Virus record (IMG/VR): IMGVR_UViG_3300010400_000003
Coordinates: 11,286 to 75,285 of that record
DNA: 64,000 bases
Source: a virus
Reading direction: 5' to 3' (one strand)
Part shown: one piece after another, positions 1 to 64,000 of the stretch
Layout of the letters: the number at the start of each line of letters is the position of its first letter
How positions within the stretch are numbered: the stretch's first letter is position 1
Notes under the pieces: model-generated
What the model was told of the DNA's origin: nothing
The model's database searches: none
Seen by the model: only the letters and a program-made list of their open reading frames with translations
Translations under genes and position numbers: made by a program

Positions 1-18
1 CTGAGCTTGGTGTTCGGA
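1..18 (+). other. attC site, right end only (L' CTGAG, 6-nt spacer, R' GTTCGGA)
   Basis: Same L'-6nt-GTT layout as the complete sites; its core is complementary to R'' at 253-262. Confidence 0.75.
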
Positions 19-323
19 GACTCGGCTTGCATGATGACTCGCGCAAAAGTGCGCAGGTTGAATTCCACCGTTTCTTGTGTCGTCCATAGGCGGTCATCAG
101 CAGCCCATTCTTTCACAGCCTTTTCCTGTGCAGCGTTTAGGACTATCGGGACTGCCCTGATTGAGCCGTCTGGCTGGAGTGCGATTGTAAGCGGTTCGCC
201 GCTCGCCAGCATTCGTTCCAGTTCTTCGATGGTAGGTCTTGGTCTTTCGACCGTCTCCGAACCAGTCGCTGGAGCGAATCCGGCGGGGCGCTTTGATTGT
301 TCAGAGTCAGTTTCCATATTCAT
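1..323 (-). CDS. Cassette-borne hypothetical protein, 3' end beyond window
   Basis: Translated by hand: MNMETDSEQSKRPAGFAPATGS...AESPNTKL, open to the edge; ATGA overlap with 320-688. Confidence 0.75.
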   Translation of the reverse strand, partial: MNMETDSEQSKRPAGFAPATGSETVERPRPTIEELERMLASGEPLTIALQPDGSIRAVPIVLNAAQEKAVKEWAADDRLWTTQETVEFNLRTFARVIMQAESPNTKL

Positions 324-368
324 GTCTTTCGTTGTTCGCCGCCGGATTCGCTCAGCTTATCGTTAGGT
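256..368 (+). other. attC site 1 (113 bp)
   Basis: R'' TCCGAAC, 6 nt, CTGGAGCGAATCCGGCGG ... CCGCCGGATTCGCTCAG, 6 nt, R' GTTAGGT; one unpaired G in the left arm. Confidence 0.88.
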
Positions 369-688
369 GCTTTCGGTGCAGGTATCTCTTTCCACCCTTC
401 TCCTGTCGGGCAGTCTTTCGTCTCGCAATACCAGCTTCCGCCACGACCGTTGCATTGAGGGCACGCAACCCAGTCGCCTGGGTCGTAGAAATTCGGGTCG
501 TCCTCGTAAGCGTCATAATATCCGTCCTCGCACCCCAGACCGCCACATTCGCCCCACTCCATTTCGCAGTGGCACACAGCGCATATCATCGCACCATCAG
601 ACCCACGATACATCGCACCTAACAAATCCTTGGAAGCAACAGCCGGGGGCTGGGACTGTTGCTGTGGCGTTTCAATTTTTGAGTCCAT
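320..688 (-). CDS. Cassette-borne Cys-rich zinc-finger protein (DnaJ-like CxxCxGxG)
   Basis: CAVC, CGGLGC, CPQCNGRGG, CETKDC. Confidence 0.8.
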   Translation of the reverse strand: MDSKIETPQQQSQPPAVASKDLLGAMYRGSDGAMICAVCHCEMEWGECGGLGCEDGYYDAYEDDPNFYDPGDWVACPQCNGRGGSWYCETKDCPTGEGWKEIPAPKAPNDKLSESGGEQRKT

Positions 689-724
689 AATTATTCGCGG
701 CTGTGCTTCAAGTCAGTGTTAGGT
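617..724 (+). other. attC site 2 (108 bp)
   Basis: R'' ACCTAAC, 6 nt, TTGGAAGCAACAGCCG ... CGGCTGTGCTTCAA, 6 nt, R' GTTAGGT; two unpaired bases (G, A) in the left arm. Confidence 0.88.
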
Positions 725-1029
725 GAGCCTAGCGGCAGCACTCCTTCTTCGGGGTATTCATCGAAGTAGGCGATGTGCTTGTGAGGCGGCACTTGGCATT
801 TCTGTTCTTCATCCCAGACGCCTTTCTTCGGCCATGCGGCGATTTTGATTTCCGTCTCGCGCTCCTCGACCTTTTCACTGGCGGTCGGCTCTTGGACTAC
901 CAGCCCGCAGAATTGTGCGAGGTCGCGGATTTCATCTATTGTGAGCGTCAGATGCGGCTCACCTAACCCGTCAGTGGAGCGCGACGTGGCGGGGCTTTCC
1001 GGCATAGTTGCTTGATCGGCGTCACTCAT
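691..1029 (-). CDS. Cassette-borne hypothetical protein
   Basis: 112 aa, tightly packed with neighbours; AGAAGGA upstream. Confidence 0.75.
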   Translation of the reverse strand: MSDADQATMPESPATSRSTDGLGEPHLTLTIDEIRDLAQFCGLVVQEPTASEKVEERETEIKIAAWPKKGVWDEEQKCQVPPHKHIAYFDEYPEEGVLPLGSPNTDLKHSRE

Positions 1030-1089
1030 TTTATTTCCTTCTGTGAGCCGCAGGCGTCAGCCGCCACGCCGCTCACTTTGGCGTTCGGC
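961..1089 (+). other. attC site 3 (129 bp)
   Basis: R'' ACCTAAC, 6 nt, GTGGAGCGCGACGTGGCGG ... CCGCCACGCCGCTCAC, 6 nt, R' GTTCGGC; unpaired bases in the left arm. Confidence 0.87.
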
Positions 1090-1355
1090 TCTGTCGTCTC
1101 CCAGAAGTCCATGTGGAAGATCAAGCCCGTTGACGTGCCTTTGGTGATTATTTTGACCATTGCTTTGTCGCGCTTTCCAAATCCGATGACGATGCCTTCG
1201 GAAGCTCCGGGATTTGCCCTGCCCCTGCCCTTGTTCATGCCTTGACTGATTGCCAAAGGCGTCACCTTTACACGCATCCCCCATTGGAATTTGTCACGAG
1301 CCGAACCATCCGATGCAGGCGACGTGGCGGGCGCTGGTAGTTTTAAGTCATTCAT
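1026..1355 (-). CDS. Cassette-borne hypothetical protein, possible SH3/KOW-like barrel
   Basis: FQWGMRVKV...EGIVIG pattern; ATGA overlap with next gene. Confidence 0.7.
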   Translation of the reverse strand: MNDLKLPAPATSPASDGSARDKFQWGMRVKVTPLAISQGMNKGRGRANPGASEGIVIGFGKRDKAMVKIITKGTSTGLIFHMDFWETTEPNAKVSGVAADACGSQKEIK

Positions 1356-1406
1356 AAATTCGGAGGCGCGGGTTAATCGGCCACGCGCCTGATCTGGTCG
1401 TTAAAA
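1300..1406 (+). other. attC site 4 (107 bp), terminal site of the array
   Basis: R'' GCCGAAC, 6 nt, ATGCAGGCGACGTGGC ... GCCACGCGCCTGAT, 6 nt, R' GTTAAAA; unpaired G and A in the left arm. Confidence 0.87.
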
Positions 1407-3073
1407 TTCAAATGCGATTCCGTCACCTTCACCAAACACGCCGCCGTGTCGTTCACCCCGACGGACACCATCCAGCCGTCGTCTTGCGCGACCGCGCCGT
1501 AGGGTATCACGACGTTTGGCTTCCAATGCGCAGCCCCGCTGCGCCACTCGTGGCCGCTCAGAATCGGATGGCTGGAAACGGCCAGCATCTCGAACGGCGG
1601 TTCGCTGTTCATCACGTACGCCCCCATGTAGTAACGCACGTCGCGCGGCTTGTCGCTGATTGGGATTTGACTATGGAAGAACCGCAGCCACTTCCCGCGA
1701 TACGGTATCGGAGGCGTGCCGCCGCGGATTTGTCCCCACGCCCAGGAAAGCGACGGCGTCCGCCATTCCTCATCTGGCTTGCCATCGCGGATCCTCACAA
1801 CGACATGCTCGGGCGAACAGGCGTAAATGAAATGCGTGCGGCCTTCCAGGTCGAAGAACACCCAATTCTTTTCGAGCGCACTGCCGTCGTTGTGGCCATA
1901 TTCAGGCCGGCAGAATTCCGCCAGTTCGGCGCCGCTGTCCGAGACTTTGATTTCTCCGTAGGCCATGACGCAGCGGAAACGATTGCCAGCCACGCCCGCC
2001 ACGACAAACGAGCCGAACAGGCGATCATCACGGGTCCACAGTCGCATGTCCTCGACGCTGGACGTGCTCAAATCGGACGGCATCCGCAGCGGCAAATGCC
2101 TGATGGCGGTCGCCGTTGCCGGGTCGAGTTGCACAATCGCCAGTTGCGTTTTCCACGAGCCGTGCGGGTGATGGCGGTAGGTGGACCACAGATTGCCGTT
2201 CCACTGAATGAGCGACGGGTTGTAGCCGTGCGCTTCCAGGCCCATGATGGGACGCTGCGACGGTCGCCGCACGCCGGACAATACCTGCCGGGCCATGTGC
2301 AAAATCTCCGGCTTGCGAGCGCTGTATTGCGAGTACCGGCAATGAAGCTCGAACCGCTTTTGCCAAGGCGTGCCGTTCCACGGCGTTGGCAGGTCGCGGC
2401 TCAACGCTATGACCGGCACTTTCGACGCCGCGCTCAAATGCAGCGGCAGGCTGTCGCCGGCAATCAGCAGTTCCGCGCGGTCCATCAATCGTATCAAGTC
2501 GTAAGGCTTTTCCGCTCTCACTTCAGATAAGTCGAGCGCGCGACACTTTGGCAACGCTTCCTGAACGGCCTGAATCAAATCGTCCTTTTCAGGGAAAGGC
2601 GATGCTACGCCGCTGAGAGCCACGAGGATTATTTGCAAATCCACGTTCAGATGCTTCTCCACTAGCGCAGCCTCGCGCAACACATCCCGCCGGTCAAACT
2701 CCAACGGCAACCGCCGCCAATCGTTTGGCCGTCCGAGGTTGGCCCAAATCTCGTGGACAAAGCTTTCCCCAACCGGCTTGCGCGTGCCGGCGGACTCGAC
2801 GGGATTCACCCAGCGAATCATTGAGCCGTTCGACTGCTCTTTGATCCATGACACCGCCCGATGCACTGTGTCGCCATCCTGGCCGCGCTTCCACGTCTCG
2901 GGGTAAACGATCGGGGTGACGTAGCTCACGCCGTCCAAGATGTCCTCGTAGTTCTGCGCGACGACGATGCTCGTCTTTTCGCCGGTCGCCCGAAAGCGGT
3001 CCAGCGCGAACGGCAGGACGATGCACAAATCCCCGTAACTGCCCAAGCAGACGATTTGCTCGCGGTTGCTCAT
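1373..3073 (-). CDS. GT9-like glycosyltransferase fused to a 5-bladed propeller glycosidase/phosphorylase-like domain
   Basis: N-terminal GSYGDL and LIAGDSLPLHLSAASKVPVIAL; C-terminal YNPSL, VEDMRL, EKNWVFF, RGGTP, SVGVND; start placed at ATG 3073 (ATGA overlap). Confidence 0.8.
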   Translation of the reverse strand: MSNREQIVCLGSYGDLCIVLPFALDRFRATGEKTSIVVAQNYEDILDGVSYVTPIVYPETWKRGQDGDTVHRAVSWIKEQSNGSMIRWVNPVESAGTRKPVGESFVHEIWANLGRPNDWRRLPLEFDRRDVLREAALVEKHLNVDLQIILVALSGVASPFPEKDDLIQAVQEALPKCRALDLSEVRAEKPYDLIRLMDRAELLIAGDSLPLHLSAASKVPVIALSRDLPTPWNGTPWQKRFELHCRYSQYSARKPEILHMARQVLSGVRRPSQRPIMGLEAHGYNPSLIQWNGNLWSTYRHHPHGSWKTQLAIVQLDPATATAIRHLPLRMPSDLSTSSVEDMRLWTRDDRLFGSFVVAGVAGNRFRCVMAYGEIKVSDSGAELAEFCRPEYGHNDGSALEKNWVFFDLEGRTHFIYACSPEHVVVRIRDGKPDEEWRTPSLSWAWGQIRGGTPPIPYRGKWLRFFHSQIPISDKPRDVRYYMGAYVMNSEPPFEMLAVSSHPILSGHEWRSGAAHWKPNVVIPYGAVAQDDGWMVSVGVNDTAACLVKVTESHLNFNDQIRRVAD

Positions 3074-3273
3074 TCCTTCACAAGTTTGATGCTCTCCGCG
3101 CTCACCCACGCTGCGCCATCGCCGTGGCTCGGGTGGATGCGAACCTCGTCCCGTCCGTAGCGTTGTTGCACGGCCTCGACAATCACAGGAATCGCAAGCG
3201 CGCCGTCGGATCGCAATTTGGGCCGCCAAATCGCTTTCCTCCAAACGTATTTTTCCAGTTCAGGCTTGGTCAT
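3070..3273 (-). CDS. Hypothetical protein
   Basis: ATGA-coupled on both sides. Confidence 0.7.
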   Translation of the reverse strand: MTKPELEKYVWRKAIWRPKLRSDGALAIPVIVEAVQQRYGRDEVRIHPSHGDGAAWVSAESIKLVKE

Positions 3274-3482
3274 GGAATCGTTTCAGGCTTTGGGTCCACC
3301 AGCGCGGCCCGCTTGCGGCGCACGTCGTTTCGCAATCCCTCGCAAACAATCCGCTCCGCAGCGTCCGCCACAGAGTTTCCGTAAAGCCCAAGCGTGACAA
3401 GCCTCGAAAGGTGTTCGTGAACGCTCTTGCTCGTGGTAATCGTGATGCGCACCGTGCTCTTTTTAGCGGCTGTTTGGCTCAT
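3270..3482 (-). CDS. Ribbon-helix-helix DNA-binding protein (CopG/MetJ/Arc type)
   Basis: Alternating strand VRITIT, helix, GLYGNSVADAA turn-helix; first gene after an operator-bearing promoter. Confidence 0.7.
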   Translation of the reverse strand: MSQTAAKKSTVRITITTSKSVHEHLSRLVTLGLYGNSVADAAERIVCEGLRNDVRRKRAALVDPKPETIP

Positions 3483-3497
3483 GGTTGTGCTCCGTTC

Positions 3498-3551
3498 GGT
3501 TCATGTTTGATCTCGCGCGCTCAGACTATGCCTGCGGTCGCAGGGTGTCAA
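3498..3551 (-). promoter_or_regulatory. Sigma70-type promoter with palindromic operator and conserved leader
   Basis: TTGACA-17-TAGTCT; operator CCTGCG-NN-CGCAGG at 3531-3544; leader AGATCAAACATGAACC. Confidence 0.75.
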
Positions 3552-3601
3552 CTGTAATCTCCCGCTGCGCGCCCCAATCGCTTGGAGCGCGGCGCGGAGG
3601 G

Positions 3602-3943
3602 TTACTTGCCAGCGGTGCCAATTCTCACGGCGACGTGATACGTGCCTGGATCGCCAAAGTCTCCCGTAGCACATTCCGATGTGCTTTTGTTTTCGTTGTC
3701 AATCCGTGCGTCGAGCATCCGGCCCTCGATTCGGTTGACGCCTTCCGTGCAATCGTCAGCCCGGAAGCGGGTGAAATGACACCAGTAGTCAGCGCCATCG
3801 CCTTCGGTGGCGCGCACGATTGTTACCTCCCCGCCGGGAAACCGCACGGAGACATGGGCAGGCTCGCAAGCTTTCGGGTTGCCGGTGATAATCAGCAAGG
3901 CGTGATCCGAGCCGTTGCTTTGCAATTCAAATCGGTTTTTCAT
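3602..3943 (-). CDS. Hypothetical protein
   Basis: 113-aa ORF with A-rich upstream leader. Confidence 0.7.
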   Translation of the reverse strand: MKNRFELQSNGSDHALLIITGNPKACEPAHVSVRFPGGEVTIVRATEGDGADYWCHFTRFRADDCTEGVNRIEGRMLDARIDNENKSTSECATGDFGDPGTYHVAVRIGTAGK

Positions 3944-4005
3944 AAATGTTTTGGGTTAAGAGGTAGGCGGGCGCGCACCACACGCGCCCGCCACCATCAA
4001 CCGCG

Positions 4006-5448
4006 TCAGGCACCGATCGCTTCTGCTTGCCTGTCGAGGAAGGCATCTTCCTGCGCTTGGGCGTAGGACGCCGTAGCGTCGGCCTTGCCGCAGTCACATT
4101 CCGCCGCGCCATGCAGCCGTTGCGCGCACGCTGGCCCGTGGCTTTCGTCCTCGGGGTTCGCCAGAACGCCCGCAATCAGGCAGGCCACGCTCCACGCACC
4201 TTCGGAGAATTTCTTGTACCAGACCTTGGACCGCATGGACCAGCGAAACCCGTTCGCCTTCAGCCGGTCAATGATTTCTCGCTCAGGCTTGGCTGGGAAG
4301 GAGACTTCGACGCCGCCCAATTCGAGGTTGCGGCGAACTGTGCCGGTCGTGCCCGCCTGGCCGTCCTGGCCGCCGTCAGCTTGCACGGCAGACCGCTCCG
4401 GCACTTCGAGGACCAGCTTGTACCAGTTCTCGGGCACATTCAGCCCGCCCTCGACTTCCTTGTTCCATACAACGCCCACAATCTTCGCGCCCGGCGGGAG
4501 TTCGGTCGCATCCATCACTTGCCGCGCGGCAGTCGTCGCGCCCATGTAAGAGCCGTTCTCGAAGCGCGGTAGCCGGCAGTTCCAAAGTTCTTCGGTCGCC
4601 GGGATTTCTTCGAGCGCCAGAATCCAGCGCGCAACGTCGTTTTGGATCTTCATGGTTTCGTGATTCTCGCCGTAACCGCGGGAAACTGACGTGTAGGTAA
4701 CACGGCCCAAGACGCGATCAACCGCCGTGCCGTAGTTGGAGCGATCGTACTCGTGCGAATCGGTCATGCCGTCAAAATGCCCGTCCTGATACTTGCCGAC
4801 AATCTCACGGACTTGCTTCTCGGTCGGCCCATTCAGCCACGATACGCGCATGGAGTTGTGATCTGAGCGCACGGAGAATCGCGCGTAAGGCCACTTTTGA
4901 ACCAGTTCGCTCTTGCAGTTCGCCGCAGCGCGCGGTCCGCCCCGCATGGCGTCCGCCGGAAGTGCCCACGGATACTTTGCCCGCAGTTCGGCCGCAATGC
5001 GGTCGGTTTCGATGCCGGCCAAACGCGACTTCTCGGCGCGATCCGCTTCAGCCTTCTGGCGTTCCGCCTGGTTCTCCGTGTCCTGTTCCGCCGTGATGCG
5101 GTTGTCAACGACGGGCATGTTGCGGCTCAGTTCGGGCAAAGCCGCCTCGATCTCGGTGCGGATTTGTGCCGCGTTAGCCTTGCTCACGGTCCAGTTGTAT
5201 TTTTCGCCAATCGCCTTTTGCACGGCGGCAACGTCCTCGCGGCGATGGACGCCAAACAGTTCATTGAAACAGGAAGTGTGCTCCTGGCCGCCGATGACAC
5301 CGGAGATTTCCTTCCGGTCGTTGTGCGCCATCCGCAGTTTGCCCAGCGCGCCGTTTACGGCGTTGACTTGAATCTTGCCCGGCGGGTTGGTCGTGTCGGC
5401 GGCCCACTTGCGCGGCGCCGTCGTGGTTGTGGTTTCGGTCGTGTTCAT
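4006..5448 (-). CDS. LPD29-domain (large polyvalent protein-associated) protein
   Basis: RFSVRSDHNSMRVSWLNGP...FDGMTD resembles LPD29; C-terminal FPAKP...LKANGFRWS...WY module; start placed at 5448. Confidence 0.75.
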   Translation of the reverse strand: MNTTETTTTTAPRKWAADTTNPPGKIQVNAVNGALGKLRMAHNDRKEISGVIGGQEHTSCFNELFGVHRREDVAAVQKAIGEKYNWTVSKANAAQIRTEIEAALPELSRNMPVVDNRITAEQDTENQAERQKAEADRAEKSRLAGIETDRIAAELRAKYPWALPADAMRGGPRAAANCKSELVQKWPYARFSVRSDHNSMRVSWLNGPTEKQVREIVGKYQDGHFDGMTDSHEYDRSNYGTAVDRVLGRVTYTSVSRGYGENHETMKIQNDVARWILALEEIPATEELWNCRLPRFENGSYMGATTAARQVMDATELPPGAKIVGVVWNKEVEGGLNVPENWYKLVLEVPERSAVQADGGQDGQAGTTGTVRRNLELGGVEVSFPAKPEREIIDRLKANGFRWSMRSKVWYKKFSEGAWSVACLIAGVLANPEDESHGPACAQRLHGAAECDCGKADATASYAQAQEDAFLDRQAEAIGA

Positions 5449-5530
5449 GTTTTTCCTTTGGTTGATGTTTGATGGTTTATGCGGTTGCCCGCGTCCGCTC
5501 CCCGCCGGCATGACGGGGAGCGTTGCGCGA

Positions 5531-5809
5531 TCAACTCTCAGTCCAGATGTACTCAATCGCGGAATGGCTAATGTAGTAACACGGTCGCCCGTCGTAATGG
5601 CTTTTGTGGAAACTCACGGCAAAGTCATCGGCCAAGTGTAAGCCTCGCTCGGCGCCCACGGCATAACTCATGTCGTGCGCCCACTGGTGAATGTCCCGGC
5701 AGTGTCGGCGCAGGGTCGCAAGCGTCACGTCTCGCGCAGCGTCCACCATCGCGTGGATTTTCGCCGCCGTGCTGTTCACGCAGCAAGTTGTGTAAGCGAA
5801 TCGTTTCAT
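5531..5809 (-). CDS. Hypothetical phage protein
   Basis: 92 aa, ATGA-coupled. Confidence 0.7.
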   Translation of the reverse strand: MKRFAYTTCCVNSTAAKIHAMVDAARDVTLATLRRHCRDIHQWAHDMSYAVGAERGLHLADDFAVSFHKSHYDGRPCYYISHSAIEYIWTES

Positions 5810-6378
5810 CGCCCAGCCTCCTCGTTGTCGTGGTCAATGATCTCGACTTCCACGCCCGGCGGGCAGGTCGTCACTTCGGCGCAGCCGCCCTGGACTTCGA
5901 CGATGACGCGCACAAGCGGGAGCATCGGATGGAGAGGCTTGCCCGCCACGAGTTGCCGCGCCGTGCTCTGAATGTGGCACAGCGCCCCGCACTCGGGACA
6001 CTCGCCCGCCGGCATCGGCTCGCCCGGGTCCACGCGCAAGAAGATGTCTTTGATCTCGGCCAACTCCAATTCGGAGCTAACCTTTCCGCAGTTCGGGCAC
6101 GGCTCGCACATAGCCGGCTCGTTGGGCAGAGTCGGGCGCAGCGGGCGAACGGCGTCAGCTTGGGGTGTGATGGTCGTCGGCTTGTGCTCCAGCGCGAACT
6201 TATCCGCCCGCGCCCGCGTTTCAACTTCCTCGTGCCTTGCTCCGATGAACGGCACCCAGCCGCCCGCGGTCTGGACGAGGAATTGACAGCCGGCATCCGC
6301 TTCGCCGTCGTATCCGCAGACGTAAGGCCCGCGAACCGTGCCCGGTGGGAATGGTTTGTATTCAGTTGTTTCTTTCAT
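5806..6378 (-). CDS. Hypothetical protein with zinc ribbon
   Basis: CPNCG...CPECG. Confidence 0.7.
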   Translation of the reverse strand: MKETTEYKPFPPGTVRGPYVCGYDGEADAGCQFLVQTAGGWVPFIGARHEEVETRARADKFALEHKPTTITPQADAVRPLRPTLPNEPAMCEPCPNCGKVSSELELAEIKDIFLRVDPGEPMPAGECPECGALCHIQSTARQLVAGKPLHPMLPLVRVIVEVQGGCAEVTTCPPGVEVEIIDHDNEEAGR

Positions 6379-6521
6379 GTGGTGTATGGGTTGATGGTTG
6401 AGGTTCGGGACCGCCGGTCAAAGCAGAATGTAGCAAAGCAGCGCAATATCCGCCGCGAAGTTCAGCGCCAGCGCGAACACCCAAAGCTGGGTATCGTCGC
6501 CGACGCCAGTGTATTTCAGGT

Positions 6522-6797
6522 TCATGGTTCGGAGATTGCACCGATGAAGTCAGGGCGGGGCAAAACGCCAGTGCGGGCAAGCTCGGCGTCAAACTTCTTC
6601 TCATGGCAAGCGAGACAGATGCCACCGGGGAAAACGGCGAGCGGGTCAACTTGGGTTCCGCATTGGCGGCAGCACGGGGTTAAGTTCGGGTTTGGTGCTT
6701 CTCCCCTTGCGAGTCGCTCCGTCTCAAGTTGACGGGCTTTCGCCCATATCCGGCCCATGCGGGCGTTGTATCGTTCGGCGCTGGTTCTTGTGTTCAT
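6522..6797 (-). CDS. Small zinc-binding hypothetical protein
   Basis: CRQCG...CLAC. Confidence 0.65.
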   Translation of the reverse strand: MNTRTSAERYNARMGRIWAKARQLETERLARGEAPNPNLTPCCRQCGTQVDPLAVFPGGICLACHEKKFDAELARTGVLPRPDFIGAISEP

Positions 6798-6869
6798 GGT
6801 GTGGTTGAGTTTGATGACGCGGGATAATCCCCGCCCACTGCCCCGCCGAAGCGAGGCAGGGAGGGAGAA

Positions 6870-7058
6870 TCACACCGCGTCGCAATACGCTTGGAAGCCT
6901 TCGCCAGTTTTCAGAAACAGCGCACACCGTAAAGCGCGCTCATTGCTCCACCCCATCTCCGTGAGGTAATCAACGATTTTGGTTTGTGAGAATCGCCGCG
7001 CCAGTTTGCGCGCCGTCGTGCAATTCCCGTTTATCAGGTTTTCGATCATGTTTTCCAT
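6870..7058 (-). CDS. Hypothetical protein
   Basis: 62-aa ORF in the minus-strand run. Confidence 0.6.
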   Translation of the reverse strand: MENMIENLINGNCTTARKLARRFSQTKIVDYLTEMGWSNERALRCALFLKTGEGFQAYCDAV

Positions 7059-7083
7059 AGTTTCGAGATTGAGTGAACGGCGG

Positions 7084-7482
7084 TTAGGATTTGCAGCGAT
7101 GGACTCGGCAAATGTCGTTGTCGCCGATGTTCACGCCATGCCAGCGCGAGCCGTCGAAGTTGAACCAAACGTCCTCGCGTGTTCCGGCGATGTTGTGCCT
7201 CGATTCGCGGCAGCAAGTCACGGGGAAGTTTGTCGAGCCTTCCCATGTGCCGACGTGAATCCGCGCACCGATGGTGCGGCGATACAGGACAGCGCGACCG
7301 CTCGCTTTCATGGCCTCGACTTCCAACTCTGCCAGCGCGTGGTTGTGCGCGTCAATTTCGGGCTGGCTCAACTCGCCAACCTTGCCAGTTGGCGCAAAGG
7401 CGCCGTGGCCGGTGAAGTTGAATATGTAACCGATCGGCGAGCCGTCGGCGGTTTTGATCGTGGTGTTTTGTGGTGTTTTCAT
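7084..7482 (-). CDS. Hypothetical protein
   Basis: Start placed at MKTPQN after an A-rich leader. Confidence 0.6.
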   Translation of the reverse strand: MKTPQNTTIKTADGSPIGYIFNFTGHGAFAPTGKVGELSQPEIDAHNHALAELEVEAMKASGRAVLYRRTIGARIHVGTWEGSTNFPVTCCRESRHNIAGTREDVWFNFDGSRWHGVNIGDNDICRVHRCKS

Positions 7483-7558
7483 TGCGTTTTTGGTTGATGG
7501 TTTCAGTTGTGCGGACTCCCGCGCAGATGGGCGCACACGGCGCCCACCTCCGCGAACG

Positions 7559-7774
7559 TCACGCGGCGATTGCAACGGGTTGGCCCGCGACCATGCCGTA
7601 GTAAAGCTCTGTCCCGGCGGGAATGTGCGCTGGCTTGGTCCGCACAGCCTCAGCAATCGCAGACTCGCGGTCCCATGCGTAAATGTAAACCGGATGCCAC
7701 ATGCGCCAAGTCAGGCGATGCTCGGTGAGAACGGGGTTGTTTCGTACTTCAGACGGTGGTGTTTTCGTTTTCAT
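7559..7774 (-). CDS. Hypothetical protein
   Basis: First gene after the promoter at 7780-7835. Confidence 0.6.
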   Translation of the reverse strand: MKTKTPPSEVRNNPVLTEHRLTWRMWHPVYIYAWDRESAIAEAVRTKPAHIPAGTELYYGMVAGQPVAIAA

Positions 7775-7779
7775 ATTCA

Positions 7780-7835
7780 GGTTGATGTTTGATCTACTGT
7801 CGAGGGGAGTCTAGCAGCCTACGAGCGTAGGTCAA
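7780..7835 (-). promoter_or_regulatory. Sigma70-type promoter with palindromic operator and conserved leader
   Basis: TTGACC-16-TAGACT; operator CCTACG-NN-CGTAGG at 7818-7831; leader AGATCAAACATCAACC. Confidence 0.75.
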
Positions 7836-7856
7836 GCGGAAATCGTAAAAAGTTTC

Positions 7857-8069
7857 TCACAGGTTGAGCGAGTCCCGAATTTCCCGGCGCTCGTCAATCA
7901 CGCTTCGCCCCTCCTTGGCAGAGCGATAGCCTTGCCGCCAATAGTCGGCCCGCTGACCGTTGACGCCTTTGCGGCCATGATACGGGCACGAGTCGGCGGG
8001 CTGACCGTCAAAAAACGCTCGGGCGCCTTTCTCAAAGCACCCGATGAGTTGGTATCCCCAAGAGTTCAT
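7857..8069 (-). CDS. Ribosome modulation factor (Rmf)-like protein
   Basis: EKGARAFFDG...SCPY...YWRQGY pattern. Confidence 0.6.
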   Translation of the reverse strand: MNSWGYQLIGCFEKGARAFFDGQPADSCPYHGRKGVNGQRADYWRQGYRSAKEGRSVIDERREIRDSLNL

Positions 8070-8070
8070 T

Positions 8071-8643
8071 TCAGAAAGGTACTTGCTCGGCAGGGCGGGC
8101 GGAAATGATTCGTTGGCACAGCGGACACCAAACGTGATCGTCCGGCTTTTCGTGGCTTGCGTGAGTCTCGGTCATCGTCAGCGCGGGAGAATCGTCCGCC
8201 GACTCCGGCACGTAAGGCGAACCAAACCGCTCGGCGTATTCCGCGTCCGTCCAGACGCCAAGCAGCTTGCCGTTCGCCTGATAAGCGGCAACCAAAGCCT
8301 CCGACGCGCGGTAGTGGTGTGTTTCGTTATCAGGCCCGCCTCGCGTCGCAATGATTCGAGGCTTGTCCGACTTCTCGCCGCGTAGTGTCGCGTAAAGGTG
8401 GAAAGCAAGCGTCCGGCATTGCCCGTCATCGTCCCAGCCGATAACGCCGATGTCTTTGAGGGTGAAACCGCGCAGCGTGTATTCGCAATAGTCGGTGTGG
8501 AACCCGTCGCTGCCGTCCATGTATTCGGCACCTTGCCAGCGGTCTTGGATGTATTTCGATGCGTCAGCGAGGTTGTTGAATCGCTCGATGCTTGGCCGTC
8601 CGAGACCTTCTTCGCGGCAGGCGATGGAGAGTTTTGCTTTCAT
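8071..8643 (-). CDS. Hypothetical protein
   Basis: 190 aa, first gene after the promoter at 8654-8707. Confidence 0.7.
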   Translation of the reverse strand: MKAKLSIACREEGLGRPSIERFNNLADASKYIQDRWQGAEYMDGSDGFHTDYCEYTLRGFTLKDIGVIGWDDDGQCRTLAFHLYATLRGEKSDKPRIIATRGGPDNETHHYRASEALVAAYQANGKLLGVWTDAEYAERFGSPYVPESADDSPALTMTETHASHEKPDDHVWCPLCQRIISARPAEQVPF

Positions 8644-8653
8644 ATTTTTGCTT

Positions 8654-8707
8654 GGTTCAGGTTTGATCTACCGGCCCGCAGAATACACCCTACGGACGTA
8701 GGCGCAA
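8654..8707 (-). promoter_or_regulatory. Sigma70-type promoter with palindromic operator and conserved leader
   Basis: TTGCGC-16-TATTCT; operator CCTACG-NN-CGTAGG at 8689-8702; leader AGATCAAACCTGAACC. Confidence 0.72.
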
Positions 8708-9880
8708 GCATTTTCTTCAAAATTCGCACTTGCGCCCGAAACGCGGTTGTGCCATTGGTTGCGCAATGCTTGGCTGCATCAAATACTTTCGCCCGACGAT
8801 TGGCGCCCGTAACGGTGCGCCGGATGCCGCCAAGCTTCTTCTTCGTCGGGCGAATTCATTTGAGGGGTCGCTGTGAGACTCGGCCACGAGAAAGCCCGCC
8901 GCCGCGACTTGGAGCGCAAGCCAGCCCGCCGCTACCACAACCCGAGTTTCATCGCCATCGCTGGCCAGGCTTCAAAACCGTTCCGCCCAGGAATGTTCGA
9001 GGGCAAGTCGGTTCAGGAAGTCCGCGCGACCGTGGGCACGGACACAAATCCCGTTTTCGTCTCCGTCAGGCCAGAAGCGCCCGACGGCGTTCTTTGAGAT
9101 GTACAACTGCGCTGGGTGAACGCCTTACCCGCGGATCACCCTTGAAAGCGGGTCGCCAACGCGCCCGCCAGACCGGCGAACACAAAGCCGGCCGAGACAA
9201 AATCATGCCGCCGCGTCATCCGACTGCGAAAGCACCGGGACAGGCCGCAACCCGAGCCATACGCCAAGCACATTCGCCGCGCCAACTCGCCGCTCGATCC
9301 ATGACGCCCGAGCGTGGTTGCAGGTCCGAAAACTGCGCCTCTGACTACCTCAAAGCAACGTAAAAACCAGCCGTAAACCCGGCTGGCGGCCTTTTGCCAA
9401 ACCTCGAACCAAGCCACCGAAGCACGCGCCCACCGACTGCCCGAAATCCAGACAGGAGCGAGACACGCGAATTCCCAATCCAGGAGACGCACGCGCCCGC
9501 AGTGGGGACTATGACCCAACCTCCGCTCGGTACCTATATGCTCCCCATACGATACTATATCCTCCATATCCGCTATTGGTATGCGCTGGGGGTGATATAG
9601 GTTCCGAATCACGACAATCCCGACTGACTTGGTTGATTAAAGCCTCCCAATCTTGTGCATACATTATTCGCCTTTCAACCTCATGCAAATGAGCCACTTG
9701 CACAGGTTGTGGATTGTGGGGTGGATTATGACGGCCAAGAGTCCACAATTTCCTACCGGTTGTGGTGTCGAGTCGAAGCTGGCGGCCACGACGACCGACC
9801 GGCCCGGGGCTAGATCCTGACGGTGGACGACCAAGCCGGGCATCGCGGGGGTGGCGTGGGGTGGCCTGAAAAGTATCGTA

Positions 9881-10381
9881 TCAGGTAGCGATTCCAGCGC
9901 AGTCGTTTCTGGAAAAGCATCTGAGCCGGTTATTCTCCGGTTCGATCGGCCTGACGTTTGAGAAGTGAGCAGCCTTCAGAACTTGTGATTCAATGGTGAG
10001 ATCGAAGGAACCAAGCGGGGCGATGTGGTCGCACTCCCAAAGGTCGCCGTAGTTCTCCCACGACCAGCCCGGCTTGAACTGAGAGGCGATATGCCTGCGA
10101 AAGTCTGCTGGTGAGCAGGCGAGCACCTTTGAGTGACGTTTCGACTTTGGGTGGTAAACGATGGCGTTTCGAACTGCGGCGTAGATCCGGCGCATGTTGA
10201 TGTGGTGCCTCCGAGGCTTGCTAACCGCGGCGAGGTATTCGGCCTTGGTTTTCATCCCGAGCCGCAAGCGACGCGATGCGTTGATTTCCTCTCGGTGAGC
10301 GTCTTTGTGGGCGAGTATATTCGCCCGGTTAGCGGCGTAGTAGGCTTTGTTCCTGGCGCTTCGTTCCTCGATTGTTTCCAT
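9881..10381 (-). CDS. HNH/endonuclease VII-like free-standing endonuclease
   Basis: WSWENYG..WECDHIAP..FDL...HFSNVRP...N; paralogous to 36147-37118. Confidence 0.8.
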   Translation of the reverse strand: METIEERSARNKAYYAANRANILAHKDAHREEINASRRLRLGMKTKAEYLAAVSKPRRHHINMRRIYAAVRNAIVYHPKSKRHSKVLACSPADFRRHIASQFKPGWSWENYGDLWECDHIAPLGSFDLTIESQVLKAAHFSNVRPIEPENNRLRCFSRNDCAGIAT

Positions 10382-10436
10382 AGGCGTGATTCCAGCAGAA
10401 CCACGTGGAACTGTCAACGGTTTGTTTCCAGCGAAA

Positions 10437-10697
10437 CTACGTTTGTCCGCGCACGCCGGCGTCCTGTCCATGGCCGTCGGGTTGGCGGCGTGGCTCGACC
10501 TGCGAGTGCCCTCGGGATGTCAGCCAAGCCGGCCAAGTGGCCGGATCTTCCGGGCGGTAGGTCGCGGTGTAATCAGGCGGCGGTAGCGGGCAACCGAGCG
10601 GGCAGGGTTCGTGGACGGTGATGGTCGGGGCGAATCGGTCGGGGCGGGCGATCATGCCGGTACTCGAGCAGATGGGGCAGGGGCGTCTGGCGCTCAT
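10437..10697 (-). CDS. Hypothetical zinc-finger protein
   Basis: CPICSSTG...CPLGC. Confidence 0.55.
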   Translation of the reverse strand: MSARRPCPICSSTGMIARPDRFAPTITVHEPCPLGCPLPPPDYTATYRPEDPATWPAWLTSRGHSQVEPRRQPDGHGQDAGVRGQT

Positions 10698-10700
10698 GGG

Positions 10701-10961
10701 CTACTTGCTGAATTCCTTGTGCGGGTATGGGCAGCACTTTTGCGCCGGGCATTCGTCGCAATACCAGTCGCCTTTCTTCGTGAGGATGCAGCCCCAAGGC
10801 TTTGGCTTGCCCTTGCCATCACCCCACGACCAACGCACCGGAATCTTATCGGCGGCGAGAGTGCAGAGCTTTTGTAGTTCCTCTTGCTTTGGGGCGCGCT
10901 TGGCGGTCGCCACCGCCTCTTGCAGCGCGTCGTATTCAGATTCGGTCAGCAGGTATTGCAT
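10701..10961 (-). CDS. Cys-rich hypothetical protein
   Basis: Start MQYLLT; C-terminal YCDECP..CCPY. Confidence 0.7.
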   Translation of the reverse strand: MQYLLTESEYDALQEAVATAKRAPKQEELQKLCTLAADKIPVRWSWGDGKGKPKPWGCILTKKGDWYCDECPAQKCCPYPHKEFSK

Positions 10962-11253
10962 TGGTTTCTGGTTTCGATTTCTCGCGTTCAGCCATCTCCG
11001 CCAACCTCGCCTCCGCCTCGGCCGAGAACTCCGCCTGTTGCTGCGGCGTCTTGGCCAAGGTGGTGCCGCCGATGAAATCAGGCTGGACCTGTCCGGCGCT
11101 GTTGCTGGTCCAGAATTGAACTTGGACGCAGAAATTGGCGCCAAGCAGGATGGCCACACGCTCGCGCCAGTTGAGTTGGCGGAACCACTCGAAGGTGTAG
11201 CGGTGCTTGAGTTTGGGAGGGAGGGGAGTGCCGATCGGGAATTTTGGTTTCAT
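10936..11253 (-). CDS. Hypothetical protein
   Basis: 105-aa ORF in operon. Confidence 0.65.
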   Translation of the reverse strand: MKPKFPIGTPLPPKLKHRYTFEWFRQLNWRERVAILLGANFCVQVQFWTSNSAGQVQPDFIGGTTLAKTPQQQAEFSAEAEARLAEMAEREKSKPETNAIPADRI

Positions 11254-11301
11254 TGAGTGATTGAGGTTGCCGGCTTCCGCGCGCCGGCGGCGCTGGGTTC
11301 G

Positions 11302-11625
11302 CTATTCCTTGTTCTCAGGCTCGCCCACCGTTAGGCCGAGCGAGGTCGCCTTGGCGCCTTCGACGGTCAGTTTGATCGCGTCGGTGATGGTTTCGACGCC
11401 TTCACCGATGTCCGCGTCGGCCTCGACGACGAACATCGTTTCTCCCGGCGTGTCGCTGGAGACGAGTTCGGCGGACATCCCGTCGTCAGCCACTTCGACG
11501 GTGGAGTCGCCGCTGGAGACGGTCCATGTCGGCTTGCCGTCCAACTTGGCCGGCTTGCCCGCGCCGGTCTTGGGCGTGAGCGTAACTTTTACTTTTTGCT
11601 CGTTGGTTATTCGGATCTCTGTCAC
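11302..11625 (-). CDS. Acidic all-beta (Ig-like) protein
   Basis: GTG start after AAAGGA; PTWTVSSGDSTVEV beta-strand pattern. Confidence 0.65.
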   Translation of the reverse strand: MTEIRITNEQKVKVTLTPKTGAGKPAKLDGKPTWTVSSGDSTVEVADDGMSAELVSSDTPGETMFVVEADADIGEGVETITDAIKLTVEGAKATSLGLTVGEPENKE

Positions 11626-11778
11626 GGCTTGTTCCTTTCTTTGTTGTTCACCGGGCCGACGGTCCACTCGAAATGCGGCCGAGCGTTCCGGCATTTGCGT
11701 TTGTGCCAATGCCAACCGGCCAGCAGGCCGGCGGCAAAAGTGAGGATAGCGATGGCGGCATTCATTCAAAGAACTCCT

Positions 11779-12033
11779 TTATGGCTTTTGATTTGCGAGA
11801 CTGCGGATAATGGCAAAAGCGAACCGCTCGCGCTCCTGTCCCGAATTGGGCCCTGCAATGGAGTTAATCGCCGCCTGAAAGATTGCATCTCCCCTCAGAC
11901 GATGCCCATCTGGAAACAACAGCGACACATCATTGGGGTCTTTGCAGGCAACCGGAAGGTAGCCTTCGGACTTCAAGATGGCCAGATCCCCGCTGACGAT
12001 TGACCCGGCTTTGTAGAGGATGATCTGTTTCAT
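11779..12033 (-). CDS. Hypothetical protein
   Basis: MKQIILY start overlaps the rusA stop. Confidence 0.6.
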   Translation of the reverse strand: MKQIILYKAGSIVSGDLAILKSEGYLPVACKDPNDVSLLFPDGHRLRGDAIFQAAINSIAGPNSGQERERFAFAIIRSLANQKP

Positions 12034-12482
12034 GGCGCGAGTTCGTTGATGGTGATGTCCGCCCCACCTCCGATGAATCCGATGGAAAACCATTTGGATA
12101 CGTGAAGTTCGCAGATCTGCGCGTCATCTCGCCAGACCCCTAGTTGCGTCAGACAATCCATCACGGCCTTGGCGTAGTTGTCGGCATCGGGCTTCTTGGC
12201 GCACCAGTTAGGCGCTTCGGCGCGGATGCCTTTTTTGGTGAAGTGCGCCTTCGGCCTGGAGATGAATAACTTCAAATGCAGCGACACCGGACCTTCGTAG
12301 GGCGTGAATCCAGACGGCAGATGTTTGCGACACTCGGCGGCGATCAACCCCTTCCACCCATCGGCGGTCTTGGCGTCGTACACGCGGGCGCTCCACTTGT
12401 CGCCGAACTTGCGGGCGAACGCGCGCGGTCGGGGCTGGCCCTTGGGATCACCGCTGACGTAGAAGCTCAGGGTTGGTTTCAT
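12030..12482 (-). CDS. rusA: RusA-family Holliday junction resolvase
   Basis: PKGQPRPR, KPDADNYAKAVMDCL, DDAQI. Confidence 0.92.
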   Translation of the reverse strand: MKPTLSFYVSGDPKGQPRPRAFARKFGDKWSARVYDAKTADGWKGLIAAECRKHLPSGFTPYEGPVSLHLKLFISRPKAHFTKKGIRAEAPNWCAKKPDADNYAKAVMDCLTQLGVWRDDAQICELHVSKWFSIGFIGGGADITINELAP

Positions 12483-12688
12483 GGTTCCTCTCTCAAATGC
12501 TCAGGCAAATCCGATGCGGGATGCCACAGGTAGCGATCCATAAGGAATTCAAGGTTCGCCCGCAGCATTTTACTAGAGGTGGATTTGTCCAGTCCGCGGA
12601 CGCACGTTTTGATGACGGACAGGTCGGCGCTTACGCTGCGTCTGTGGTGTTTGCTCCTAGCGGGCAATGGTGACGGGTTCTCGATCAT
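12479..12688 (-). CDS. Hypothetical protein
   Basis: ATGA-coupled to rusA. Confidence 0.5.
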   Translation of the reverse strand: MIENPSPLPARSKHHRRSVSADLSVIKTCVRGLDKSTSSKMLRANLEFLMDRYLWHPASDLPEHLREEP

Positions 12689-13211
12689 GGTTCAGGTATT
12701 GAGGTTTGAGTTGGAGCTTTCGCCCGCTGCCGTACGCGTAAGGTTTGAAAACGGCTTCGAGCGCGGCCAGGAAGGTTTCGGTCTGGCCGTTGCGCTCGGT
12801 CGGAGTCGAGACGACCAGGATGTCGCCGACGGGCGTGACGCGGAATTTCCACGGCTGGCCGGAGGCGAGTTCGGCCAGGCGTTCCAGACGGTTGTGAAAG
12901 AGCGCGACATCGAAGTCCTGGTTGAACGCGAAAGCCTCGACCGGCTCGCGATCGCCGATGAAGGACTCGCGCAGGGAGAAGCCAATCGGCTCGCGCAGCG
13001 TGGCCGCGGCTTTCTGCACGAGGTAGTTGACGGCGTTGACCTGCCCGCCGTGCTTGCCGACCAGCCGCGGGTAGTCGGCGGCGTGGGGCATGACGACCAG
13101 CGTTTCGACCCCGCCGACCTTCTCGGAGAAGATGCGCAGGTCCTCCAGATGGCGGCGGCAAATGACTTCGACGATCTCGGTCAGGACTTGGAACAGAGGT
13201 TCATGTTTCAT
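12657..13211 (-). CDS. KhpA-like KH-domain RNA-binding protein with a second degenerate KH-like half
   Basis: DYPRLVGKHG (GxxG loop) in a KhpA-like context. Confidence 0.7.
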   Translation of the reverse strand: MKHEPLFQVLTEIVEVICRRHLEDLRIFSEKVGGVETLVVMPHAADYPRLVGKHGGQVNAVNYLVQKAAATLREPIGFSLRESFIGDREPVEAFAFNQDFDVALFHNRLERLAELASGQPWKFRVTPVGDILVVSTPTERNGQTETFLAALEAVFKPYAYGSGRKLQLKPQYLNHDREPVTIAR

Positions 13212-13355
13212 CTTTGCGGAGTTGTTTTACGCTTCGTCCGGCAGGCTGTCAAACGATTTCATTCGTCGCCCTGCGGCGCGCGGCCGAGTTTTGCAGCGAC
13301 CCACGCCTGCCAGGCGACGTGATGGCAGAGCGCGTGAGTGGCGCGGCGGTCGCTT

Positions 13356-14990
13356 TCAGTCGGCATGGGGACTCCTTGGCTCGTCGGCGTTTTCAATTAT
13401 TCGCTCGTTGATCGTCATTTTGCTTCCGAAGAAGTTGCACGGGATGGTGAGTCCGGCGCCGCCCTTGGTGCTTTTCAGAACCTTAACCGTCAAGAGCGTC
13501 GGGTCTTTCTCAGTGCGCCATGCTCCAATGACCAGGCCCGCCGAGTTCTCCAATGCGCCGGAGTCTTTGCCGGAGTGGAGCGTGATTTCGTCGTCACCGG
13601 ATCGGCCAACCTGGGACGCGATCACGATGATCGTTTTGGTCATCTTGGCGATCACCTTCAAGCCCTCGGCGGCGTCGCTGGTTTTCTGGTATCGGTCGCC
13701 TCGCCCTTGAAGTAGCTGAACGTAATCCACGAGCACCAACACGGGCTTGCATCCGATTTTCAACTCGCTGCGAATTATCAGGTGCTCCAAGTCCTCCAGC
13801 GTCAACCTCGACTCCGGGCAGACGAACAGGTTCGGGAACTGCCTCATCACCGCGTCTCGCCCGAACGACCCACCACCGCGATATTCCGTCTCAATGTCCA
13901 CGCAGTCGAGGCCGGCGCGGATGGCGAAGAACCGCTCGTAAACCAACTCGATTGGAAGCTCCATCTCGAACAGTAGGGATTTCAGGTCGGAGCGCACGGC
14001 GAGATTTTGAAGCATGGCGGTCTTACCGGCGCCGGTGTCCCCGAGCAGGAGCACCAGTTCTCCTGGAATTATCGAACGGATTTTCCCCCGAAAAGATGGC
14101 AGCCAGTTCCCAAGATCAAGCGACACCACGCGCGACTGGTCCACCTGCTTCTTGTACATCGGCTCGATGTCGGCCATTGAGTAAACCGGCAAGCGATGGC
14201 CTCCGACGTGCGGCACGGCCGCCGCGGAGAGTTCGTCCAGAGCGTGCTTCGCGTCCAGCCCCACCTTGAACGTGGCGATGTAGTCGGAAACGTCCTTGAC
14301 GGTGGATATTTTCACGAACCTCACCGACCTCGCCTTGGTCGCCACGGAATCGTAAACCAACTGGATGTGCTTCCTACCCGCATCGTCGTTGTCGCCGCAC
14401 AGGATGATTTCCTTGCCGGACAGTCGCTCCGTGTAGGCGTCGAGCCACTTTCCAGCCCCTCCGACGTTGCACGTCGCGCAGAAACCCAGCAGGGCCAAGC
14501 TGTCGGCGTCCTTCTCCCCCTCGACGATCCATACCGTCTCCGATTTGATAACCTCTGGCAGCCGATACAGCACCCGCTCGACGCCATCCATGCTCCAAAC
14601 CCACTCTCCACCTACGGCGTGGCGCTGGCGGAACGACTTAGGTTTCAGCCGTATGGCCTGGTAAACCTCAACCCCCAAGGCGTCGGTGTAACTGTAAACC
14701 TTCTCGATCACCGGCTTTTCCTTTGGCGCCACAGGAAGCTGCTGGCCGTTGGCGTGCCTGTTAGTTGGCGCACGCTCCCCGGCGAACAGGTCGCGCAAGG
14801 AAAGCCCCATCGCTCCAACAACCGCGTGCGCCGTGCATCCGGCGAAGCATTTCAGGAGGACCCCGCCATCAGTCCCGCGACCGATGGAGAGGGATGCCGA
14901 GCCATCGTCGTGCGCTGGGCACTTCGCCATCACGCCTTTGGCCGTCTTGGTGGACTTGTCGAACCTGGATATGAAATCCTCGTAGGTCAT
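13356..14990 (-). CDS. Primase-helicase (Zn-binding, TOPRIM, DnaB-like SF4 helicase)
   Basis: CPAHDD..LKCFAGC; VEGEKD, DND; Walker A GDTGAGKT; VDYVQL; ASQ. Confidence 0.92.
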   Translation of the reverse strand: MTYEDFISRFDKSTKTAKGVMAKCPAHDDGSASLSIGRGTDGGVLLKCFAGCTAHAVVGAMGLSLRDLFAGERAPTNRHANGQQLPVAPKEKPVIEKVYSYTDALGVEVYQAIRLKPKSFRQRHAVGGEWVWSMDGVERVLYRLPEVIKSETVWIVEGEKDADSLALLGFCATCNVGGAGKWLDAYTERLSGKEIILCGDNDDAGRKHIQLVYDSVATKARSVRFVKISTVKDVSDYIATFKVGLDAKHALDELSAAAVPHVGGHRLPVYSMADIEPMYKKQVDQSRVVSLDLGNWLPSFRGKIRSIIPGELVLLLGDTGAGKTAMLQNLAVRSDLKSLLFEMELPIELVYERFFAIRAGLDCVDIETEYRGGGSFGRDAVMRQFPNLFVCPESRLTLEDLEHLIIRSELKIGCKPVLVLVDYVQLLQGRGDRYQKTSDAAEGLKVIAKMTKTIIVIASQVGRSGDDEITLHSGKDSGALENSAGLVIGAWRTEKDPTLLTVKVLKSTKGGAGLTIPCNFFGSKMTINERIIENADEPRSPHAD

Positions 14991-15796
14991 ATCGCAACGC
15001 TCTTTCCCTTGCGGATTTCGTGTGGTTGAGTTTTTGGCTTGGGGGGAGACATCGGGCGACCGTCTGATTCCCACTTGGTTTTCACCCTGACCATCACCGA
15101 CCGAGCGTTGTGGATCGGCCTTTGGTTGTGATCCCTCCATCCGCAGCCCTCCATTTCGTGGAACCAGTCAACCGCCTTCCACTCAGCCAACCCGATCATT
15201 ACGGCGGTCGCCTTCACCTCGGAGAGAGACATGCGCGAAACGACTTCCGGGAACGCTCTCTCACTCCCAGCAGTACTTGGTTCTGGTTCTGGTTCTGGTT
15301 TGGTCAACGTAACGTTGGACGTAACGTTCGACGTTACGTTGTTTGTGTCCAAATCTTGGACGGTTTTACCGTGCTTTTGTGGATTACTAAGTTCTCGGCC
15401 CTTTTTTTCCACGCCAACGTCGTTACCGACGTTCAACGTAACGTTCCTCTTAACGAGCCTCGCGGCCGTGGCGGCGGATGTCTGGTTGTATCGGTCGGTG
15501 AGCCTTTCGAGGGATAGATTCCACTCCTTCCTGGCCCGCTTCTGATGCCATTTGCCTGATTCAAGAACGAAAAACTTGTCGTTGTCGAAGATCGTTCCCT
15601 TTGTTCTGGCCCAAGTCCCGAGTTCGCACCGGCACAGGTTTCGCATTTGCTCGTCGTCGTCTGGTATTCCCTCGCAATGCAGGTGGGACCAGTAGAACCA
15701 AACGCAGCGAAGATATTTGAAGCCGAGAACCTCTCCCATCATTTCAACGGCGGAGAAAAAGTCGTCGCCGTAGAATGGCATGTGGGAATCCGGCAT
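14987..15796 (-). CDS. DUF1376/YdaU-type replication initiator
   Basis: MPFYGDDF N-terminus, W..GIPDD, PEPEPEP linker, internal iterons, upstream of helicase. Confidence 0.8.
   Translation of the reverse strand: MPDSHMPFYGDDFFSAVEMMGEVLGFKYLRCVWFYWSHLHCEGIPDDDEQMRNLCRCELGTWARTKGTIFDNDKFFVLESGKWHQKRARKEWNLSLERLTDRYNQTSAATAARLVKRNVTLNVGNDVGVEKKGRELSNPQKHGKTVQDLDTNNVTSNVTSNVTLTKPEPEPEPSTAGSERAFPEVVSRMSLSEVKATAVMIGLAEWKAVDWFHEMEGCGWRDHNQRPIHNARSVMVRVKTKWESDGRPMSPPKPKTQPHEIRKGKSVAI
15279..15446. repeat. Iteron-like repeats, candidate replication origin
   Basis: Three tandem 12-bp units with near-palindromic RACGTWACGTT at 15306-15341, a fourth at 15435; GGTTCT tandem at 15279-15300. Confidence 0.7.
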
Positions 15797-15801
15797 GGCG
15801 A

Positions 15802-16140
15802 TCACTGGCCCACCTCGATTTCCAACATGGCCGCACCGCACAACTGCTTGGAGACAGGAACCAGCCTCTCAGTCGGCAACCGCATGATGGAGATGCGTAG
15901 CGCATCAACAATTTTGTCGGTGAGTTCTTGGCGTTCCTCGTGGCAGTCCTCGCAGAGCGTCTGATAGAGGTAATCCGGGTAATCCCAAGGATCCACTCGG
16001 CGATAGACGCAATGGTGGACCTGGAGGTTCTTTTTGTCATTGCCGCAGAACAGGCATTGCCAGTTGTCGCGGCTGAGAATTTCGAGTCGCTTACGCTGCC
16101 ATCGAGGGTCGCGGAGCTTCTGCGAGTAGGATTGCGTCAT
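15802..16140 (-). CDS. HNH endonuclease
   Basis: DPRWQRKRLEILSRDNWQCLFCG..LQVHH...TLCEDCH. Confidence 0.85.
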   Translation of the reverse strand: MTQSYSQKLRDPRWQRKRLEILSRDNWQCLFCGNDKKNLQVHHCVYRRVDPWDYPDYLYQTLCEDCHEERQELTDKIVDALRISIMRLPTERLVPVSKQLCGAAMLEIEVGQ

Positions 16141-16229
16141 ACAAGTTCACAGTCAAAACCGATGATCCAAAATCGGCTTCGACGATTAAACCACCGATTT
16201 CCGGCGGTGCAACAAAAATGTGGCCCGCG

Positions 16230-16553
16230 TTACGGAGCGAGTCCGGCGAGCGCCGCAGGGCCTTTGTCGCCGCCGAATTCTGTCGCGCCACTCTTGATCG
16301 CGTCAGGTACGCCGGGAGCCTCAGTGGCGCTCAGAGCGGCGGAGAGCACCTGCCGGTCGCCCGGAGTGAGCTTGGGCAGCATCTTGTCAACGATGCGCTT
16401 CAGGACGCCGCCAGACTGCTGCGCCAACCGATATTGCTGCTTTTCGGCTGCCGCCCTTGCTTCGATTGCCAAGATGCCTACGTCTTTGACGCGGGCGGCG
16501 CGAGGTTTGGGTTCTTTGCGTTTACGGGTGGGCTTAACGATGGGTGTTTCCAT
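16230..16553 (-). CDS. Basic hypothetical protein
   Basis: METPIV start after an A-rich leader. Confidence 0.55.
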   Translation of the reverse strand: METPIVKPTRKRKEPKPRAARVKDVGILAIEARAAAEKQQYRLAQQSGGVLKRIVDKMLPKLTPGDRQVLSAALSATEAPGVPDAIKSGATEFGGDKGPAALAGLAP

Positions 16554-16588
16554 TTTGGTTTTGGTTTGAGCTTGTGGTTGGTGGGCGG

Positions 16589-16987
16589 TCAGTTTTTCTC
16601 TGGTGTCGGTGTCTCTGGCACTGGCAGCGCCAGTTGAAAGTCCGCCTGGGTCATCTCGCGGCGCTCGACAAAATCGCCCTTGGCGCCGTCCGTGCCGCGA
16701 CGGAAGTAATCCTTGCTGCGGTTGGCCGGGTCGAGCACGACGATGCACTCGGTTGGCCGCATCTCGTAGCCGCTCGTCACTTTGTCCACCAGCGAGTCGC
16801 GGCGGATTTCCTTCGTCTCGATGCGCGAGCCAAAATCCTTGGTGACGGCGGACTTCTCGCTTTCGAGTGTGTTGATGTCGTTGCAGGTGCGGCCGAGTTC
16901 GCGCGAGAGGTCCACCAACTCGTCCTGCGAGAAGGTGTGCTTGGCGTGGATGGTTTCGACGATTTGGGTATCAGTTTTCTTGGGCAT
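16589..16987 (-). CDS. Hypothetical phage protein, coiled-coil
   Basis: 132 aa, typical codon usage. Confidence 0.75.
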   Translation of the reverse strand: MPKKTDTQIVETIHAKHTFSQDELVDLSRELGRTCNDINTLESEKSAVTKDFGSRIETKEIRRDSLVDKVTSGYEMRPTECIVVLDPANRSKDYFRRGTDGAKGDFVERREMTQADFQLALPVPETPTPEKN

Positions 16988-17015
16988 GGTTCAGGTTTGG
17001 TTGTGGTTGTGGGTT

Positions 17016-17723
17016 TCAGTTGCCTGGAGTGAAAGGGATTCCGTCCATCAGGGTTGGATCGGGCTTGGCGGTTATCGGAGCTTGCGTCACGCGCTGCGGA
17101 GGCCCGCCGTTCAGTTCCTCCAGCCGCTTCATGGAGTCGTCGAGCAGCACGCCGAAGTCCTCCACCGCAGCGGCGATCGCGCGCTGAAAGTTTTCGTCGC
17201 GCGAGACGATCAGATGCAGCGGAGGAAACTGGCGGTTGTAGGAAAAGAAGTGCCAGACGTGAAAGCCGGTGACGAACAGGCTGAACTGAACCTGGACGGC
17301 GTAAGCCTCCGGCAGCTTGCCGGCCAGCAGGTAGCCAACGTGGACCGGCATCGTGGGGCATTTGATCTCGACGCCGCAGGTTTCGCCAACCATCGCGTCC
17401 GGGGAGCATCCGCACAGTCCGTCATCCGATTCAATGAAAGCCGCCGTGGTCACTTCGATCCCGGTGTGGATCGTGAACGCCGGGCGGGCGCGTTCTTCGA
17501 GCAGGGCGCCTTGCTCCATATCAAACACGCCCTGTAGCGACGGCAGCGGCCCGCCCGTCCACCGCTCGACCAGCTTTTGAGTCAGGTAGGTCTGGACTGC
17601 TTTGCCTTCCTTGATCTTACCGAGGGGCGTGACAAGAGCGTCTGCTTCCGAGGCGGTGATGCGGCCCGCCCGGAGCAAAAGCCATTCGACAGAACCTTGG
17701 GCTATGTCTTGGTGGATTTTCAC
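17016..17723 (-). CDS. YqaJ/lambda-exonuclease family recombination nuclease
   Basis: QGSVEWLLLRAGRITAS, GCSPD, VEIKCP, QVQ. Confidence 0.92.
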   Translation of the reverse strand: MKIHQDIAQGSVEWLLLRAGRITASEADALVTPLGKIKEGKAVQTYLTQKLVERWTGGPLPSLQGVFDMEQGALLEERARPAFTIHTGIEVTTAAFIESDDGLCGCSPDAMVGETCGVEIKCPTMPVHVGYLLAGKLPEAYAVQVQFSLFVTGFHVWHFFSYNRQFPPLHLIVSRDENFQRAIAAAVEDFGVLLDDSMKRLEELNGGPPQRVTQAPITAKPDPTLMDGIPFTPGN

Positions 17724-18985
17724 AGCAGTTCGCCGCTCAAGACCCGTTCAGCCCAGTCGGCAAGTTTTTCAACGCGCGTCTCCAGGTCGGATTGGATTGC
17801 GGCGTCCTTGAGCGCGGGCTTGGGCAGCAGCCGCAACTGCTCGGCGAACCGCTGAAGTTTAACGCCGTCGGCTGCTGCTGCTGCGCGCTTTGCCGCAGCG
17901 GCGGTAGCCTTGCGCTCGGCCTCGACGCGCGCAGCTTCGGCGGCTTCAGCTTTGGCCTTCTCGGCCAGTTGAGCGCGGGCCGCAGCGGCTTCCTCGGCGG
18001 CGCGCTTGGCTTTTGCTTCGATCTCTGCACGCTCTTTGGCGGCAATCTCTGCGAGCCGGTCGGATTCCGCTTTTGCCTTGTCCAGAGCGATCTGCTGTTC
18101 GGCTCTAGCAACCTCGGCGATGCGAGCGGCTTCCGCTTTCGCTTTGGCCTCGACCTCGGCGCGTTCCCGGGCTGCTTGCTCGGCCGCAGCCTTGGCGTCT
18201 GCGTCGGCCTTGCCTTTGATCTCGGCAGCAACGCGGGCAGCCTCGGCGCGTTCATGGGCAAGCTTCTTTTCCGCCGCTTCGCGCTCCGCCTTCGCCGCCG
18301 CCTCGCGGGCGACGGCTTCCGCTTTCAGCTTCTCGTTCTCGGCGGCGATACGTTCGCGCTCAACTCGGTCGGCTTCTTCATTCGCCTTTCGTTCGGCTTC
18401 GGCCTTGGCCGCGGCATCAAGTTTCGCCTGCCGGAGCAGTTTGGCGTTCGAGAGTTTCTTCATGTAGTCGGCTTCTGAAAGATCGGCCAAGTTGCCCAGC
18501 AGCGGTTCGTCGAGCAACGGCACCAACTCCGCTTCGCGCGCGGCCTTCAAATCCGCCAGCCGCTTCGCCTCCGCGCGCTCCGCAATGTCCTCCGCTTCCT
18601 GCAACGCGGTTTCGGCGGGCGTCAAATCGGCCAGCAGGATGTTGTAAAATCCCTGAACCGCCTTGCCGTACAGCAACGCCTCTTTCTTCTGCGCTTCCCG
18701 CACGGAATCGCCTTCCAGGCGCACCTTGCGCAGCGCGAGCCGGCACGCCCGCGATCTCGCAATCTCGCGAACGCAGGTCGCGTCTTTGACGGATTCCGCA
18801 ACGCCTCGCGCTTCCGCCAGCGCGGCTCGTGCCTTAACAAAGATGGGGTGGAACGCCTCAAACAACGTCTGGCTTGCGGACTTTTCAAGGCCGGTTTGGC
18901 TGGCAAACTTCACCAGCTTGGTTTCAACTTCAGGAGGAAGGACTTCAGGTTCGATTACTTCAGCGGTTGGTGTTTCAGTGTTCAT
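17720..18985 (-). CDS. Ala/Glu/Lys-rich coiled-coil protein of the recombination module
   Basis: Long AEAKAKAE-type repeats, between ERF and YqaJ. Confidence 0.8.
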   Translation of the reverse strand: MNTETPTAEVIEPEVLPPEVETKLVKFASQTGLEKSASQTLFEAFHPIFVKARAALAEARGVAESVKDATCVREIARSRACRLALRKVRLEGDSVREAQKKEALLYGKAVQGFYNILLADLTPAETALQEAEDIAERAEAKRLADLKAAREAELVPLLDEPLLGNLADLSEADYMKKLSNAKLLRQAKLDAAAKAEAERKANEEADRVERERIAAENEKLKAEAVAREAAAKAEREAAEKKLAHERAEAARVAAEIKGKADADAKAAAEQAARERAEVEAKAKAEAARIAEVARAEQQIALDKAKAESDRLAEIAAKERAEIEAKAKRAAEEAAAARAQLAEKAKAEAAEAARVEAERKATAAAAKRAAAAADGVKLQRFAEQLRLLPKPALKDAAIQSDLETRVEKLADWAERVLSGELL

Positions 18986-18988
18986 GGT

Positions 18989-19768
18989 TCATTTTCCTTG
19001 GGCTTCTTTCCGTCGGAGCATTTGATCTAACTCTGGATATTTGGTTGCTGGGATTTCTTTGAACGATGCCGCACCAGCGAAGCGCAAAAACGCACCGTGA
19101 TTTGAATTGGTTTCGTTGACGCGCCGTTCCAGTTCAAACGCCTGCTCCGCAGAAACCTTTTCGTCGAGGTTTCCTTCGAGCGCGGCATCGCTGTCAATTC
19201 CGACGACGACAATGTTCAGACAGTCGCACAGGGCGCCGCGCTTGGCGTAGGAGTGCGCCGAACCATCCGCCTGTGATTCAGAGCAACCCGGAGGCCCTTG
19301 ACCGATACGAACCGAATACGGATTGCTCCGCTCGTGGCCGCCCTTGTGCATGAGCGTGCAAATCTTCGTGATCTTGCCTTGCTGGAAAGCGCCCTCCGAG
19401 AAAGTGTAGGTGAATCCGTGTTGATGGCAGAGCGGTTTTGCCTGGGAGTCAATTTCCTCGAACGGCGCAAACGACGAGCGCATTTTGCCGTTCCGGTCGG
19501 GAATAACTTTGGTCGCCTTGATTCTCGGCGTGTCGGCCTGGAGGGCGATGAAGTCCTTGGTGAACTCGCGTTTGGCCTGATCGGCGTCCATGTCGCGCTT
19601 GAGCGCCACCAGTTCGCGAAGCGCGGCGACGTTCTCGCTCGTGACGCCGCGCTCGATCACGGATTGGATCATGTCGAGCGCGCTCGGTTCGCGTTTGGCG
19701 ACTGCGCTGGATGGCGGCGACTGCGGCACGAGTTCGGCTTCGATGGGAGTTGAGGTTTCAGGTTTCAT
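18989..19768 (-). CDS. ERF-family single-strand annealing protein
   Basis: H.GG.ERS; QADGSAHSYAKRGAL (GSAxSYAxR motif). Confidence 0.85.
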   Translation of the reverse strand: MKPETSTPIEAELVPQSPPSSAVAKREPSALDMIQSVIERGVTSENVAALRELVALKRDMDADQAKREFTKDFIALQADTPRIKATKVIPDRNGKMRSSFAPFEEIDSQAKPLCHQHGFTYTFSEGAFQQGKITKICTLMHKGGHERSNPYSVRIGQGPPGCSESQADGSAHSYAKRGALCDCLNIVVVGIDSDAALEGNLDEKVSAEQAFELERRVNETNSNHGAFLRFAGAASFKEIPATKYPELDQMLRRKEAQGK

Positions 19769-19953
19769 GTAAATTTAGGAGCGCGTTCAAATGATAGTTT
19801 CGTCATCCGTCTTGCTTTCCATCCGGCCTTCTTGTGGGCTGCCTTGTTGAGAGCCGGATAACAGAACTTGCGCCACGCCTCTTGTCGAGAGGTCGCCTTG
19901 CTCTCGGTGTGGACCAAGCCTTCCGGGCAGACGATGCACCAAACGAGGTTCAT
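19765..19953 (-). CDS. Hypothetical protein
   Basis: Overlap-coupled small ORF. Confidence 0.55.
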   Translation of the reverse strand: MNLVWCIVCPEGLVHTESKATSRQEAWRKFCYPALNKAAHKKAGWKARRMTKLSFERAPKFT

Positions 19954-20162
19954 GGTTTGACGCCTTTCAGGAAGAACTCGCGGACGGACGGTTTTCGCCC
20001 GCGTTTCAGACTTGGCCTAGCCCGCTTCATTTGAATCAGCCTTTTCCACGTTGCCGATCCGATGGCCACTTGCTGGGCGGCGGTTCGGTAATGGGCCTGG
20101 CACAAGCCGCGACAGTGCTGGCGATGCGAACAACCTGGATAAATGCATCCATTGCGTTTCAA
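19950..20162 (-). CDS. Small Cys/His zinc-binding protein
   Basis: CIYPGC...RGLCQAHY. Confidence 0.7.
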   Translation of the reverse strand: MKRNGCIYPGCSHRQHCRGLCQAHYRTAAQQVAIGSATWKRLIQMKRARPSLKRGRKPSVREFFLKGVKP

Positions 20163-20170
20163 CGGTGACG

Positions 20171-20246
20171 TTTTTAACCGACCAAGAACCCGCTGTCAAA
20201 CATTTTTGCAAAATTTCTTGCAAAAGTTTTCGAGCGGGTTCATTGT
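20171..20246. promoter_or_regulatory. Divergent promoters in an imperfect inverted repeat at the strand switch
   Basis: Minus TTGACA-17-TAAAAA; plus TTGCAA-17-CATTGT; arms AACCCGCT...TTTTGCAA / TTGCAAAA...AGCGGGTT. Confidence 0.6.
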
Positions 20247-20253
20247 CGTCGAA

Positions 20254-20493
20254 ATGAAAGAGCCAACCGACGTAGTTCGCGTCCTCATGGGCATCCACGA
20301 TTCAGTGAATCAAGCCGAGGCCATGAGCACAGATCAACTGACCACCGCGCTCGCCGAACTTGAACTGGCAGGCGGGGAACACGTCGCCAGCCTGGAAAGC
20401 GCGGTCAAGGGCGAGGCTTGCCATCGTTTACGCCATCCGCTCTCCTGGAGGCTGAGTAGATGGATCAACCGGATTAAACGCCATGCCAACTAA
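20254..20493 (+). CDS. Hypothetical protein
   Basis: MKEPTD start just after the -10 box. Confidence 0.6.
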   Translation: MKEPTDVVRVLMGIHDSVNQAEAMSTDQLTTALAELELAGGEHVASLESAVKGEACHRLRHPLSWRLSRWINRIKRHAN

Positions 20494-20767
20494 ATTTGAA
20501 ATCCCATCGCGCCGCGTCACGCATTGCGAGCCGTGCGAGTTTCACAAGCTCACGGGGTCATTGCATGTTCGCTGCGGCGAAGGAAGTTGGCGGCAATACG
20601 CCTGTATGAATCCGCAGGCGTTTGATGATCTTGACAGCGTGCCGCACAGTGACCCGGAGAAGGAAAAGGTTCGGCAGCGGTTGATTGGCCACATGCTCGA
20701 ACACGGCAGGGACATCGGCAAGACGGAGGAACAACCGCATTGGTGCCCGCTGAGAAGGCAAACATGA
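20483..20767 (+). CDS. Cys-rich hypothetical protein
   Basis: CEPCEFH...PHWCPL. Confidence 0.7.
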   Translation: MPTKFEIPSRRVTHCEPCEFHKLTGSLHVRCGEGSWRQYACMNPQAFDDLDSVPHSDPEKEKVRQRLIGHMLEHGRDIGKTEEQPHWCPLRRQT

Positions 20768-21984
20768 GCGAAGTCTGGATCTTCCGCGGCACGCAGCCGG
20801 TCGTATGGCGGATCCCGTGCAAGGTGGCGATGCGCCCGCGTTCGGATCTGCGCGGGATTTACTTGCGCCGGAGTCCCGAACGGTTGCACCTCGATCCCGC
20901 CGTGCCGTTGCTCCGATGCCAGCGAACGGCGCTCGACAAGTTTTTCGCCAAGCAGAAGGTCGTCGAGTGGGTAACGGGTCAATGGCGGCTGAAACACGCC
21001 TGGCACAATTACGCGGCGAGGTTGGAAGCGATGGGCGGCGTGCGAGCGACCTCCGGCGACCCGGAGGATCATCTGGTATGGAGCGGACGCCGACCGCCGG
21101 CTGGCAAGTTGAAGCCCGCTCAGAAAGAGCGCCGGGCTTGGCTGGAGGAAATGCTGGCGCGCGGCGGAGGCGAGACGCTGGAGCAACTGTCGTATCAGTG
21201 GCGGGAGTTCTGCCTGCACATCGCGCACACGCTCATCAATCGCGAGCAGCCGGTGGACTTCTACTGGTTCAAGTTGCACAACTGCCCGCTGCGCGCCGAC
21301 TGGATGAATCATTTGGGCCGACCCGCGCCATACTTGGCGGTCAATCTCCTGCGGAAAGCGATGGAGGGCTGCCGCATCATGGCGATGGACATTGAAGGCC
21401 AGCATTGTTTGCGGCACATTGAACTGGAGCACACTGCTGAATGGTGGAAGCTGGTTCGCAAAGCGGAAAGCCAGCGGCGGCGAGAGTCCGGGCCGGAAAA
21501 ATATGCACGCAACTTTCAAGGATCGCTGGAGCGTTTTGCGCTCACGGCTTGGGCTTTGTTCTGGAGCCACCGCAAGGAAGTGGCTCAAGCTCACGCTCGC
21601 CGTGTTTCGCACGGACGCCGCGGCGGCTTTCGTCTTGTGCCGGACCCGATGGCGCGGAATGTGTACGGCACGGCTTACCAGCTTGTTTATCCTCCTGATA
21701 AAGCCACTCGCAAGTCTCTCCAGGAAGCCATCGCACACGTCCAGAAAACGCTATCTCGCGCGCATGGCGGCGTGTCGAAGGTGTCCGATCTTCGACCGTC
21801 GGCGAAAGTCGTGCGGCAACCCGAGGACGAAAGAGCCGGACCTGCGGTGGGTCAACCCGGAGACGGGGCGCGAGGAAGCGATGGGATGCTTTTGCATGAT
21901 GGCTCTAGCCGCGTGGTTTCCGATAAAGAAGTGCTGGCTCCACGAGCAGGGGTTGGTGACGATGGGCTGGCCGGTGGAGCTTGA
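20764..21984 (+). CDS. Hypothetical protein
   Basis: MSEVW start by ATGA overlap; Trp-rich. Confidence 0.7.
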   Translation: MSEVWIFRGTQPVVWRIPCKVAMRPRSDLRGIYLRRSPERLHLDPAVPLLRCQRTALDKFFAKQKVVEWVTGQWRLKHAWHNYAARLEAMGGVRATSGDPEDHLVWSGRRPPAGKLKPAQKERRAWLEEMLARGGGETLEQLSYQWREFCLHIAHTLINREQPVDFYWFKLHNCPLRADWMNHLGRPAPYLAVNLLRKAMEGCRIMAMDIEGQHCLRHIELEHTAEWWKLVRKAESQRRRESGPEKYARNFQGSLERFALTAWALFWSHRKEVAQAHARRVSHGRRGGFRLVPDPMARNVYGTAYQLVYPPDKATRKSLQEAIAHVQKTLSRAHGGVSKVSDLRPSAKVVRQPEDERAGPAVGQPGDGARGSDGMLLHDGSSRVVSDKEVLAPRAGVGDDGLAGGA

Positions 21985-21997
21985 TGGAACCCCGTGA
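21503..21997 (+). CDS. Cys-rich hypothetical protein overlapping the previous ORF
   Basis: RMAACRRCP..SCG...GCFCMM...KKCW; stop coupled to 21994. Confidence 0.6.
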   Translation: MHATFKDRWSVLRSRLGLCSGATARKWLKLTLAVFRTDAAAAFVLCRTRWRGMCTARLTSLFILLIKPLASLSRKPSHTSRKRYLARMAACRRCPIFDRRRKSCGNPRTKEPDLRWVNPETGREEAMGCFCMMALAAWFPIKKCWLHEQGLVTMGWPVELDGTP

Positions 21998-22203
21998 AAG
22001 GATCGTGCGCCAACCCCGAGTTTGCCGAGGCCCTCTTTCGGCGAATGGAAGAACTGTTCCCATCCCGATCAAGAGAAGAATGTCTGGAATCCGAGCCGGT
22101 CAAACAGTTTTGGGCATTGCTGTGCATGGGAGCAGTCACAGGTGGATTCGTGATCGTGGACGACAAATCCAAAATCATTAAATTGCGACTACCAACTGAA
22201 TGA
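21994..22203 (+). CDS. Hypothetical protein
   Basis: Overlap-coupled on both sides. Confidence 0.55.
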   Translation: MKGSCANPEFAEALFRRMEELFPSRSREECLESEPVKQFWALLCMGAVTGGFVIVDDKSKIIKLRLPTE

Positions 22204-22727
22204 ACTCCCTCGCCAGCACCAAACCCCTCGAAGTTGACATCGAGATTTCCGATCCGATCCCGACCGACGCGGAGAGCGAGGCTGATCTGGAAGGGCTGCT
22301 GGCCATGAGCAAGGTGTCCGCCCAAGACATCAAGAAACTGAAGGCGGTCGGCATCCATGTAAAGCGCCAGGGCATCCTCGAAACCCAGCGCGGCATGATT
22401 TACGTGACGCAGGCGTGGATGCTGGGCGTCACTGGCGAATTGAAGCGGCTGATCCACGACAAGCTGAAGAAGGAGGAGGGGAAGGATGTGCCGACAGATG
22501 AGGTTTGCAAGCTGGTGGACCAACTGGCCAAGCTGGCCGGCAAGCAGGCGGAATTGAGCGCGGTGATGCTGTCGCACGAGCCGAAAGTCGGCGGCGAGCC
22601 TCCGACGCCGACTGCGCCGCCAAACGCGGCGTTCCCGGCTGGGGCAATCGTCGTTGGCGGCAACGCCCAGGCGCACTTCCATCAAGCGCCCGAGAAAACC
22701 GTTGCCAAGGCCCCGGGCGAGGCGTAG
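22200..22727 (+). CDS. Hypothetical helical protein (terminase small subunit not excluded)
   Basis: 175 aa, strong codon bias; no diagnostic motif. Confidence 0.7.
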   Translation: MNSLASTKPLEVDIEISDPIPTDAESEADLEGLLAMSKVSAQDIKKLKAVGIHVKRQGILETQRGMIYVTQAWMLGVTGELKRLIHDKLKKEEGKDVPTDEVCKLVDQLAKLAGKQAELSAVMLSHEPKVGGEPPTPTAPPNAAFPAGAIVVGGNAQAHFHQAPEKTVAKAPGEA

Positions 22728-22737
22728 GCTGCGGCGC

Positions 22738-23079
22738 ATGGCAGCCTTGTACGTTGCGAGTCAACTGACTCATCCGCCGCCGCCGAACCCGCCGATCGGC
22801 TTCGGGAATAGCTACCGCGTCACATCCGCTCCGTCCTCATCTCTCGGCAGCGACGGCGACACCGCGATCAACACCGTCACCGGGGATTACTACACAAAGT
22901 TCAACGGTGCGTGGACGCTCTCCATGAGCAGCGGCGTTGGAGGCGGAGGCGGTCTGTCGGGCGACGGGGATCCGACGGCAACGTACCCGGCAGGACCGCC
23001 CAGCGGGCTTGAAGGCACGTCTTACGTGAACCGCCTGACGGGCCAAATCTTCTGGTGGTACAGTTCGCAGTGGAATTAA
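22738..23079 (+). CDS. Small virion/tail-fibre-type repeat protein
   Basis: APSSSLGSDGD...TGDYYTK.NGAW motif, repeated as G.GDP...G..YVN..TG..W. Confidence 0.65.
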   Translation: MAALYVASQLTHPPPPNPPIGFGNSYRVTSAPSSSLGSDGDTAINTVTGDYYTKFNGAWTLSMSSGVGGGGGLSGDGDPTATYPAGPPSGLEGTSYVNRLTGQIFWWYSSQWN

Positions 23080-23084
23080 GCCCT

Positions 23085-24644
23085 ATGAAATTCAAGGCAT
23101 TGATCTTTTCGATTCTCTTGGCCGCTGGCGTAGTTGAGGCGGCGCAGACGCCGCTCTACGTCGGGAGATTCACCGGCAACGGCTCTGGCGTGACGAACGC
23201 GGCCAGCGTATTGAGCACGAATCAGACGACTCCTGTTGTGGTCGTGAACCAGACTTTCGACACCAGCCCCGGAGCCGCAACCTACACGTCCCCGCTCGTA
23301 TTCGGCGGCGGCAGCAAGGGCGCGATCACGTCTGGCATGGCGATGTTCAACGGCTACCCGGATTATCTGCTGGGAATCGGATACAACACCAATTCCGGGA
23401 ACAACGGCGACATTCATTGGGGACTCGGCTTCGAGCACGGATACGTCCAGCACACAAACTCACGCACTTCCGAGCTTTACCTGGTGTGGAACAACACCAA
23501 CGCCAGCTACAATCGCAGGGTATTTCAGGCAAATGTGGACTGGGGAAACAACTTCTCTGGATCTGGCGTTCTCGGCACCAACTCCGTTGGCTATTCGACG
23601 TGGTTTTTTGACGTGAATGAGTTGGGCATCGGAAACGGACAAGGAGCCGGGGCAACGGATTTCAAAGTATCTTGGGGGGCGCGACCTAAGTTCCAGTGGC
23701 TCGCTGGCGATGTTGTTTTTGGAACGAACCAAGGCTTCACGATCAACCGCGACGTTCAGGCGAACTCCTTCTTCTTCAACACGAATTACCAAATGGGGAT
23801 AGGCACGGCGACGGTCTATGAGAATCTGACGGTTTCCGCTTCTGGTGGCCTCTCCACCGTGGGCGTGGACGGCGGCGCCGGCAACAACTGGATCGAACTC
23901 TACTCCGGCACCACATCGGGTGGAATTATCTTCAGCAACGCCGGCTCCTTCAACATCGCGACCTCGACCGTCCGCACGAACAGCGGCCCGACCAACATCG
24001 TGACCGTGAACACTGCGGGGATGCAAGTCGGAGCGAACTTCTCTGTCGCAGTGCTCGGGAAATTGAATGTCGGCGAAACGTCCGGTGCGACCAATGCGGC
24101 ATACAACTACCCGTTTGAGGTCAAAGTCGGCGGCAACCAGCATTTCACTGTCGCGTCTCGGAATAGCCTGGTTCGGCTCGCGGCTTACAATGACGCGGAC
24201 GATACCCCCCAACCGCTCCAAATCCTTGGAGCAGTTAACGCGAGTACTGCTGCGGCTGGTATGCTTGGTGAAGTGTTTTCAAGTGCTGTGGCTAGTGGAA
24301 GCGCCGTTGTTTTGGCGACTGCGACTACAACGAATGTCACGAGCATTTCCCTGACCGCTGGTGATTGGGATGTCTCGGGAAATATAAACATCGCCGGTTC
24401 GACTGCGACTTACACCCAGGGAGTCGGCGGCACTTCCACTACTAGCGTCACGCTGCCGACGGATGGAACAGAAGTTTATTCTGGAGCGCAGTTCACTCTG
24501 CTGTCCGTCACGGACGGGCTGACCGTTCCACGGAAAGTGGTCAACGTGTCCTCGACGACCACGGTTTATCTGGTGGCCAAAGCGACGTTCTCGGCGGGAA
24601 CGATGACCGCGTTTGGCAGCATTACGGCCAGGAGAATTCGATGA
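23085..24644 (+). CDS. Beta-rich tail fibre/adhesin-like protein with apparent signal peptide
   Basis: MKFKALIFSILLAAGVVEAA; Thr/Asn/Gly-rich; C-terminal SISLTAGDWDV...ITARRIR. Confidence 0.7.
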   Translation: MKFKALIFSILLAAGVVEAAQTPLYVGRFTGNGSGVTNAASVLSTNQTTPVVVVNQTFDTSPGAATYTSPLVFGGGSKGAITSGMAMFNGYPDYLLGIGYNTNSGNNGDIHWGLGFEHGYVQHTNSRTSELYLVWNNTNASYNRRVFQANVDWGNNFSGSGVLGTNSVGYSTWFFDVNELGIGNGQGAGATDFKVSWGARPKFQWLAGDVVFGTNQGFTINRDVQANSFFFNTNYQMGIGTATVYENLTVSASGGLSTVGVDGGAGNNWIELYSGTTSGGIIFSNAGSFNIATSTVRTNSGPTNIVTVNTAGMQVGANFSVAVLGKLNVGETSGATNAAYNYPFEVKVGGNQHFTVASRNSLVRLAAYNDADDTPQPLQILGAVNASTAAAGMLGEVFSSAVASGSAVVLATATTTNVTSISLTAGDWDVSGNINIAGSTATYTQGVGGTSTTSVTLPTDGTEVYSGAQFTLLSVTDGLTVPRKVVNVSSTTTVYLVAKATFSAGTMTAFGSITARRIR

Positions 24645-24731
24645 ACAACCGCAGCGACCATCCTCGTTCATCGGGGCTGGTTGGTCTGACTGAGAAACCT
24701 TGAAAAGCAAACCATCTCTCGAACGTGCATA

Positions 24732-25028
24732 ATGCAACCAGAACCAGAATGGGAGCCAGTGGGGAGGGGGTTGTGGGTGCTGGTGACGGTTTCGGTTTTG
24801 GGAGGGATAGCACGGCAGGCGCACCAATGGCTCGGAGGTCATCGCCCGACGTGGAAGCATCTGGTGGCAAGGGCCATCATTTCGTTGTTCATTGGCATCG
24901 TCTGCTCGTACACGCTCCCGCAAGAATCGCCGTGGAGTTTTGCCGCGACTGCGCTGCTCGGCTGGCTCGGGGCGGATGGGGTTGTTTTGCTTCTGGACAT
25001 CGTTTTGCGAACTGACCGAAAGAAATGA
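24732..25028 (+). CDS. Holin-like membrane protein
   Basis: Three hydrophobic segments, GWLGAD, basic C-terminus. Confidence 0.7.
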   Translation: MQPEPEWEPVGRGLWVLVTVSVLGGIARQAHQWLGGHRPTWKHLVARAIISLFIGIVCSYTLPQESPWSFAATALLGWLGADGVVLLLDIVLRTDRKK

Positions 25029-25294
25029 AGTACGTCCGATTTTATCTTCACTCGTTCTTTTACGGCAACCCGTCTCGCGGTCGTGCTGCGGCGTGGCTGT
25101 TCGCGGACGCAGCGTCCGCATTGGTTTGGCTCATCGGCGCGGTTTCACTGTTCGGCTACATCTTGAACACGCCCTATCTTTACGACGGCTGGTTTCGAGG
25201 TTCGGTCGCCATGTCGCCGCAGACCGCGCTGGGATTTCTCCTGACGGGGAGCGCGCTGCTGTTTATCCACCGGGCGAAGGACACGCAGCTATGA
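25025..25294 (+). CDS. Two-TM membrane protein
   Basis: Hydrophobic segments; MSPQTALGFLL. Confidence 0.65.
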   Translation: MKYVRFYLHSFFYGNPSRGRAAAWLFADAASALVWLIGAVSLFGYILNTPYLYDGWFRGSVAMSPQTALGFLLTGSALLFIHRAKDTQL

Positions 25295-25641
25295 CCCCCG
25301 CTGAAGTAAGCTCTTGGACTGGAATCGGAACAGTGATCGGACTGATCGCGGTCGGCGTGATGAACAAGCTGGACGCGAGAAAGGCGAACAAGGCGGCGGA
25401 TGCCGCCGCGCTCGCAGCGCAACATGCAGCCGAAATCGCCAAAGACACTCACACGCTGGTCAACAACAACATGGGAATTGCCCTGCTCCGGGCATGGAAT
25501 CAGAGCAAGCGGATCGCTGAGTTGACGGCAGGGACCGCTGGCCACGCCGGAAACGTCGCGGCTGCTGAGGAGGATGAACGCCTGTATCGCAAGCACATGG
25601 AAAACCAAGCCATTGTGGACAGCAAGGTCCGACCGAAATAA
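25291..25641 (+). CDS. Membrane-anchored hypothetical protein
   Basis: N-terminal TM; THTLVNNNM. Confidence 0.65.
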   Translation: MTPAEVSSWTGIGTVIGLIAVGVMNKLDARKANKAADAAALAAQHAAEIAKDTHTLVNNNMGIALLRAWNQSKRIAELTAGTAGHAGNVAAAEEDERLYRKHMENQAIVDSKVRPK

Positions 25642-25683
25642 CCCGTTGCCAAAGCTGGCGGGCGGGACTATGGTTTCCCTCGA

Positions 25684-25932
25684 ATGAAATACCTGCTTAC
25701 CCCAATGCTGGCGGAACTGAGCGGTGAGGGAATGGTTCATCAACTCCTGTTCGTGCTGGTGGTTGGAATCTGCGTGCTGGCAATCTGGTGGGTCGGGCGA
25801 TGGTTCATCACGAAACTTGGCGCCCCGCCGGTTGCAATGACTGTCTGGAACGGCCTGTTCATCCTTCTCGGATTGATCGTGGTTGTGAATTTCCTGCTCG
25901 GCCTCGTCGGCCATCCTTTCATCAAGTGGTAA
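25684..25932 (+). CDS. Small two-TM membrane protein
   Basis: Two hydrophobic helices. Confidence 0.7.
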   Translation: MKYLLTPMLAELSGEGMVHQLLFVLVVGICVLAIWWVGRWFITKLGAPPVAMTVWNGLFILLGLIVVVNFLLGLVGHPFIKW

Positions 25933-25957
25933 ACACGCAGAAACCAAAACAAAAACT

Positions 25958-26296
25958 ATGGCATCAACTCGCGGCAAGAAAATCCTCCCTCTGTTTATCA
26001 GTTGGCATGTGCCCCCGTCGCTCGATCCGAGCGGCGATGTCATCACTCCCGGCAAGTGGGTCGTGAACCCTCCCGGCGTCATTGACCGGCCCGACATGGT
26101 GGACCGATTCCGGGAAACCCTTCCGCCGTTCCAGCAGGACAAGACGTACGTGATGAACGTGTACGTTCCCGTCATCAACGACCGGCTGGACATTGACCGG
26201 CTCGGCAGTCAAATCGCAGGCCCCGGAGCGGAGCGTTCGGCAAACGCGGCGCTGGCGGATATTGACAAGCTGCCGACGTTCTACGAAGCGGCGTGA
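25958..26296 (+). CDS. Hypothetical protein
   Basis: A-rich leader, strong codon bias. Confidence 0.7.
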   Translation: MASTRGKKILPLFISWHVPPSLDPSGDVITPGKWVVNPPGVIDRPDMVDRFRETLPPFQQDKTYVMNVYVPVINDRLDIDRLGSQIAGPGAERSANAALADIDKLPTFYEAA

Positions 26297-26619
26297 AGCG
26301 GATTGGCCTTTTGCTCGCTGCCTGCGCGCTGTTCGCCTTGAGCGCCATCGCCCAAACGAACGGCATCGTTTCTCGCCGCATCGTAAAGAACTATTTGGTG
26401 CCAGCCGGGACAGCCCCTCTGACCGGCAACGAAAGCCGGGCTGGTTCAAAATGGGGACACACGAACATTTGGAGCACTGAGACAGTTGTGCTCGTCGGGC
26501 CGGGGCTTCCGCTGTTCACAAACCGAGTGCCGTTCAAGACCAACGTGACGTGGAAGCACTGGCCGGTGACTCCGCTACACAGTCCGAAAACAAAACCTGA
26601 AACCAAAACGAAAATATGA
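26293..26619 (+). CDS. Exported protein
   Basis: Signal peptide MKRIGLLLAACALFALSAIA. Confidence 0.65.
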   Translation: MKRIGLLLAACALFALSAIAQTNGIVSRRIVKNYLVPAGTAPLTGNESRAGSKWGHTNIWSTETVVLVGPGLPLFTNRVPFKTNVTWKHWPVTPLHSPKTKPETKTKI

Positions 26620-27125
26620 AACGAATGTTTGCCGCTCTATCGGTCGCGCTTTGCGTAATCGCCTTTACCGGCTGTGCCGGGAGGCTGACCCCGCAAGGCG
26701 CCGCCTCAGCCACGGCGTTGGCCGTGTACGCGTTCGGTGAAAACAACCCGAAGATCACCGAAAACATGCGGCGGTTTCAACCCGTCGCGTGCGACCTGGC
26801 GAAAAACCAAGGCGCGACCATTGAGGACATTGTTGGCGTGATTCAAAACACGGGCGACCTGGACAAAGACACCAAGAAGGTGTTGCTGGTCATTTCCACG
26901 ATCTACCAGACCGCCGTGCTGCCGCACGGCACGAACACTGTCAGCACCCACCCGTATTTGGAGGCTGTGATTTGCGAGGGATGGGGAACGGGGTTGAGTT
27001 TATTGCCATACCCGCCCGATCCAACTCCGCCGCCGTCACTCAGCCGAAACGCGCCGCCAGCAAAGGTGGTCCGAGCGAAGTCGCCCAAGAAGCTACCGCC
27101 CGCCAAGTGGTTCATTGTGAAGTAG
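26616..27125 (+). CDS. Lipoprotein
   Basis: Lipobox IAFTG-C; Pro-rich tail. Confidence 0.75.
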   Translation: MKRMFAALSVALCVIAFTGCAGRLTPQGAASATALAVYAFGENNPKITENMRRFQPVACDLAKNQGATIEDIVGVIQNTGDLDKDTKKVLLVISTIYQTAVLPHGTNTVSTHPYLEAVICEGWGTGLSLLPYPPDPTPPPSLSRNAPPAKVVRAKSPKKLPPAKWFIVK

Positions 27126-27128
27126 CCG

Positions 27129-27485
27129 ATGCGACATTGGCTGCCGCTGTTCAATCGCTGTCCGCCCGCGCAGTGCCGCCTGCTCGCGCGCAAGAAGCGC
27201 GGAACGGAATGGATGTCCGTCCGGGACATCGCTTTTTCCTCCGGGCTTTCTCGGGCCGAGGTTGGAAAGCTGCAATTCAAAACCGACTGGAACCGGGTCG
27301 AGGTCGAGACGATGCACCGCTTCAGTCTGGCTTGCGGGGTGAACCTGTTGAGTTTGTCCGAGCACCGGGATTTCACGCGGCGCCGCCAACTCGTTTACCT
27401 GCGGCGGCTCACGGTGTCCCAGCGGCGACTTCACGACAAGCTGGTGGACCTGCTTTTGAGCAGCCGGAGGAAATCCTCGGCCTGA
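27129..27485 (+). CDS. HTH DNA-binding protein
   Basis: MSVRDIAFSSGLSRAEVGKL. Confidence 0.65.
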   Translation: MRHWLPLFNRCPPAQCRLLARKKRGTEWMSVRDIAFSSGLSRAEVGKLQFKTDWNRVEVETMHRFSLACGVNLLSLSEHRDFTRRRQLVYLRRLTVSQRRLHDKLVDLLLSSRRKSSA

Positions 27486-27614
27486 ATCTGTGATCCAACG
27501 GAGGACGGCTTTGCCGGGCGATGTTCGGCGACGGCTGCCAATTTTGAACCAAATGTGACTCACCGCCGAGGTAATATCCCTTGCACATTTCACACCATTC
27601 TGGCCGCTCGTCGC

Positions 27615-29231
27615 TCATAGATGGATTACCGTCCCTGTGTTCTGCCGCTTCCCGACGTTCATCCGGTCCTCCTGCGTGATGATTTCCTCCGCGCACTCGG
27701 CGATCAACGGGTAGCTCAAGGCGTCGAAGATGTGCTTGTTCTCGTCGTTGACGACGAAATTGAGCCGGCCAGCGCCTTTCTTGAGGTCGCGCAGCATCCG
27801 CTGGACGGCCACGCATTGGGCGCTCACATGCAGCCGGCCTTGGGAGAGCAGTTTCTTGACGAGATTGATCCGCGCGCGAACCGAGCCGTTCGGCTTTGGC
27901 ACTCCAATGACGGTTAGGCGGCCCTTGGAAGCGGCGAGGATTTCCAGCGCCGTGTAGGTGTTTCCGGCCGCGCTGTACTTCTCCAGCGCCGACGAGTCGG
28001 AATACGACGCCTCCAGATTGAACTCACGCCCGGAGTCGGACTCAATGTCCTCGATCAACCCCATGAAGGCGATCGTGAAATCCTCGATGGACACCCAATC
28101 GCCATGCCTGTCAGCGAAGTTCTCCATCTTGCCCGACTTGCCGACGCTCTCAAGTTCTTCGAGGACGTTGAAGTGCTTGCGGTCGCCGATGTAGAGGCGG
28201 TCAATGATGACGCCCGCGTGGTTGGCGTCGCCAGGGTCGAGGCCCGTCACCAAGTCAATCGAGCCGCGTGATGGCTTGATGACCTCGTAATCGTCCTCGC
28301 TGGCGAACTCGATGCTGCCCAAGACGTGGATCGCCGGTTTGAAGAACGACCGGAAGTGCCGCGACTGGTCGCCGTCGCCCCAAATCCATTTGCCCATCAC
28401 ATCTCGCGCGTACAGGCCGGGATCGTGCCGGCACTGCTCTTTGAGTTGGCGCAGCAGCCTCGGGTCGAGGCGCAGATTGTCCTCCGGGATCATGGTGATA
28501 ACCTGCCGCTCGGCCATTGACTGCCGCCAGTCCGGCTGCGGCAACGGCTCGTAACCCTCAGCTTCGCAGCCGGCGACGTATTCATCGTAGGACAGCTTTG
28601 GCTCGACGAACCACGTCTTGTAAATCCATGAGTCCGGACCGCGGGGAGACGGATTGGTGTCGGCAATCCACAGGTGATCTTCGTATCTCAGATGCGGCAT
28701 CCGCAGGCACGCCGAGGTGGTCGAGAGCACAATCCGGTCGGAGTCCTCCTTGTCGAACGCCATCAACTCGGGAAAGTAAATGCCGCTGAACTCCTGAGAC
28801 TTCACCTTGTCAACGACATCGGGAACGTGGTCGAGCGAGAACAGCCGGCACTCGGATTCTCCGCCGTAACGGTTGCGGATGCTGAAATAAGGCGTGCGCG
28901 TGTCGCCGATGACTTTCCACCCGGGTTTGCCGTCGTTGTTGAAGCTCGTGTAATTGAAGCCAATACCGGCGCCGATCCATTCCGGGATGGTGACGCGGTG
29001 GAGGCTCTGCCAAGTGCCGCCCTCCTTCGAGTTCTTGATCGTTGGCGCGAACATGGCGAAGCTGGCGCCGGGAGTGTCGTACATGTGGCGGACGATTCGA
29101 TGGAGCACCGCCCAGGTCTTGGCTGAAAATCTCGGGCCTTCAACGAGCAGAAACCGCGCGGTCGAATTGAACACATCCCATTGCAGACCGTGCTTGTTTG
29201 CGTTGAGGTCAGGAGCCCACGGTTGCGACAT
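27615..29231 (-). CDS. terL: Terminase large subunit
   Basis: LLVEGPRFSAKT, KSQEFSGIYFPEL, DTNP, nuclease GLDPG and HIFDALSY. Confidence 0.88.
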   Translation of the reverse strand: MSQPWAPDLNANKHGLQWDVFNSTARFLLVEGPRFSAKTWAVLHRIVRHMYDTPGASFAMFAPTIKNSKEGGTWQSLHRVTIPEWIGAGIGFNYTSFNNDGKPGWKVIGDTRTPYFSIRNRYGGESECRLFSLDHVPDVVDKVKSQEFSGIYFPELMAFDKEDSDRIVLSTTSACLRMPHLRYEDHLWIADTNPSPRGPDSWIYKTWFVEPKLSYDEYVAGCEAEGYEPLPQPDWRQSMAERQVITMIPEDNLRLDPRLLRQLKEQCRHDPGLYARDVMGKWIWGDGDQSRHFRSFFKPAIHVLGSIEFASEDDYEVIKPSRGSIDLVTGLDPGDANHAGVIIDRLYIGDRKHFNVLEELESVGKSGKMENFADRHGDWVSIEDFTIAFMGLIEDIESDSGREFNLEASYSDSSALEKYSAAGNTYTALEILAASKGRLTVIGVPKPNGSVRARINLVKKLLSQGRLHVSAQCVAVQRMLRDLKKGAGRLNFVVNDENKHIFDALSYPLIAECAEEIITQEDRMNVGKRQNTGTVIHL

Positions 29232-29283
29232 GCGCCCAAAATAGCCCTTGCGCGGGGCGGGCGGCAAGTCTTAGAGTCGCGGC
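29232..29283. promoter_or_regulatory. Overlapping divergent promoters for terminase and portal
   Basis: Plus TTGCGC-18-TAGAGT-6-GTG; minus TTGCCG-18-TATTTT-6-ATG. Confidence 0.55.
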
Positions 29284-31686
29284 GTGGTTGACCTCGATCT
29301 CGTCAAATGCGACAGCGACTTTCTGAAAGGAAGGTTCGATGCGGATGAAGCCAAGCGCACCGGCACGGCGGACGAGAAGAAAAAGGTTACGGACCTGCTC
29401 AACCGCATCCGCTCGCGCGTTCAGGAGGGAATGTCCCGCAATCTTGCCGACTGGCAATGGGTGTACGCGGTGGACAAGGCGCTGGACACGCCGTTCCGTC
29501 AGTTTTACCCGCGGCTTTTCGGCGCGCTCGAAGGCGGGGACCTCAAGGGCTGCTGCGACATCATGCGCGGGCTGAACCTCGACAACTGCATCAGCGTCAC
29601 GAAGGACAAGGACGGCAAGGAGTCGTATTCGGTGAACGAGGAAAACTTCGTCATCTTGGTCGGCCTGTGCTCGTCATACCTCAAAGCCCGCTGGGCGAAG
29701 ATCACCAACGACCGCCGGGCAAACCCGTTCCACAAATACGAGCCGGCGAAACTCACGACGGTCAACCGGACGAAATGCGAAGTCATCACCGACCGGGTGC
29801 AGGTGATGAGCGACCAGTACGGCTACTTCGAGGTTTTCAAGCAGGCCGTTCACAAGATGCTGGCCTACTCGTTTGCCATCGCGTTCATCAAAGAGGAGTG
29901 GCATACGGAGGAGCAGCAACGGACGGCGACGGTGAAGGACGCGCTGGAATCCGGCAATGGAGAGAGCGGCGAGCCGAAGGTCAAGGTGGGCGATCCGGTG
30001 GACGAGATCGTGAAGGAGGGCCTGCGTTACGACCTGCCCAAACCAAACCGCGTTTACCGCGACTTGGCGCACCCGCTCTACACGATCAACACCGACACCG
30101 GTTGCCAGTTCGGAGGCTATTGGCAAATCGTGCGGTATCGCGAGTTGAAGAACGCTGGGTTCTGGAACGACGACAAGATTTCGCTCGGCAACGGGACCAA
30201 CCCGCTGGTGGATTATGGCAGCCAGTACTTCCAAGTTTACGACAACGCGATCAAGGTCGCCCCGTGCTGGCGACAGCCGACGGTGGACGACACGGCGGTT
30301 GCTCCAGGCGCGAACACGAGCACCAACCTCGAAGCGAACTTGGCCAACCAGTGGTACGGCACGGACCATCTGGACCAGGGCGCGCTCGTCACGAATCATT
30401 TCGAGAAACTGGTGCCGAAAGACAACGGGCTGGGAGACTATCCGCATCCGGTGTGGTTCAGGTTCGTCATGGCGGGCGACGGCTGCACCGTCCTGTGGGC
30501 GTGCGCGCTGCCACATATCCCGATGTGGTACATGGGCTACGACGCCGACGAGTCGCGCGCCAAGAATCCTTCACTGGTGATGGAGATTCTGCCGTACCAG
30601 TACCAGTTCGAGACGGCGCTTTCGCAGATCATCCTGAGCAACCGGCAAAACCTGTCTAACCTGACGCTGCTCAATACCGACGTGCTGGACGACAAGCAGG
30701 ATTGGGTTAAGGAGATCGCCGGCTGGGGGAACACGATTTGGAAGAAGCTCAACATCGTTCCGGCGTCATTCAAGCGGCTGAACCGGCTGCTGCAAAGCAA
30801 TTCGAGATCGCAGCAGGAGATGGGGATTTCATTGACACTACCTAAGGCGAGCCTGCAAGAACAGATTGCTGTGGCCAACATGGTTCTCGCCACGTTGGAG
30901 CGGGCGCTTGGAATGTCGAATCAGGAGATTGCCCAAACGGCCAGCCACGAGATTTCCGCGACCGAGACGCGCAACCTGGCGGCGGCCACGAGCAACCGGC
31001 TGACCTTCACGGCGACCGCAGCCGACATCGGACGCGATGCGTGGAAGAAGCAGAGTTACGCCTACCTGATGGCCTTCGGAGACGACGACTTTTATGGGCA
31101 CATTCCCGCCGACAACCCGATCACCCAAGAGCAACTTGAGAAGATGGGCTTTACCTACGTGGACCATGATGACTTGGCTGGTACGGAGAAATACCGGCGA
31201 GTACGCGCCAAAAAAGAGACATTGGCGCTCCCGCTCCACGAATTCGCGAGCACGCGCGACGGCGAGGACCGCACCAGCGACTCAGCCATCGCGGCGGTGA
31301 TGGCGACCTTGGCCCGAGACGTGATGAACAACCCGATGCTGGCCCAAGCGGTCGGAGCGGAACAAGGGTTGCAATGGATCAACGCCATCGGTTACTTCTC
31401 GGGGATGCCGAGGGACTTCAAGTTGCGCATGGCCGGGAAGCCGCTGGAGCAGCAGCAGGCCGAGATTCAGCAGATGCTCAAACAGGTCGCAGAGCAAACG
31501 CTGGCGGCGGCGGATGAGCACATCATCAAGGCGATCACACCGCTGGTGGAGCAGGTGAAATCGCTCGGGCAGGAGATGGCTCTGGTCACTCGCTTTTTGG
31601 GTATCGCGGCGAACGGAAACGGGAACGGCGGGCCGCCGCTGGTCACGCCTCCCGGAAATGCTCCGATGATGTCACCGAGGATGTGA
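29284..31686 (+). CDS. Probable portal protein
   Basis: 800 aa next to terL and before scaffold/capsid; SATE motif; Gln-rich helical C-terminus. Confidence 0.7.
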   Translation: MVDLDLVKCDSDFLKGRFDADEAKRTGTADEKKKVTDLLNRIRSRVQEGMSRNLADWQWVYAVDKALDTPFRQFYPRLFGALEGGDLKGCCDIMRGLNLDNCISVTKDKDGKESYSVNEENFVILVGLCSSYLKARWAKITNDRRANPFHKYEPAKLTTVNRTKCEVITDRVQVMSDQYGYFEVFKQAVHKMLAYSFAIAFIKEEWHTEEQQRTATVKDALESGNGESGEPKVKVGDPVDEIVKEGLRYDLPKPNRVYRDLAHPLYTINTDTGCQFGGYWQIVRYRELKNAGFWNDDKISLGNGTNPLVDYGSQYFQVYDNAIKVAPCWRQPTVDDTAVAPGANTSTNLEANLANQWYGTDHLDQGALVTNHFEKLVPKDNGLGDYPHPVWFRFVMAGDGCTVLWACALPHIPMWYMGYDADESRAKNPSLVMEILPYQYQFETALSQIILSNRQNLSNLTLLNTDVLDDKQDWVKEIAGWGNTIWKKLNIVPASFKRLNRLLQSNSRSQQEMGISLTLPKASLQEQIAVANMVLATLERALGMSNQEIAQTASHEISATETRNLAAATSNRLTFTATAADIGRDAWKKQSYAYLMAFGDDDFYGHIPADNPITQEQLEKMGFTYVDHDDLAGTEKYRRVRAKKETLALPLHEFASTRDGEDRTSDSAIAAVMATLARDVMNNPMLAQAVGAEQGLQWINAIGYFSGMPRDFKLRMAGKPLEQQQAEIQQMLKQVAEQTLAAADEHIIKAITPLVEQVKSLGQEMALVTRFLGIAANGNGNGGPPLVTPPGNAPMMSPRM

Positions 31687-31898
31687 ACGCGGGCCACAAA
31701 CATTCTACGCGATGGGGCTTTGGCGAAACCCTGTATCACAAGATGACTGGCGGCAAGGGCATGGTGACTGGCATCATTCTCCGCCACAATGCGCCCCCGA
31801 TTTACGGAATGGTGTTCTCGGATGACGTGTCCGAGAAGAACTGTTACGAGTTCGAGTTGACCGAGGAACAACCGACCGTAGTGACGAACGACACATGA
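31683..31898 (+). CDS. Small SH3-like hypothetical protein
   Basis: FGETLYHK..GMVTGI...CYEFEL. Confidence 0.65.
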   Translation: MNAGHKHSTRWGFGETLYHKMTGGKGMVTGIILRHNAPPIYGMVFSDDVSEKNCYEFELTEEQPTVVTNDT

Positions 31899-32167
31899 AC
31901 ACCGAGAGTTGCGATTGCAGGAATGTTGGCCCCGGAAAGATCGAAAAGGTTGGCGACTTCGCTTTTGATGAAGATTTCACGCACATTTACATTTGGATTC
32001 CTGGCATCAAGGGGCCAGACGCGATTCAGATTCAAAAAGGACCGGCTGGCGGCAATCGCGTTTGGGGATGGGATGGGAACGTGGACAAGCCGACGCTCAC
32101 TCCAAGCATCCACTGCCTCGGCGAGTGGCATGGGCATTTGGTAGCCGGGAGATTGGTTTCATGCTGA
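31895..32167 (+). CDS. DUF6527-like protein
   Basis: WGWDGNVDKPTLTPSI...WHGHL..G. Confidence 0.7.
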   Translation: MNTESCDCRNVGPGKIEKVGDFAFDEDFTHIYIWIPGIKGPDAIQIQKGPAGGNRVWGWDGNVDKPTLTPSIHCLGEWHGHLVAGRLVSC

Positions 32168-32481
32168 ACATTCAACCCATCGCGCTTCCTGAAGTCGTAG
32201 CCAACAGCATCCGCAAGTGGCTGGGCGCGGACGGCGCGGCCGACTTCATGCAATGGCTGGTGACGCTCGACGCAATCCTGACGGCGGAGGCTGGAAATCT
32301 GCTCTTGCAGGCTGCCGAGGACCCGTCCAAGGTGGACGAAGCGCGGGCGAAGGCGGACGAGGCGGCGGAGATTCGCCGGTTCATCGAGCGCATCAATAAG
32401 GCCAGGACGAAAGACTTTCAATTTGAACAGTGCGAGATCGCGCCGGTTACGGTAAGCCAAACCCCGAACCTCGACACCTGA
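32161..32481 (+). CDS. Hypothetical protein
   Basis: MLNIQP start; strong codon bias. Confidence 0.7.
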   Translation: MLNIQPIALPEVVANSIRKWLGADGAADFMQWLVTLDAILTAEAGNLLLQAAEDPSKVDEARAKADEAAEIRRFIERINKARTKDFQFEQCEIAPVTVSQTPNLDT

Positions 32482-32754
32482 ACAGTGAATCGCCTGCGAG
32501 AATTCAATGGGGTGAAATTAAAGTTTGACGATTACGCGGCCATCGCGACGTGCATCATCGCCAACATCTATGTGTGGTTCGTCCTCTATCGCAAGTTGCT
32601 GTCCCTCAAATGAGGCTGAAACTTATTGTCACCACTGCGACGACTGGCATTCATCCAGAGTTCGCTGCTCAACCGTGCAGCACGAAACTGAGGCTGCTAT
32701 CTTGCAGGCCGTTGCGAAGTGTGATTCCATTCCTCAAGTGAACCAATCAAACCT

Positions 32755-34233
32755 ATGACCCAATCCCCAGAACTCGTCATCAAACGCACCCAAGTTATCG
32801 TGGACGCGCCCAAGCCGCCGCCCGAGCCTGAGAAGGTGAAGCTGCCGGAGACGGAGGCGGAATTGCAGCAACGCCGCAAGGACGTGGAGGCGGCGATGTG
32901 GGGGCCGAAGCCAAAGCCTGCGCCTGCCGCTCCTGAACCGGAAACCACCGCCGATGCCGCGCCGCCCGCGCTGGACGAAGGTGGCGCACCTGCTGCCGCC
33001 GCGCCCGCCGCTGCTGCTCCACCCGCTCCCGCCCCGGTTGACACCGATGCGCTGATCGCCAAGACGGCGGCCAAGATCGGAGAGGAAGTGGGCAAGGCGA
33101 TGGATCGCCAGCCGGCGAAACCCGAGCCAGAGCCGGAGGCCGAACCAGAACTCACGCCCGAGGACGCACGCGACGCCGAGATCATCGCCAAGATGGAAGA
33201 ACTCGATCCGTCAGTCAAAGGCAAGGCGGAGGCGTTCAAGGCGTTTGCCCTGCGGCGGTATGACTACGAAACGGCGTGGCGCGAGAAACACCCAGGCGCG
33301 ACGTTCAATCCCGACGACGCCGAGCACGAGGAATTTTACAAAGGCCAGCCCGAGATTGACCCGGACGCTTTTCAGGAGGCCAAGGACGAATTGCGCGTGG
33401 ATCGAAAGGTCGCGCAGCGGCTCAAGCCGATTGAGGAAAAGACGGCGGCCGACGAGCGCCGGACAAAGACCGACCAATCCATCGCCGCCGCCGCACCCAA
33501 GATCGCCTCGAACGTGTCGGAAAAGATTCTGGACACGGTTGGCCGGGTCAGCGCCGACGTAGCTGCGTTGCTCAAAGACATGAACCCGCTGGCGCTCAAG
33601 CCGGAGGAAATCGCGACGCTCGAAGAAGCCGACCCGATCGTGGCCGAGGTCTTGGGGCCGCTGGTGACGAACCAGTTGGCGCCGATGCTCATTGAGTTGG
33701 AAAAGTCGGTTGCGCCCGGCGCGGAGTACGCGCTCGACCCGCGCACCAACCCGGTCCATGCCGAGATCGCCCGCTACCTTGGCAAGTTCGAGGAGTCCAA
33801 ACCTGGCCTGCGCGAAGGGCGAGAGTTCCTGACGCTGGCCGAGATGAACCGCCGGTCGCTCGCGATTCTGAACGGCAAAGGCTCGGACGAGGCCAAGCGT
33901 GGCAGGCTGGACGACCTGCAATCGCGCCACTGGACGGCCACGGTGGACGACATCCAAAAGACCATCGTGGACGACATTTCGACCCGCGCGAAGGCCGCGG
34001 TGGACCGCATTGACGGCCTCGGCAGGCGCAAGTACAAGCCTGAACCGAAAACGACCGCCGCAAAACCCGCCGCGCAGCCGACAGCACCAGAACCGCCGCA
34101 GCAGCCCGCCGCCAACGGAAAACCACGCCCGCCTGCGGTCGCTTCGCAGGCTACTGTGATGGACACCTCGCGCGCCGGCAAACAAGCCGGCAAATCTTTT
34201 GGACAAACCGCTGTTGAGGTTCATTGGGGCTGA
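32755..34233 (+). CDS. Probable capsid scaffolding protein
   Basis: Acidic, Pro/Ala-rich, helical; directly upstream of the capsid gene. Confidence 0.65.
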   Translation: MTQSPELVIKRTQVIVDAPKPPPEPEKVKLPETEAELQQRRKDVEAAMWGPKPKPAPAAPEPETTADAAPPALDEGGAPAAAAPAAAAPPAPAPVDTDALIAKTAAKIGEEVGKAMDRQPAKPEPEPEAEPELTPEDARDAEIIAKMEELDPSVKGKAEAFKAFALRRYDYETAWREKHPGATFNPDDAEHEEFYKGQPEIDPDAFQEAKDELRVDRKVAQRLKPIEEKTAADERRTKTDQSIAAAAPKIASNVSEKILDTVGRVSADVAALLKDMNPLALKPEEIATLEEADPIVAEVLGPLVTNQLAPMLIELEKSVAPGAEYALDPRTNPVHAEIARYLGKFEESKPGLREGREFLTLAEMNRRSLAILNGKGSDEAKRGRLDDLQSRHWTATVDDIQKTIVDDISTRAKAAVDRIDGLGRRKYKPEPKTTAAKPAAQPTAPEPPQQPAANGKPRPPAVASQATVMDTSRAGKQAGKSFGQTAVEVHWG

Positions 34234-34287
34234 TAGAGTTTTTCCAGCCGAAACGCCGTTTGGATCCGGCGCGGACGCGGAAAAACT

Positions 34288-36054
34288 ATGGCTGATCGTT
34301 TCCTGGAGACACCGTGTCAGGTGTCCATTTCCAATAACTACGACACCTGCGGGACCATCACACGCGCGTCTATCGCGCATCTGACCCCCACCCAACTCGA
34401 ATCGCTGTTCAAGCCCGGCGGACTGTTCGCCGACATGGACGCTTGGTTTCGCACCTCGTTTGAAATGCAGGCGTGCGGGACCCGCACCAACGGCATGTAC
34501 GAGTGGCTGATGTCCTCGAACAAGCAGATGGGGCATCTGGTCAACACCCGGAAGGTCGAGAAAGGTCCTGGATTGGTCGAGCCGTTCGTGCTCGGTCGCC
34601 AGAATTCCGTCATCAACAACGATTATTGGGCGCTCACCGGCGGCGTGGCCAACAGCGGTTACACGCCCGACACACCAGCCAACGCCGGCACGGGCGCCAT
34701 CAGCGCCGGCCCGCTGACGACCGCTCAGAAGGCGCTTGGAGCCGCTGGCGATCGCGTCATCCGCGTCATCACCCGCTACGGTTTTGAACTGACGGCTAAC
34801 TGGTTCGTCTCCAAAGATCGCGTGATGATCTTCGGCAAGGCGACGGGAGGTTATTCGACCCGCGGACAGTGGCGCGTACTCGCCGCGGCTGCCAACACGG
34901 CCGGGACTTATGTGGACGTGCTCGTCACGAGTGAGAACGGCGGATCGGCAACGCCCTACGACACCGCGCCGACGACTGGCGTGTTGCTGGCACTCGGCAA
35001 CAACGTCAACGATTACGAAAGCTGGTGCTACAACCGGCCCACGCAAGATCCGCGCAAGCGCGTGCCGTTCTGGTATCAGACGATGCGCCGCACCCGCTGC
35101 GTCAGCCAGCAATACCGCGAGGTCTTTGCCCGTCTCATGGAGTCCAACAAATACTTCCAGGAGTTCGGCGACCTGCCGCTGGCCGAGCGCAACCGCCAGG
35201 ACGAGGAAGAATACCAGCACCGCTGGGTCAACACGTTCTTTTGGGGCAAGGCCATTTCCGCCAACCAGACGCTCGCCAACTGGCAGTCGCTCGACCAGAT
35301 CACGACCGTCTCGGGTGTCAACGCCGATCCGGCGATCGTCGGAAACCTCATCTCCTACCGCGCCAACATGGTCGGCGTGTACGAGCAGCTTCGCGCCTGC
35401 GGTCGCGTGCGCGATCTCCAGAACAACAAGCTGAACTTCTACGAGTTCCTGGACGAGATTTACAACATCTACCGCGCCCGCAAGTCCCAGGGCAAGCCGG
35501 CCAACTCGATTGACGTTTACACCGATTCCGTCACGGCGGCCAACTTCGAGACGGCGGCGATCAACTACTACAAGAACGAGTACGGCGACATCCTGCGCAT
35601 CCCGCTCGAAGTCACCGAAGGCCAGAACATGACGCTCGGGTTCGCTTGGCGCTCGTACAAGTTCAAGCGCCCGCTGGGCGTGACGGTGAACATCATCACC
35701 CACGAGTTCTTCGACGACATGCTCAACGCGGGCATGACCGAATCGGTCGGTTCGAGCACGCGGTTCATGGCGATTCTCGATCTCGGAAAGGGTGGCTCAA
35801 TCTACCCCGGCCTGATCGCCACGAACATGAAGAAGCGCACGCACGGCGAGCTTGAGCAGATGGCTCGGATTGACTCCACGGTAAAGTGCGTCATGGAAAG
35901 CGTGACGGAGGAATTCTCGCTGATGTCGGAATCAGTTACCGCCATAAATGACTGTCCAGCAAACAGCCTTTGGTTGGAGGGGCTACAAGACGCTGTTCCC
36001 TCGACTGCCGGTAAATCCGGGGACTACTATAACCTGTACGTCGATTTGTATTAA
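34288..36054 (+). CDS. Probable major capsid protein
   Basis: Position after portal and scaffold, very strong codon bias, FFWGK motif, followed by a terminator. Confidence 0.75.
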   Translation: MADRFLETPCQVSISNNYDTCGTITRASIAHLTPTQLESLFKPGGLFADMDAWFRTSFEMQACGTRTNGMYEWLMSSNKQMGHLVNTRKVEKGPGLVEPFVLGRQNSVINNDYWALTGGVANSGYTPDTPANAGTGAISAGPLTTAQKALGAAGDRVIRVITRYGFELTANWFVSKDRVMIFGKATGGYSTRGQWRVLAAAANTAGTYVDVLVTSENGGSATPYDTAPTTGVLLALGNNVNDYESWCYNRPTQDPRKRVPFWYQTMRRTRCVSQQYREVFARLMESNKYFQEFGDLPLAERNRQDEEEYQHRWVNTFFWGKAISANQTLANWQSLDQITTVSGVNADPAIVGNLISYRANMVGVYEQLRACGRVRDLQNNKLNFYEFLDEIYNIYRARKSQGKPANSIDVYTDSVTAANFETAAINYYKNEYGDILRIPLEVTEGQNMTLGFAWRSYKFKRPLGVTVNIITHEFFDDMLNAGMTESVGSSTRFMAILDLGKGGSIYPGLIATNMKKRTHGELEQMARIDSTVKCVMESVTEEFSLMSESVTAINDCPANSLWLEGLQDAVPSTAGKSGDYYNLYVDLY

Positions 36055-36079
36055 GTTTCTGTAATTCAGCTACTTACAC

Positions 36080-36110
36080 AGGCCCGGATTCGTCCGGGCC
36101 TTTTTATTTT
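36080..36110 (+). terminator. Rho-independent terminator
   Basis: AGGCCCGGA-TTCG-TCCGGGCCT then TTTTATTTT. Confidence 0.9.
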
Positions 36111-36146
36111 CCAAAGCTCTTTACATCACAAACCGCTTTGTGATAA

Positions 36147-37118
36147 ATGAAAGCAATGACATGCACAAAAACCCACACGCAGTTGCCCTTGGACGCCGGG
36201 GCGGTAAAATCGGAGGGCGTTCCCGTTCGCGTCGGAAAGTTCTTGCGGCTCGCAGGAACGTCAGACTTGCAGGACAAGCGAGAAAGAAGGCTGCAAGCAA
36301 TTCGGCGCTACAAGGCCAAGCTCAAAGCGGAAACCCGCATTGACGGCAGGCTGTTCCGGTTCGTGTTTCGGAATCCTGAATATCGGAGGATCGAGAAAAC
36401 GATTGATTGGAAGAAGGTGTTTGCCGAAAGCCGATCTGAGATGAAGCCGATACCGCTGTCGGAGCACTTCCAGGCCTGGGCGGCAACCGGCGATGCCAAC
36501 ATGCTTAGATTTCTGTCGGTGCTGCTGGCCCTGAACTACCGATCAATTTGCGAGATCAAGCACAACCACGTTTCGCAAATGCTTTTCAAGCGACCGTCGC
36601 AGCGGATGTCGAGGGAGAAGCGCAAGGAGGTAAACGCGAAGTATCGCGATTATCGCAAGGAGTATTACAAGAAGCGCAGGACTGATCCTGAATACGTCGC
36701 TCAACTCCGCAAGCAGGGCGCCGTGGATTTTCAAAAACACAAGCAGCGCATTTACGCCTACCGCAACAACCGTCGCAAGACCGACCCCCAATACAAGATC
36801 AGTAGCAACCTCCGCACGTACATCTACCAGCGCGTCGGCAAGAAGAACACGACGGGCCAGAGCCGTTTCCGCGAGATCGTCGGTTGCTCGATTGAGGAGT
36901 TTTGCAAATGGCTGGAGTCCCATTTGGCACCCTGGATGAATTGGACGAATTATGGTTCCGGTCCCGGGCAATGGAGCATTGACCACACGCGGTGTTGCGC
37001 GTCGTTTGACCTGACGGACCCCGAACAGGTGAAGCAGTGTTTTCATTATTCCAATATGAAACCCATGCTCCACCGCGACAACCTCTCCAAAAGCGACAAA
37101 CTTCCCGCAATCTCGTGA
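36147..37118 (+). CDS. HNH/endonuclease VII-like free-standing endonuclease (start uncertain)
   Basis: VGCSIEE..WMNWTNYG..WSIDH...FDLTD...HYSNMKP...NLSK. Confidence 0.82.
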   Translation: MKAMTCTKTHTQLPLDAGAVKSEGVPVRVGKFLRLAGTSDLQDKRERRLQAIRRYKAKLKAETRIDGRLFRFVFRNPEYRRIEKTIDWKKVFAESRSEMKPIPLSEHFQAWAATGDANMLRFLSVLLALNYRSICEIKHNHVSQMLFKRPSQRMSREKRKEVNAKYRDYRKEYYKKRRTDPEYVAQLRKQGAVDFQKHKQRIYAYRNNRRKTDPQYKISSNLRTYIYQRVGKKNTTGQSRFREIVGCSIEEFCKWLESHLAPWMNWTNYGSGPGQWSIDHTRCCASFDLTDPEQVKQCFHYSNMKPMLHRDNLSKSDKLPAIS

Positions 37119-37783
37119 CCCTCAAATCCTCAATCCTCTCCGCCGCGAAAGCCGACGGCATCCCGGCCTCCGCTGACGGCCTGTGGCACATCAAGAAGAT
37201 CACGCTGAACAAAGACATCACGGCGCCGAAGGATGGCCGCGAAGTCCATGTGCCGGCGGGGTCGTACACGCAGTTGTGGCGCTGGACAAACGATACGGTG
37301 GGGAAACGGCTGTCTGGCGAGCCGACCGAACCGGGCGAACTGGTGATGACGGACTCGCCAGACGAGTTGAACACGCATCTGAACTTCATGCTGCGGGCGC
37401 GCGGGCGGGTGTTGATTTCCGGCTTGGGCCTCGGCTGTGTCGTTCGCGGATGCTTGGCCAACCCAGCAGTGTCTCACGTCGTCTGCATCGAGCGCGACGC
37501 CTCCGTTCTGAAGATGGTGAAGCCGCACATGCCGTCGAATCGCCTGACCATCCTTCAAGCCGACGCGATTAGTTGGGTGCGCAACAATCTGTCGCGCCAG
37601 CGATTCGACTGCGCCTGGCACGATCTTTGGAGTGACCCCGATAAGCCCGAGCCGCATTTGCAAGTGAACCACTCGGAACTTTTTGTCCGGTGCCACGGCA
37701 AGGTCGGATTTCAAGGCGCGTGGGCGTTTCCGAAACAGGAGAAGCGGTTGTGGATGCGAAGCGTCGGCGGGATCATCGCATGA
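37115..37783 (+). CDS. Class I SAM-dependent methyltransferase (spermidine-synthase-like)
   Basis: RVLISGLGLG, VVCIERD, ADA, FDCAWHDLW. Confidence 0.85.
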   Translation: MTLKSSILSAAKADGIPASADGLWHIKKITLNKDITAPKDGREVHVPAGSYTQLWRWTNDTVGKRLSGEPTEPGELVMTDSPDELNTHLNFMLRARGRVLISGLGLGCVVRGCLANPAVSHVVCIERDASVLKMVKPHMPSNRLTILQADAISWVRNNLSRQRFDCAWHDLWSDPDKPEPHLQVNHSELFVRCHGKVGFQGAWAFPKQEKRLWMRSVGGIIA

Positions 37784-37789
37784 AAGTTG

Positions 37790-37848
37790 TTGACACCTTG
37801 CGCACTCAGGCGTAAAAAGGAGGCGCAACGATCAAATATGAACCTGAA
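37790..37848 (+). promoter_or_regulatory. Fourth promoter of the regulon with degenerate operator
   Basis: TTGACA-17-TAAAAA; CTTGCG-CA-CTCAGG at 37797-37810; leader GATCAAATATGAACCTGAA. Confidence 0.65.
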
Positions 37849-38000
37849 ATTATGAACGCCACGCCTGAAATTACTCCCGCAGAGAAACTGCCCAAAGTCC
37901 CGCAATGGTGGTGGGATTACGGACTGAACCAAGAACTCGCAAAGCGCCAGCGCGAAGGTGCGGCGTTTGACGAGAAGATCGCCGCAGGATCATCCGACCT

Positions 38001-38282
38001 ATGAGCACGAAATCAAACGACGGCGGGCCAGCCTTTCCAGTTGGCTTCCGGGAATACGACCAAAAGATTCACGGCAAAGCTCCAGCGTTGGGACTTGCGG
38101 GAATGAGTCTCCGGGCCTACTTCGCTGGACAGGCGTTGAATGGAATGTTGGCGAGTGAATCCACTGGCGACGGCATGATGCCAGCGAATGAGCCTCGCGC
38201 CACTTGGGAAGCCCGCACAGCGGAACGGGCATGTGATTGGGCTGATGCCCTCATCGCCGAGCTTCAAAAGGAGACGCCGTGA
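38001..38282 (+). CDS. Small phage protein of the GGPAFP...GMSLRxYFA type
   Basis: NDGGPAFP, GMSLRAYFAGQAL, ADALIAEL. Confidence 0.8.
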   Translation: MSTKSNDGGPAFPVGFREYDQKIHGKAPALGLAGMSLRAYFAGQALNGMLASESTGDGMMPANEPRATWEARTAERACDWADALIAELQKETP

Positions 38283-38611
38283 CCGACGCCGAACTTCGCG
38301 ATCTGGACGCCTGGATTGCCGAGCAGGTGATGGGGTTCAAGCTGAACGCCAATGGAATGATTGAGACGTGGCCGCGCGAAGGAGTAAGGCATGATTTGTG
38401 TGTGGCCAATTACACCACCGACCCCGCCGCCGCGATGCAAGTGTTGGAGAAGTGCGCGGACGAGGTTCACGCTTACGAGCTTCAAATCGTGTCACCTAGG
38501 AACGGCGGGTTGTGGCATATCAGTTCAGGAAAGAGAAACACCCCGCGTGTAAACGCTGAAACCCTCCCCATCGCCATCTGCCGATTCGCCCAACAACTGT
38601 TCTCGAAATGA
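38279..38611 (+). CDS. Phage ABA-sandwich-like protein
   Basis: ELRDLDAWIAEQVMG, YTTDPAAAMQVLEK, PIAICR. Confidence 0.75.
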   Translation: MTDAELRDLDAWIAEQVMGFKLNANGMIETWPREGVRHDLCVANYTTDPAAAMQVLEKCADEVHAYELQIVSPRNGGLWHISSGKRNTPRVNAETLPIAICRFAQQLFSK

Positions 38612-39666
38612 AACGCCTGACCATGCTGGCCGCGCTGGACGCCTGTGGAGGGTATGGACAGACCGCCATCGCGTTCGCCCGCGGCATCGAGGCGCTGGCG
38701 GGCGCGAAGGTGAGCATCCGTGCCTCGTCGGTGAACGAGCGGTGGGCGAAGATTCCTGAGGACATTCGTGAGCGCATTGTGAGCGGGCCGCAACCGGGCG
38801 AATGGGAGTTGCTGATTCACCATCCCAACTTCGTGCCGACGCCGGGGAAGAAAACGGCATACGTCACTATGAATGAGTCCACGCGGTTGAACCCGCTGTC
38901 GGTCCACCTGCTGAACCAAGCGGCGGTTGTGATCGTGCCGTCGGAGTTCTGTGCGGTGACGTTCTCGGCGAGCGGGGTGACGGCGCCGATTCGGGTTGTC
39001 CCGCTGGGGTTCGATCCAAAGATTTACCGCTGGCGGCCGATGCCTGACGGCGGAGGCGTCGTGTTCGGAACGGCAGGCAGCGTGGCCGGCGGGGAGTCGC
39101 GCAAAGGCTTGGGCGAAGTGGTGACAGCTTTCCGTAAAGCGTTCCCGCTCGACAAAGGGCTGAAGGTGCGTCTGAAGATCAAGTGCCACCCCGACCGCGA
39201 AACCGATGTGTGGACGGACGACGACCGGATTGAACTCACAGCAGAGCATTTGAGTGACACCGCGCTGGCTGAGTGGTACGCGAGCCTGACGTGTTTCGTC
39301 TCCGTGTCGAAAGGCGAGGGATTCGGATTGATGCCGTTGCAGGCGATGGCGTGCGGCCGGCCAGTGATCTCCCCGAAGTTCGGAGGCGTGAGCGAGTACT
39401 TCAAAGAGGATCGCGGATACGTCATGCCGCACACGCTGGTAGCCGCGCCGCCGCCATACTGCGGGCACTGGTGTCATGTGAAGGAAACAGACCTGATCGC
39501 GGAGATGGGCATGTTCTACGCCTTTTACGCAACATCGGGTGACGGCAAATCCGAGGCGATGGCCGCTGCGAAGTTCACTTGGCAGTCATCGTGCGAAAAG
39601 CTGGTCGCCGTGCTGGATGAATTCGGCGCGCTGGCGGACGCGCCGCAGGAGTTTCACGCGCTGTAA
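38608..39666 (+). CDS. GT4-like (GT-B) glycosyltransferase
   Basis: VIVPSEF, RVVPLG, RKG, SKGEGFGLMPLQAMACGRPVI. Confidence 0.9.
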   Translation: MKRLTMLAALDACGGYGQTAIAFARGIEALAGAKVSIRASSVNERWAKIPEDIRERIVSGPQPGEWELLIHHPNFVPTPGKKTAYVTMNESTRLNPLSVHLLNQAAVVIVPSEFCAVTFSASGVTAPIRVVPLGFDPKIYRWRPMPDGGGVVFGTAGSVAGGESRKGLGEVVTAFRKAFPLDKGLKVRLKIKCHPDRETDVWTDDDRIELTAEHLSDTALAEWYASLTCFVSVSKGEGFGLMPLQAMACGRPVISPKFGGVSEYFKEDRGYVMPHTLVAAPPPYCGHWCHVKETDLIAEMGMFYAFYATSGDGKSEAMAAAKFTWQSSCEKLVAVLDEFGALADAPQEFHAL

Positions 39667-39870
39667 AGGTAAGCCTATGCCAATCTTCGATGTAAAACCA
39701 ATATCCGAAACCAAGCGCCTACTTGCCTGCACAGAGCAAGAGGCGCAAACCAATCTGGAAGTCGCTGCTCGACGACTACTGAATGAGGCGAGATGGCATC
39801 CATATCGGTCGAAAATCCGAGAACTCCAAAAGCCGCTGTTGCAACTCCGAATGGCGAGGCGAAAATCAGC

Positions 39871-40179
39871 ATGACATCAATCAAAACCATCTTGGGAAAC
39901 CGGCTCGTCATTCGGAGAAATCCTGCCGCAGTAAACGGTTGGCTGCCCAAGCCTCATCCGATGGCGGTTGCGCCGCAATCACCAGACGACCGCGAGCCAC
40001 ACTTCGAGGCTGTCGTGATGGCCGTTGGAGAAAATCTTTCCGAGGACATCAAGCCCGGCGACCGCGTGATCTGCGGCGCGCACCCGAGTCAGAACCGCGT
40101 CGGTACGCGCAAGGTTCTGTGGCGCGGTGAACCGGCGGAACTGATTTCGACACTTGACGTGGTTGCGGTGATTGAGTGA
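39871..40179 (+). CDS. GroES-like co-chaperonin
   Basis: ILGNRLVIRR...AVVMAVG...IKPGDRVI...DVVAVIE. Confidence 0.7.
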   Translation: MTSIKTILGNRLVIRRNPAAVNGWLPKPHPMAVAPQSPDDREPHFEAVVMAVGENLSEDIKPGDRVICGAHPSQNRVGTRKVLWRGEPAELISTLDVVAVIE

Positions 40180-40292
40180 TAACGCACTTTCGGGATTAGT
40201 TCCCCGCCCTGGAGAGGACGGCGCGAGCCGACGCCACATGCTGGCCAACGCCGACCCGCTCACTGACTGGCCAGCCTGAAGAAAGGCAAACA

Positions 40293-40550
40293 GTGAAGAA
40301 GGCAAATGCAGTATTAAGCTGGGTGTTGGCGCTGTCCATTATCGCCCTGATCGCAGCCGAAGAACACGCACGGAGAACATGGCGCGACCGGGCATCAACT
40401 GCGCAAATCGGACTGGCGAGAGCCACGCTGGAAATCTCCGCGCTGAAATGGCTGAATGCGTCCGCGATCAAACACAACGAGCAGGCGTTTCAGGGCTACC
40501 TGAAGGCGTCGGGGGATCACATCAAGCAGCCGGAAAGGAGCGGGCAATGA
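40293..40550 (+). CDS. Membrane-anchored hypothetical protein
   Basis: N-terminal TM. Confidence 0.55.
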   Translation: MKKANAVLSWVLALSIIALIAAEEHARRTWRDRASTAQIGLARATLEISALKWLNASAIKHNEQAFQGYLKASGDHIKQPERSGQ

Positions 40551-41251
40551 TCGCTTCAGATTATTCTGTTCGCCGCAGCCAATACAACGGAACCAGATTC
40601 GGGCTGAAACTGGTCATCATTCTCAATCTGATTCTGACCCTCGTGTTCCTACCATGCCAGCGCGCCAGCGCGCCAGTGCCAGTCGGCCTTGGTGTCGCCC
40701 TGAAATGTGTCGCCATCGGGGTGATAATCCCCACCGCCATCATAATTTGGAAGTGCGACCAAGAGCACTACTTGGTTCGCTACCAACTCGACGGAGAGGA
40801 CCCGTGGTGGTCCGCGTCCAAGGCCAACGAGACAACGAACGGAAAGCTCGGAGGGCGGCGCTGCGAGGGGCCATGGTCGTCTCCAGACGAGCCGGCGTTT
40901 CGCGCATGGGTGAATAACAAGGACCCGGGCTTTCCAGTGTTCCCATGCGGGCCGCTGGGAAAGATACCGGGACCGAACACTAACGCGCCAGCCTTCATCA
41001 GCCTTCAGCAGAGCCGCGACGGTGGAGCATCGTGGACGCCGTTGGTATCTACGACGGCTGACCCTGGCGACAACCTCTCGTTTGTTGTGTTCCTGACGAA
41101 CGCAGGCACCAACGGATTAACAGCGGACCAGTTGCGCCAAGTGCAGGATTGCGATGTTGCGGTGACGAATAGCGCGGCCTCGCCATCGGCCATGTTCAGG
41201 CTGGCGGGGAGAGAAATCATGCCGACCGCCGAACGCCATCAGGAGCAATGA
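40547..41251 (+). CDS. Exported/membrane protein
   Basis: Two hydrophobic segments; LQQSRDGGASWTPL...AMFRL. Confidence 0.6.
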   Translation: MIASDYSVRRSQYNGTRFGLKLVIILNLILTLVFLPCQRASAPVPVGLGVALKCVAIGVIIPTAIIIWKCDQEHYLVRYQLDGEDPWWSASKANETTNGKLGGRRCEGPWSSPDEPAFRAWVNNKDPGFPVFPCGPLGKIPGPNTNAPAFISLQQSRDGGASWTPLVSTTADPGDNLSFVVFLTNAGTNGLTADQLRQVQDCDVAVTNSAASPSAMFRLAGREIMPTAERHQEQ

Positions 41252-41585
41252 TGCTGACTCCGTTAATCCCATCTTGGGCCTGCTACGCCGCCGCTGCCGT
41301 TCTGGTGGCGGCATTGCTGCTCGGGGTGTTTCTCAACTGGTATGACGAATGAAAGGAAGTTAGTCGCGTGAATCCAAAGATCGCGAGCCGATCCAGCACG
41401 TACGCCTTGGCAGGCGGAGGCTTCATCCACATTGACCGCCAGATCATACCTATCGTGGTGCCGCGCCGTTCAGGTGGGGTTCCGCCCCTAAAGCCGAAAT
41501 CAACGGCCAGGACAAAGGCGAGCCTGACCTCGCCGACTCCCAGGATGAAAAGAGGCCCACAGCGGAGGCGCGGTGCCACAAAACA

Positions 41586-41834
41586 ATGAACCAGAAAACA
41601 GCAAACGCAGTAGTTGCATATCACATGATCGAAAAAGCAAAGGAACTTCTCGCGACAGACTCATGGGGGTCTTTCGACAACATGCCGGAGCGTATCGCGT
41701 ATCCGGTGATTTGCTCGCGCTGCCACAGGAAGTCGGTGGACGCGAAAGACCGGCTGAAGAAGTGCGGACTGCCTCAACCTGACGGAACCAGATGCACCGG
41801 CATTTTTGTACCGAGGGATGCGGTCAAGGAGTAA
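41586..41834 (+). CDS. Small zinc-binding protein
   Basis: CSRC...CG...CTG. Confidence 0.6.
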   Translation: MNQKTANAVVAYHMIEKAKELLATDSWGSFDNMPERIAYPVICSRCHRKSVDAKDRLKKCGLPQPDGTRCTGIFVPRDAVKE

Positions 41835-41838
41835 GCCA

Positions 41839-42030
41839 ATGGCCGACACGGACCCATTCGATGAAGATGAGGACGAGGGCGACCCGACGCTCGACCCGGA
41901 TTGGTGCGAGGTTTGCCAGGGACGAGGCAAGGTGACGACCGCCGACTACGAATCGTATTTCGGCGCGTGCTACAAACCGTGCCCGAGATGTCACGGAAAC
42001 CCATGCCACGACGAGCCTCCGTGTTCTTGA
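41839..42030 (+). CDS. Small DnaJ-like zinc-finger protein
   Basis: AAGGAG RBS; CEVCQGRG...CPRCHG. Confidence 0.65.
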   Translation: MADTDPFDEDEDEGDPTLDPDWCEVCQGRGKVTTADYESYFGACYKPCPRCHGNPCHDEPPCS

Positions 42031-42295
42031 AGCAGTTCATCACTTGACACCATCGCCAAACGAGTCAACCCTTGCAGAGAAACCGGGCCACGGTTGTTTT
42101 GTTCGATTGGTATTGGGAGCGCGCCGCGGCTGAGGTCGTGGCGCGTTTTAACAACTGCGGGCGGCGGGTCATAATCCGACCGAGCCTCATAAGCTTTGGA
42201 AACGTGGTGAAACTCCACGGCTTCGCAACCACTCTCCAGCGCGGCGAAATCAGTTCGTTGTTGCGCCGTCCCGCCTGCGGTGGTAACAAGCGGGC

Positions 42296-42946
42296 ATGAG
42301 TCCTTTCACCAAGGCCGAAGCGAAGGCGCTGATTCCTGACCCGACGAGCAGCCTGTGCGGCGTGTTCGTAAAAACTTTGCTCCAACTCCCGGTTTTTTTC
42401 TACCAGTGGATTTCCTCATTTGTCGGCGACGACGGCGAATACATCCGCACGGTTGAGCCGGGCGACCTGATTTATTCGTTCGCGCCGCTGGTGAGCAACC
42501 AGCATCGGCTGCGGTGCGATGGCGCATCGTATTCCACCACGACCTACGCCGTGCTCTACGCCGCGATCGGCAACGCCTTCGACACGATGGACGGACAGAG
42601 CGCGCCTGGAGCGGGGTTCTTTCGAGTGCCCAAGTGCGGTGCGCGCTTCCCGCTGGCAACCGGAAGTCTTCCATTATCTGGCGCTGTGGCCCTTGGATCA
42701 GTCAGCGGCGAAGAACGGCACGTCTTGCTCGTAGCTGAGATGCCGAAGCACAAGCACGCGACGACGCTTCATCGTTCGAGTCCCGACAGCGGGCCGGACA
42801 ATCTGTTCGCCACGGGCAACGGTCCAGACGACGGCGGAGATTATCCTGACCAGACTTACGACACCAGCGAGGTTGGCAGCGACACGGCGCACAACAACAT
42901 CCCGCCTTACTTTGGAGTTCACTGCTACATCGCGACCGGAATCTGA
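42296..42946 (+). CDS. Tail-collar domain protein
   Basis: LRCDGASYSTTTYAVLYAAIG, FRVP, GEERHVL..EMPKH.H, AHNNIPPY. Confidence 0.88.
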   Translation: MSPFTKAEAKALIPDPTSSLCGVFVKTLLQLPVFFYQWISSFVGDDGEYIRTVEPGDLIYSFAPLVSNQHRLRCDGASYSTTTYAVLYAAIGNAFDTMDGQSAPGAGFFRVPKCGARFPLATGSLPLSGAVALGSVSGEERHVLLVAEMPKHKHATTLHRSSPDSGPDNLFATGNGPDDGGDYPDQTYDTSEVGSDTAHNNIPPYFGVHCYIATGI

Positions 42947-43248
42947 TGGGCTTTTTCAAACAGCGAACGACGCCGTTGGCCGTGCTCATCACCCAAGTTT
43001 GGGATCGTCAGGCCTCATCCAGCAGCGTGTACCGGACGAACTATCTCGGCTACACCTGGCCAGCCATTGATCTTGTCCCAGCCTCCGGCAGCGTTCCGTC
43101 GCACGGTTTGTTTCACGGTCCCGAGGGCGATATTGTCATCAACCACGGCGATTACATCTCGCTTCGCCCGGCCACGGGGAGGGTATCCGCCTCTAGCTGG
43201 TACAATTTCGTCGGCTTCTACGAGGAGGTGCTGAATGTCCCAAACTGA
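42946..43248 (+). CDS. Hypothetical protein
   Basis: TGATG-coupled. Confidence 0.6.
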   Translation: MGFFKQRTTPLAVLITQVWDRQASSSSVYRTNYLGYTWPAIDLVPASGSVPSHGLFHGPEGDIVINHGDYISLRPATGRVSASSWYNFVGFYEEVLNVPN

Positions 43249-43747
43249 AATACTCGCATATTGCGCTGGATTCTTCGATGGTGAAGGCACTGTAACTATC
43301 ACCACGGAAAAAACAAAAGTGAAAACCGGACGGCGAAACCACAGGGTTCAGATAAACGCCTCACAAAAGGAGATTCGTCCTCTGCTGCTGTTCAAAAGCA
43401 CGTTTGGCGGAAGCGTGAGACTGATAACCAAGAGGGGAATACGATCTTGCTATACGTGGTGGATATGCGGTCGAGAAAAGCAACTGCTATTCTTGGAGAC
43501 AATTATTCCTTTCTTGCTGATAAAAAGAACTGAGGCTGAAATCGCCAAACAATTTCTAGGCACAGTTCGAGAACGGAATGTTCGTGGCAGGATTGGCCAA
43601 ATAGCGAGAACCGAAGATTCTGTTTACGAATTGCGGGAACGCCTCTACACGCAGTCAATGAGCGTGAGGCGCAGAAAAAGTCTTATGGAGGATTCGGCTG
43701 GCCAATACGAATTCCCGGTTTCGTCGGTGCTGATCGGACACAACTGA
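43235..43747 (+). CDS. LAGLIDADG homing endonuclease, single motif
   Basis: LAYCAGFFDGEG, FGG, PFLLIKR; lower GC than flanks. Confidence 0.9.
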   Translation: MSQTEILAYCAGFFDGEGTVTITTEKTKVKTGRRNHRVQINASQKEIRPLLLFKSTFGGSVRLITKRGIRSCYTWWICGREKQLLFLETIIPFLLIKRTEAEIAKQFLGTVRERNVRGRIGQIARTEDSVYELRERLYTQSMSVRRRKSLMEDSAGQYEFPVSSVLIGHN

Positions 43748-43751
43748 TTCT

Positions 43752-46607
43752 ATGGCTGCTCCAAAAGGAATCCCGGTCGCACCTCTAACTGGATTGTTGG
43801 ACACGCGAAGCCTTCCAGATTTGTTGCCCCAAGGAGCATTGCGCTTTCGCCAAAACTGGCAGACGACCGGAGAAGGCAAGTTGCGCCGCGGCTGCGGGTG
43901 GACCAAGGCGTTCTCGCAAACGCCGTACAACAATCAGGATTTCCACGATCAACTGCTGCTGTTCGGCGGGACGGTGCGCGAGCCTGTTACTGGACTGTTC
44001 GAGTTCCAGTCCGCGCGCGGCATCCGCTCGTTCTGGCTGACGACACAGAGCCGGATTGCCAAACTGAACGAGACGACGGGCAACTGGAAGATCATCGCCA
44101 GCGGACTCGGCGGCGGGGCGGGAACGGATTGCAGTGGGCCGCGCTTCAAGGCGGCGAACGTCGGCGATTACGTGATCTTCACCAACGGCCACGACCGGCC
44201 CAAGGTTCACCGCCTGGAGCAACCGCCGTTCGACGACGTGCTGATTGCGGACCTGCCAGATTTGGAACTCATCGGACTGACCAAAGCGGCGCTGGCGTTC
44301 GCGTGGAAGGACATCGTAATTCTGGCCGACGTAGAGATGGACGGCGAGCGTCACCCGAACCGATTCGTCTGGTCCAACCTCAAAGACCCGCAAGGGTTTG
44401 ATCCAGGCAATCCCGCCAGCATCACCGGCCAAGACGAGTTCAACTACGGCGAGCGCATCTTGGCTGGCGGACCAACGACCGCTGGCACGTTCCTGATGTA
44501 CACGACGGAAGGCATTTGGGAACTGAGCACGGTCGGCGACTCCCGCGTGTTCGTGAAGCGCGAGGCGTATCCAGGCCGCAAGGCTGATTTCACCGGCTGC
44601 CTCAAGTACCAGAACACGCTCGTTGACATCGGCGGCGACCACATTTACATGGCGAAGGACGGCATCTACGCCTTCAACCCGTATCGCTCGGCACCGGAGT
44701 TGATCCTGTGGCTGCACCGCGCGTCATCCGTGCTGTTCGACGACATTGACGACAGCGCGTGCGCGGCCTCCATCGGATGGTTTCACGATTCCGAAGCGTT
44801 CTTCTCGGTCAAGCGCAACTCAGATGTCGGCTGCCCTGGAATCACGCTCCGCATCGAAACTCAGTTCAAGGTCGCCGACGTGATTGACCGCGGGTTCACA
44901 GCGGCAGCCAATTACCGGCCGCAACCGATCCAGACCATCCGCGACTTCATTCTGGACAAACGCATCTGCGACTTGAGTGGGTTGACTGAATCGCTGCTCT
45001 CAGAGGATCTGCCGCCGCCGTTCGAGAACGAGGGCTTGCCGTCACCGCTGGCCGAACCGACGGCGGCGTTCGTGCCGCAACAGTTCTACACCGAGAATTA
45101 CCAGATCATCGGAGATGTCGTGACCGAGGATTGGAACAAGGCGACGGCAGACGCGGATTCGCTGTGCGCCCTGCTGGGCGACACGACGCTTGATGACCTG
45201 TGCATCAACTGCGAATCCGTCTCGGTGCTCATCGCCGCGTCGTCTCGGGATTGGTGTTTGAAGCAATTCGGCGGGTTTTACCGGGAACGGTGCGCCAATC
45301 CGACAGCGACCGGGAACTTGGAGCAAACGGTAAACCTGCTCGACTCTGGCGTGGACTTCGCGTTTGTCGTGGACGAGTCGGCGAGCCTGCCAACCGTGCG
45401 TGCGATCCTGACTTCGCTGTCGCTGACTTTGGAGGCCAATTTGAGGGCGGCGCATGTCGGCGCCGGAAGCGTGCCCAACCGATACAGCGTCGTCGCCTTC
45501 GGTTACGGCGCGGCGGCGGAGACACAGGTTGACTGGACAGACTCCGCAACGTTTGCCGCAGCCATGCCCACGCTGGGTCCAACGCATGGCGGCGGATTGG
45601 AGGAGGACGCCTACGAAGGCATTGACTTCGCGATCAACAATCTGGCGTGGCGGGACTCCGATCGGGTGACAAAACTCATCTTTTTCATCACTGACGAAGA
45701 TCGAAATGTTTGGCTGTACACGAACGGCGTCGGCCAGGCGGGGCATTTTGCCAGCCTGAAAGCGCAGTTGGTTTCGGGCGGGTTCTTGCTCGCCGGCATG
45801 ACGAGGGATGCGGCGGCAGGAATGAAGGATGCGTCCAGCAATCTCATCATTGCCTGCGATTCGACGGTGAACCTCGTGACGGAAGGTGACGGTAGCCAAA
45901 CGTCGGCGACGGGAAAATCCTATCGCTCAGACGGCGCGGGCGGGTTTACCGAGAGCGCTGGCGTGGACACGGTATCCGCTGCGTGGGTAAGCGACAGTCC
46001 AGGCAAGCCCGACGGCGCGCAGACGGAATACTTCGATCTGCTGATGGACAAGCAGATCGCCGGTTACTGGTTTAATTACAGTCGGTACGAAAGTGGCGGG
46101 CCTGTGGCGGCGTCCGTGCTGGGAATTATCGTGCCGGTGCTGTCCGAGCGCATCCGCCTGGAACTGAACACCGAACTTTACACCTCCGCCGTCGGCAGCT
46201 ACATCCTCGACGGATACGATTCGATCATCCGGTTCGCCCCACTCTCTCAGGAAGGCGCGCAAGTCATCGTCGAACGCTTTGGGCTGAAAGGCATTCCCGC
46301 CGTTCAGGCCGAGCCGAGAGACATCGAATTGCGTTGCGGTGTCTCAGGCCAGACGGCGGATTCAAACGACGATCACTGCCCGATTGTCTGGCTGGAACTG
46401 ACGCCGAAGCAACTGCGCTGCGTGACTGACCGCACGGCGGCCCAGCACACGGCGGCCAAGACCGTGCCGGCGCAGGACATCTCGTGGCGCTTCCATCGGG
46501 TCGGAAAAGTCGTGCATCTGGAATTGAAGATCACCGGCACGGGCGGAGATTGTGTGTTGAGCGGCGTTGTCGCGAGCGCGAAGGCGACTCCGGCGAGGAA
46601 CTTCTGA
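43752..46607 (+). CDS. Virion stabilisation/tail nozzle-like protein with inserted vWA domain
   Basis: Propeller-like repeats (YVIFTNG, RFVWSN, DGIYAFN); vWA VDFAFVVDESAS and FITDE at about 45345-46170. Confidence 0.7.
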   Translation: MAAPKGIPVAPLTGLLDTRSLPDLLPQGALRFRQNWQTTGEGKLRRGCGWTKAFSQTPYNNQDFHDQLLLFGGTVREPVTGLFEFQSARGIRSFWLTTQSRIAKLNETTGNWKIIASGLGGGAGTDCSGPRFKAANVGDYVIFTNGHDRPKVHRLEQPPFDDVLIADLPDLELIGLTKAALAFAWKDIVILADVEMDGERHPNRFVWSNLKDPQGFDPGNPASITGQDEFNYGERILAGGPTTAGTFLMYTTEGIWELSTVGDSRVFVKREAYPGRKADFTGCLKYQNTLVDIGGDHIYMAKDGIYAFNPYRSAPELILWLHRASSVLFDDIDDSACAASIGWFHDSEAFFSVKRNSDVGCPGITLRIETQFKVADVIDRGFTAAANYRPQPIQTIRDFILDKRICDLSGLTESLLSEDLPPPFENEGLPSPLAEPTAAFVPQQFYTENYQIIGDVVTEDWNKATADADSLCALLGDTTLDDLCINCESVSVLIAASSRDWCLKQFGGFYRERCANPTATGNLEQTVNLLDSGVDFAFVVDESASLPTVRAILTSLSLTLEANLRAAHVGAGSVPNRYSVVAFGYGAAAETQVDWTDSATFAAAMPTLGPTHGGGLEEDAYEGIDFAINNLAWRDSDRVTKLIFFITDEDRNVWLYTNGVGQAGHFASLKAQLVSGGFLLAGMTRDAAAGMKDASSNLIIACDSTVNLVTEGDGSQTSATGKSYRSDGAGGFTESAGVDTVSAAWVSDSPGKPDGAQTEYFDLLMDKQIAGYWFNYSRYESGGPVAASVLGIIVPVLSERIRLELNTELYTSAVGSYILDGYDSIIRFAPLSQEGAQVIVERFGLKGIPAVQAEPRDIELRCGVSGQTADSNDDHCPIVWLELTPKQLRCVTDRTAAQHTAAKTVPAQDISWRFHRVGKVVHLELKITGTGGDCVLSGVVASAKATPARNF

Positions 46608-46885
46608 TGCGCGTCATCATCCTCGACACCCAAACCGGTATCAGCCATGAAGTAGGCGACGGGCAGAGTTCGTATTATTGGACGGACGGCAACGGTTCAT
46701 GCGATTGCAACCGGCGGCTGCTTTGCAGTGTTGAGTCCGATAAACCAGATGGCGTGTGCGAGGGGCACGAGCGATTTCTGATTTCGAGAGTTCTTTCAGT
46801 TGAGGAAGGCGACACCGCCTGCACGCTGGCTGAACTGAACGAGCATTATCCCGCCACGCTGAAGAAGCGGCACGGGATCAACTGA
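46607..46885 (+). CDS. Hypothetical protein
   Basis: YWTDGNGSCDCNR. Confidence 0.7.
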   Translation: MRVIILDTQTGISHEVGDGQSSYYWTDGNGSCDCNRRLLCSVESDKPDGVCEGHERFLISRVLSVEEGDTACTLAELNEHYPATLKKRHGIN

Positions 46886-46886
46886 C

Positions 46887-47102
46887 ATGGCGACCACAAA
46901 ACAGCAGAAGCTCGACAGCCTGGCGACCAGCCCGGCGACTGGACAGTTCCACGTCGAACCGCTGCCCAAGCTGTCCGAGATGGCGATGGGCTACGGGTTC
47001 AAGCGCGGGAACGAGATGTGGGACGAGGCAATGGAACGCTGGCGGGTGAATCTTGAAAAGGCGGTCAACAAAATCCTTAGCGAGCGGGACGCCTCGACTT
47101 GA
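46887..47102 (+). CDS. Hypothetical protein
   Basis: 71 aa, tightly packed. Confidence 0.65.
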   Translation: MATTKQQKLDSLATSPATGQFHVEPLPKLSEMAMGYGFKRGNEMWDEAMERWRVNLEKAVNKILSERDAST

Positions 47103-47764
47103 AAACATTCTTCATCACCGGCCTGCCGCGCAGCCGCACCGCATGGCTCGCCAACTTCTTGACGCACGGGGATGTCTCGTTCTGCTTCCACGACGGTTTG
47201 AGGTTCGGAGGTCCTGAAGGATTGCTCCGAAAAATGGTGGAAGCGAGGCCCGCGTCTGGATTTGTCGGCGACTCAGACAGCGCGTTGCTCTTGTTTTACG
47301 AGCAGATCGAATCGCTTTTTCCGCTCTCTCCGTGGGTGGTTATTCACCGGCCAGTTGACGAAGCGGTGCGAAGTTTCATGGCGTCCATCCCCGCATCCTA
47401 TTATCCAGAAGTTGCAGATGGTGCACGGGTGTCTCGCGATTTCGATTATCTGTCACGCAAGATGGATGCGCTCGAACGTCTCATAGACGATCAGCGGTTG
47501 CTGCGAGTAAACTACGATGATCTTCAGCACGAGCGGACGGCGCGTTCGATTTGGGATCATTCATGGATTCCGCACACGTTTCCTATCGCCCGCTGGCAAA
47601 TGCTGGATGCGTTGCGAGTCACGATGATCGCCGAAAAATCCATGCCGGACGCCGGCTTGCTGAAGGCCGCGGCTGAGATCGCGCTTGACTATCCTGCCGC
47701 AGAAGGGCATAGCGAAGCCGTGAAAACACATCACGCCAACCTTCTTCCCGCAGGAGTTCGCTAA
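47099..47764 (+). CDS. Sulfotransferase-fold P-loop protein
   Basis: FFITGLPRSRTAWL, CFHD, IHRP..EAVRS, VNYDDL. Confidence 0.75.
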   Translation: MKTFFITGLPRSRTAWLANFLTHGDVSFCFHDGLRFGGPEGLLRKMVEARPASGFVGDSDSALLLFYEQIESLFPLSPWVVIHRPVDEAVRSFMASIPASYYPEVADGARVSRDFDYLSRKMDALERLIDDQRLLRVNYDDLQHERTARSIWDHSWIPHTFPIARWQMLDALRVTMIAEKSMPDAGLLKAAAEIALDYPAAEGHSEAVKTHHANLLPAGVR

Positions 47765-48855
47765 TGGCCGCCGCCGCAGGTGCCATCATTGGGGCCGGGC
47801 TGGGCGTGGCCGAGCCGTTGGTCGGCAGCGGCAAGAACCGCGTCGTCCGTCTGGATCGCTACCCGGAAATTACGGATCAGCGGTTGCCGGATTTGTTCAA
47901 GGATTACGACGCTTCCAGAACCTCTGGCAAGGATGCGTTCGACGAATGGCTGAAATCTTGGACCGCCGATATTGGCAGCGCGAACGCCTTGGCAACCCAA
48001 GAAAGAGGCGGCTGGGATCGCTACTGGAATTTGGGCGGTACCGGCCTTCTGCCGGAACAGCAAGACTGGCTGACGCGCTTCGGCGGGGCAACGCGCACAG
48101 CGACCGACCTTGGCAATGCCTACGCGCTGCGAAACCAGAATCTTGATCGCATTGGAGGTGGGGGAGGGGGCAATAGTTGGGCCATGCGCGCATTGGCTGG
48201 GGACGCCGCCGGGCGCGAAAGCCAAATGTTGCTGGCGCTGCTTTCCCAAGAGCAGGCGATGCGCGACAGAAACGAGGCGACCAAACTCGCCAGCGGAGGC
48301 ATCCGACAGGCAATCCAAGACGCCCTGACGAACCGGGCTTACATGCCGACCGATCGTCTGCGGGCAGACTACGGTTGGGACACGAGCGCATTGGCAAGCC
48401 TCATTCCAATTTTGCAGGCCAGCACGATCACCGGCATCAAGCATACGCCGAGCGGCGGACAGAAAGCGATTGCGGCCATCCGCGGTGGGCTGAGCGGCGC
48501 CATGGGCGGCGCCATGGGAAACTTCGGCGGCGGTGGGGGTGGTGGAGGCGGAAGCGGTGCGAGTGCCGGCCAATCCTCGATCAACTGGCTTGGCGCTGGA
48601 ACCGGCCCTGGCGGTGGAGGCGGCGGATGGGGCGGCGGTGCGCCGAATCAATATGGCCAAGGGCTGTCGAACATCGCCCAATCGTTCGGCTCGATCTACG
48701 GGGCGCTGGCTGGCCGGCCGACAACCGCGAGCGCCGCGCCTTACGCGCCCGATTGGGGATTCTACAATTCGATCAACCAGCCTCCGGCTGCCAGCGGCGG
48801 CGGGTGGTCTTTCCCGGCGTTGGGGAACACTTGGGGATCCATCGCCGGAATTTGA
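47764..48855 (+). CDS. Probable ejection/pilot protein
   Basis: MAAAAGAIIGAGLG N-terminus; Gly-rich C-terminus; precedes the giant gene. Confidence 0.65.
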   Translation: MAAAAGAIIGAGLGVAEPLVGSGKNRVVRLDRYPEITDQRLPDLFKDYDASRTSGKDAFDEWLKSWTADIGSANALATQERGGWDRYWNLGGTGLLPEQQDWLTRFGGATRTATDLGNAYALRNQNLDRIGGGGGGNSWAMRALAGDAAGRESQMLLALLSQEQAMRDRNEATKLASGGIRQAIQDALTNRAYMPTDRLRADYGWDTSALASLIPILQASTITGIKHTPSGGQKAIAAIRGGLSGAMGGAMGNFGGGGGGGGGSGASAGQSSINWLGAGTGPGGGGGGWGGGAPNQYGQGLSNIAQSFGSIYGALAGRPTTASAAPYAPDWGFYNSINQPPAASGGGWSFPALGNTWGSIAGI

Positions 48856-48858
48856 GCC

Positions 48859-49824
48859 ATGCCATCGGTCCTTTACGCCAACGACTTCGGCCAACTAGGC
48901 GGGCTGATGCAGAACGAGGTTGCCCGCGAAGCAACGCTCGCGGAAGCGGATCGTCGCGCGCGCCAGCAGCAGGCTCAATTTGAAGCGGCGCAACGGGCGG
49001 CAGCGATTCAAAATCTCCAAACGCTCGCACTGCACAACGCGCAACTAAAAGCCTTAGAGGCCCAGCACGCCGATACGCTGCGATTGCAAGAGCGCGGGCT
49101 GAAGCTCGACGAGGATTACCGCAAGTGGCTGATGCAACAGCCGTCCAAAGACACGGCGAAGGTGGACGCTCAAGCGGAGAACTTCGCGCTGCAAAAGCTC
49201 GTCACCGATGTCAACACCGACGGCTCGCTCGACACGGAAAGCGACGCCTTCAAAAAGGCGCATCCGTTGGTGCAGCAAACTCTTTTGGCCGCCGCGGCTG
49301 AGAAGCAGAAGGAAATCAAACCGCGACTGGACCGGAGGCTTGCCGCGCTGAACGTCGCGAACCAGGTTGCCCGCATGGAGCAGGTCGCCGCCGGCATCGA
49401 GGCGACTCCAAAGCCGTCGGTTGGACTCGGAGAAGGTGACGACGAGACGCCAACGACGCCACACCGCGGATTGAACTTTCGAGTGCCCGACTGGCTTGGC
49501 GGCGCGAAGTCGAACGACCCGAAAGCCATCGCACAGGACCTCAAGACCAAGGCGACTGAGTTGCGCGCGAAAAACGCTAAGTTGTTGGAGGAAGCGGGCC
49601 TTACCCAAGACCCCAAGACGAAGCACTTCACGACGCAGTTCCCGGACTGGTACAAGGAAGTCGTCGGGCGTCAACTGCGCATGGCCGCGCCGCCGACGGC
49701 GGGCACGAACATGCCGACGATGCCCGTGCGTGTGCGCCTGAGCGATGGACGCATCCTCCGCACCACGAGCGACAAGCTTCCGGCGGTCGCCACGCGCGAT
49801 CCAAACGCAGTCCTGTTGCAGTAA
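48859..49824 (+). CDS. Probable internal virion protein
   Basis: Gln/Ala-rich helical; position in ejection cluster. Confidence 0.6.
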   Translation: MPSVLYANDFGQLGGLMQNEVAREATLAEADRRARQQQAQFEAAQRAAAIQNLQTLALHNAQLKALEAQHADTLRLQERGLKLDEDYRKWLMQQPSKDTAKVDAQAENFALQKLVTDVNTDGSLDTESDAFKKAHPLVQQTLLAAAAEKQKEIKPRLDRRLAALNVANQVARMEQVAAGIEATPKPSVGLGEGDDETPTTPHRGLNFRVPDWLGGAKSNDPKAIAQDLKTKATELRAKNAKLLEEAGLTQDPKTKHFTTQFPDWYKEVVGRQLRMAAPPTAGTNMPTMPVRVRLSDGRILRTTSDKLPAVATRDPNAVLLQ

Positions 49825-49876
49825 CCGCGAAGTGATTTCTTGCCTTCCCGCTTGAACTGGTGCTAAGTCTGTCCAC

Positions 49877-52800
49877 ATGGCGCAAGCGCCCACTGATGTC
49901 AGCGACCTCGGAGTAATCGAGAAACGAAGTCCACTCCCGGACTTTTCAGACCTCGGCGTGATCGAACCTGTGGCGCAAGGCGCACCGGATTTTTCCGACT
50001 TGGGGGAACTTGAGCCGCGCCGCATCGAACCTCCCGCCGATCTGAGCGGAGTCAAAGACGCCCGCGCTCCGATCTTCTTAGGCCGAGACTATCAGGTGGT
50101 CGAACCCTATCGCGACCCGAACGCGGCGCTGCGGGCAGATACCACCGGGCCGGTCGGTCGCACCCTGCGATTCATCGGCCAGAAGCTCGAACCGATCACG
50201 CCGAAGCGAACAGCCTTTCCGTTCCTGAACGCGGCGGACCTGGCGGCGGGAGATTTCCGTCACATGCTGGGCGACTACGACCCGGAGACAGGCGAAGTCA
50301 GCAACTCGCAGTTTCTACCAGACGCGCCCGCGCCGACGTGGGCCAAGGTTGCGACCGGGGCAGAACGCGGAGTTGCCCAAGTTGCCGGCGCGGCCATGCC
50401 GTGGGTGATTGCCGGCCCGCTAGTTGGCGGCGCCACTCGCCTCCCACTCGCCGCCCGCACGGTGTCAGCGGTGTTTGCCGCCGACATGATCCGGCAGTTG
50501 CCAGATCAGGTACAGGTGTTCCTGGATGCCGTGGACAAGGGTGACACGCAAACGGCGGTTCAGGCGGGCGTAGGCGGTTCAGCGGGCGCGCTTCTCGCCT
50601 CGCTCGCGCTTTACCATGCGGTAGCTCCGACCAAGGTTCCACGATTGGACGCGCTCGGGAATCCAATCATTGACCCCGCCACAGGAGAACCAGCATTTGA
50701 CACCCGAGGCATCGCGCAGGAGTCACCCGCCATCCGCGCTTTGCTGACGCGGAAGATTACCACCGAATACACGCCGGAACAGATCAAGGAGGTTTATTCG
50801 CGTGTGAACCTCGGTCAGGCGAATCCCGCCGAGCAGGAACTCGTGCGGTTCATCAACAGCGCGTTGGAGCGTCCGGGCGAGGCCGTGCGCAAAGGCGCGA
50901 CAGTCACGGAAGCGTTTCCGCGAATCGAAAATGAATTCTGGCGGAAATTTCTCGGTCTGAAAGAAGGCGAGCGCACGGTCACAATCGCGGGTGAGAAACC
51001 CGCACAACCCACAGGAGGCCCAAGTGCCGTTAATCCAGTCAGCGAGTCCGGCGGCGTTCAAAGCGAATCTGCACGAACTCTCCAAATCGGGAAAGAGAAC
51101 GAACAAACAAAACCTCGCGATCGCGTTCCGAGTCCAGCGGGGCAACCGCCCGAAAGGCCGAACGCTCCGGCTCAAGCCGCGCAAGCGCCTGTCAGCCTGA
51201 CGCGCGATGCGGCAATCAAGGAACTCAGACTTGAGGGCGTAACACAAGCCGATGCCGAAGCGTTGGTTGACGGAAAGAAAACCGTCAAGGATGTCGTCGA
51301 AGGCAATTTCAAAATCACGCCATCTCGCGTTGTCGGAGAGGAGCAGGGCCACGATGAAGCCTTTGTTGAGGGATACAACCAAGCGATCGAACGGCTTTCA
51401 AACATAGTTCGGAAATCCAAACCAGCCCTTCCCTCAAGTGCGACCAAGGAGACGCCTCCGGCGGCGGAACCAATAAAAACGACTCCGCCGCCGCCCGTCA
51501 AACCACCCGGGGACGCGATCGAATCCCGCTCGCCAGAGGATCAGGCCCGCAGTGCAGAAGCCGGGAAGGACATGGTTCGTCTTGGGCAGCTTGAAGGTTT
51601 GGAGTCAGCTGGGATGTTGACGACCTCGAAGCGATCCGAATTGGAAGCTTTGAGAGCAAAGATTAAGGCCGCACCCAAGCCAACTACTAATCCAGAACTA
51701 AAACCGGAAGAATTAGTTTCTGAGCCTGCCGCTCCCGAAGTGAAGCCCGCCGAACCGCCTGTAGTGGCCGGCGGTACTCCGCCGGTCGCTCCAACTCCAA
51801 CGGAAGAATCAATTCTCGCTCCACGTTCAGAGCAAATTCAGTCCGCACCAGCCGAACACGTAAGAGCTTTCGAGGAACTTCGGAACATCACGATTGACTT
51901 CAACAACAAAAAGCTATCTCGCAAGAAAAGAGATGCGCTGATACCGAGAGCGCAAGAACTTCGCAGCGAGCTTTCACGCGCCGGATACACTCCAGACCAA
52001 ATCAAAGATGTCGAAATGGGAAAGCGCGGTGTTCCACTCCCAGAATCCGCTCCCGCCGCTCCCGCGCAAGCTCCGGCGAAACCCGAACCACTCGACACGC
52101 TCGGCAATCCTGAATCATTCTACGCCACGAAGTCGCTCATGGGCGCGCAGATGCGGCGCAGTCCGAAGCTCGCGGCGGCGATGAAGTTCTACGGCGTCAA
52201 GACCGTGAAGGATTTGAACCGTCTGGCGACGCGGCGGTTTGCGGAGATGCGCGAGCGTGAGGCGGTTAAAGAAACCAGCGAATCGCACACGCAGGTTAAA
52301 CCGACTCCCCTTAACCAGAATGTGCAAACCGGCGAGAATCTTAACCAGCCATTCGTTGCGGAGATTCTCCAAGCCGTAGCCGCAGACCCGTATGCGCTGA
52401 CGAAGAACATCACGCGCAATCAGCAGGACGAAGGCTATACGGATCGCTTGCGCTTCAAGTCTGGTTCTCAGGAATACATCGCCTTGCTCCGACCCGAGAA
52501 GCGCAACACAGGTTCGCGGGCGATGTTCAATCATCCAGAGCAACTGGACGTGTTTCATTCGTCGGACACAGCGATGACTCGAAGGCTGGCGAGAATTGAT
52601 TTCTCAGAGATTAGCAAGCCGGCGATTGCAGAGGTCTTGCCGGCCCCGCCAGTTGTAAAGGAATCGCTTACAACTGCTGCTCCCGTAGCCGAACCAGAGC
52701 CGAAGCCAGCCGTTCCGAAACCGCAAGCGCCGCCTCCGCCGCCGAAGAAACCAACGGAAGCGCCGCCGGTCGCGCCGGTGGAGGAACGCAGTGAGACGCT

Positions 52801-55800
52801 CGCGGACAGGATGCGCGGTCAACGCTCCGCGACAATCGGAACGGTGACGAGCGATGCTGGAGTGTTCAGCATGTCGGTGCGGCCTGATAATTCTGCCGGA
52901 GGATTGTCAGTCGTGCTTTCCAACAAGGAAGGCTCGCAATCCATTCGGATGAATTACCGCTACGACATGACGCTGGCGGACCTGCGGAAATCCTTTCAGG
53001 AATACCTCAACATTGACAACCCAGGAAAGTTCACCGTTGAGATTTCCCAGCCGAAGCCTGCGCCGACAGAGGCGGCACCGCTAACGCTCAAACAGGAGTG
53101 GAAGCGCCAACTCAAAGAGAAGAAGTCCATCCGCTACAAGACGGCCACCGATGAAAAAGCCATTGAGCGATTGAAGGCCAAGATCGCCAACGATCCGTCG
53201 AAATGGTCGGCGGGCGACGGCGTTGGCTACCGCGTCAACTCCGGGCGCGGCACGCAGGTCAACCGCGGCTTCCGCATCGTGGACGCGGATCGTGATGCTG
53301 AGACGGTCACGGTGCGGCAAGTGGCCGACACGGGACTGACTTCGAGTGGCGGCAATTACGACACCATCCGCGACCAAGTGATTGACATGGTGGACTTGGT
53401 TCGGGACAACAAATACACGCTCCAGCCAAGTGCTGCGCCGGCCATTGCGCCAGCAGTGGAGGAAAAGTCTCGCGAGCAACTGATACGCGAAGAAATCGAA
53501 CGCGCCATTCCCGCGCTGGAGGATCAACTCGCCGACATCAAGCGACGACGCAAAGAGGTTCGCGCTCAGTTCAAAGGCCAGAAGCCAATCTCGACGTTTA
53601 ACCGCACGACGCCGCGCATTGCTCGCGGCCAGGAGTTCCAGCGTGCGCTCGACAATCTGGACATGGAGGAAAGCGGCGCGGCGAGAGGGCTTGAGCAATA
53701 CCGGAAGCGGCTTGCTGAAATCCAGACCGCAGAGAGTGCGGCAAAAGGATATTCGATAGGCGAGCCAATCATCGTCGAACGCAGTTATGGCGTTGATGCA
53801 ACTGTTCACAAATGGCCCGGCAATAAAGTGACCATCACAGCACGGCCAGATTTGGACGTTTCCGTTTACAAAGCAAAGTCAGGGTGGATCGTAAACGCCA
53901 ACGGAATATCGGTTGGAAAATCCCGCAAAGGCGTTGGCTCAATCGGATTCGATACTCCGCAAGAGGCCGTTGAGAACTATCTGGCAACTCTCAATAAAAC
54001 GCCCGAAGTAAAAGCCGCAACTTCCCCAAATGCGGATATGGCTGGCGGGGAATACGCCGTTGATTTTGAGTCGGCATCTGGCGACCGAATCAAATTGGTG
54101 GTTTCCTCTGAGAAATATGCCGACCTCTCGGATGAAGCGAAGGAGATGGTTGATCGGGCCTACAAAACGACGTTGGAATTCAACGAAAAAGATTTCATCA
54201 AGTGGGAAAAGATCAAGCAGGGAAAATCTAAAGTCACGGTCACTGAGCGCATTGAAGGCAGCGGTAAATCCAGGCAGAGCGTGACGCTGGACAGCCCCGA
54301 AGTGGAGTTTGGAAGTTGGGCGAAGCGCACGGACCTTCACGACGCAAAGTTCAATCCAAAAGGTGAGGCGTTGCGCGACAAGCTGTTCTCGGAACGCGAG
54401 GCGGAAGCAAAATCAAAGGCTGACAAAGAAGCCGCCGACCGCGCGGAATATGAGCGAAAGGCGAAAGAGTTCAGAGACTACTCTGAAACTGTTTCCCAAA
54501 CGCCCCTTCCCGCAGGAAAGAAAACAACTTTGGAAATTACCAGCAAGGAAGGCGTTAAGTCTCAACTCGAAGGCACTCGTTACGGAGACTGGTTCATTCA
54601 CAAGGTTGGACCAGTCGGTCACGGTCGCTACGCTGACCCAGTTGTTTACAAGGTGAGCCATGTTGCTTCGGGTTTGGGAGTTTCAGATAAGGGACTGCCA
54701 ACGCTTGAGAATGCAAAAAATTACGTTCGTGCTCTGATTCACGCGAACGTCAGGGCGGACTTTAAGCAAGCGTCCGATCTTTCCAAAGAAGAACACAAGG
54801 CGATTTCCGAAGTCGCGCGGGCTTGGGTTGGCGGCGGTGATGTGCCGTCGTATTTCAAACCCGCCCCGCCAACCACTCTGCCGCTCGAAGGCTGGGACAC
54901 CACCGGCCCCGGGGAAGATCAGGCCGACACGCGCTACGAGGACCTGCTGCGCTCGGGCACGGACGCCGCTACGATGCTGGACGCGATGGAGGCCAACGCG
55001 GAGAACGGGTTCGAGTACGCTCTGATTCAAAAGCTCAAGTCGCTCGGGTTGAAAACGACCGTCCGCATGGGCGCGGTCAACGAATCGCCAAGCCCGACCA
55101 CGACCGGCTACTACGGTTCCGACAAGGATGAAATTCTCGTGTTCGAGCGCGCGACGAACCGGCAGAAAGTCCTGCTCCATGAATTTGTCCACGCCGCGAC
55201 CGCGCAAGCCGTGGCCGACAGCCCGGCGTTCCGACTCGAACTCGAAGCCATGCTCCAAGAGGCCCGTGCGGCGATTGGCACATCCAGCTACGGCACGCGC
55301 AATGTGTATGAGTTTCTGGCCGAGGCGTTCAGCAATCCGGGCTTCCAAGAGCGGCTGGACAGCATCGGCGGCAAGCAAAGCCTCTGGCAACGCTTCCTCG
55401 CTTGGCTGCGGCGCATCTTCGGGATCAAGGACAAGGACGCCAGCCTGCTCGAACGGGTCATTCGCCGCAGCGCCGCCGAGTTCCGCGCGCCACGCAACAC
55501 GCTGGTCGCCAGCAATGCCGTCACGACGCTGCAACCCGGATTGGTTCGCATCGGCGGAGCAAAGCAATTCCCAGCCGTCACCGCCTACCACGGCACGCCG
55601 CATGAGGTGGACCAGTTCACGACCGCCAAGATCGGCACGGGCGAAGGCGCGCAAGTCTATGGATGGGGGCTTTACTTTGCGGAGAATCCAGAGGTGGGCC
55701 GCTATTACAAAAAAGGTTACGGCAACATGGAAGTGGACGGGAAATATATCGCTGTGCCTTTGTATGCTGATTTGGAGTCGGGCAAGGTCAAACCAACACC

Positions 55801-58800
55801 AGAAATCTACGCAGCTAAAGCGGTGCATAGTTCTGGCGCGTCAGCGATTCACGACTTGGAAAGTTCACACGACACATTTCCAGACCGAGTGGCAGCAGCG
55901 GGCGCGATAAAGCTCATCAATGAGGGCCGAGTAAAACCAGCAGAGGGCAACGAATACACCGTCACGCTGAACGCCGAGCCAGACGAATTGCTCGACTGGG
56001 ACAAGCCTGTTCAGCAACAGAGTGAGAAAATACAAAACTTTGTCCTAGACACCCTCGCGCGCAGGGATGTTAATTTTTGGAACCAGAATCCGACTGGAGC
56101 GGAACTCTACCGCCGCCTGCAAGGTGAGTTTCGATATGGCGACGATCCAAGAGTAGGGCCTCGCGAAGCCTCCGAGGAATTGCGAAGTCTTGGTATCAAG
56201 GGCATCCGGTACGCCGACCAGGGCAGCCGCAATATCAATGTTATTAAGGGAAGTGGTGGAAAATACCCGCAGGATTATTGGCTCGCTCAGGATACTCGGG
56301 ACTATGCCACGCCGGCCAAGGTGTTCTTTTCCGAATCAGAAGCGGAAGCTTGGGCCGCCAGCCAGCGCACCTACAACTACGTCATCTTCGACGACAAGGA
56401 CATCACGATCACCCATCGCAATGGCCAGCAGGTCACGCCGAGCGAAATGGCCGGGGCGCAGGGCGGCCAAACGATCTTCCCGATGGAGGAAGCTGTCCCT
56501 GAAGGCGGGCGTCCGGTCGTCAATGGCGAGGAACTGGCCGGCGACGAGCATGTTCAGATCGCCGGCGTGGATTACACGATTCTCGGCAAGGAAAAGATCA
56601 CGCCCGCGCAACTGGCCGCCGCGGCGGAACGGACGCGCGAGTTGTTCCAGAAGGACCTCAAACTGCCGGGCGTGCCCGACCGCTCGTACGGCAAGAAGCA
56701 GGGCGCGACAGACACGAACGTTGTGTTCCGCATCGTGCCGGACGGCCAGAACCACGACGAGGCTGGCCAACGCCTGATCGAGCATTTCACCGAACAGGTG
56801 AAACAGCAGTTCCAGCCGGGCGGTGATCCAGCCTACGTCTCTCAACTCGCCAACGCGATCAAGAAGAACTTCGTGCTCGGCAACTGGAACGGTGTGCTGA
56901 GCGAGTCGGTGATGAACGATTTGGTGGAGCGCGCGGCAGCCGATGCGTCGTTCAAGGGCCAGTTGCTCCGCGCGCAGACCGGCATCCAAGAGGATGTCCA
57001 GACCGTCGCCCGCAATGCCCCGTTCTTCCTCCGGCGCATTTACTCCGAGCGATTCGGCGGCGAGAACGTCAACGCCGTACTCGAGAAGCTGCTGACGCAG
57101 TTCCGGGATTTGCTGACGGACCAAGAGATTGCGGACGCCATGAACGGCGCCCCGGCGCTGGCCAAGGCGTTGAACAAGGTCACGGGCAACCGTGCGGCGG
57201 AAATCCTGAGGCGCATCTTCGCGTCACCATTCGACAGCCAGAAGCAGGTGCGGCAAAAGCTGGTGACGATCCTTCAGGACGAACTCAAGGTGTCCAGGGC
57301 TGAGGCGAAAGCGATCGGCGATCTGTTCGATGACGCTTTCACGACGATGTTCAACCGCATCGCGCAAGCCTCGCTGGCGATGATCGAGAAGGCGATGACC
57401 GCCCGGGACCGTCAAGTGCTTGGGTTTGGCCGTCGGCGCGGCATCTGGCAGCGCATCAAGGATGCGGTCAACAAAGGCAACTTCAACGCCGCGTACGTCC
57501 TGCAACGCCAAGCGGACAGCCAGCGGTGGAACATCCCGACCGAGGCGGACCTCGCCAAGGTGCGGGCGATGGCGGAGGAAATTGATCGGCTGCTCCAGAT
57601 ACCCGAGCGGCGCGTCCGTGAGATTGGCGACAACCCGGCGGAACTTGAACGCGAGCGCGTGCGCCAGCGCGACGCCACGAGCGAGATGCGCGTCGAACTC
57701 AAGCGCAAGATCGAGTCCTACTGGTCGAGGTGGACACTGCCGCTGACACCGCGCAACCCGAAAGGCCGGGCCAACATCGTTTCGGCGATTTACGAGCACA
57801 CGGCGGCGGTCCTGCTGCTAAAGCCCGGCTTCATCACCCGGCAGACGATTGATGTCTCTAACAACGCGCTGTTGCACATCCCATTCCGGGCGCTCGGTCA
57901 TGCAATCGTGCTGCATGGAGGATTCAAAGCTAACGCGACGAACAAAGAGTTTTGGGATGACGCCAACTCATTGTTCAAGCAGGCGGCGAGGGTTCAGATT
58001 CAGGCTTTACCGGCAGCACTGCGCGAGTTCAAAGAGGCGCTGAAGGGCACGGCGGAGATCAAGAACGTGGATCGCCTGCTCTCTGGCATTGCCTTGTTCG
58101 AGCGCGTCCAGATGAAGGCGGACGAATTGCAGGCGGCTGGCAATACCGGGCAGGCGTTCCTGCTCCGCGCCTACGGGCTGGTGCGTTTCTCCTACCGCTT
58201 CGCCTCGGCGCTGGACAACTTGCAGGGCGTCCCGCAAGAGTGGCAGGAGATACGCTCCCAAGCCTATCGCTTCTTCCGAGAGAACGGAATGTCCATCGCT
58301 GAGGCTAAGACGGCGGCGGACAGGATAGTCCCGGACCTCCGCAGTGAATTTCTGAAGGCCCTTCCAGAATCGAAGCGAATCTTGGAAGCGGGGTTGGAGC
58401 CATACGGCAGGACGCCAACCATAGCGCAGATCGAGGCTGGCGCGTTCCATATCGTCAAAGGCATGGCGTATCTGCGAATGCAAGAGGCTGGTATGCCGGC
58501 GGACGACTTCGAGAGCCGCAACCGCCTCATGCGCTCGACGAACGCGTGGAACGAGTCAATGGCGGGCGTGGCGTCGCTTGGAGGAGTCGTCTCCACAGGG
58601 ATGAAGAAGCTTGGCGAGGTTGGTCAAGCTGTTCCAGTTCCGCTCGGGCTTATGTTCGGCGCGTTTGGCAGGTTTGGTAATGCCATAGGCACAGGCATTG
58701 ACCGGGCGCTGACCATGACGCCGATGGGCATGGTCCCCGCCGCGTTCGGCGTGCGCGATGAATACATTGACGCGGAGACAGGACTCTCCAGCAAAGGCTC

Positions 58801-60124
58801 ACCGTGGTTCCGCACGGCTGAGGACCGGGCTACCCGCAGCGTGGAGTCGGCGGTGTTCAGCACGCTTGGCGCGTTGTTCATCGCGCTCGTGTTGGCCGGC
58901 TACATCGTCGTCCGCAACCGCTGGCCGAAGGATCCAAAGAAGCGCGACGAGTGGGAGCGAAACGGGTGGAAGCCGGGCACGGTCGCCATCCAAGTCGGCG
59001 ACGGCAAGGAGATCCCGGTTTCGATGACCGTCGGGCCATTTGCTCCGCTCCGTCCGTATTTCGCCGCAGCCGGGTCGTTGCGCGATTCGCTGGACCGGAA
59101 GGCAGAGCAGCAGGCGGCGCTCGACGCCAAGGCGGCAAAGTTCGGGCTAACCCCCGGCAAAGCCAAGGGCCTCGGTCTGGCCGACGCGATGGCGCTGGCG
59201 GTGGAGACTGGCTGGGCGTCCATCATGGGCGGACGGACGGCGAGCGGGTTGATCGGCTCGATCACCGACTACGGGACGCCCAATGCGGCCAAGAGCGTCT
59301 CGGCCGCCATCAGCCCTTACGTGCCTGGCTTGCCCGCCATTCAGGAAATCAGCCGCATGGCCGGGGTGATGCTCGACCAGAACAGCGCGACGGTCGCGGA
59401 TTTCCTTGTCCCACTGCCGTCCAGCCCGCACGCCAAGGTCAACGTGTTGGGCGACCCTGCGGGCACGCCGCACGATTTGCAGCGGATTGTTCAGGTTTTG
59501 ACCGGCGGGACGTTCCCCGGCATCACCGAGAACGATGCCGGGAAGGCAAATTCCGCCTACGCCGCCTTGTTCGGCAGCGGCTACCGCCCGCCGGCAGTCA
59601 GTCCAAATCAGGGCTATCCGATCGGCGGCGAGTTCCGCCCGATGACGCCGACCGAACTCGAAGCCTACACCGTTGCCCGAGGGCAGGCGCTCAAAGAGGA
59701 GCTTTCGGGCGTCAACGTCGAAGGCTTGCCTGAAAATGAGGCACGGAAGGTCGTTCAGGCGGCCTACCAGCGTGCCAACCGGACGGCCTTGGCCTCCGTG
59801 GGCGTCAGTGTGCCCGCCAGCGCGGCGCGCGCGGCGACGGGTGTTGGCGCGTCCGGAGCGCAAACGCTCGCTGGCGGCCCTGTGGCGACTCGGGGATTGG
59901 CCGTTCCGCGTGGAACGTCCCGATTAGGCCCGGCGCGTGGCAACGCGACCTTGCGTTTTGCACGAACTCCGTCCAAAGGATTGCGTTTGCCGTCCCGTAG
60001 GGGTTCGCTCCGACTTGGGTTCAGGAAAGGCCCGACGGTGCGGCGGCGGGGCACGTTGCGGCTACCGTCGAGATCGTCGGGTGGGTCATTGAGGCTGCGG
60101 AGGCCAAGTCTAAGGCTTGTGTGA
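49877..60124 (+). CDS. Giant polyvalent/internal virion protein (3415 aa) with zincin and ART-like domains
   Basis: HEFVH...EFLAE at about 55178-55325; AYHGTP..IGTGEGAQVYGWGLYF...NYVIFDD at about 55580-56400; helical C-terminal region. Confidence 0.85.
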   Translation: MAQAPTDVSDLGVIEKRSPLPDFSDLGVIEPVAQGAPDFSDLGELEPRRIEPPADLSGVKDARAPIFLGRDYQVVEPYRDPNAALRADTTGPVGRTLRFIGQKLEPITPKRTAFPFLNAADLAAGDFRHMLGDYDPETGEVSNSQFLPDAPAPTWAKVATGAERGVAQVAGAAMPWVIAGPLVGGATRLPLAARTVSAVFAADMIRQLPDQVQVFLDAVDKGDTQTAVQAGVGGSAGALLASLALYHAVAPTKVPRLDALGNPIIDPATGEPAFDTRGIAQESPAIRALLTRKITTEYTPEQIKEVYSRVNLGQANPAEQELVRFINSALERPGEAVRKGATVTEAFPRIENEFWRKFLGLKEGERTVTIAGEKPAQPTGGPSAVNPVSESGGVQSESARTLQIGKENEQTKPRDRVPSPAGQPPERPNAPAQAAQAPVSLTRDAAIKELRLEGVTQADAEALVDGKKTVKDVVEGNFKITPSRVVGEEQGHDEAFVEGYNQAIERLSNIVRKSKPALPSSATKETPPAAEPIKTTPPPPVKPPGDAIESRSPEDQARSAEAGKDMVRLGQLEGLESAGMLTTSKRSELEALRAKIKAAPKPTTNPELKPEELVSEPAAPEVKPAEPPVVAGGTPPVAPTPTEESILAPRSEQIQSAPAEHVRAFEELRNITIDFNNKKLSRKKRDALIPRAQELRSELSRAGYTPDQIKDVEMGKRGVPLPESAPAAPAQAPAKPEPLDTLGNPESFYATKSLMGAQMRRSPKLAAAMKFYGVKTVKDLNRLATRRFAEMREREAVKETSESHTQVKPTPLNQNVQTGENLNQPFVAEILQAVAADPYALTKNITRNQQDEGYTDRLRFKSGSQEYIALLRPEKRNTGSRAMFNHPEQLDVFHSSDTAMTRRLARIDFSEISKPAIAEVLPAPPVVKESLTTAAPVAEPEPKPAVPKPQAPPPPPKKPTEAPPVAPVEERSETLADRMRGQRSATIGTVTSDAGVFSMSVRPDNSAGGLSVVLSNKEGSQSIRMNYRYDMTLADLRKSFQEYLNIDNPGKFTVEISQPKPAPTEAAPLTLKQEWKRQLKEKKSIRYKTATDEKAIERLKAKIANDPSKWSAGDGVGYRVNSGRGTQVNRGFRIVDADRDAETVTVRQVADTGLTSSGGNYDTIRDQVIDMVDLVRDNKYTLQPSAAPAIAPAVEEKSREQLIREEIERAIPALEDQLADIKRRRKEVRAQFKGQKPISTFNRTTPRIARGQEFQRALDNLDMEESGAARGLEQYRKRLAEIQTAESAAKGYSIGEPIIVERSYGVDATVHKWPGNKVTITARPDLDVSVYKAKSGWIVNANGISVGKSRKGVGSIGFDTPQEAVENYLATLNKTPEVKAATSPNADMAGGEYAVDFESASGDRIKLVVSSEKYADLSDEAKEMVDRAYKTTLEFNEKDFIKWEKIKQGKSKVTVTERIEGSGKSRQSVTLDSPEVEFGSWAKRTDLHDAKFNPKGEALRDKLFSEREAEAKSKADKEAADRAEYERKAKEFRDYSETVSQTPLPAGKKTTLEITSKEGVKSQLEGTRYGDWFIHKVGPVGHGRYADPVVYKVSHVASGLGVSDKGLPTLENAKNYVRALIHANVRADFKQASDLSKEEHKAISEVARAWVGGGDVPSYFKPAPPTTLPLEGWDTTGPGEDQADTRYEDLLRSGTDAATMLDAMEANAENGFEYALIQKLKSLGLKTTVRMGAVNESPSPTTTGYYGSDKDEILVFERATNRQKVLLHEFVHAATAQAVADSPAFRLELEAMLQEARAAIGTSSYGTRNVYEFLAEAFSNPGFQERLDSIGGKQSLWQRFLAWLRRIFGIKDKDASLLERVIRRSAAEFRAPRNTLVASNAVTTLQPGLVRIGGAKQFPAVTAYHGTPHEVDQFTTAKIGTGEGAQVYGWGLYFAENPEVGRYYKKGYGNMEVDGKYIAVPLYADLESGKVKPTPEIYAAKAVHSSGASAIHDLESSHDTFPDRVAAAGAIKLINEGRVKPAEGNEYTVTLNAEPDELLDWDKPVQQQSEKIQNFVLDTLARRDVNFWNQNPTGAELYRRLQGEFRYGDDPRVGPREASEELRSLGIKGIRYADQGSRNINVIKGSGGKYPQDYWLAQDTRDYATPAKVFFSESEAEAWAASQRTYNYVIFDDKDITITHRNGQQVTPSEMAGAQGGQTIFPMEEAVPEGGRPVVNGEELAGDEHVQIAGVDYTILGKEKITPAQLAAAAERTRELFQKDLKLPGVPDRSYGKKQGATDTNVVFRIVPDGQNHDEAGQRLIEHFTEQVKQQFQPGGDPAYVSQLANAIKKNFVLGNWNGVLSESVMNDLVERAAADASFKGQLLRAQTGIQEDVQTVARNAPFFLRRIYSERFGGENVNAVLEKLLTQFRDLLTDQEIADAMNGAPALAKALNKVTGNRAAEILRRIFASPFDSQKQVRQKLVTILQDELKVSRAEAKAIGDLFDDAFTTMFNRIAQASLAMIEKAMTARDRQVLGFGRRRGIWQRIKDAVNKGNFNAAYVLQRQADSQRWNIPTEADLAKVRAMAEEIDRLLQIPERRVREIGDNPAELERERVRQRDATSEMRVELKRKIESYWSRWTLPLTPRNPKGRANIVSAIYEHTAAVLLLKPGFITRQTIDVSNNALLHIPFRALGHAIVLHGGFKANATNKEFWDDANSLFKQAARVQIQALPAALREFKEALKGTAEIKNVDRLLSGIALFERVQMKADELQAAGNTGQAFLLRAYGLVRFSYRFASALDNLQGVPQEWQEIRSQAYRFFRENGMSIAEAKTAADRIVPDLRSEFLKALPESKRILEAGLEPYGRTPTIAQIEAGAFHIVKGMAYLRMQEAGMPADDFESRNRLMRSTNAWNESMAGVASLGGVVSTGMKKLGEVGQAVPVPLGLMFGAFGRFGNAIGTGIDRALTMTPMGMVPAAFGVRDEYIDAETGLSSKGSPWFRTAEDRATRSVESAVFSTLGALFIALVLAGYIVVRNRWPKDPKKRDEWERNGWKPGTVAIQVGDGKEIPVSMTVGPFAPLRPYFAAAGSLRDSLDRKAEQQAALDAKAAKFGLTPGKAKGLGLADAMALAVETGWASIMGGRTASGLIGSITDYGTPNAAKSVSAAISPYVPGLPAIQEISRMAGVMLDQNSATVADFLVPLPSSPHAKVNVLGDPAGTPHDLQRIVQVLTGGTFPGITENDAGKANSAYAALFGSGYRPPAVSPNQGYPIGGEFRPMTPTELEAYTVARGQALKEELSGVNVEGLPENEARKVVQAAYQRANRTALASVGVSVPASAARAATGVGASGAQTLAGGPVATRGLAVPRGTSRLGPARGNATLRFARTPSKGLRLPSRRGSLRLGFRKGPTVRRRGTLRLPSRSSGGSLRLRRPSLRLV
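51024..51200 (+). CDS. Small basic phage protein nested in the +1 frame of the giant gene
   Basis: AGGAGG 5 nt before GTG; MPLIQSASPAAFKANLHELSKSGKRTNKQNLAIAF resembles the MPLxK..S..NI.E....QA.AIA small phage protein pattern. Confidence 0.65.
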   Translation: MPLIQSASPAAFKANLHELSKSGKRTNKQNLAIAFRVQRGNRPKGRTLRLKPRKRLSA

Positions 60125-60511
60125 TTCTGCCCGCCTGAAGAATGCCTCGCGAACGGCATCGAACTGCTGCGCGGTGATCTTCCTGATCTTGTTGCGAGGT
60201 TCAATCCCGGTCGTCACCCAGCACTCGCCCGTGTCCGAGAACCGCGTCACGCATTCGTGCCTGGCCACACCATCAATGCAATCGGAAACGCACTCGTAGG
60301 TTATAGCCGCGCAACGGGTCTGAATCCAGAACGGAACTTTGGAAAGATCAGGCGAGGAGGCTGGCTGGTCCTTCAGTTGAACCATCCCGAACAGCGTGCG
60401 GATTTCCGCAGCGAGGTCATGTCTCCAGCTACCGACGGCTTTAGGATCGCAGTCCTCCAGCAGATCAACCAGCCATTCAGCTTCATTGCGCGTCAGTTCC
60501 AACGCTCTCAT
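60110..60511 (-). CDS. Hypothetical protein
   Basis: MRALEL start by ATGA overlap; converges on the giant gene. Confidence 0.6.
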   Translation of the reverse strand: MRALELTRNEAEWLVDLLEDCDPKAVGSWRHDLAAEIRTLFGMVQLKDQPASSPDLSKVPFWIQTRCAAITYECVSDCIDGVARHECVTRFSDTGECWVTTGIEPRNKIRKITAQQFDAVREAFFRRAESHKP

Positions 60512-60825
60512 AGCTGAATCATCCCGCCGGCGTCCAGGACCTCGCGCATCTTGTCCCACTTCGCCAGCGCGTCGGTGCGGATCTTCAGGTGAGCAACCTC
60601 CTTAACCGTCCGCTCCCGCCCCTCTCGAATGGCCTCCATGATGAACTCGGGCGTCTTGTCTCCCACCAGCACCTTGTTCTTGAACTCCATGTAGATGCGG
60701 AAGCAGCGTTCCATTGCAACGCTGACCGGATCGGCGACCAGCGGCGCGGGCTTGCCGTTGGTCATCATCGCCCGCATCTGGCGCAGCGTCTCGGGTTCGG
60801 TGTCGGACTTGCGGTATTTGCTCAT
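60508..60825 (-). CDS. Hypothetical protein
   Basis: ATGA-coupled. Confidence 0.7.
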   Translation of the reverse strand: MSKYRKSDTEPETLRQMRAMMTNGKPAPLVADPVSVAMERCFRIYMEFKNKVLVGDKTPEFIMEAIREGRERTVKEVAHLKIRTDALAKWDKMREVLDAGGMIQL

Positions 60826-61886
60826 GCTTCGATCAGTTCAGGCTTTCGCTCCGACACAGATTGGCGGGTTGGGCCATCGCAGTAAAGCGCGGCATCGCAT
60901 GGCGCCGGTCGCTGGTCGCAATGGGTCATCACCAGCTTCCACGGATTTCTGCCGGCGTCGCCAGCGCACCGCTCGCGAAGCTTTACCGAATCCAATGCAG
61001 CAAAGCGCAATGCACCTTGAAAGCGGTTCTTGTGGTTGGTTTCGTCGGCGAAGGACAGCGCGGAATCCTCTCTTGGCAGTGGCCCGGCGCCGTGGCGGGT
61101 CAGGTAGCTCCGGGAGACGTACCAGATTTCCTTCTGCGTGATGCCAGCTTGGGCGCACAACGCCTCGACGTTCTTCATCCCCGTATGCGAGTGGCTGACG
61201 TGGGGGAAGAACTCCTTGTTGTCTTGATCCAGCAGCAATCCCTGTGCTCCCTCGAAAACCGGGTCTTTGCACTGACCGATGCCGAGCGGATTGACGAACT
61301 GCGCGAAGTCTTGGCAGCATTCGATGAACGCCGCGATGCCATCGGGCGACTCGATAGCCGCGCCACACCGGTAGCGCGCGTACGTCCCGCAGATTTCCGC
61401 AAGCTGCGACTCCAGCCGCGTACCGCCGTTCCACAGGTCGGCCATCGTGATCTTGAGTTCGGGAATTTTCGAGCGGCAAACGGTTTCGTGGCCGCCGACT
61501 CCGCAACTGCCGTGCCTCTTGTCCCCTCTTGCCAGTTCCTTCGCTTGGTTGATGAGCATGTCGGCGAACGTAGTCACCAGACACTCCGGGTGGGCGTAAA
61601 CTTCAGGATGAAACCCGAGTTCGATCAACTGCCTACGTTCCTCCGCAAACAGAATCGGGTTGCAGATGAAGAACTGCGATAGGAAAGTCGGCACGCCGCA
61701 GAACGTGCCGCTGCCGATGTGCCGGAACACATGCCGCTCGACTTCTGGCGTGACGACCGTATGGCCGGCCTGGGCGCCGCTGTTGAAGCGGACGACCATG
61801 CCGGCTCCTTGCGAGCATAGCCAATCGGTGACGAGGCCCTTCCCCTCGTCACCGAAATTGGCGCCAATGACAACGCGAGCGATCAT
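60822..61886 (-). CDS. Divergent adenylosuccinate synthetase-family protein
   Basis: GANFGDEGKG, RFNSGAQAGHT, FEGAQG, TRHGAGPLP. Confidence 0.9.
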   Translation of the reverse strand: MIARVVIGANFGDEGKGLVTDWLCSQGAGMVVRFNSGAQAGHTVVTPEVERHVFRHIGSGTFCGVPTFLSQFFICNPILFAEERRQLIELGFHPEVYAHPECLVTTFADMLINQAKELARGDKRHGSCGVGGHETVCRSKIPELKITMADLWNGGTRLESQLAEICGTYARYRCGAAIESPDGIAAFIECCQDFAQFVNPLGIGQCKDPVFEGAQGLLLDQDNKEFFPHVSHSHTGMKNVEALCAQAGITQKEIWYVSRSYLTRHGAGPLPREDSALSFADETNHKNRFQGALRFAALDSVKLRERCAGDAGRNPWKLVMTHCDQRPAPCDAALYCDGPTRQSVSERKPELIEA

Positions 61887-62791
61887 GCCGATGCGTCGGT
61901 AAGTGCCAGTCTCGGCGTCCGGCTGCGCGGCAACGACTTTACAGCGTCGTAAACCGTTGCGCCCCACTTCGCGGTGACAGCCTTTGCGTCACGTCCTTCC
62001 ACAACCTCGATGGTGCTCACAATGGTTTCCGCCAGCTTCTTGTGGTCGGCCAGTTGAATGACTCGCTGGCCGAGCAGCTTCGTCCAACTGTCCACCACGC
62101 GATTCAAATACGAGCGGGCGTGATCGCCTTCCTTGATGACGATGTGAAACACGTCGTACTTGCGCTGGGCGTCCGCCAGCATCTCGGCTGTCGAAACCTC
62201 GCGCTCCGGCTTGTCTCCGATGAATTGCTTGATCTGGTCAGCGGTCAAATCATTCGGCGCTTCCTCGTCTCCTACCGTGAACAAGTAGCCGCGCTTGCCT
62301 CGCTTGACGATGCTGTCGTGCTCGGTGTGGTTGGCCGCGAAGTACCACGGCAGGTTGTAGGACTCAAAGCAGTTCCCGCCGCCGCCGTGTTCCAGGAAGA
62401 TTTGCGTCAGTTGCTCGACGATGCGATTGTCCGCCTCGAACTGCGAAACCTGCAAAGGCGCTTGGTCGCAGTTAGCATCCCCGACCGCCATGAACATCAA
62501 GTGCGGGTCGGTGATCGGTTTGCGGTCGAGGATTTCTTGGAACAGCGTGCCCAGCCCTTCGCGGGCCAGCACGTCGGCGATGATCCCCATGCTCCCAGTC
62601 ACGTCAATGGCGACGATGACCGGAGTGGACTCCGGGTTGTCCGCGCTGTCGCGAGACTCCCGCAGCTTGACGCCTTTCGGGTCGAGGTTCTTGTTGATGG
62701 AGCGCGACGAGTAAATTTCGTCAGTCGCTTTTCCGGCCGTGGTTGCGGCATAAGCGCGATAGGCGCTTGGATTGAATGTTCCTGATCCCAT
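61883..62791 (-). CDS. vWA-domain protein
   Basis: IDVTGSMG (MIDAS), QVSQFE, GGGGN..ESY, GYLFTVGDE. Confidence 0.9.
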   Translation of the reverse strand: MGSGTFNPSAYRAYAATTAGKATDEIYSSRSINKNLDPKGVKLRESRDSADNPESTPVIVAIDVTGSMGIIADVLAREGLGTLFQEILDRKPITDPHLMFMAVGDANCDQAPLQVSQFEADNRIVEQLTQIFLEHGGGGNCFESYNLPWYFAANHTEHDSIVKRGKRGYLFTVGDEEAPNDLTADQIKQFIGDKPEREVSTAEMLADAQRKYDVFHIVIKEGDHARSYLNRVVDSWTKLLGQRVIQLADHKKLAETIVSTIEVVEGRDAKAVTAKWGATVYDAVKSLPRSRTPRLALTDASA

Positions 62792-62843
62792 AGGTTTTGG
62801 TCTTTCTTTTTGTGGTTGTGGTTTTGGTTTACTGTCGTTGAAA

Positions 62844-63155
62844 TTATTTCGGGTTGTAGATCATCCTGTCACCTACCAGATCGAAGTTGCCAACTCGCGC
62901 CGTCCGCTGCCGGGCCTTGCGATCCATTAGAGCCTTCCTCGCCGTCCGATACTCCGCGCTGTAAAAGCCCAACCGCTCGTACCGCGCAATCTTCTTGTCT
63001 GTCAGCTTGCCGCGGCGCATGAACAGCGATTCGCGCCACGCCGAGCGCACGGGCACAAAGCCGTCGCCGTGCTCATGGTCGAATCGGGCGTTGCTCTGCT
63101 CGATGTCAGGGATGGGGAAGTCGTCGGTCACTGCTTTCTCTTTCTCGACGCCCAT
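62844..63155 (-). CDS. Hypothetical protein
   Basis: 103-aa ORF in the minus-strand run. Confidence 0.6.
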   Translation of the reverse strand: MGVEKEKAVTDDFPIPDIEQSNARFDHEHGDGFVPVRSAWRESLFMRRGKLTDKKIARYERLGFYSAEYRTARKALMDRKARQRTARVGNFDLVGDRMIYNPK

Positions 63156-63261
63156 AGGCTTATGATTGCGACAAACAGAATCATCAGTATCGCTTCATGC
63201 ACTTGCATCCTGCGGTTGTAATCGTGCAGGATGTCACACAAAATATCGGCGCTTTCTTGGT

Positions 63262-63498
63262 TCATCGCGTCCTCAGCCGGTAGAACTCCGCCGCGTTGGT
63301 GGGCTGGTCGAAGCTGACGACGTTCGTTCCCGGTAGGGCAATCGAAAGCGTCCAGTCCTTCCAAGTGTTCGTGCCGAGTTGCACCTGGACGATGATTTCC
63401 TCAGACACCGGATCGGTGTAAGTGAGCTTCACGCGCGGCTGGCCGTGTTGGCCGGCCACGATGGCAATGGCGATTATCAGGAGGTTGGTTCGGATCAT
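63262..63498 (-). CDS. Small exported protein ending TNAAEFYRLR
   Basis: Hydrophobic N-terminus; W...TN...FYRL C-terminus. Confidence 0.65.
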   Translation of the reverse strand: MIRTNLLIIAIAIVAGQHGQPRVKLTYTDPVSEEIIVQVQLGTNTWKDWTLSIALPGTNVVSFDQPTNAAEFYRLRTR

Positions 63499-63534
63499 GG
63501 CGTTCTTTCTTTTGGTTGTTTGTTGGTGGTCAAA

Positions 63535-63807
63535 TCATTTGTCCGCATGATGGTGAAATGCGCGCTGAGGTAGTTGGTCATCATCCCAGCCAGCCGTCTC
63601 CACGAGATTCGCCAGCAGGCATTTGGGGCAGCACAGTTCGGCGTCCTTTAGATGCGGGTCGCATTCCACGACATTTCCGGCTTGGACTCGTGACGCCGAC
63701 GTGTCAGACCAGTCGCCAGCCCAGCCGCATCCTTTTGTCTGACAGATGATCTGGTGGCGCATTGGTTTGGTCATTTTGGTGTTTGGTTGAGGTTTTAGTT
63801 CAGTCAA
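63535..63807 (-). CDS. Small zinc-binding hypothetical protein
   Basis: CQTKGCGW...CPKC. Confidence 0.55.
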   Translation of the reverse strand: MTELKPQPNTKMTKPMRHQIICQTKGCGWAGDWSDTSASRVQAGNVVECDPHLKDAELCCPKCLLANLVETAGWDDDQLPQRAFHHHADK

Positions 63808-64000
63808 TCGGGCTATGCCTGTGTCGAGGAAAGCGGCTTCTCCAAGACCTCCCGCCCCTTCGCCGTCAGCCGGAAGTATGGATCTGGCACGAACGACTTG
63901 CGCCCTGCGTATTCCATCAATCCTTGATAAACGAGTTCCTGCATGAGCGGACTGTCGCCGCAGTAAAGCCCGCCAGCGGCACGCTTGAGCGTGTGGTCCA

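Follow-up and report, generated by a model that had tools for sequence, protein, structure and literature searches.

An integron with antisense, codon-phased gene cassettes in the genome of a tailed phage

The viral genome IMGVR_UViG_3300010400_000003 can be read with good confidence as that of a tailed phage, with Verrucomicrobiota as its likely hosts, which carries a complete integron of regular geometry, made up of IntI, attI, and five cassettes, the genes of which are antisense to the attC sites and locked in frame to them. The genome, of 75,285 bp, is that of a complete phage, with a 123 bp terminal repeat and a CheckV value of 100%, and includes genes for TerL, a virion protein, a tail fibre, and a primase/helicase. 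The window is the whole stretch of 64,000 nucleotides that was analysed, positions 11,286 to 75,285 of this genome; its bases 1-1406 hold the right arm of one attC site and four full attC sites. Coordinates are those of the window unless preceded by "genome".

Integrase, attI, and attC sites

On the + strand the order from left to right is intI (reading leftward), attI, the five cassettes with their attC sites, and a resident phage gene. The original prediction had allowed for an integrase outside the window and had proposed that the sequence left of base 1 be inspected for intI, attI, and more cassettes; an intact IntI gene, attI, and one further cassette, here called cassette 0, are present there. 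Scores are from a covariance model, R1, which was trained only on 21 bacterial (Verrucomicrobiota) attC sites and differs from the IntegronFinder model.

genome 10001-10951, - strand: intI, intact, 316 aa, 334 bp left of the window
genome 10987, + strand: predicted attI crossover GTT, 36 bp from the intI start codon and 298 bp left of window base 1
genome 10988-11297, + strand: cassette 0, left of the window; own R'' complements the attI-side core over 10 nt
genome 11214-11303 (window -71 to 18), + strand: attC site Z; R1 match 45.2 bits, E 1.7e-8
13-362, + strand: cassette 1, 350 bp; begins with GTTCGGAGAC, which complements its own R'' over 10 nt
256-368, + strand: attC site A, 113 bp; R1 43.2 bits, E 5e-8, full length, also from the fold
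363-718, + strand: cassette 2, 356 bp; 9-nt complement to its own R''
617-724, + strand: attC site B, 108 bp; R1 38.7 bits, E 6e-7; two extra bases in the left arm, from the fold
719-1083, + strand: cassette 3, 365 bp; 12-nt complement to its own R''
961-1089, + strand: attC site C, 129 bp; R1 23.7 bits, E 2.3e-3; three extra bases in the left arm
1084-1400, + strand: cassette 4, 317 bp; 9-nt complement to its own R''
1300-1406, + strand: attC site D, 107 bp, the last site; R1 27.7 bits, E 2.5e-4

IntI scores 275.5 bits against TIGR02249 (cut-off 265), with positions 2-313 of 315 covered, and aligns to VchIntIA 2A3V over residues 11-306 (E 2.5e-45), an alignment in which the IntI-specific extra segment (...LAKKYPEYRFAWPWAWLFP...) and the catalytic motifs R, K, HxxR, H, and Y are all present. 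A clade made up of G000 and five viral contigs, with support of 100/99, lies among the Verrucomicrobiota sequences in the IntI tree. At genome 10987 the attI sequence GTTCGACAA is a 10-nt complement of the R'' of the first cassette. The attI motif, GCTTAATCAnTG followed by TT, is kept in relatives and reads N-x-D-stop on the - strand, and the motif GCTTAATCAnTGTT is common to the viral relatives.

IntI is the only tyrosine recombinase encoded in the genome, which would suit a role for IntI and attC mainly in lysogeny, through integration of the whole phage into an attC of the host's chromosomal integron, with shuffling as a by-product. The phage attC sites are near enough to the chromosomal attC of Verrucomicrobiota for detection by the model, and a Vibrio prophage with attC on both flanks is described by Qi et al. 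2023 (PMC9892861). One site would suffice for such a role, however, and here there are five cassettes with maintained, frame-locked genes. A second complete phage of 45.9 kb (G007), with TerL, a portal, and the same kind of integron, also encodes a separate phage-type integrase besides IntI. A device chiefly for lysogeny is therefore highly improbable.

With regard to the sites, four full attC and one truncated had been predicted, and the R1 scan of the 75,285 bp genome at E<0.1 gave exactly five matches, each full-length and each on the + strand; their E values range from 1.7e-8 to 2.3e-3. The truncated site is the right arm of site Z, which belongs to cassette 0, with L', spacer, and R' (GTTCGGA) in window positions 1-18. 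The lengths of the four full sites are within the predicted range, and in their folds the spacer is 5 nt long and unpaired, while the 1-3 extra bases lie in the left arm throughout. Site A, for example, is built as R'', 5 nt spacer, L''...L', 5 nt spacer, and R', and its left arm has an additional G. The training alignment of R1 shows covariation in 10 of its 12 L-stem pairs. When AAC...GTT hairpins were ranked on folding energy alone, the attC sites were not set apart from the rest of this G+C-rich genome, and by arm-only fold the five sites rank 1st, 3rd, 6th, 21st, and 22nd of 1932, so that a covariance model was needed. An alignment of the five phage sites alone with MAFFT was too poor for model building, and a scan of window positions 1-6000 with Rfam, which apparently has no attC family, gave nothing relevant.

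The cassette limits are exactly as predicted. The cassettes start with perfect complements of their own R'' (10, 10, 9, 12, and 9 nt for cassettes 0 to 4), whereas R'' and R' of the same site match over only 5, 3, 8, 3, and 3 nt. This footprint is symmetric with regard to polarity. The attC top strand is defined by the extrahelical bases on the AAC arm (Nivina 2016), and the bulges here, on the AAC arm, place it on the + strand, as had been argued from the left-arm bases. The opposite polarity is rejected on the position of the bulges, the position of intI and attI, and the strand of the covariance model matches. The integron is thus of the regular type, with intI on the - strand and every attC on the + strand, at the 5' side of intI. 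Opposite strands for intI and attC are also seen in all of the viral and bacterial relatives examined. It is not a CALIN, since intI adjoins the array, nor is it of the inverted-integrase type, since the attC strand differs from that of intI.

Cassette genes antisense to attC

In a canonical cassette, a promoterless gene lies on the attC top strand, upstream of attC, and is driven by Pc, a layout that is usual and not defining. This layout is found in none of the five cassettes here, all five cassette genes being on the - strand, antisense to attC.

1-323 (full ORF genome 11252-11608), - strand: cassette-1 gene, 118 aa; codon score +9.3, versus -15.6 for the + strand ORF
320-688, - strand: cassette-2 gene, 122 aa, cysteine-rich (zinc-ribbon-like); 12 homologues, 57-77% identity
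691-1029, - strand: cassette-3 gene, 112 aa; 38 homologues; starts in loop C and stops in loop B
1026-1355, - strand: cassette-4 gene, 109 aa; one homologue, 53% identity; codon score +10.6
1373-3244, - strand: resident phage gene, up to 623 aa; weak glycosyltransferase-9 / GH130-like matches

Codon scores are positive for the - strand ORFs and negative for the + strand ORFs, and two of the former have database homologues (12 and 38), which shows these to be the real genes, antisense to attC as had been proposed. Every cassette gene begins within its own attC loop, ends within that of the adjacent attC or within attI, and reads the AAC of the crossover core as Asn. The cassette-1 gene, which overlaps the gene upstream of it by ATGA, runs from loop A to a stop in loop Z, left of the window; the cassette-2 gene runs from loop B to a stop in loop A and is read as P-N where it passes the core at 362-364. 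The cassette-4 gene, with its start in loop D, overlaps that of cassette 3 by ATGA. In all 5 sites, and in attI, the crossover falls in one codon phase.

The lock extends into the resident phage gene, the last nine codons (N-D-Q-I-R-R-V-A-D) and stop of which come from attC site D, the R' of this site (GTTAAAA) being the distal junction with the gene. Its match to the nearest viral homologue stops at residue 615, which is the crossover Asn. The cassette proteins have no match in Pfam, NCBIfam, or PHROG, and that of cassette 3 was modelled by AlphaFold with a pLDDT of 63 and disordered ends. A scan for σ70 promoters and terminators gave results at chance level.

Viral relatives and past recombination

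The layout is conserved across the viral family. By a simple codon score, and with counts that are not fully independent because the attC sites of an array are related, 50 of 56 cassettes in the viral relatives are antisense (6 of 56 being canonical), as against 15 of 18 in sense in arrays from bacterial MAGs, with L028 set aside (Fisher P 1.8e-8). The relatives include a further complete phage (G002), with a CALIN. In other viral contigs the crossover is in phase in 38 of 55 sites (binomial P 6.5e-8, the attC sites within an array again being related and not fully independent), and a stop is found inside attC in 37 of these 38. The frame lock in the relatives is therefore strong but not absolute.

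The difference in cassette strand between viral and bacterial arrays also bears on the suggestion of a chimera, made during assembly from a phage contig and a piece of a bacterial integron. This is a soil metagenome genome, and the same run holds another contig with a diverged intI, which would favour such a chimera, but the antisense layout is viral and not that of the bacterial relatives. The integron lies inside the record, 10 kb from its start, with genes of the same leftward block on both flanks, and the end of the resident gene is itself made from attC D. A chimeric join to a bacterial array had been named as an outcome against the original prediction; an independent Logan contig is continuous over genome 9500-12800, without a difference and at even depth. 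An assembly artefact is barely credible.

Two protein families record exchange at the crossover. The 12 homologues of the cassette-2 protein are conserved as far as ...APKAPN and have unrelated tails beyond it, while 26 of 29 aligned homologues of the cassette-3 protein end in ...PLGSPN, followed by divergent tails. That the tails switch at the crossover Asn in both families is direct evidence that the cassettes have recombined at this point. Homologues of the cassette-2 gene are found in other attC arrays, where the neighbours differ.

The same switch argues against RNA hairpins at gene junctions that serve in processing, termination, or coupling and have no more than a likeness to attC. The folding energy of the sites is unremarkable for a G+C-rich genome, and stops and starts lie in the loops, so that action at the RNA level may well exist too. 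Hairpins of this kind are already contradicted as an explanation, and would be an extremely remote prospect, given that the IntI gene and a conserved attI adjoin the array, that a model of bacterial attC matches these sites only, that the own-R'' boundary signature is present, and that the protein tails switch exactly at AAC.

A reading with somewhat more to recommend it, although still unlikely, is that the integron is genuine but now sedentary or fossil, the array having been built earlier in a phage ancestor or host and now holding ordinary early phage genes. Junction variants are absent from the contigs of the single run, and the pairing of R'' and R' within a site is poor in four out of five sites, although this is expected in any array and activity cannot be read from sequence. 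Against this, intI is intact, full length, and over the curated cut-off, attI is conserved among relatives, and the loop stops and starts are all maintained. In addition, contigs with IntIs 56-73% identical have no cassettes at all in common, which indicates turnover. Recombination may still be ongoing in the present-day phage.

The original prediction had called for a read search for circle junctions; no excision or circle joints are present in the sole public run holding the genome, a soil metagenome available as contigs only and probably the source of the genome, and no RNA runs holding it are listed. A second contig in that run, with a diverged intI and a different array of 1,433 bp, was considered as a variant of this array and rejected as another element. 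Close relatives with another cassette order were not found, and searches with the glycosyltransferase-like gene and TerL gave no long relative.

The cassette genes share a strand with intI and with the block of phage genes around them, which suggests that they would be read within a leftward phage operon that continues into intI, rather than from an integron Pc. The L''/R'' arm of each cassette would be translated as an N-terminal linker, followed by a functional domain, and after the core the gene takes a tail of 2-19 residues and a stop from the R'/L' arm and loop of the next attC or of attI. Every site provides an in-frame stop beside the next start, and the genes would be translationally coupled, so that cassette expression may come from read-through and coupling together. 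With a constant crossover phase and an in-frame stop at every site, cassettes should be swappable without breaking the operon, and any excision, insertion, or reshuffling by IntI would regenerate a run of complete, coupled small genes. With the genes antisense, the recombinogenic bottom strand is also the non-template strand, and transcription in infection, when IntI would be active, could promote hairpin folding and exchange.

On balance, it seems that phages keep an integron lineage of their own, with coding attC arms, stop/start loops, a stop in attI, and a phased crossover, the cargo of which would be fast-exchanged genes for host takeover or counter-defence. The cassettes here would be accessory genes, possibly for counter-defence, and such a cargo would mirror the defence cassettes of bacterial integrons. 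Arrays of this kind may then point to a set of small phage genes with fast turnover as counter-defence candidates.

Comparison with known integrons

Integrons are seen as bacterial, with promoterless cassettes, one promoter, and one orientation through bottom-strand selectivity. Here the same integron machinery is wired in reverse inside a virus, which suggests that phages can own a full gene-capture system, beyond carrying fragments of host integrons. It would also mean that the mechanism does not dictate how a cassette lies with respect to attC, and that an entire pool of cassettes can be inverted, a point relevant to the unsolved origin of cassettes and attC sites. A further consequence would be that attC can be protein-coding and phase-locked.

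Integron components are present in phage genomes, and IntI1 recombines attC from virulent phages, according to the excerpted text of Qi, Rajabal, Ghaly, Tetu and Gillings 2023 (PMC9892861). That text reports three complete integrons and one integrase without cassettes in a survey of 10,705 phage genomes, in temperate phages only: a fragment of a host Vibrio chromosomal integron, a mosaic of class 1 integrons, and a Shewanella prophage integron (PMC9892861). A phage-linked IntI clade, systematic antisense cargo, and codon-phased crossovers are not described in the same excerpted text (PMC9892861). No paper on a reversed-cassette layout in phages was found in a literature search.

The chromosomal integrons of Verrucomicrobiota (Limisphaerales / Pedosphaerales MAGs) belong to the same IntI radiation, at 55-72% identity. 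As in the phage, intI diverges from the attC top strand, attI adjoins the intI start, and the cassette boundary signature is the same; the attC sites are alike in their 7 bp R box, in an unpaired spacer of 5 nt, and in two bulges of one base each on the AAC arm, separated by about 6 bp. In the Verrucomicrobiota arrays, the antisense frames are closed and the genes are contained in the cassette limits, on the attC top strand, whereas those of the phage are all antisense, run through both neighbouring sites, are frame-locked, and are probably co-transcribed towards intI.

Some cassettes of large chromosomal integrons are reverse-oriented, for example toxin-antitoxin cassettes with their own promoters, and share with the phage a gene antisense to the array direction. 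Such cassettes are a minority, self-promoted and contained within their boundaries. In the phage, by contrast, the whole array is antisense, own promoters are not apparent, and the genes overlap both attC sites and would be translationally coupled. Cassettes with their own promoters are known (review PMC8876359).

In inverted-integrase integrons, of the Treponema type, intI and the cassette genes share a strand, as they do in the phage. There, however, intI is on the attC strand and upstream of the genes, while in the phage it is opposite to attC and downstream of the genes.

Integrase, attI and the attC sites

The complement of R'' of the truncated attC site Z at the left edge of the window, GTTCGACAA, is found once upstream, at genome position 10987, and a 316 aa ORF on the - strand starts 36 bases to the left of it. 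This ORF matches the whole of the NCBIfam profile TIGR02249, 'integron integrase', with 275.5 bits (curated cut-off 265), and aligns to structure 2A3V, the integron integrase of Vibrio cholerae (E 2.5e-45), the alignment taking in the integron-integrase-specific segment and the catalytic residues R, K, H-x-x-R, H and Y. No other tyrosine recombinase is encoded in the phage genome. The original prediction had allowed for an integrase outside the window, and the sequence left of base 1 does indeed hold intI, attI and one more cassette. With an intact intI and attI adjoining the array, this is a complete integron of intI, attI and five cassettes:

genome 10001-10951, - strand: intI
genome 10987: attI
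genome 10988-11297, gene on - strand: cassette 0, left of the window
window 13-362, gene on - strand: cassette 1
window 363-718, gene on - strand: cassette 2
window 719-1083, gene on - strand: cassette 3
window 1084-1400, gene on - strand: cassette 4

There is a σ70-like sequence, TTGATT-16 nt-TATATT, at genome 10958-10985 (-), directly 5' of intI and overlapping attI, but as such motifs occur at chance level in the scan it is a candidate P_int only. Just downstream of intI, genome 9381-10124 (-; window -1904 to -1161) is similar to phage DNA methyltransferases of the family phrog_2675 (E 1.6e-14), so that the - strand order is a glycosyltransferase-like gene, the five cassettes, intI and the methyltransferase-like gene.

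When read and folded, window 1-1410 contains four full imperfect hairpins and, at its edge, the right arm of a fifth. Each attC is built of a 7 nt box ending in AAC, 5 non-pairing nt and a long stem, then a loop of about 40–60 nt, the second strand of the stem, a further 5 nt without pairing and GTT plus 4 nt, with 1–3 extra bases in the left arm of every site. All five are head to tail inside 1.5 kb. The cassette limits and boundary footprint that had been predicted were recovered by script: cassettes 1–4 start with a perfect complement of their own R'' of 10, 9, 12 and 9 nt, while R' and R'' of the same site match over only 3, 8, 3 and 3 nt. By folding energy alone the sites are not distinguishable from the rest of this 59% G+C genome; in an arm-only fold they rank 1st, 3rd, 6th, 21st and 22nd among 1932 AAC...GTT candidate pairs in the genome.

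An attC test set independent of the phage was taken from attC-like hairpin arrays at the 5' ends of IntI genes in Verrucomicrobiota MAGs, which hold the nearest IntI genes from prokaryote genomes (55–72% identity). In the alignment of 21 such sites, oriented away from intI, the proposed pairing is retained in 90% of cells, and compensatory changes are seen in 10 of the 12 L-stem pairs, many more than in shuffled or slid controls. A covariance model built from this alignment, our own rather than that of IntegronFinder, was searched against both strands of the whole phage genome. Exactly five matches were returned, each of full length and each on the + strand, with E-values of 1.7e-8, 5e-8, 6e-7, 2.3e-3 and 2.5e-4 for sites Z, A, B, C and D, the next best match being 0.26. 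Palindromic repeats of ACGTAACGTT type, clustered at window 15306-15443 between the gene for the primase/helicase and the one after it, score high in hairpin scans, yet are not attC-like by this model.

Extra bases on the AAC arm define the attC top strand (Nivina 2016, PMC5027507), and the phage sites have them on that arm of the + strand. The footprint of the own R'' is symmetric, so polarity cannot be read from it alone. Judged from sequence, + is the top strand and - the recombinogenic bottom strand, since three independent features agree, the earlier placement from the unpaired bases being joined by the position of attI and intI and by the strand of the model matches. The sequence shows that IntI is intact and attI conserved, and that the five attC sites are of host-phylum type, all in the regular geometry.

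Antisense genes and the crossover phase

The cassettes are filled by five - strand ORFs of 88–122 aa, which have positive codon scores, while those of the long + strand ORFs are negative. Two have database homologues, 12 for the cassette 2 protein (57–77% identity) and 38 for that of cassette 3 (41–93%), and the - strand ORFs are therefore real genes, antisense to attC as first proposed.

Each gene has its start codon in its own attC loop. The frame then runs out along the L'' and R'' arm and over the core of the neighbouring site on the left, where AAC is an Asn codon, and ends in the loop of that site, with the stop next to the following start or overlapping it (ATGA overlaps at window 320-323 and 1026-1029). 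An in-frame stop is also provided by attI (AAC ATT GAT TAA), and the attI motif GCTTAATCAnTG|TT, which reads N-x-D-stop on the - strand, is kept in relatives. The crossover-to-stop distances are 7, 40, 25, 55 and 25 nt, every one of them 1 modulo 3. In the case of the resident phage gene (window 1373-3244), the last nine codons and the stop come from the last attC, and similarity to its nearest viral homologue stops at residue 615, the crossover Asn. Antisense genes, starts and stops in loops and a fixed crossover phase are established.

If the same cassette adjoins different neighbours and the crossover is in the Asn codon, a switch of tail at this Asn is predicted. Conservation between the cassette 2 protein and its 12 homologues extends to ...A-P-K-A-P-N, beyond which the tails differ in length and are unrelated in sequence, and in the cassette 3 family ...P-L-G-S-P-N is followed by unrelated tails in 26 of 29 aligned proteins. 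Read from these alignments, the switches are footprints of past recombination in two protein families. Cassette 2 homologues in four viral contigs (L094, L096, L097, L100) are antisense within attC arrays, without the neighbours found here. An N-terminal stretch from the L''/R'' arm (e.g. P-A-V-A-S-x-D-L-L-G) recurs in both families, which are mutually unrelated, and reflects shared attC DNA.

Two cassette 3 homologues from other metagenomes, P0021 and P0025, are fusions in which a cassette 3-type domain is preceded, at the N-terminus, by a Lar-like restriction-alleviation domain (phrog_599 for both, E 1.7e-10 and 3.6e-6; for P0021 also PF14354, precomputed). This may be read-through of two adjoining cassettes that lack the stop in the loop.

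The phage genome, its viral relatives and bacterial arrays

The 75,285 bp record is classed in IMG/VR as having direct terminal repeats (123 bp) and is 100% complete by CheckV. It encodes a large terminase subunit (phrog_2, E 3.3e-16), a virion structural protein, a tail-fibre protein and a primase/helicase. The window covers its bases 11286-75285, and genome positions are window positions plus 11285. The array is 11 kb inside the record, so that sequence left of the window is readable. A chimeric join to a bacterial array had been considered as an alternative; that one independent Logan contig covers genome 9500-12800 without a difference argues against such a join. This contig is from a soil metagenome, which is probably where the record originated. 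A second contig of that metagenome (11,154 bp; run X1, record 4) has an intI that has diverged, along with an attC arm resembling site D, and aligns to genome 10118-12609 (locus L002) with a different 1,433 bp stretch in place of the phage array. This second integron is related and carries other cargo.

The phage genes form two long blocks, on the - strand up to about 31 kb and on the + strand beyond, with the integron within the - block and in its direction. Where the blocks diverge there is a near-perfect 50 nt A+T-rich hairpin (window 20187-20238), which may be a regulatory or origin-related element. The late block ends in a 3,415 aa ORF (window 49877-60124, +), whose sole family signal is a weak ART-PolyVal match (ADP-ribosyltransferase of polyvalent proteins; residues 1903-1953), under the Pfam cut-off.

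Related IntIs (38–73% identity) are present in 11 IMG/VR contigs, the arrays of which have no cassette and no flanking gene in common with this phage. In the viral loci the bacterial-trained model finds 70 sites, on the strand opposite intI or a zinc-finger gene in every locus carrying either. A census was made of cassettes between consecutive model matches, with strand assigned by a simple codon score; the sites called are related to one another.

Cassette census
Viral contigs: 56 cassettes; 50 antisense by codon score; 35 frame-locked; 32 starting in own attC
Verrucomicrobiota MAG arrays: 22 cassettes; 6 antisense by codon score; 5 frame-locked; 6 starting in own attC

The other 16 of the 22 MAG cassettes are sense, and three of the six that are antisense sit on one 7.8 kb contig, L028, which carries a cassette 3 homologue and is probably viral-type. 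Without L028 the antisense to sense ratio is 50:6 in viral contigs versus 3:15 in MAGs (Fisher P 1.8e-8, on sites related to one another). Outside this genome, AAC is in frame at 38 of the 55 viral sites crossed by a long antisense frame (binomial P 6.5e-8), with a stop inside the same attC in 37 of these 38. By codon score and model call, the antisense layout is the rule among the viral relatives and not among the bacterial ones.

In the IntI tree this phage, five viral contigs and one short MAG contig form a clade (support 100/99), nested among Verrucomicrobiota IntIs beside a chromosomal Limisphaerales clade with sense cassettes. Two further complete viral genomes have antisense arrays. The first (G007; 45,898 bp, 100 bp terminal repeat, CheckV 100%) has a related IntI and encodes TerL, portal and tail proteins and a separate phage integrase. 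The second (G002, IMGVR_UViG_3300025703_000004, locus L096; 44,650 bp, terminal repeats) has at least 9 model-called attC sites with frame-locked genes, and no IntI anywhere in the record. Four Limisphaerales MAG loci (L018, L020, L022, L029) are chromosomal arrays of sense genes with near-identical 99 bp attC (GCCTAAC...GTTAGGC), a uniformity typical of sedentary chromosomal integrons; these arrays likely point to the phage host group.

Proposed mechanism and comparison with known integrons

Upstream phage promoters would drive transcription through the cassettes into intI, a read-through that would supply IntI in the course of infection. In the mRNA, the hairpins of the bottom strand would have the stop/start junction in their loops, so that a ribosome ending one gene could open the stem and expose the next start, coupling translation. 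IntI would cut out and insert cassettes at the G|TT cores and, because of the phase lock, any new order should give complete genes differing only in a short borrowed tail. The recombinogenic strand would be the non-template strand of the operon, which might, speculatively, favour folding. For the cargo of small proteins there are weak hints of host takeover or counter-defence, namely the Lar-like fusion in two cassette 3 homologues and the DNA methyltransferase-like gene after intI.

A literature search found no description of a phage-linked IntI clade or of whole arrays antisense to attC, nor of coding attC arms or a codon-phased crossover. Integron parts in phages have already been published. 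The portion of Qi et al. 2023 (PMC9892861) drawn on here reports 3 complete integrons and one cassette-less integrase from a screen of 10,705 phage genomes, all in temperate phages, the elements being a fragment of a host Vibrio chromosomal integron, a class 1 integron mosaic and a Shewanella prophage integron. The same screen also gave 17 integrase-less arrays. The two published integron geometries are defined by intI relative to attC. The phage element has the regular one and, given this and the kinds already published, it is classed as an integron.

What the first reader, a model, noticed from the sequence alone, without database searches (positions are those of the whole stretch)
12..1402. 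Frame-locked crossover: attC sites are protein-coding and hold the stop/start junctions
Seen: at all five junctions the GTT of R' is read on the minus strand as an in-frame Asn codon (SP-N-TKL, AP-N-DKLSES, SP-N-TDLKHS, EP-N-AKVSG, NF-N-DQIRRV). Each ORF starts in the loop of its own attC, crosses L'' and R'', and ends in the loop of the neighbouring attC. Stops and starts are coupled inside the loops (ATGA at 320-323 and 1026-1029; 2-nt gap at 689-690; 17-nt gap at 1356-1372). All four cassette lengths (350, 356, 365, 317) are 2 mod 3. Inference: any excision or reordering gives an in-frame gene with a swapped 9-20 aa C-terminal tail and preserved coupling, and an excised circle encodes a complete gene. 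This would be a plug-and-play operon with almost no non-coding cost.
Basis: partly seen in the sequence, partly recalled or inferred. Interest (0 to 1): 0.88.

Follow-up and report, generated by a model that had tools for sequence, protein, structure and literature searches.

The report
Phage integron with translated attC sites
A complete soil phage genome carries a working-looking integron whose gene cassettes are encoded on the "wrong" strand, so each recombination hairpin lies inside protein-coding sequence and the crossover point is read as an asparagine codon, which lets cassettes be swapped while changing only a short C-terminal tail.

Summary

- **It is an integron.** An integron integrase lies just left of the window (TIGR02249 above cutoff, catalytic motifs aligned to VchIntIA). 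Next come attI and five cassettes with genuine attC sites.
- **The genes are on the bottom strand.** All cassette ORFs lie on the attC bottom strand, co-directional with intI. They start in the loop of their own attC and end in the loop of the neighbouring one.
- **Coding is supported.** Codon usage favours these frames. Two cassette proteins have conserved families of 38 and 12 homologues.
In both families similarity stops at the Asn: 91% and 70% identity before it, 12% and 11% after it. The same tail types recur on unrelated proteins. Two pairs of loci lose DNA identity exactly after AAC.
- **The frame rule recurs.** About 35 of 40 read-through crossings in related loci use the Asn frame. 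Roughly 13-16 others stop inside R'. The frame at R'' looks random.

Caveats:
- A codon-usage null gives 0.48-0.66, not 1/3, so the window alone is weak (P about 0.03-0.12).
- "2 mod 3" is a by-product and fails for the sixth cassette (310 bp).
- No expression or recombination data exist.

Phage integrons are known, but I found no description of this architecture. The scan's first-stage readers had already noted this same stretch.

The parts
1..18 (+). 3' end of attC0, including R' core GTTCGGA at 12-18. The rest of attC0, cassette 0, attI and intI lie left of the window: genome 11214-11303, 10987-11296, about 10952-10990 and 10001-10951(-).
3..323 (-). Cassette-1 ORF. The full ORF is genome 11252-11608, 118 aa. 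It starts in the attC1 loop, reads R' at 12-14 as Asn, and its tail lies in attC0.
256..368 (+). attC1: R'' 253-262, L'' 272-286, loop holding stop 320-322 and start 323-321, L' 339-353, R' GTTAGGT 362-368
320..688 (-). Cassette-2 ORF, 122 aa, Cys-rich (CxxCxGxG-like). 12 homologues besides the window's own protein.
617..724 (+). attC2: R'' ACCTAAC 617-623, two extrahelical bases on the '' arm, loop holding start 688 and stop 691-693, R' GTTAGGT 718-724
691..1029 (-). Cassette-3 ORF, 112 aa. 38 homologues besides the window's own protein. The conserved block runs from LGEP (R'') to GSPN (R').
961..1089 (+). attC3: R'' ACCTAAC 961-967, L'' 981-992, loop holding ATGA 1026-1029, L' 1061-1072, R' GTTCGGC 1083-1089
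1026..1355 (-). Cassette-4 ORF, 109 aa. One homologue (P0054). Tail AKVSG...
1300..1406 (+). attC4: R'' GCCGAAC 1300-1306; spacer 5, 3 bp, g, 6 bp, a; loop holding start 1355 and stop 1373-1375; R' GTTAAAA 1400-1406. This is the distal end of the array.
1373..3244 (-). Resident 623-aa GT9/GH130-like gene. Its last 8 codons (N|DQIRRVAD*) come from attC4. It has no R'' partner, so it is not a cassette.

Best explanation
This is a functional-looking integron inside a complete phage genome of about 75.2 kb with a 123-bp terminal repeat. The host is probably Verrucomicrobiota, to judge from the closest IntI relatives.

Site polarity is canonical. intI is divergent from the attC top strand, and attI lies next to the intI start. 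The cassette genes, however, lie on the attC bottom strand. The order resident glycosyltransferase, then cassettes, then intI, then methyltransferase is therefore one co-directional, almost gap-free stretch of coding sequence.

Read in the direction of the genes, each cassette consists of:
- the C of the Asn codon;
- a short tail-coding segment (spacer, L' arm and part of the loop);
- a stop codon overlapping or abutting its own start codon in the loop;
- an N-terminal leader encoded by the L''/R'' arm;
- the gene body, ending ...AA.

The integrase cuts AA|C, and nearly all read-through cassettes place AAC in frame. Any cassette can then sit behind any other. Only the 1-25 aa tail changes, the stop always falls in the loop, and the stop-start coupling travels with the downstream cassette. 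attI supplies N-ID-stop for the newest cassette.

Shown: the anatomy, the strand polarity, coding on the minus strand, tail swapping at the Asn, DNA identity breaks at AAC, and recurrence in related viral loci.

Inferred: that the frame convention is selected for modularity, that transcription comes from the upstream phage operon, and that IntI is active.
For: **Integrase**
- TIGR02249 scores 275.5 bits against a cutoff of 265, matching model positions 2-313 of 315.
- It aligns to VchIntIA (2A3V) over residues 11-306, including the integron-specific insert and the HxxR / Y motifs.

**attC sites**
- The anatomy fits.
- The extrahelical bases lie on the arm opposite the AAC of the ORF-sense strand. 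That is the published definition of the bottom strand (PMC5027507).
- The same polarity holds across relatives, with bulges on the 3' arm in nearly all sites.

**Coding strand**
- The codon-usage log-likelihood is best in the minus-strand ORF frame for all five cassettes.
- Families of 38 and 12 homologues have invariant Cys, Gly and Trp columns.

**Tail swap at the Asn**
- Identity before and after the Asn is 91% vs 12% in one family and 70% vs 11% in the other. Tail types are shared between unrelated families.
- Against L027 the similarity ends at ...LGSPN and the tails differ.

**DNA breaks**
- L007 vs L026 and L100 vs L105 lose identity exactly after AAC. In L007 the break lies 43 nt upstream of the intI start.

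**Census of related loci**
- Classes at R': 38 Asn-frame, 13 TAA|C stops, few others. Frames at R'': 15, 26 and 23.
- Stop-start distance is -4 in 13 of 30 and within +/-8 in 24 of 30.
- In the two other frames a stop lies inside the attC in only 19 and 14 of 35 sites.

**Context**
- Phage identity: primase/helicase, large terminase, structural and tail-fibre hits; terminal repeat.
- Bacterial Verrucomicrobiota relatives have top-strand ORFs between their attCs.
- The viral bottom-coded loci form a well-supported IntI subclade.
Against: - There is no direct evidence of transcription, translation or recombination for this phage.
- The frame statistic weakens under a codon-usage null. AAC is in frame in 54% of cases in this phage's long ORFs. 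With the most conservative null of 0.655, P is only 1.6e-3.
- The census classifier picks the longest open frame and includes some false sites. attC sites within a pool share ancestry, so the crossings are not fully independent.
- The N-terminal leaders should co-inherit with the body under R'-only crossover. They are also not congruent with body subfamilies, which is unexplained.
- No clear Shine-Dalgarno sequences precede most starts.
- The first extrahelical base is C, not the canonical G.
Confidence: 0.75

Rival explanations
1. The architecture is real, with bottom-strand cassettes and translated attCs. The Asn frame, however, is a by-product of codon usage plus shared ancestry of the attC/R' ends. 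It is not a selected convention for modular exchange.
For: - AAC is in frame 0 in 54% of occurrences in this phage's own genes.
- The window alone gives only P about 0.03-0.12.
- attC leaders and tails fall into recurring sequence families, so the sites are related.
Against: - 35 of 40 read-through crossings are in the Asn frame across loci whose IntI is only 38-73% identical.
- The frame at R'', which has the same sequence constraints, is about uniform (15, 26 and 23).
- The other recurrent solution also closes the ORF cleanly, with a TAA or TGA inside R'.
- In the other frames about half of the attCs provide no stop.
Confidence: 0.18
2. The attC polarity is the opposite of what I assign. The ORF strand is then the top strand, the cassettes are canonical, and each gene's start and first 20-25 codons lie in the preceding cassette's attC.
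For: - The pattern inverted repeat, body, inverted repeat, stem-loop is strand-symmetric, so cassette boundaries alone do not fix polarity (my analysis).
- Leaders vary between close homologues.
Against: - Extrahelical bases lie opposite the AAC arm on the ORF-sense strand in nearly all sites (criterion from PMC5027507).
- intI/attI adjoin the AAC side of the array.
- DNA identity breaks fall exactly after the ORF-sense AAC, one of them next to intI.
- Tails, which would co-inherit with the body under this reading, are the least conserved part.
- Top-coded bacterial relatives share the same site polarity relative to intI.
Confidence: 0.04
3. The minus-strand ORFs are shadow ORFs. The array is non-coding or top-strand coding, or it is a decaying relic.
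For: - Long ORFs exist on both strands in this 57-60% GC DNA.
- The cassette proteins have no Pfam, NCBIfam or PHROG hit.
Against: - Codon usage favours the minus frames. The plus-strand ORFs score negative, apart from one 77-aa ORF at +0.04.
- Protein families of 38 and 12 homologues have conserved motifs and 50-93% identity.
- Stops and starts are tightly coupled.
- IntI is intact.
Confidence: 0.03

Closest known systems
Canonical integrons (class 1; Vibrio chromosomal integrons)
   Same: - IntI of the integron subfamily.
- attI next to the intI start.
- attC with R''/L''/L'/R', unpaired spacer, extrahelical bases and variable loop.
- Crossover at AA|C of the bottom strand.
- One small ORF per cassette.
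   Different: - Genes lie on the attC bottom strand rather than the top strand.
- No Pc-type promoter faces the array.
- Cassettes read toward intI.
- attC sites are fully translated instead of being mostly intergenic.
- The first extrahelical base is C, with 5-bp spacing.
Reverse / inverted integrons (Treponema denticola type; PMC6557892, PMC4889954)
   Same: intI and the cassette genes are transcribed in the same direction.
   Different: [quoted passage not shown] Here intI keeps the canonical orientation relative to attC and attI, and the cassette ORFs are flipped instead.
Integrons and CALINs reported in phage genomes (Qi et al. 2023, PMC9892861)
   Same: Integron integrase and attC arrays carried by phages.
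   Different: That paper describes typical cassette orientation. It does not mention coding attCs or a reading-frame rule at the crossover.
ORF-11 in attI1 and short ORFs inside attC (translational coupling; review PMC8876359)
   Same: Translation through att sites melts the hairpin and couples expression of the next cassette.
   Different: Those are tiny leader ORFs on the top strand. Here the translated sequence is the C-terminal tail and the N-terminal leader of the full cassette proteins.
Stem-loop-bounded mobile small-gene modules of T4-type phages (PeSL; recalled from memory, not checked here)
   Same: Small accessory phage genes bounded by hairpins and shuffled between genomes.
   Different: No integron integrase, no attC geometry and no crossover inside a codon.

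Membership tests
Integron | Tyrosine recombinase of the IntI subfamily with the integron-specific extra domain | tested here: met
   TIGR02249 scores 275.5 bits against a cutoff of 265, over the full length. It aligns to VchIntIA 2A3V through the insert region and the catalytic motifs.
Integron | attC sites: imperfect hairpin with R''/R' (RYYYAAC/GTTRRRY), 5-6 nt unpaired spacer, extrahelical bases on the '' arm, 57-141 bp | tested here: met
   Five sites of 90-129 bp show this geometry. Among 60 sites in relatives, the first extrahelical base lies 3 bp after the spacer in 39, and the second is T in 38 of 49. The first base is C rather than G.
Integron | attI adjacent to intI, with the crossover at GTT | tested here: inconclusive
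   The GTT at genome 10987 lies 36 nt from the intI ATG and starts cassette 0. In relative L007, DNA identity to L026 ends at an AAC 43 nt upstream of the intI start. No IntI-binding repeats were identified.
Integron | Pc promoter near attI/intI that drives the cassettes | tested here: not met
   No plus-strand sigma-70-like site was found. The only hit points toward intI. The genes are on the other strand. The scan is crude and may not suit this host.
Integron | Cassettes move by IntI-mediated recombination at the R' core | not testable with these tools
   Only indirect evidence exists: tails diverge after Asn, DNA breaks fall after AAC in two locus pairs, and each cassette's two ends are complementary.
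Reverse (inverted-integrase) integron | [quoted passage not shown] | tested here: not met
   The intI-sense strand is the attC bottom strand here and in relatives. Definition from PMC4889954.

The most novel reading that the evidence does not exclude
A distinct class of integrons, so far seen on viral contigs of probable Verrucomicrobiota phages, encodes all cassettes on the recombining (bottom) strand. It obeys a pool-wide reading-frame convention at the crossover: either AAC is read as Asn, or a stop codon sits inside R'. The attC hairpins would then do three jobs at once: recombination site, protein linker (tail and leader) and translational coupling device. Genes would be exchangeable inside an operon with essentially no non-coding DNA. 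The arrangement could occasionally create protein fusions.
Probability: 0.55. Interest if true: 0.85.

Novelty: new variant of a known kind. Interest (0 to 1): 0.8.

Why it matters
- Integron theory assumes promoterless top-strand genes expressed from Pc, with attC as a mostly non-coding, structure-only site. Here one DNA stretch has to satisfy hairpin geometry for the integrase and also encode two peptides on complementary arms, and the crossover sits inside a codon.
- If the frame convention is selected, it is a natural "assembly standard" for swapping genes within an operon.
- It shows a second way, besides flipping intI, to make integrase and cassettes co-directional.
- It gives a concrete model for how phages shuffle small accessory genes. 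An anti-defence role is one possibility: some relatives of cassette 3 are fused to a Lar-like restriction-alleviation domain.
- It adds constraints that bear on the open question of how cassettes and attC sites originate.
- Annotation tools that expect top-strand cassette genes may mis-annotate such arrays.

Tried and rejected
DNA contexts of the protein homologues P0002-P0054 could therefore not be fetched.
- **Viral-contig scan with the cassette-3 alignment** found no relative. The metagenome scan gave 15 loci.
- **Sequencing runs:** one DNA run, probably the source sample, and no RNA holder listed. Laying its contigs showed no joints at attC sites, only a second related contig with a different array. 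Contigs cannot show rare excision products.
- **Family searches:** the cassette proteins have no credible Pfam, NCBIfam or PHROG match. The only hit is a chance-level one (BPTI_nem, 17.2 bits against a cutoff of 27) to the long form of cassette 0.
- **Greedy longest-ORF strand calling** and unconstrained folding in AT-rich control loci were too noisy. I replaced them with codon-usage scoring, constrained stem alignment and ORF tiling.
- **The L096/L097/L098 cluster** carries a cassette-3 relative without the Asn. Its breakpoints fall at ordinary start/stop overlaps, not at attC sites, so I did not use it.
- **The GT gene as a large cassette** was rejected. No TTTTAAC partner exists within 8 kb.
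- **The opposite attC polarity** was considered and rejected (see rivals).
- **Not used:** structure, complex and atlas searches.
Full report
**What is in the sequence**

The window starts inside a cassette array. It is bases 11286-75285 of a single 75,285-bp contig. The first 123 nt of that contig recur at its end, so this is a complete genome with a terminal repeat. The genome encodes:
- a primase/helicase;
- a large terminase;
- a virion structural protein;
- a tail-fibre protein.

It is therefore a phage.

Immediately left of the window lies a 316-aa minus-strand ORF (genome 10001-10951). Three results identify it as an integron integrase.
- It scores 275.5 bits on TIGR02249, against a cutoff of 265, over the full model.
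- It has the Pfam SAM-like and catalytic domains.
- It aligns to VchIntIA (2A3V) across residues 11-306, including the integron-specific insert and the catalytic motifs.

Thirty-six nucleotides from its ATG is a GTT (genome 10987). This GTT begins the first of five cassettes. Their cores lie at genome 10987 and at window 12, 362, 718 and 1083. The array ends at the core at 1400.

**The attC sites are genuine**

- The first 9-12 nt of every cassette (GTTxGG...) recur as an exact reverse complement 215-253 nt further on. This is the classical signature of a cassette whose R'' pairs with the R' it had as a circle.
- Between that R'' and the next GTT lies an imperfect hairpin of 90-129 bp. One example is the perfect 15-nt pair of arms at 272-286/339-353.
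- Folding gives the textbook layout. It runs: 7-nt R box, 5-nt unpaired spacer, 3 bp, one extrahelical base, 5-6 bp, an extrahelical T, a variable loop, then the return arm without bulges.

**Which strand is the bottom strand**

The pattern repeat-body-repeat-hairpin is strand-symmetric, so polarity had to be settled separately.
- Nivina et al. 2016 (PMC5027507) define the bottom strand as the one whose extrahelical bases lie on the arm opposite the AAC triplet.
- On the ORF-sense (minus) strand the AAC is on the 5' arm and the bulges are on the 3' arm. This holds in this phage and in nearly all related sites.
- That strand is also the intI-sense strand, as in canonical integrons.

So site polarity relative to intI and attI is canonical, and the genes lie on the bottom strand. 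[quoted passage not shown]

**The minus-strand ORFs are the genes**

- A codon-usage log-likelihood trained on 14 long ORFs of this phage is best in the minus ORF frame for all five cassettes. The values are +0.05 to +0.16 per codon, against +0.21 for intI.
- Three of the four rival plus-strand ORFs score negative. The fourth, a 77-aa ORF at 1012-1245, reaches only +0.04.
- Cassette 3 has 38 homologues and cassette 2 has 12, with invariant Cys, Gly and Trp columns. Cassette 4 has one.
- Each ORF starts in the loop of its own attC and crosses L'' and R''. It then reads the body, reads the R' AAC as Asn, and stops in the neighbouring loop.
- Non-coding DNA between the glycosyltransferase gene and intI is almost nil. 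The gaps are 17, -4 (overlap), 2, -4 (overlap), 7 and 26 nt.

In both families the alignment is tight up to ...GSPN or ...APN and becomes unalignable right after.

| Family | Sequences with the motif | Identity, 12 aa before Asn | Identity, 8 aa after Asn |
|---|---|---|---|
| Cassette 3 (A1) | 31 | 91% | 12% |
| Cassette 2 (A2) | 9 | 70% | 11% |

- Tails are 1-76 aa long.
- The same tail types occur on unrelated bodies:
  - IRS on P0002 and P0047;
  - APGERP on P0013 and P0049;
  - AEVS on four cassette-3 relatives and on P0042;
  - AKVSG on P0019 and on this phage's cassette 4.
- At DNA level, two pairs of loci share a cassette at 92-95% identity and lose identity exactly after AAC.
  - L007 vs L026: in L007 the break is followed by attI/intI, and in L026 by an attC hairpin.
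  - L100 vs L105: the shared cassette-3-type body breaks at the same point.

**Recurrence in related loci**

- Eleven IMG/VR loci carry IntI that is 38-73% identical, with arrays upstream of intI.
- In several of them co-directional ORFs tile the array and read AAC as Asn. L005 shows this at 7 of 7 crossings and L006 at 6 of 7. In L011, 6 of 6 ORFs end with the TAA of an xTAAC core.
- A stricter census used hairpins with bottom-strand bulges plus inverted-repeat support. Its counts are tabulated below.
- After setting aside sites outside arrays, about 35 of 40 read-through crossings use the Asn frame.
- In Asn-class sites the stop-start distance is -4 in 13 of 30 and within +/-8 in 24 of 30.
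- In the two other frames a stop lies inside the attC in only 19 and 14 of 35 sites. That comparison is partly circular, because the sites were chosen for short Asn-frame tails.

| Position | Class | Sites |
|---|---|---|
| R' | AAC read as Asn | 38 |
| R' | xAA frame (13 of them TAA\|C stops) | 16 |
| R' | xxA frame | 9 |
| R'' | GTT frame 0 / 1 / 2 | 15 / 26 / 23 |

**How strong the frame statistic is**

The null is not 1/3. In this phage's long ORFs an AAC is in frame in 54% of occurrences. The figure is 48% in the C[GT]AAC context. It rises to at most 0.655 if the stop-creating frame is excluded.
- 35 of 40 then gives P between 2e-7 and 1.6e-3.
- The window's own 5 of 5 gives only 0.03-0.12.

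The "2 mod 3" lengths add nothing independent. They follow from in-frame AAC plus the stop-start offsets, and the sixth cassette (310 bp) is 1 mod 3.

**Phage arrays versus bacterial arrays**

- The closest bacterial IntI (51-72% identical) are in Verrucomicrobiota/Limisphaerales MAGs.
- Their attC polarity relative to intI is the same.
- Their credible ORFs show signal peptides and membrane helices. They lie on the top strand, between attCs.
- In an IntI tree the viral bottom-coded loci (this phage and L002-L006, plus the short MAG contig L013) form a well-supported subclade.
- Other bottom-coded loci sit outside that subclade, so at least two switches of coding strand are needed.
- The strand labels come from a noisy ORF-tiling measure.

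**Context and the distal end**

- The 623-aa GT9/GH130-like gene has no R'' partner within 8 kb, so it is resident and not a cassette.
- It reads ...NFN|DQIRRVAD*, while the attI side next to intI reads N|ID*.
- An empty site would thus give a GT ending ...NFNID* directly upstream of intI. attI lies in the last codons of a resident gene, which sets the frame convention (inference).
- A methyltransferase follows intI.
- The only sigma-70-like site lies in attI and points toward intI. Nothing resembles Pc.

**Most likely mechanism**

The array is transcribed as part of the leftward phage operon. Ribosomes finishing one gene translate through the L' arm and terminate in the loop, at or next to the following start.
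- The tail, the stop and the start all lie on the downstream cassette.
- All read-through cassettes enter that segment in the same frame.
- Excision, insertion at attI or reordering therefore changes only a short tail.

These steps are inferred. No RNA, protein or recombination data were available.

**Unexplained**

- The N-terminal leaders are encoded by the '' arm and should travel with the body. They are not congruent with body subfamilies.
- In cassette 4 versus P0054 the leader is 19 of 20 identical, while the pair is only 54% identical overall. Possible causes are strong conservation or conversion of attC families, or some exchange at R''.
- The first extrahelical base is C in 43 of 60 sites, with a 5-bp spacing, against G and 6 bp in studied systems.

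**Novelty**

Integrons and attC clusters in phages have been reported (Qi et al. 2023, PMC9892861), with typical orientation described. Translational coupling through attI/attC leader ORFs is known (PMC8876359). Five literature searches found no description of bottom-strand cassette arrays, fully translated attCs or a frame rule at the crossover. I rate this a new variant of a known kind.

Noticed in passing
window 1373-1402 and genome 10978-10989 (left of the window): The resident GT gene reads ...NFN|DQIRRVAD*. The attI remainder beside intI reads N|ID*. An empty integron would give a GT ending NFNID* 26 nt before the intI ATG, so attI appears to lie within the last codons of a resident gene.
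   Followed up: partly
window 63878-64000 (same sequence as genome 1-123): A 123-bp direct terminal repeat. The contig is a complete phage genome of about 75.2 kb.
   Followed up: yes
L011:80-3880 (IMG/VR locus, IntI 39% identical): All six cassette ORFs end with the TAA of an xTAAC R' core. The stop sits just before the crossover and no tail is borrowed. This is a second way of making bottom-strand cassettes independent of context.
   Followed up: partly
proteins P0008, P0012 and P0013; locus L093:1150-1660: Some cassette-3 relatives are fused in frame to an N-terminal zinc-ribbon domain. In P0008 it is annotated PF14354 (Lar restriction alleviation), which hints at an anti-defence role for this cassette pool.
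   Followed up: no
window 320-688 (-): The cassette-2 protein is Cys-rich, with a CxxCxGxG-like motif (CPQCNGRGG) that resembles DnaJ-type zinc fingers by eye. It has no Pfam hit.
   Followed up: no
genome 10118-12609 (record 4): The same soil sample holds an 11-kb contig of a related phage. It has a diverged intI and 1433 nt in place of 2285 nt between intI and an attC4-like site, so its cassette content differs.
   Followed up: no
genome 10958-10985 (-), left of the window: The only sigma-70-like promoter match in the region (TTGATT-16-TATATT) lies inside attI and points into intI. Its count is not above the shuffled expectation.
   Followed up: no
attC sites of this phage and relatives: The bottom-strand extrahelical bases are typically C, then 5 bp, then T. 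Studied integrons have G, then 6 bp, then T. This may be a clade-specific recognition variant.
   Followed up: partly
alignments A1, A2 and A3: Leader peptides encoded by the attC '' arm recur on different bodies and are not congruent with body subfamilies. In the cassette-4 pair the leader is far more conserved than the body.
   Followed up: partly
window 49877-60124 (+): A single 3415-aa ORF in the structural module. It was not examined.
   Followed up: no
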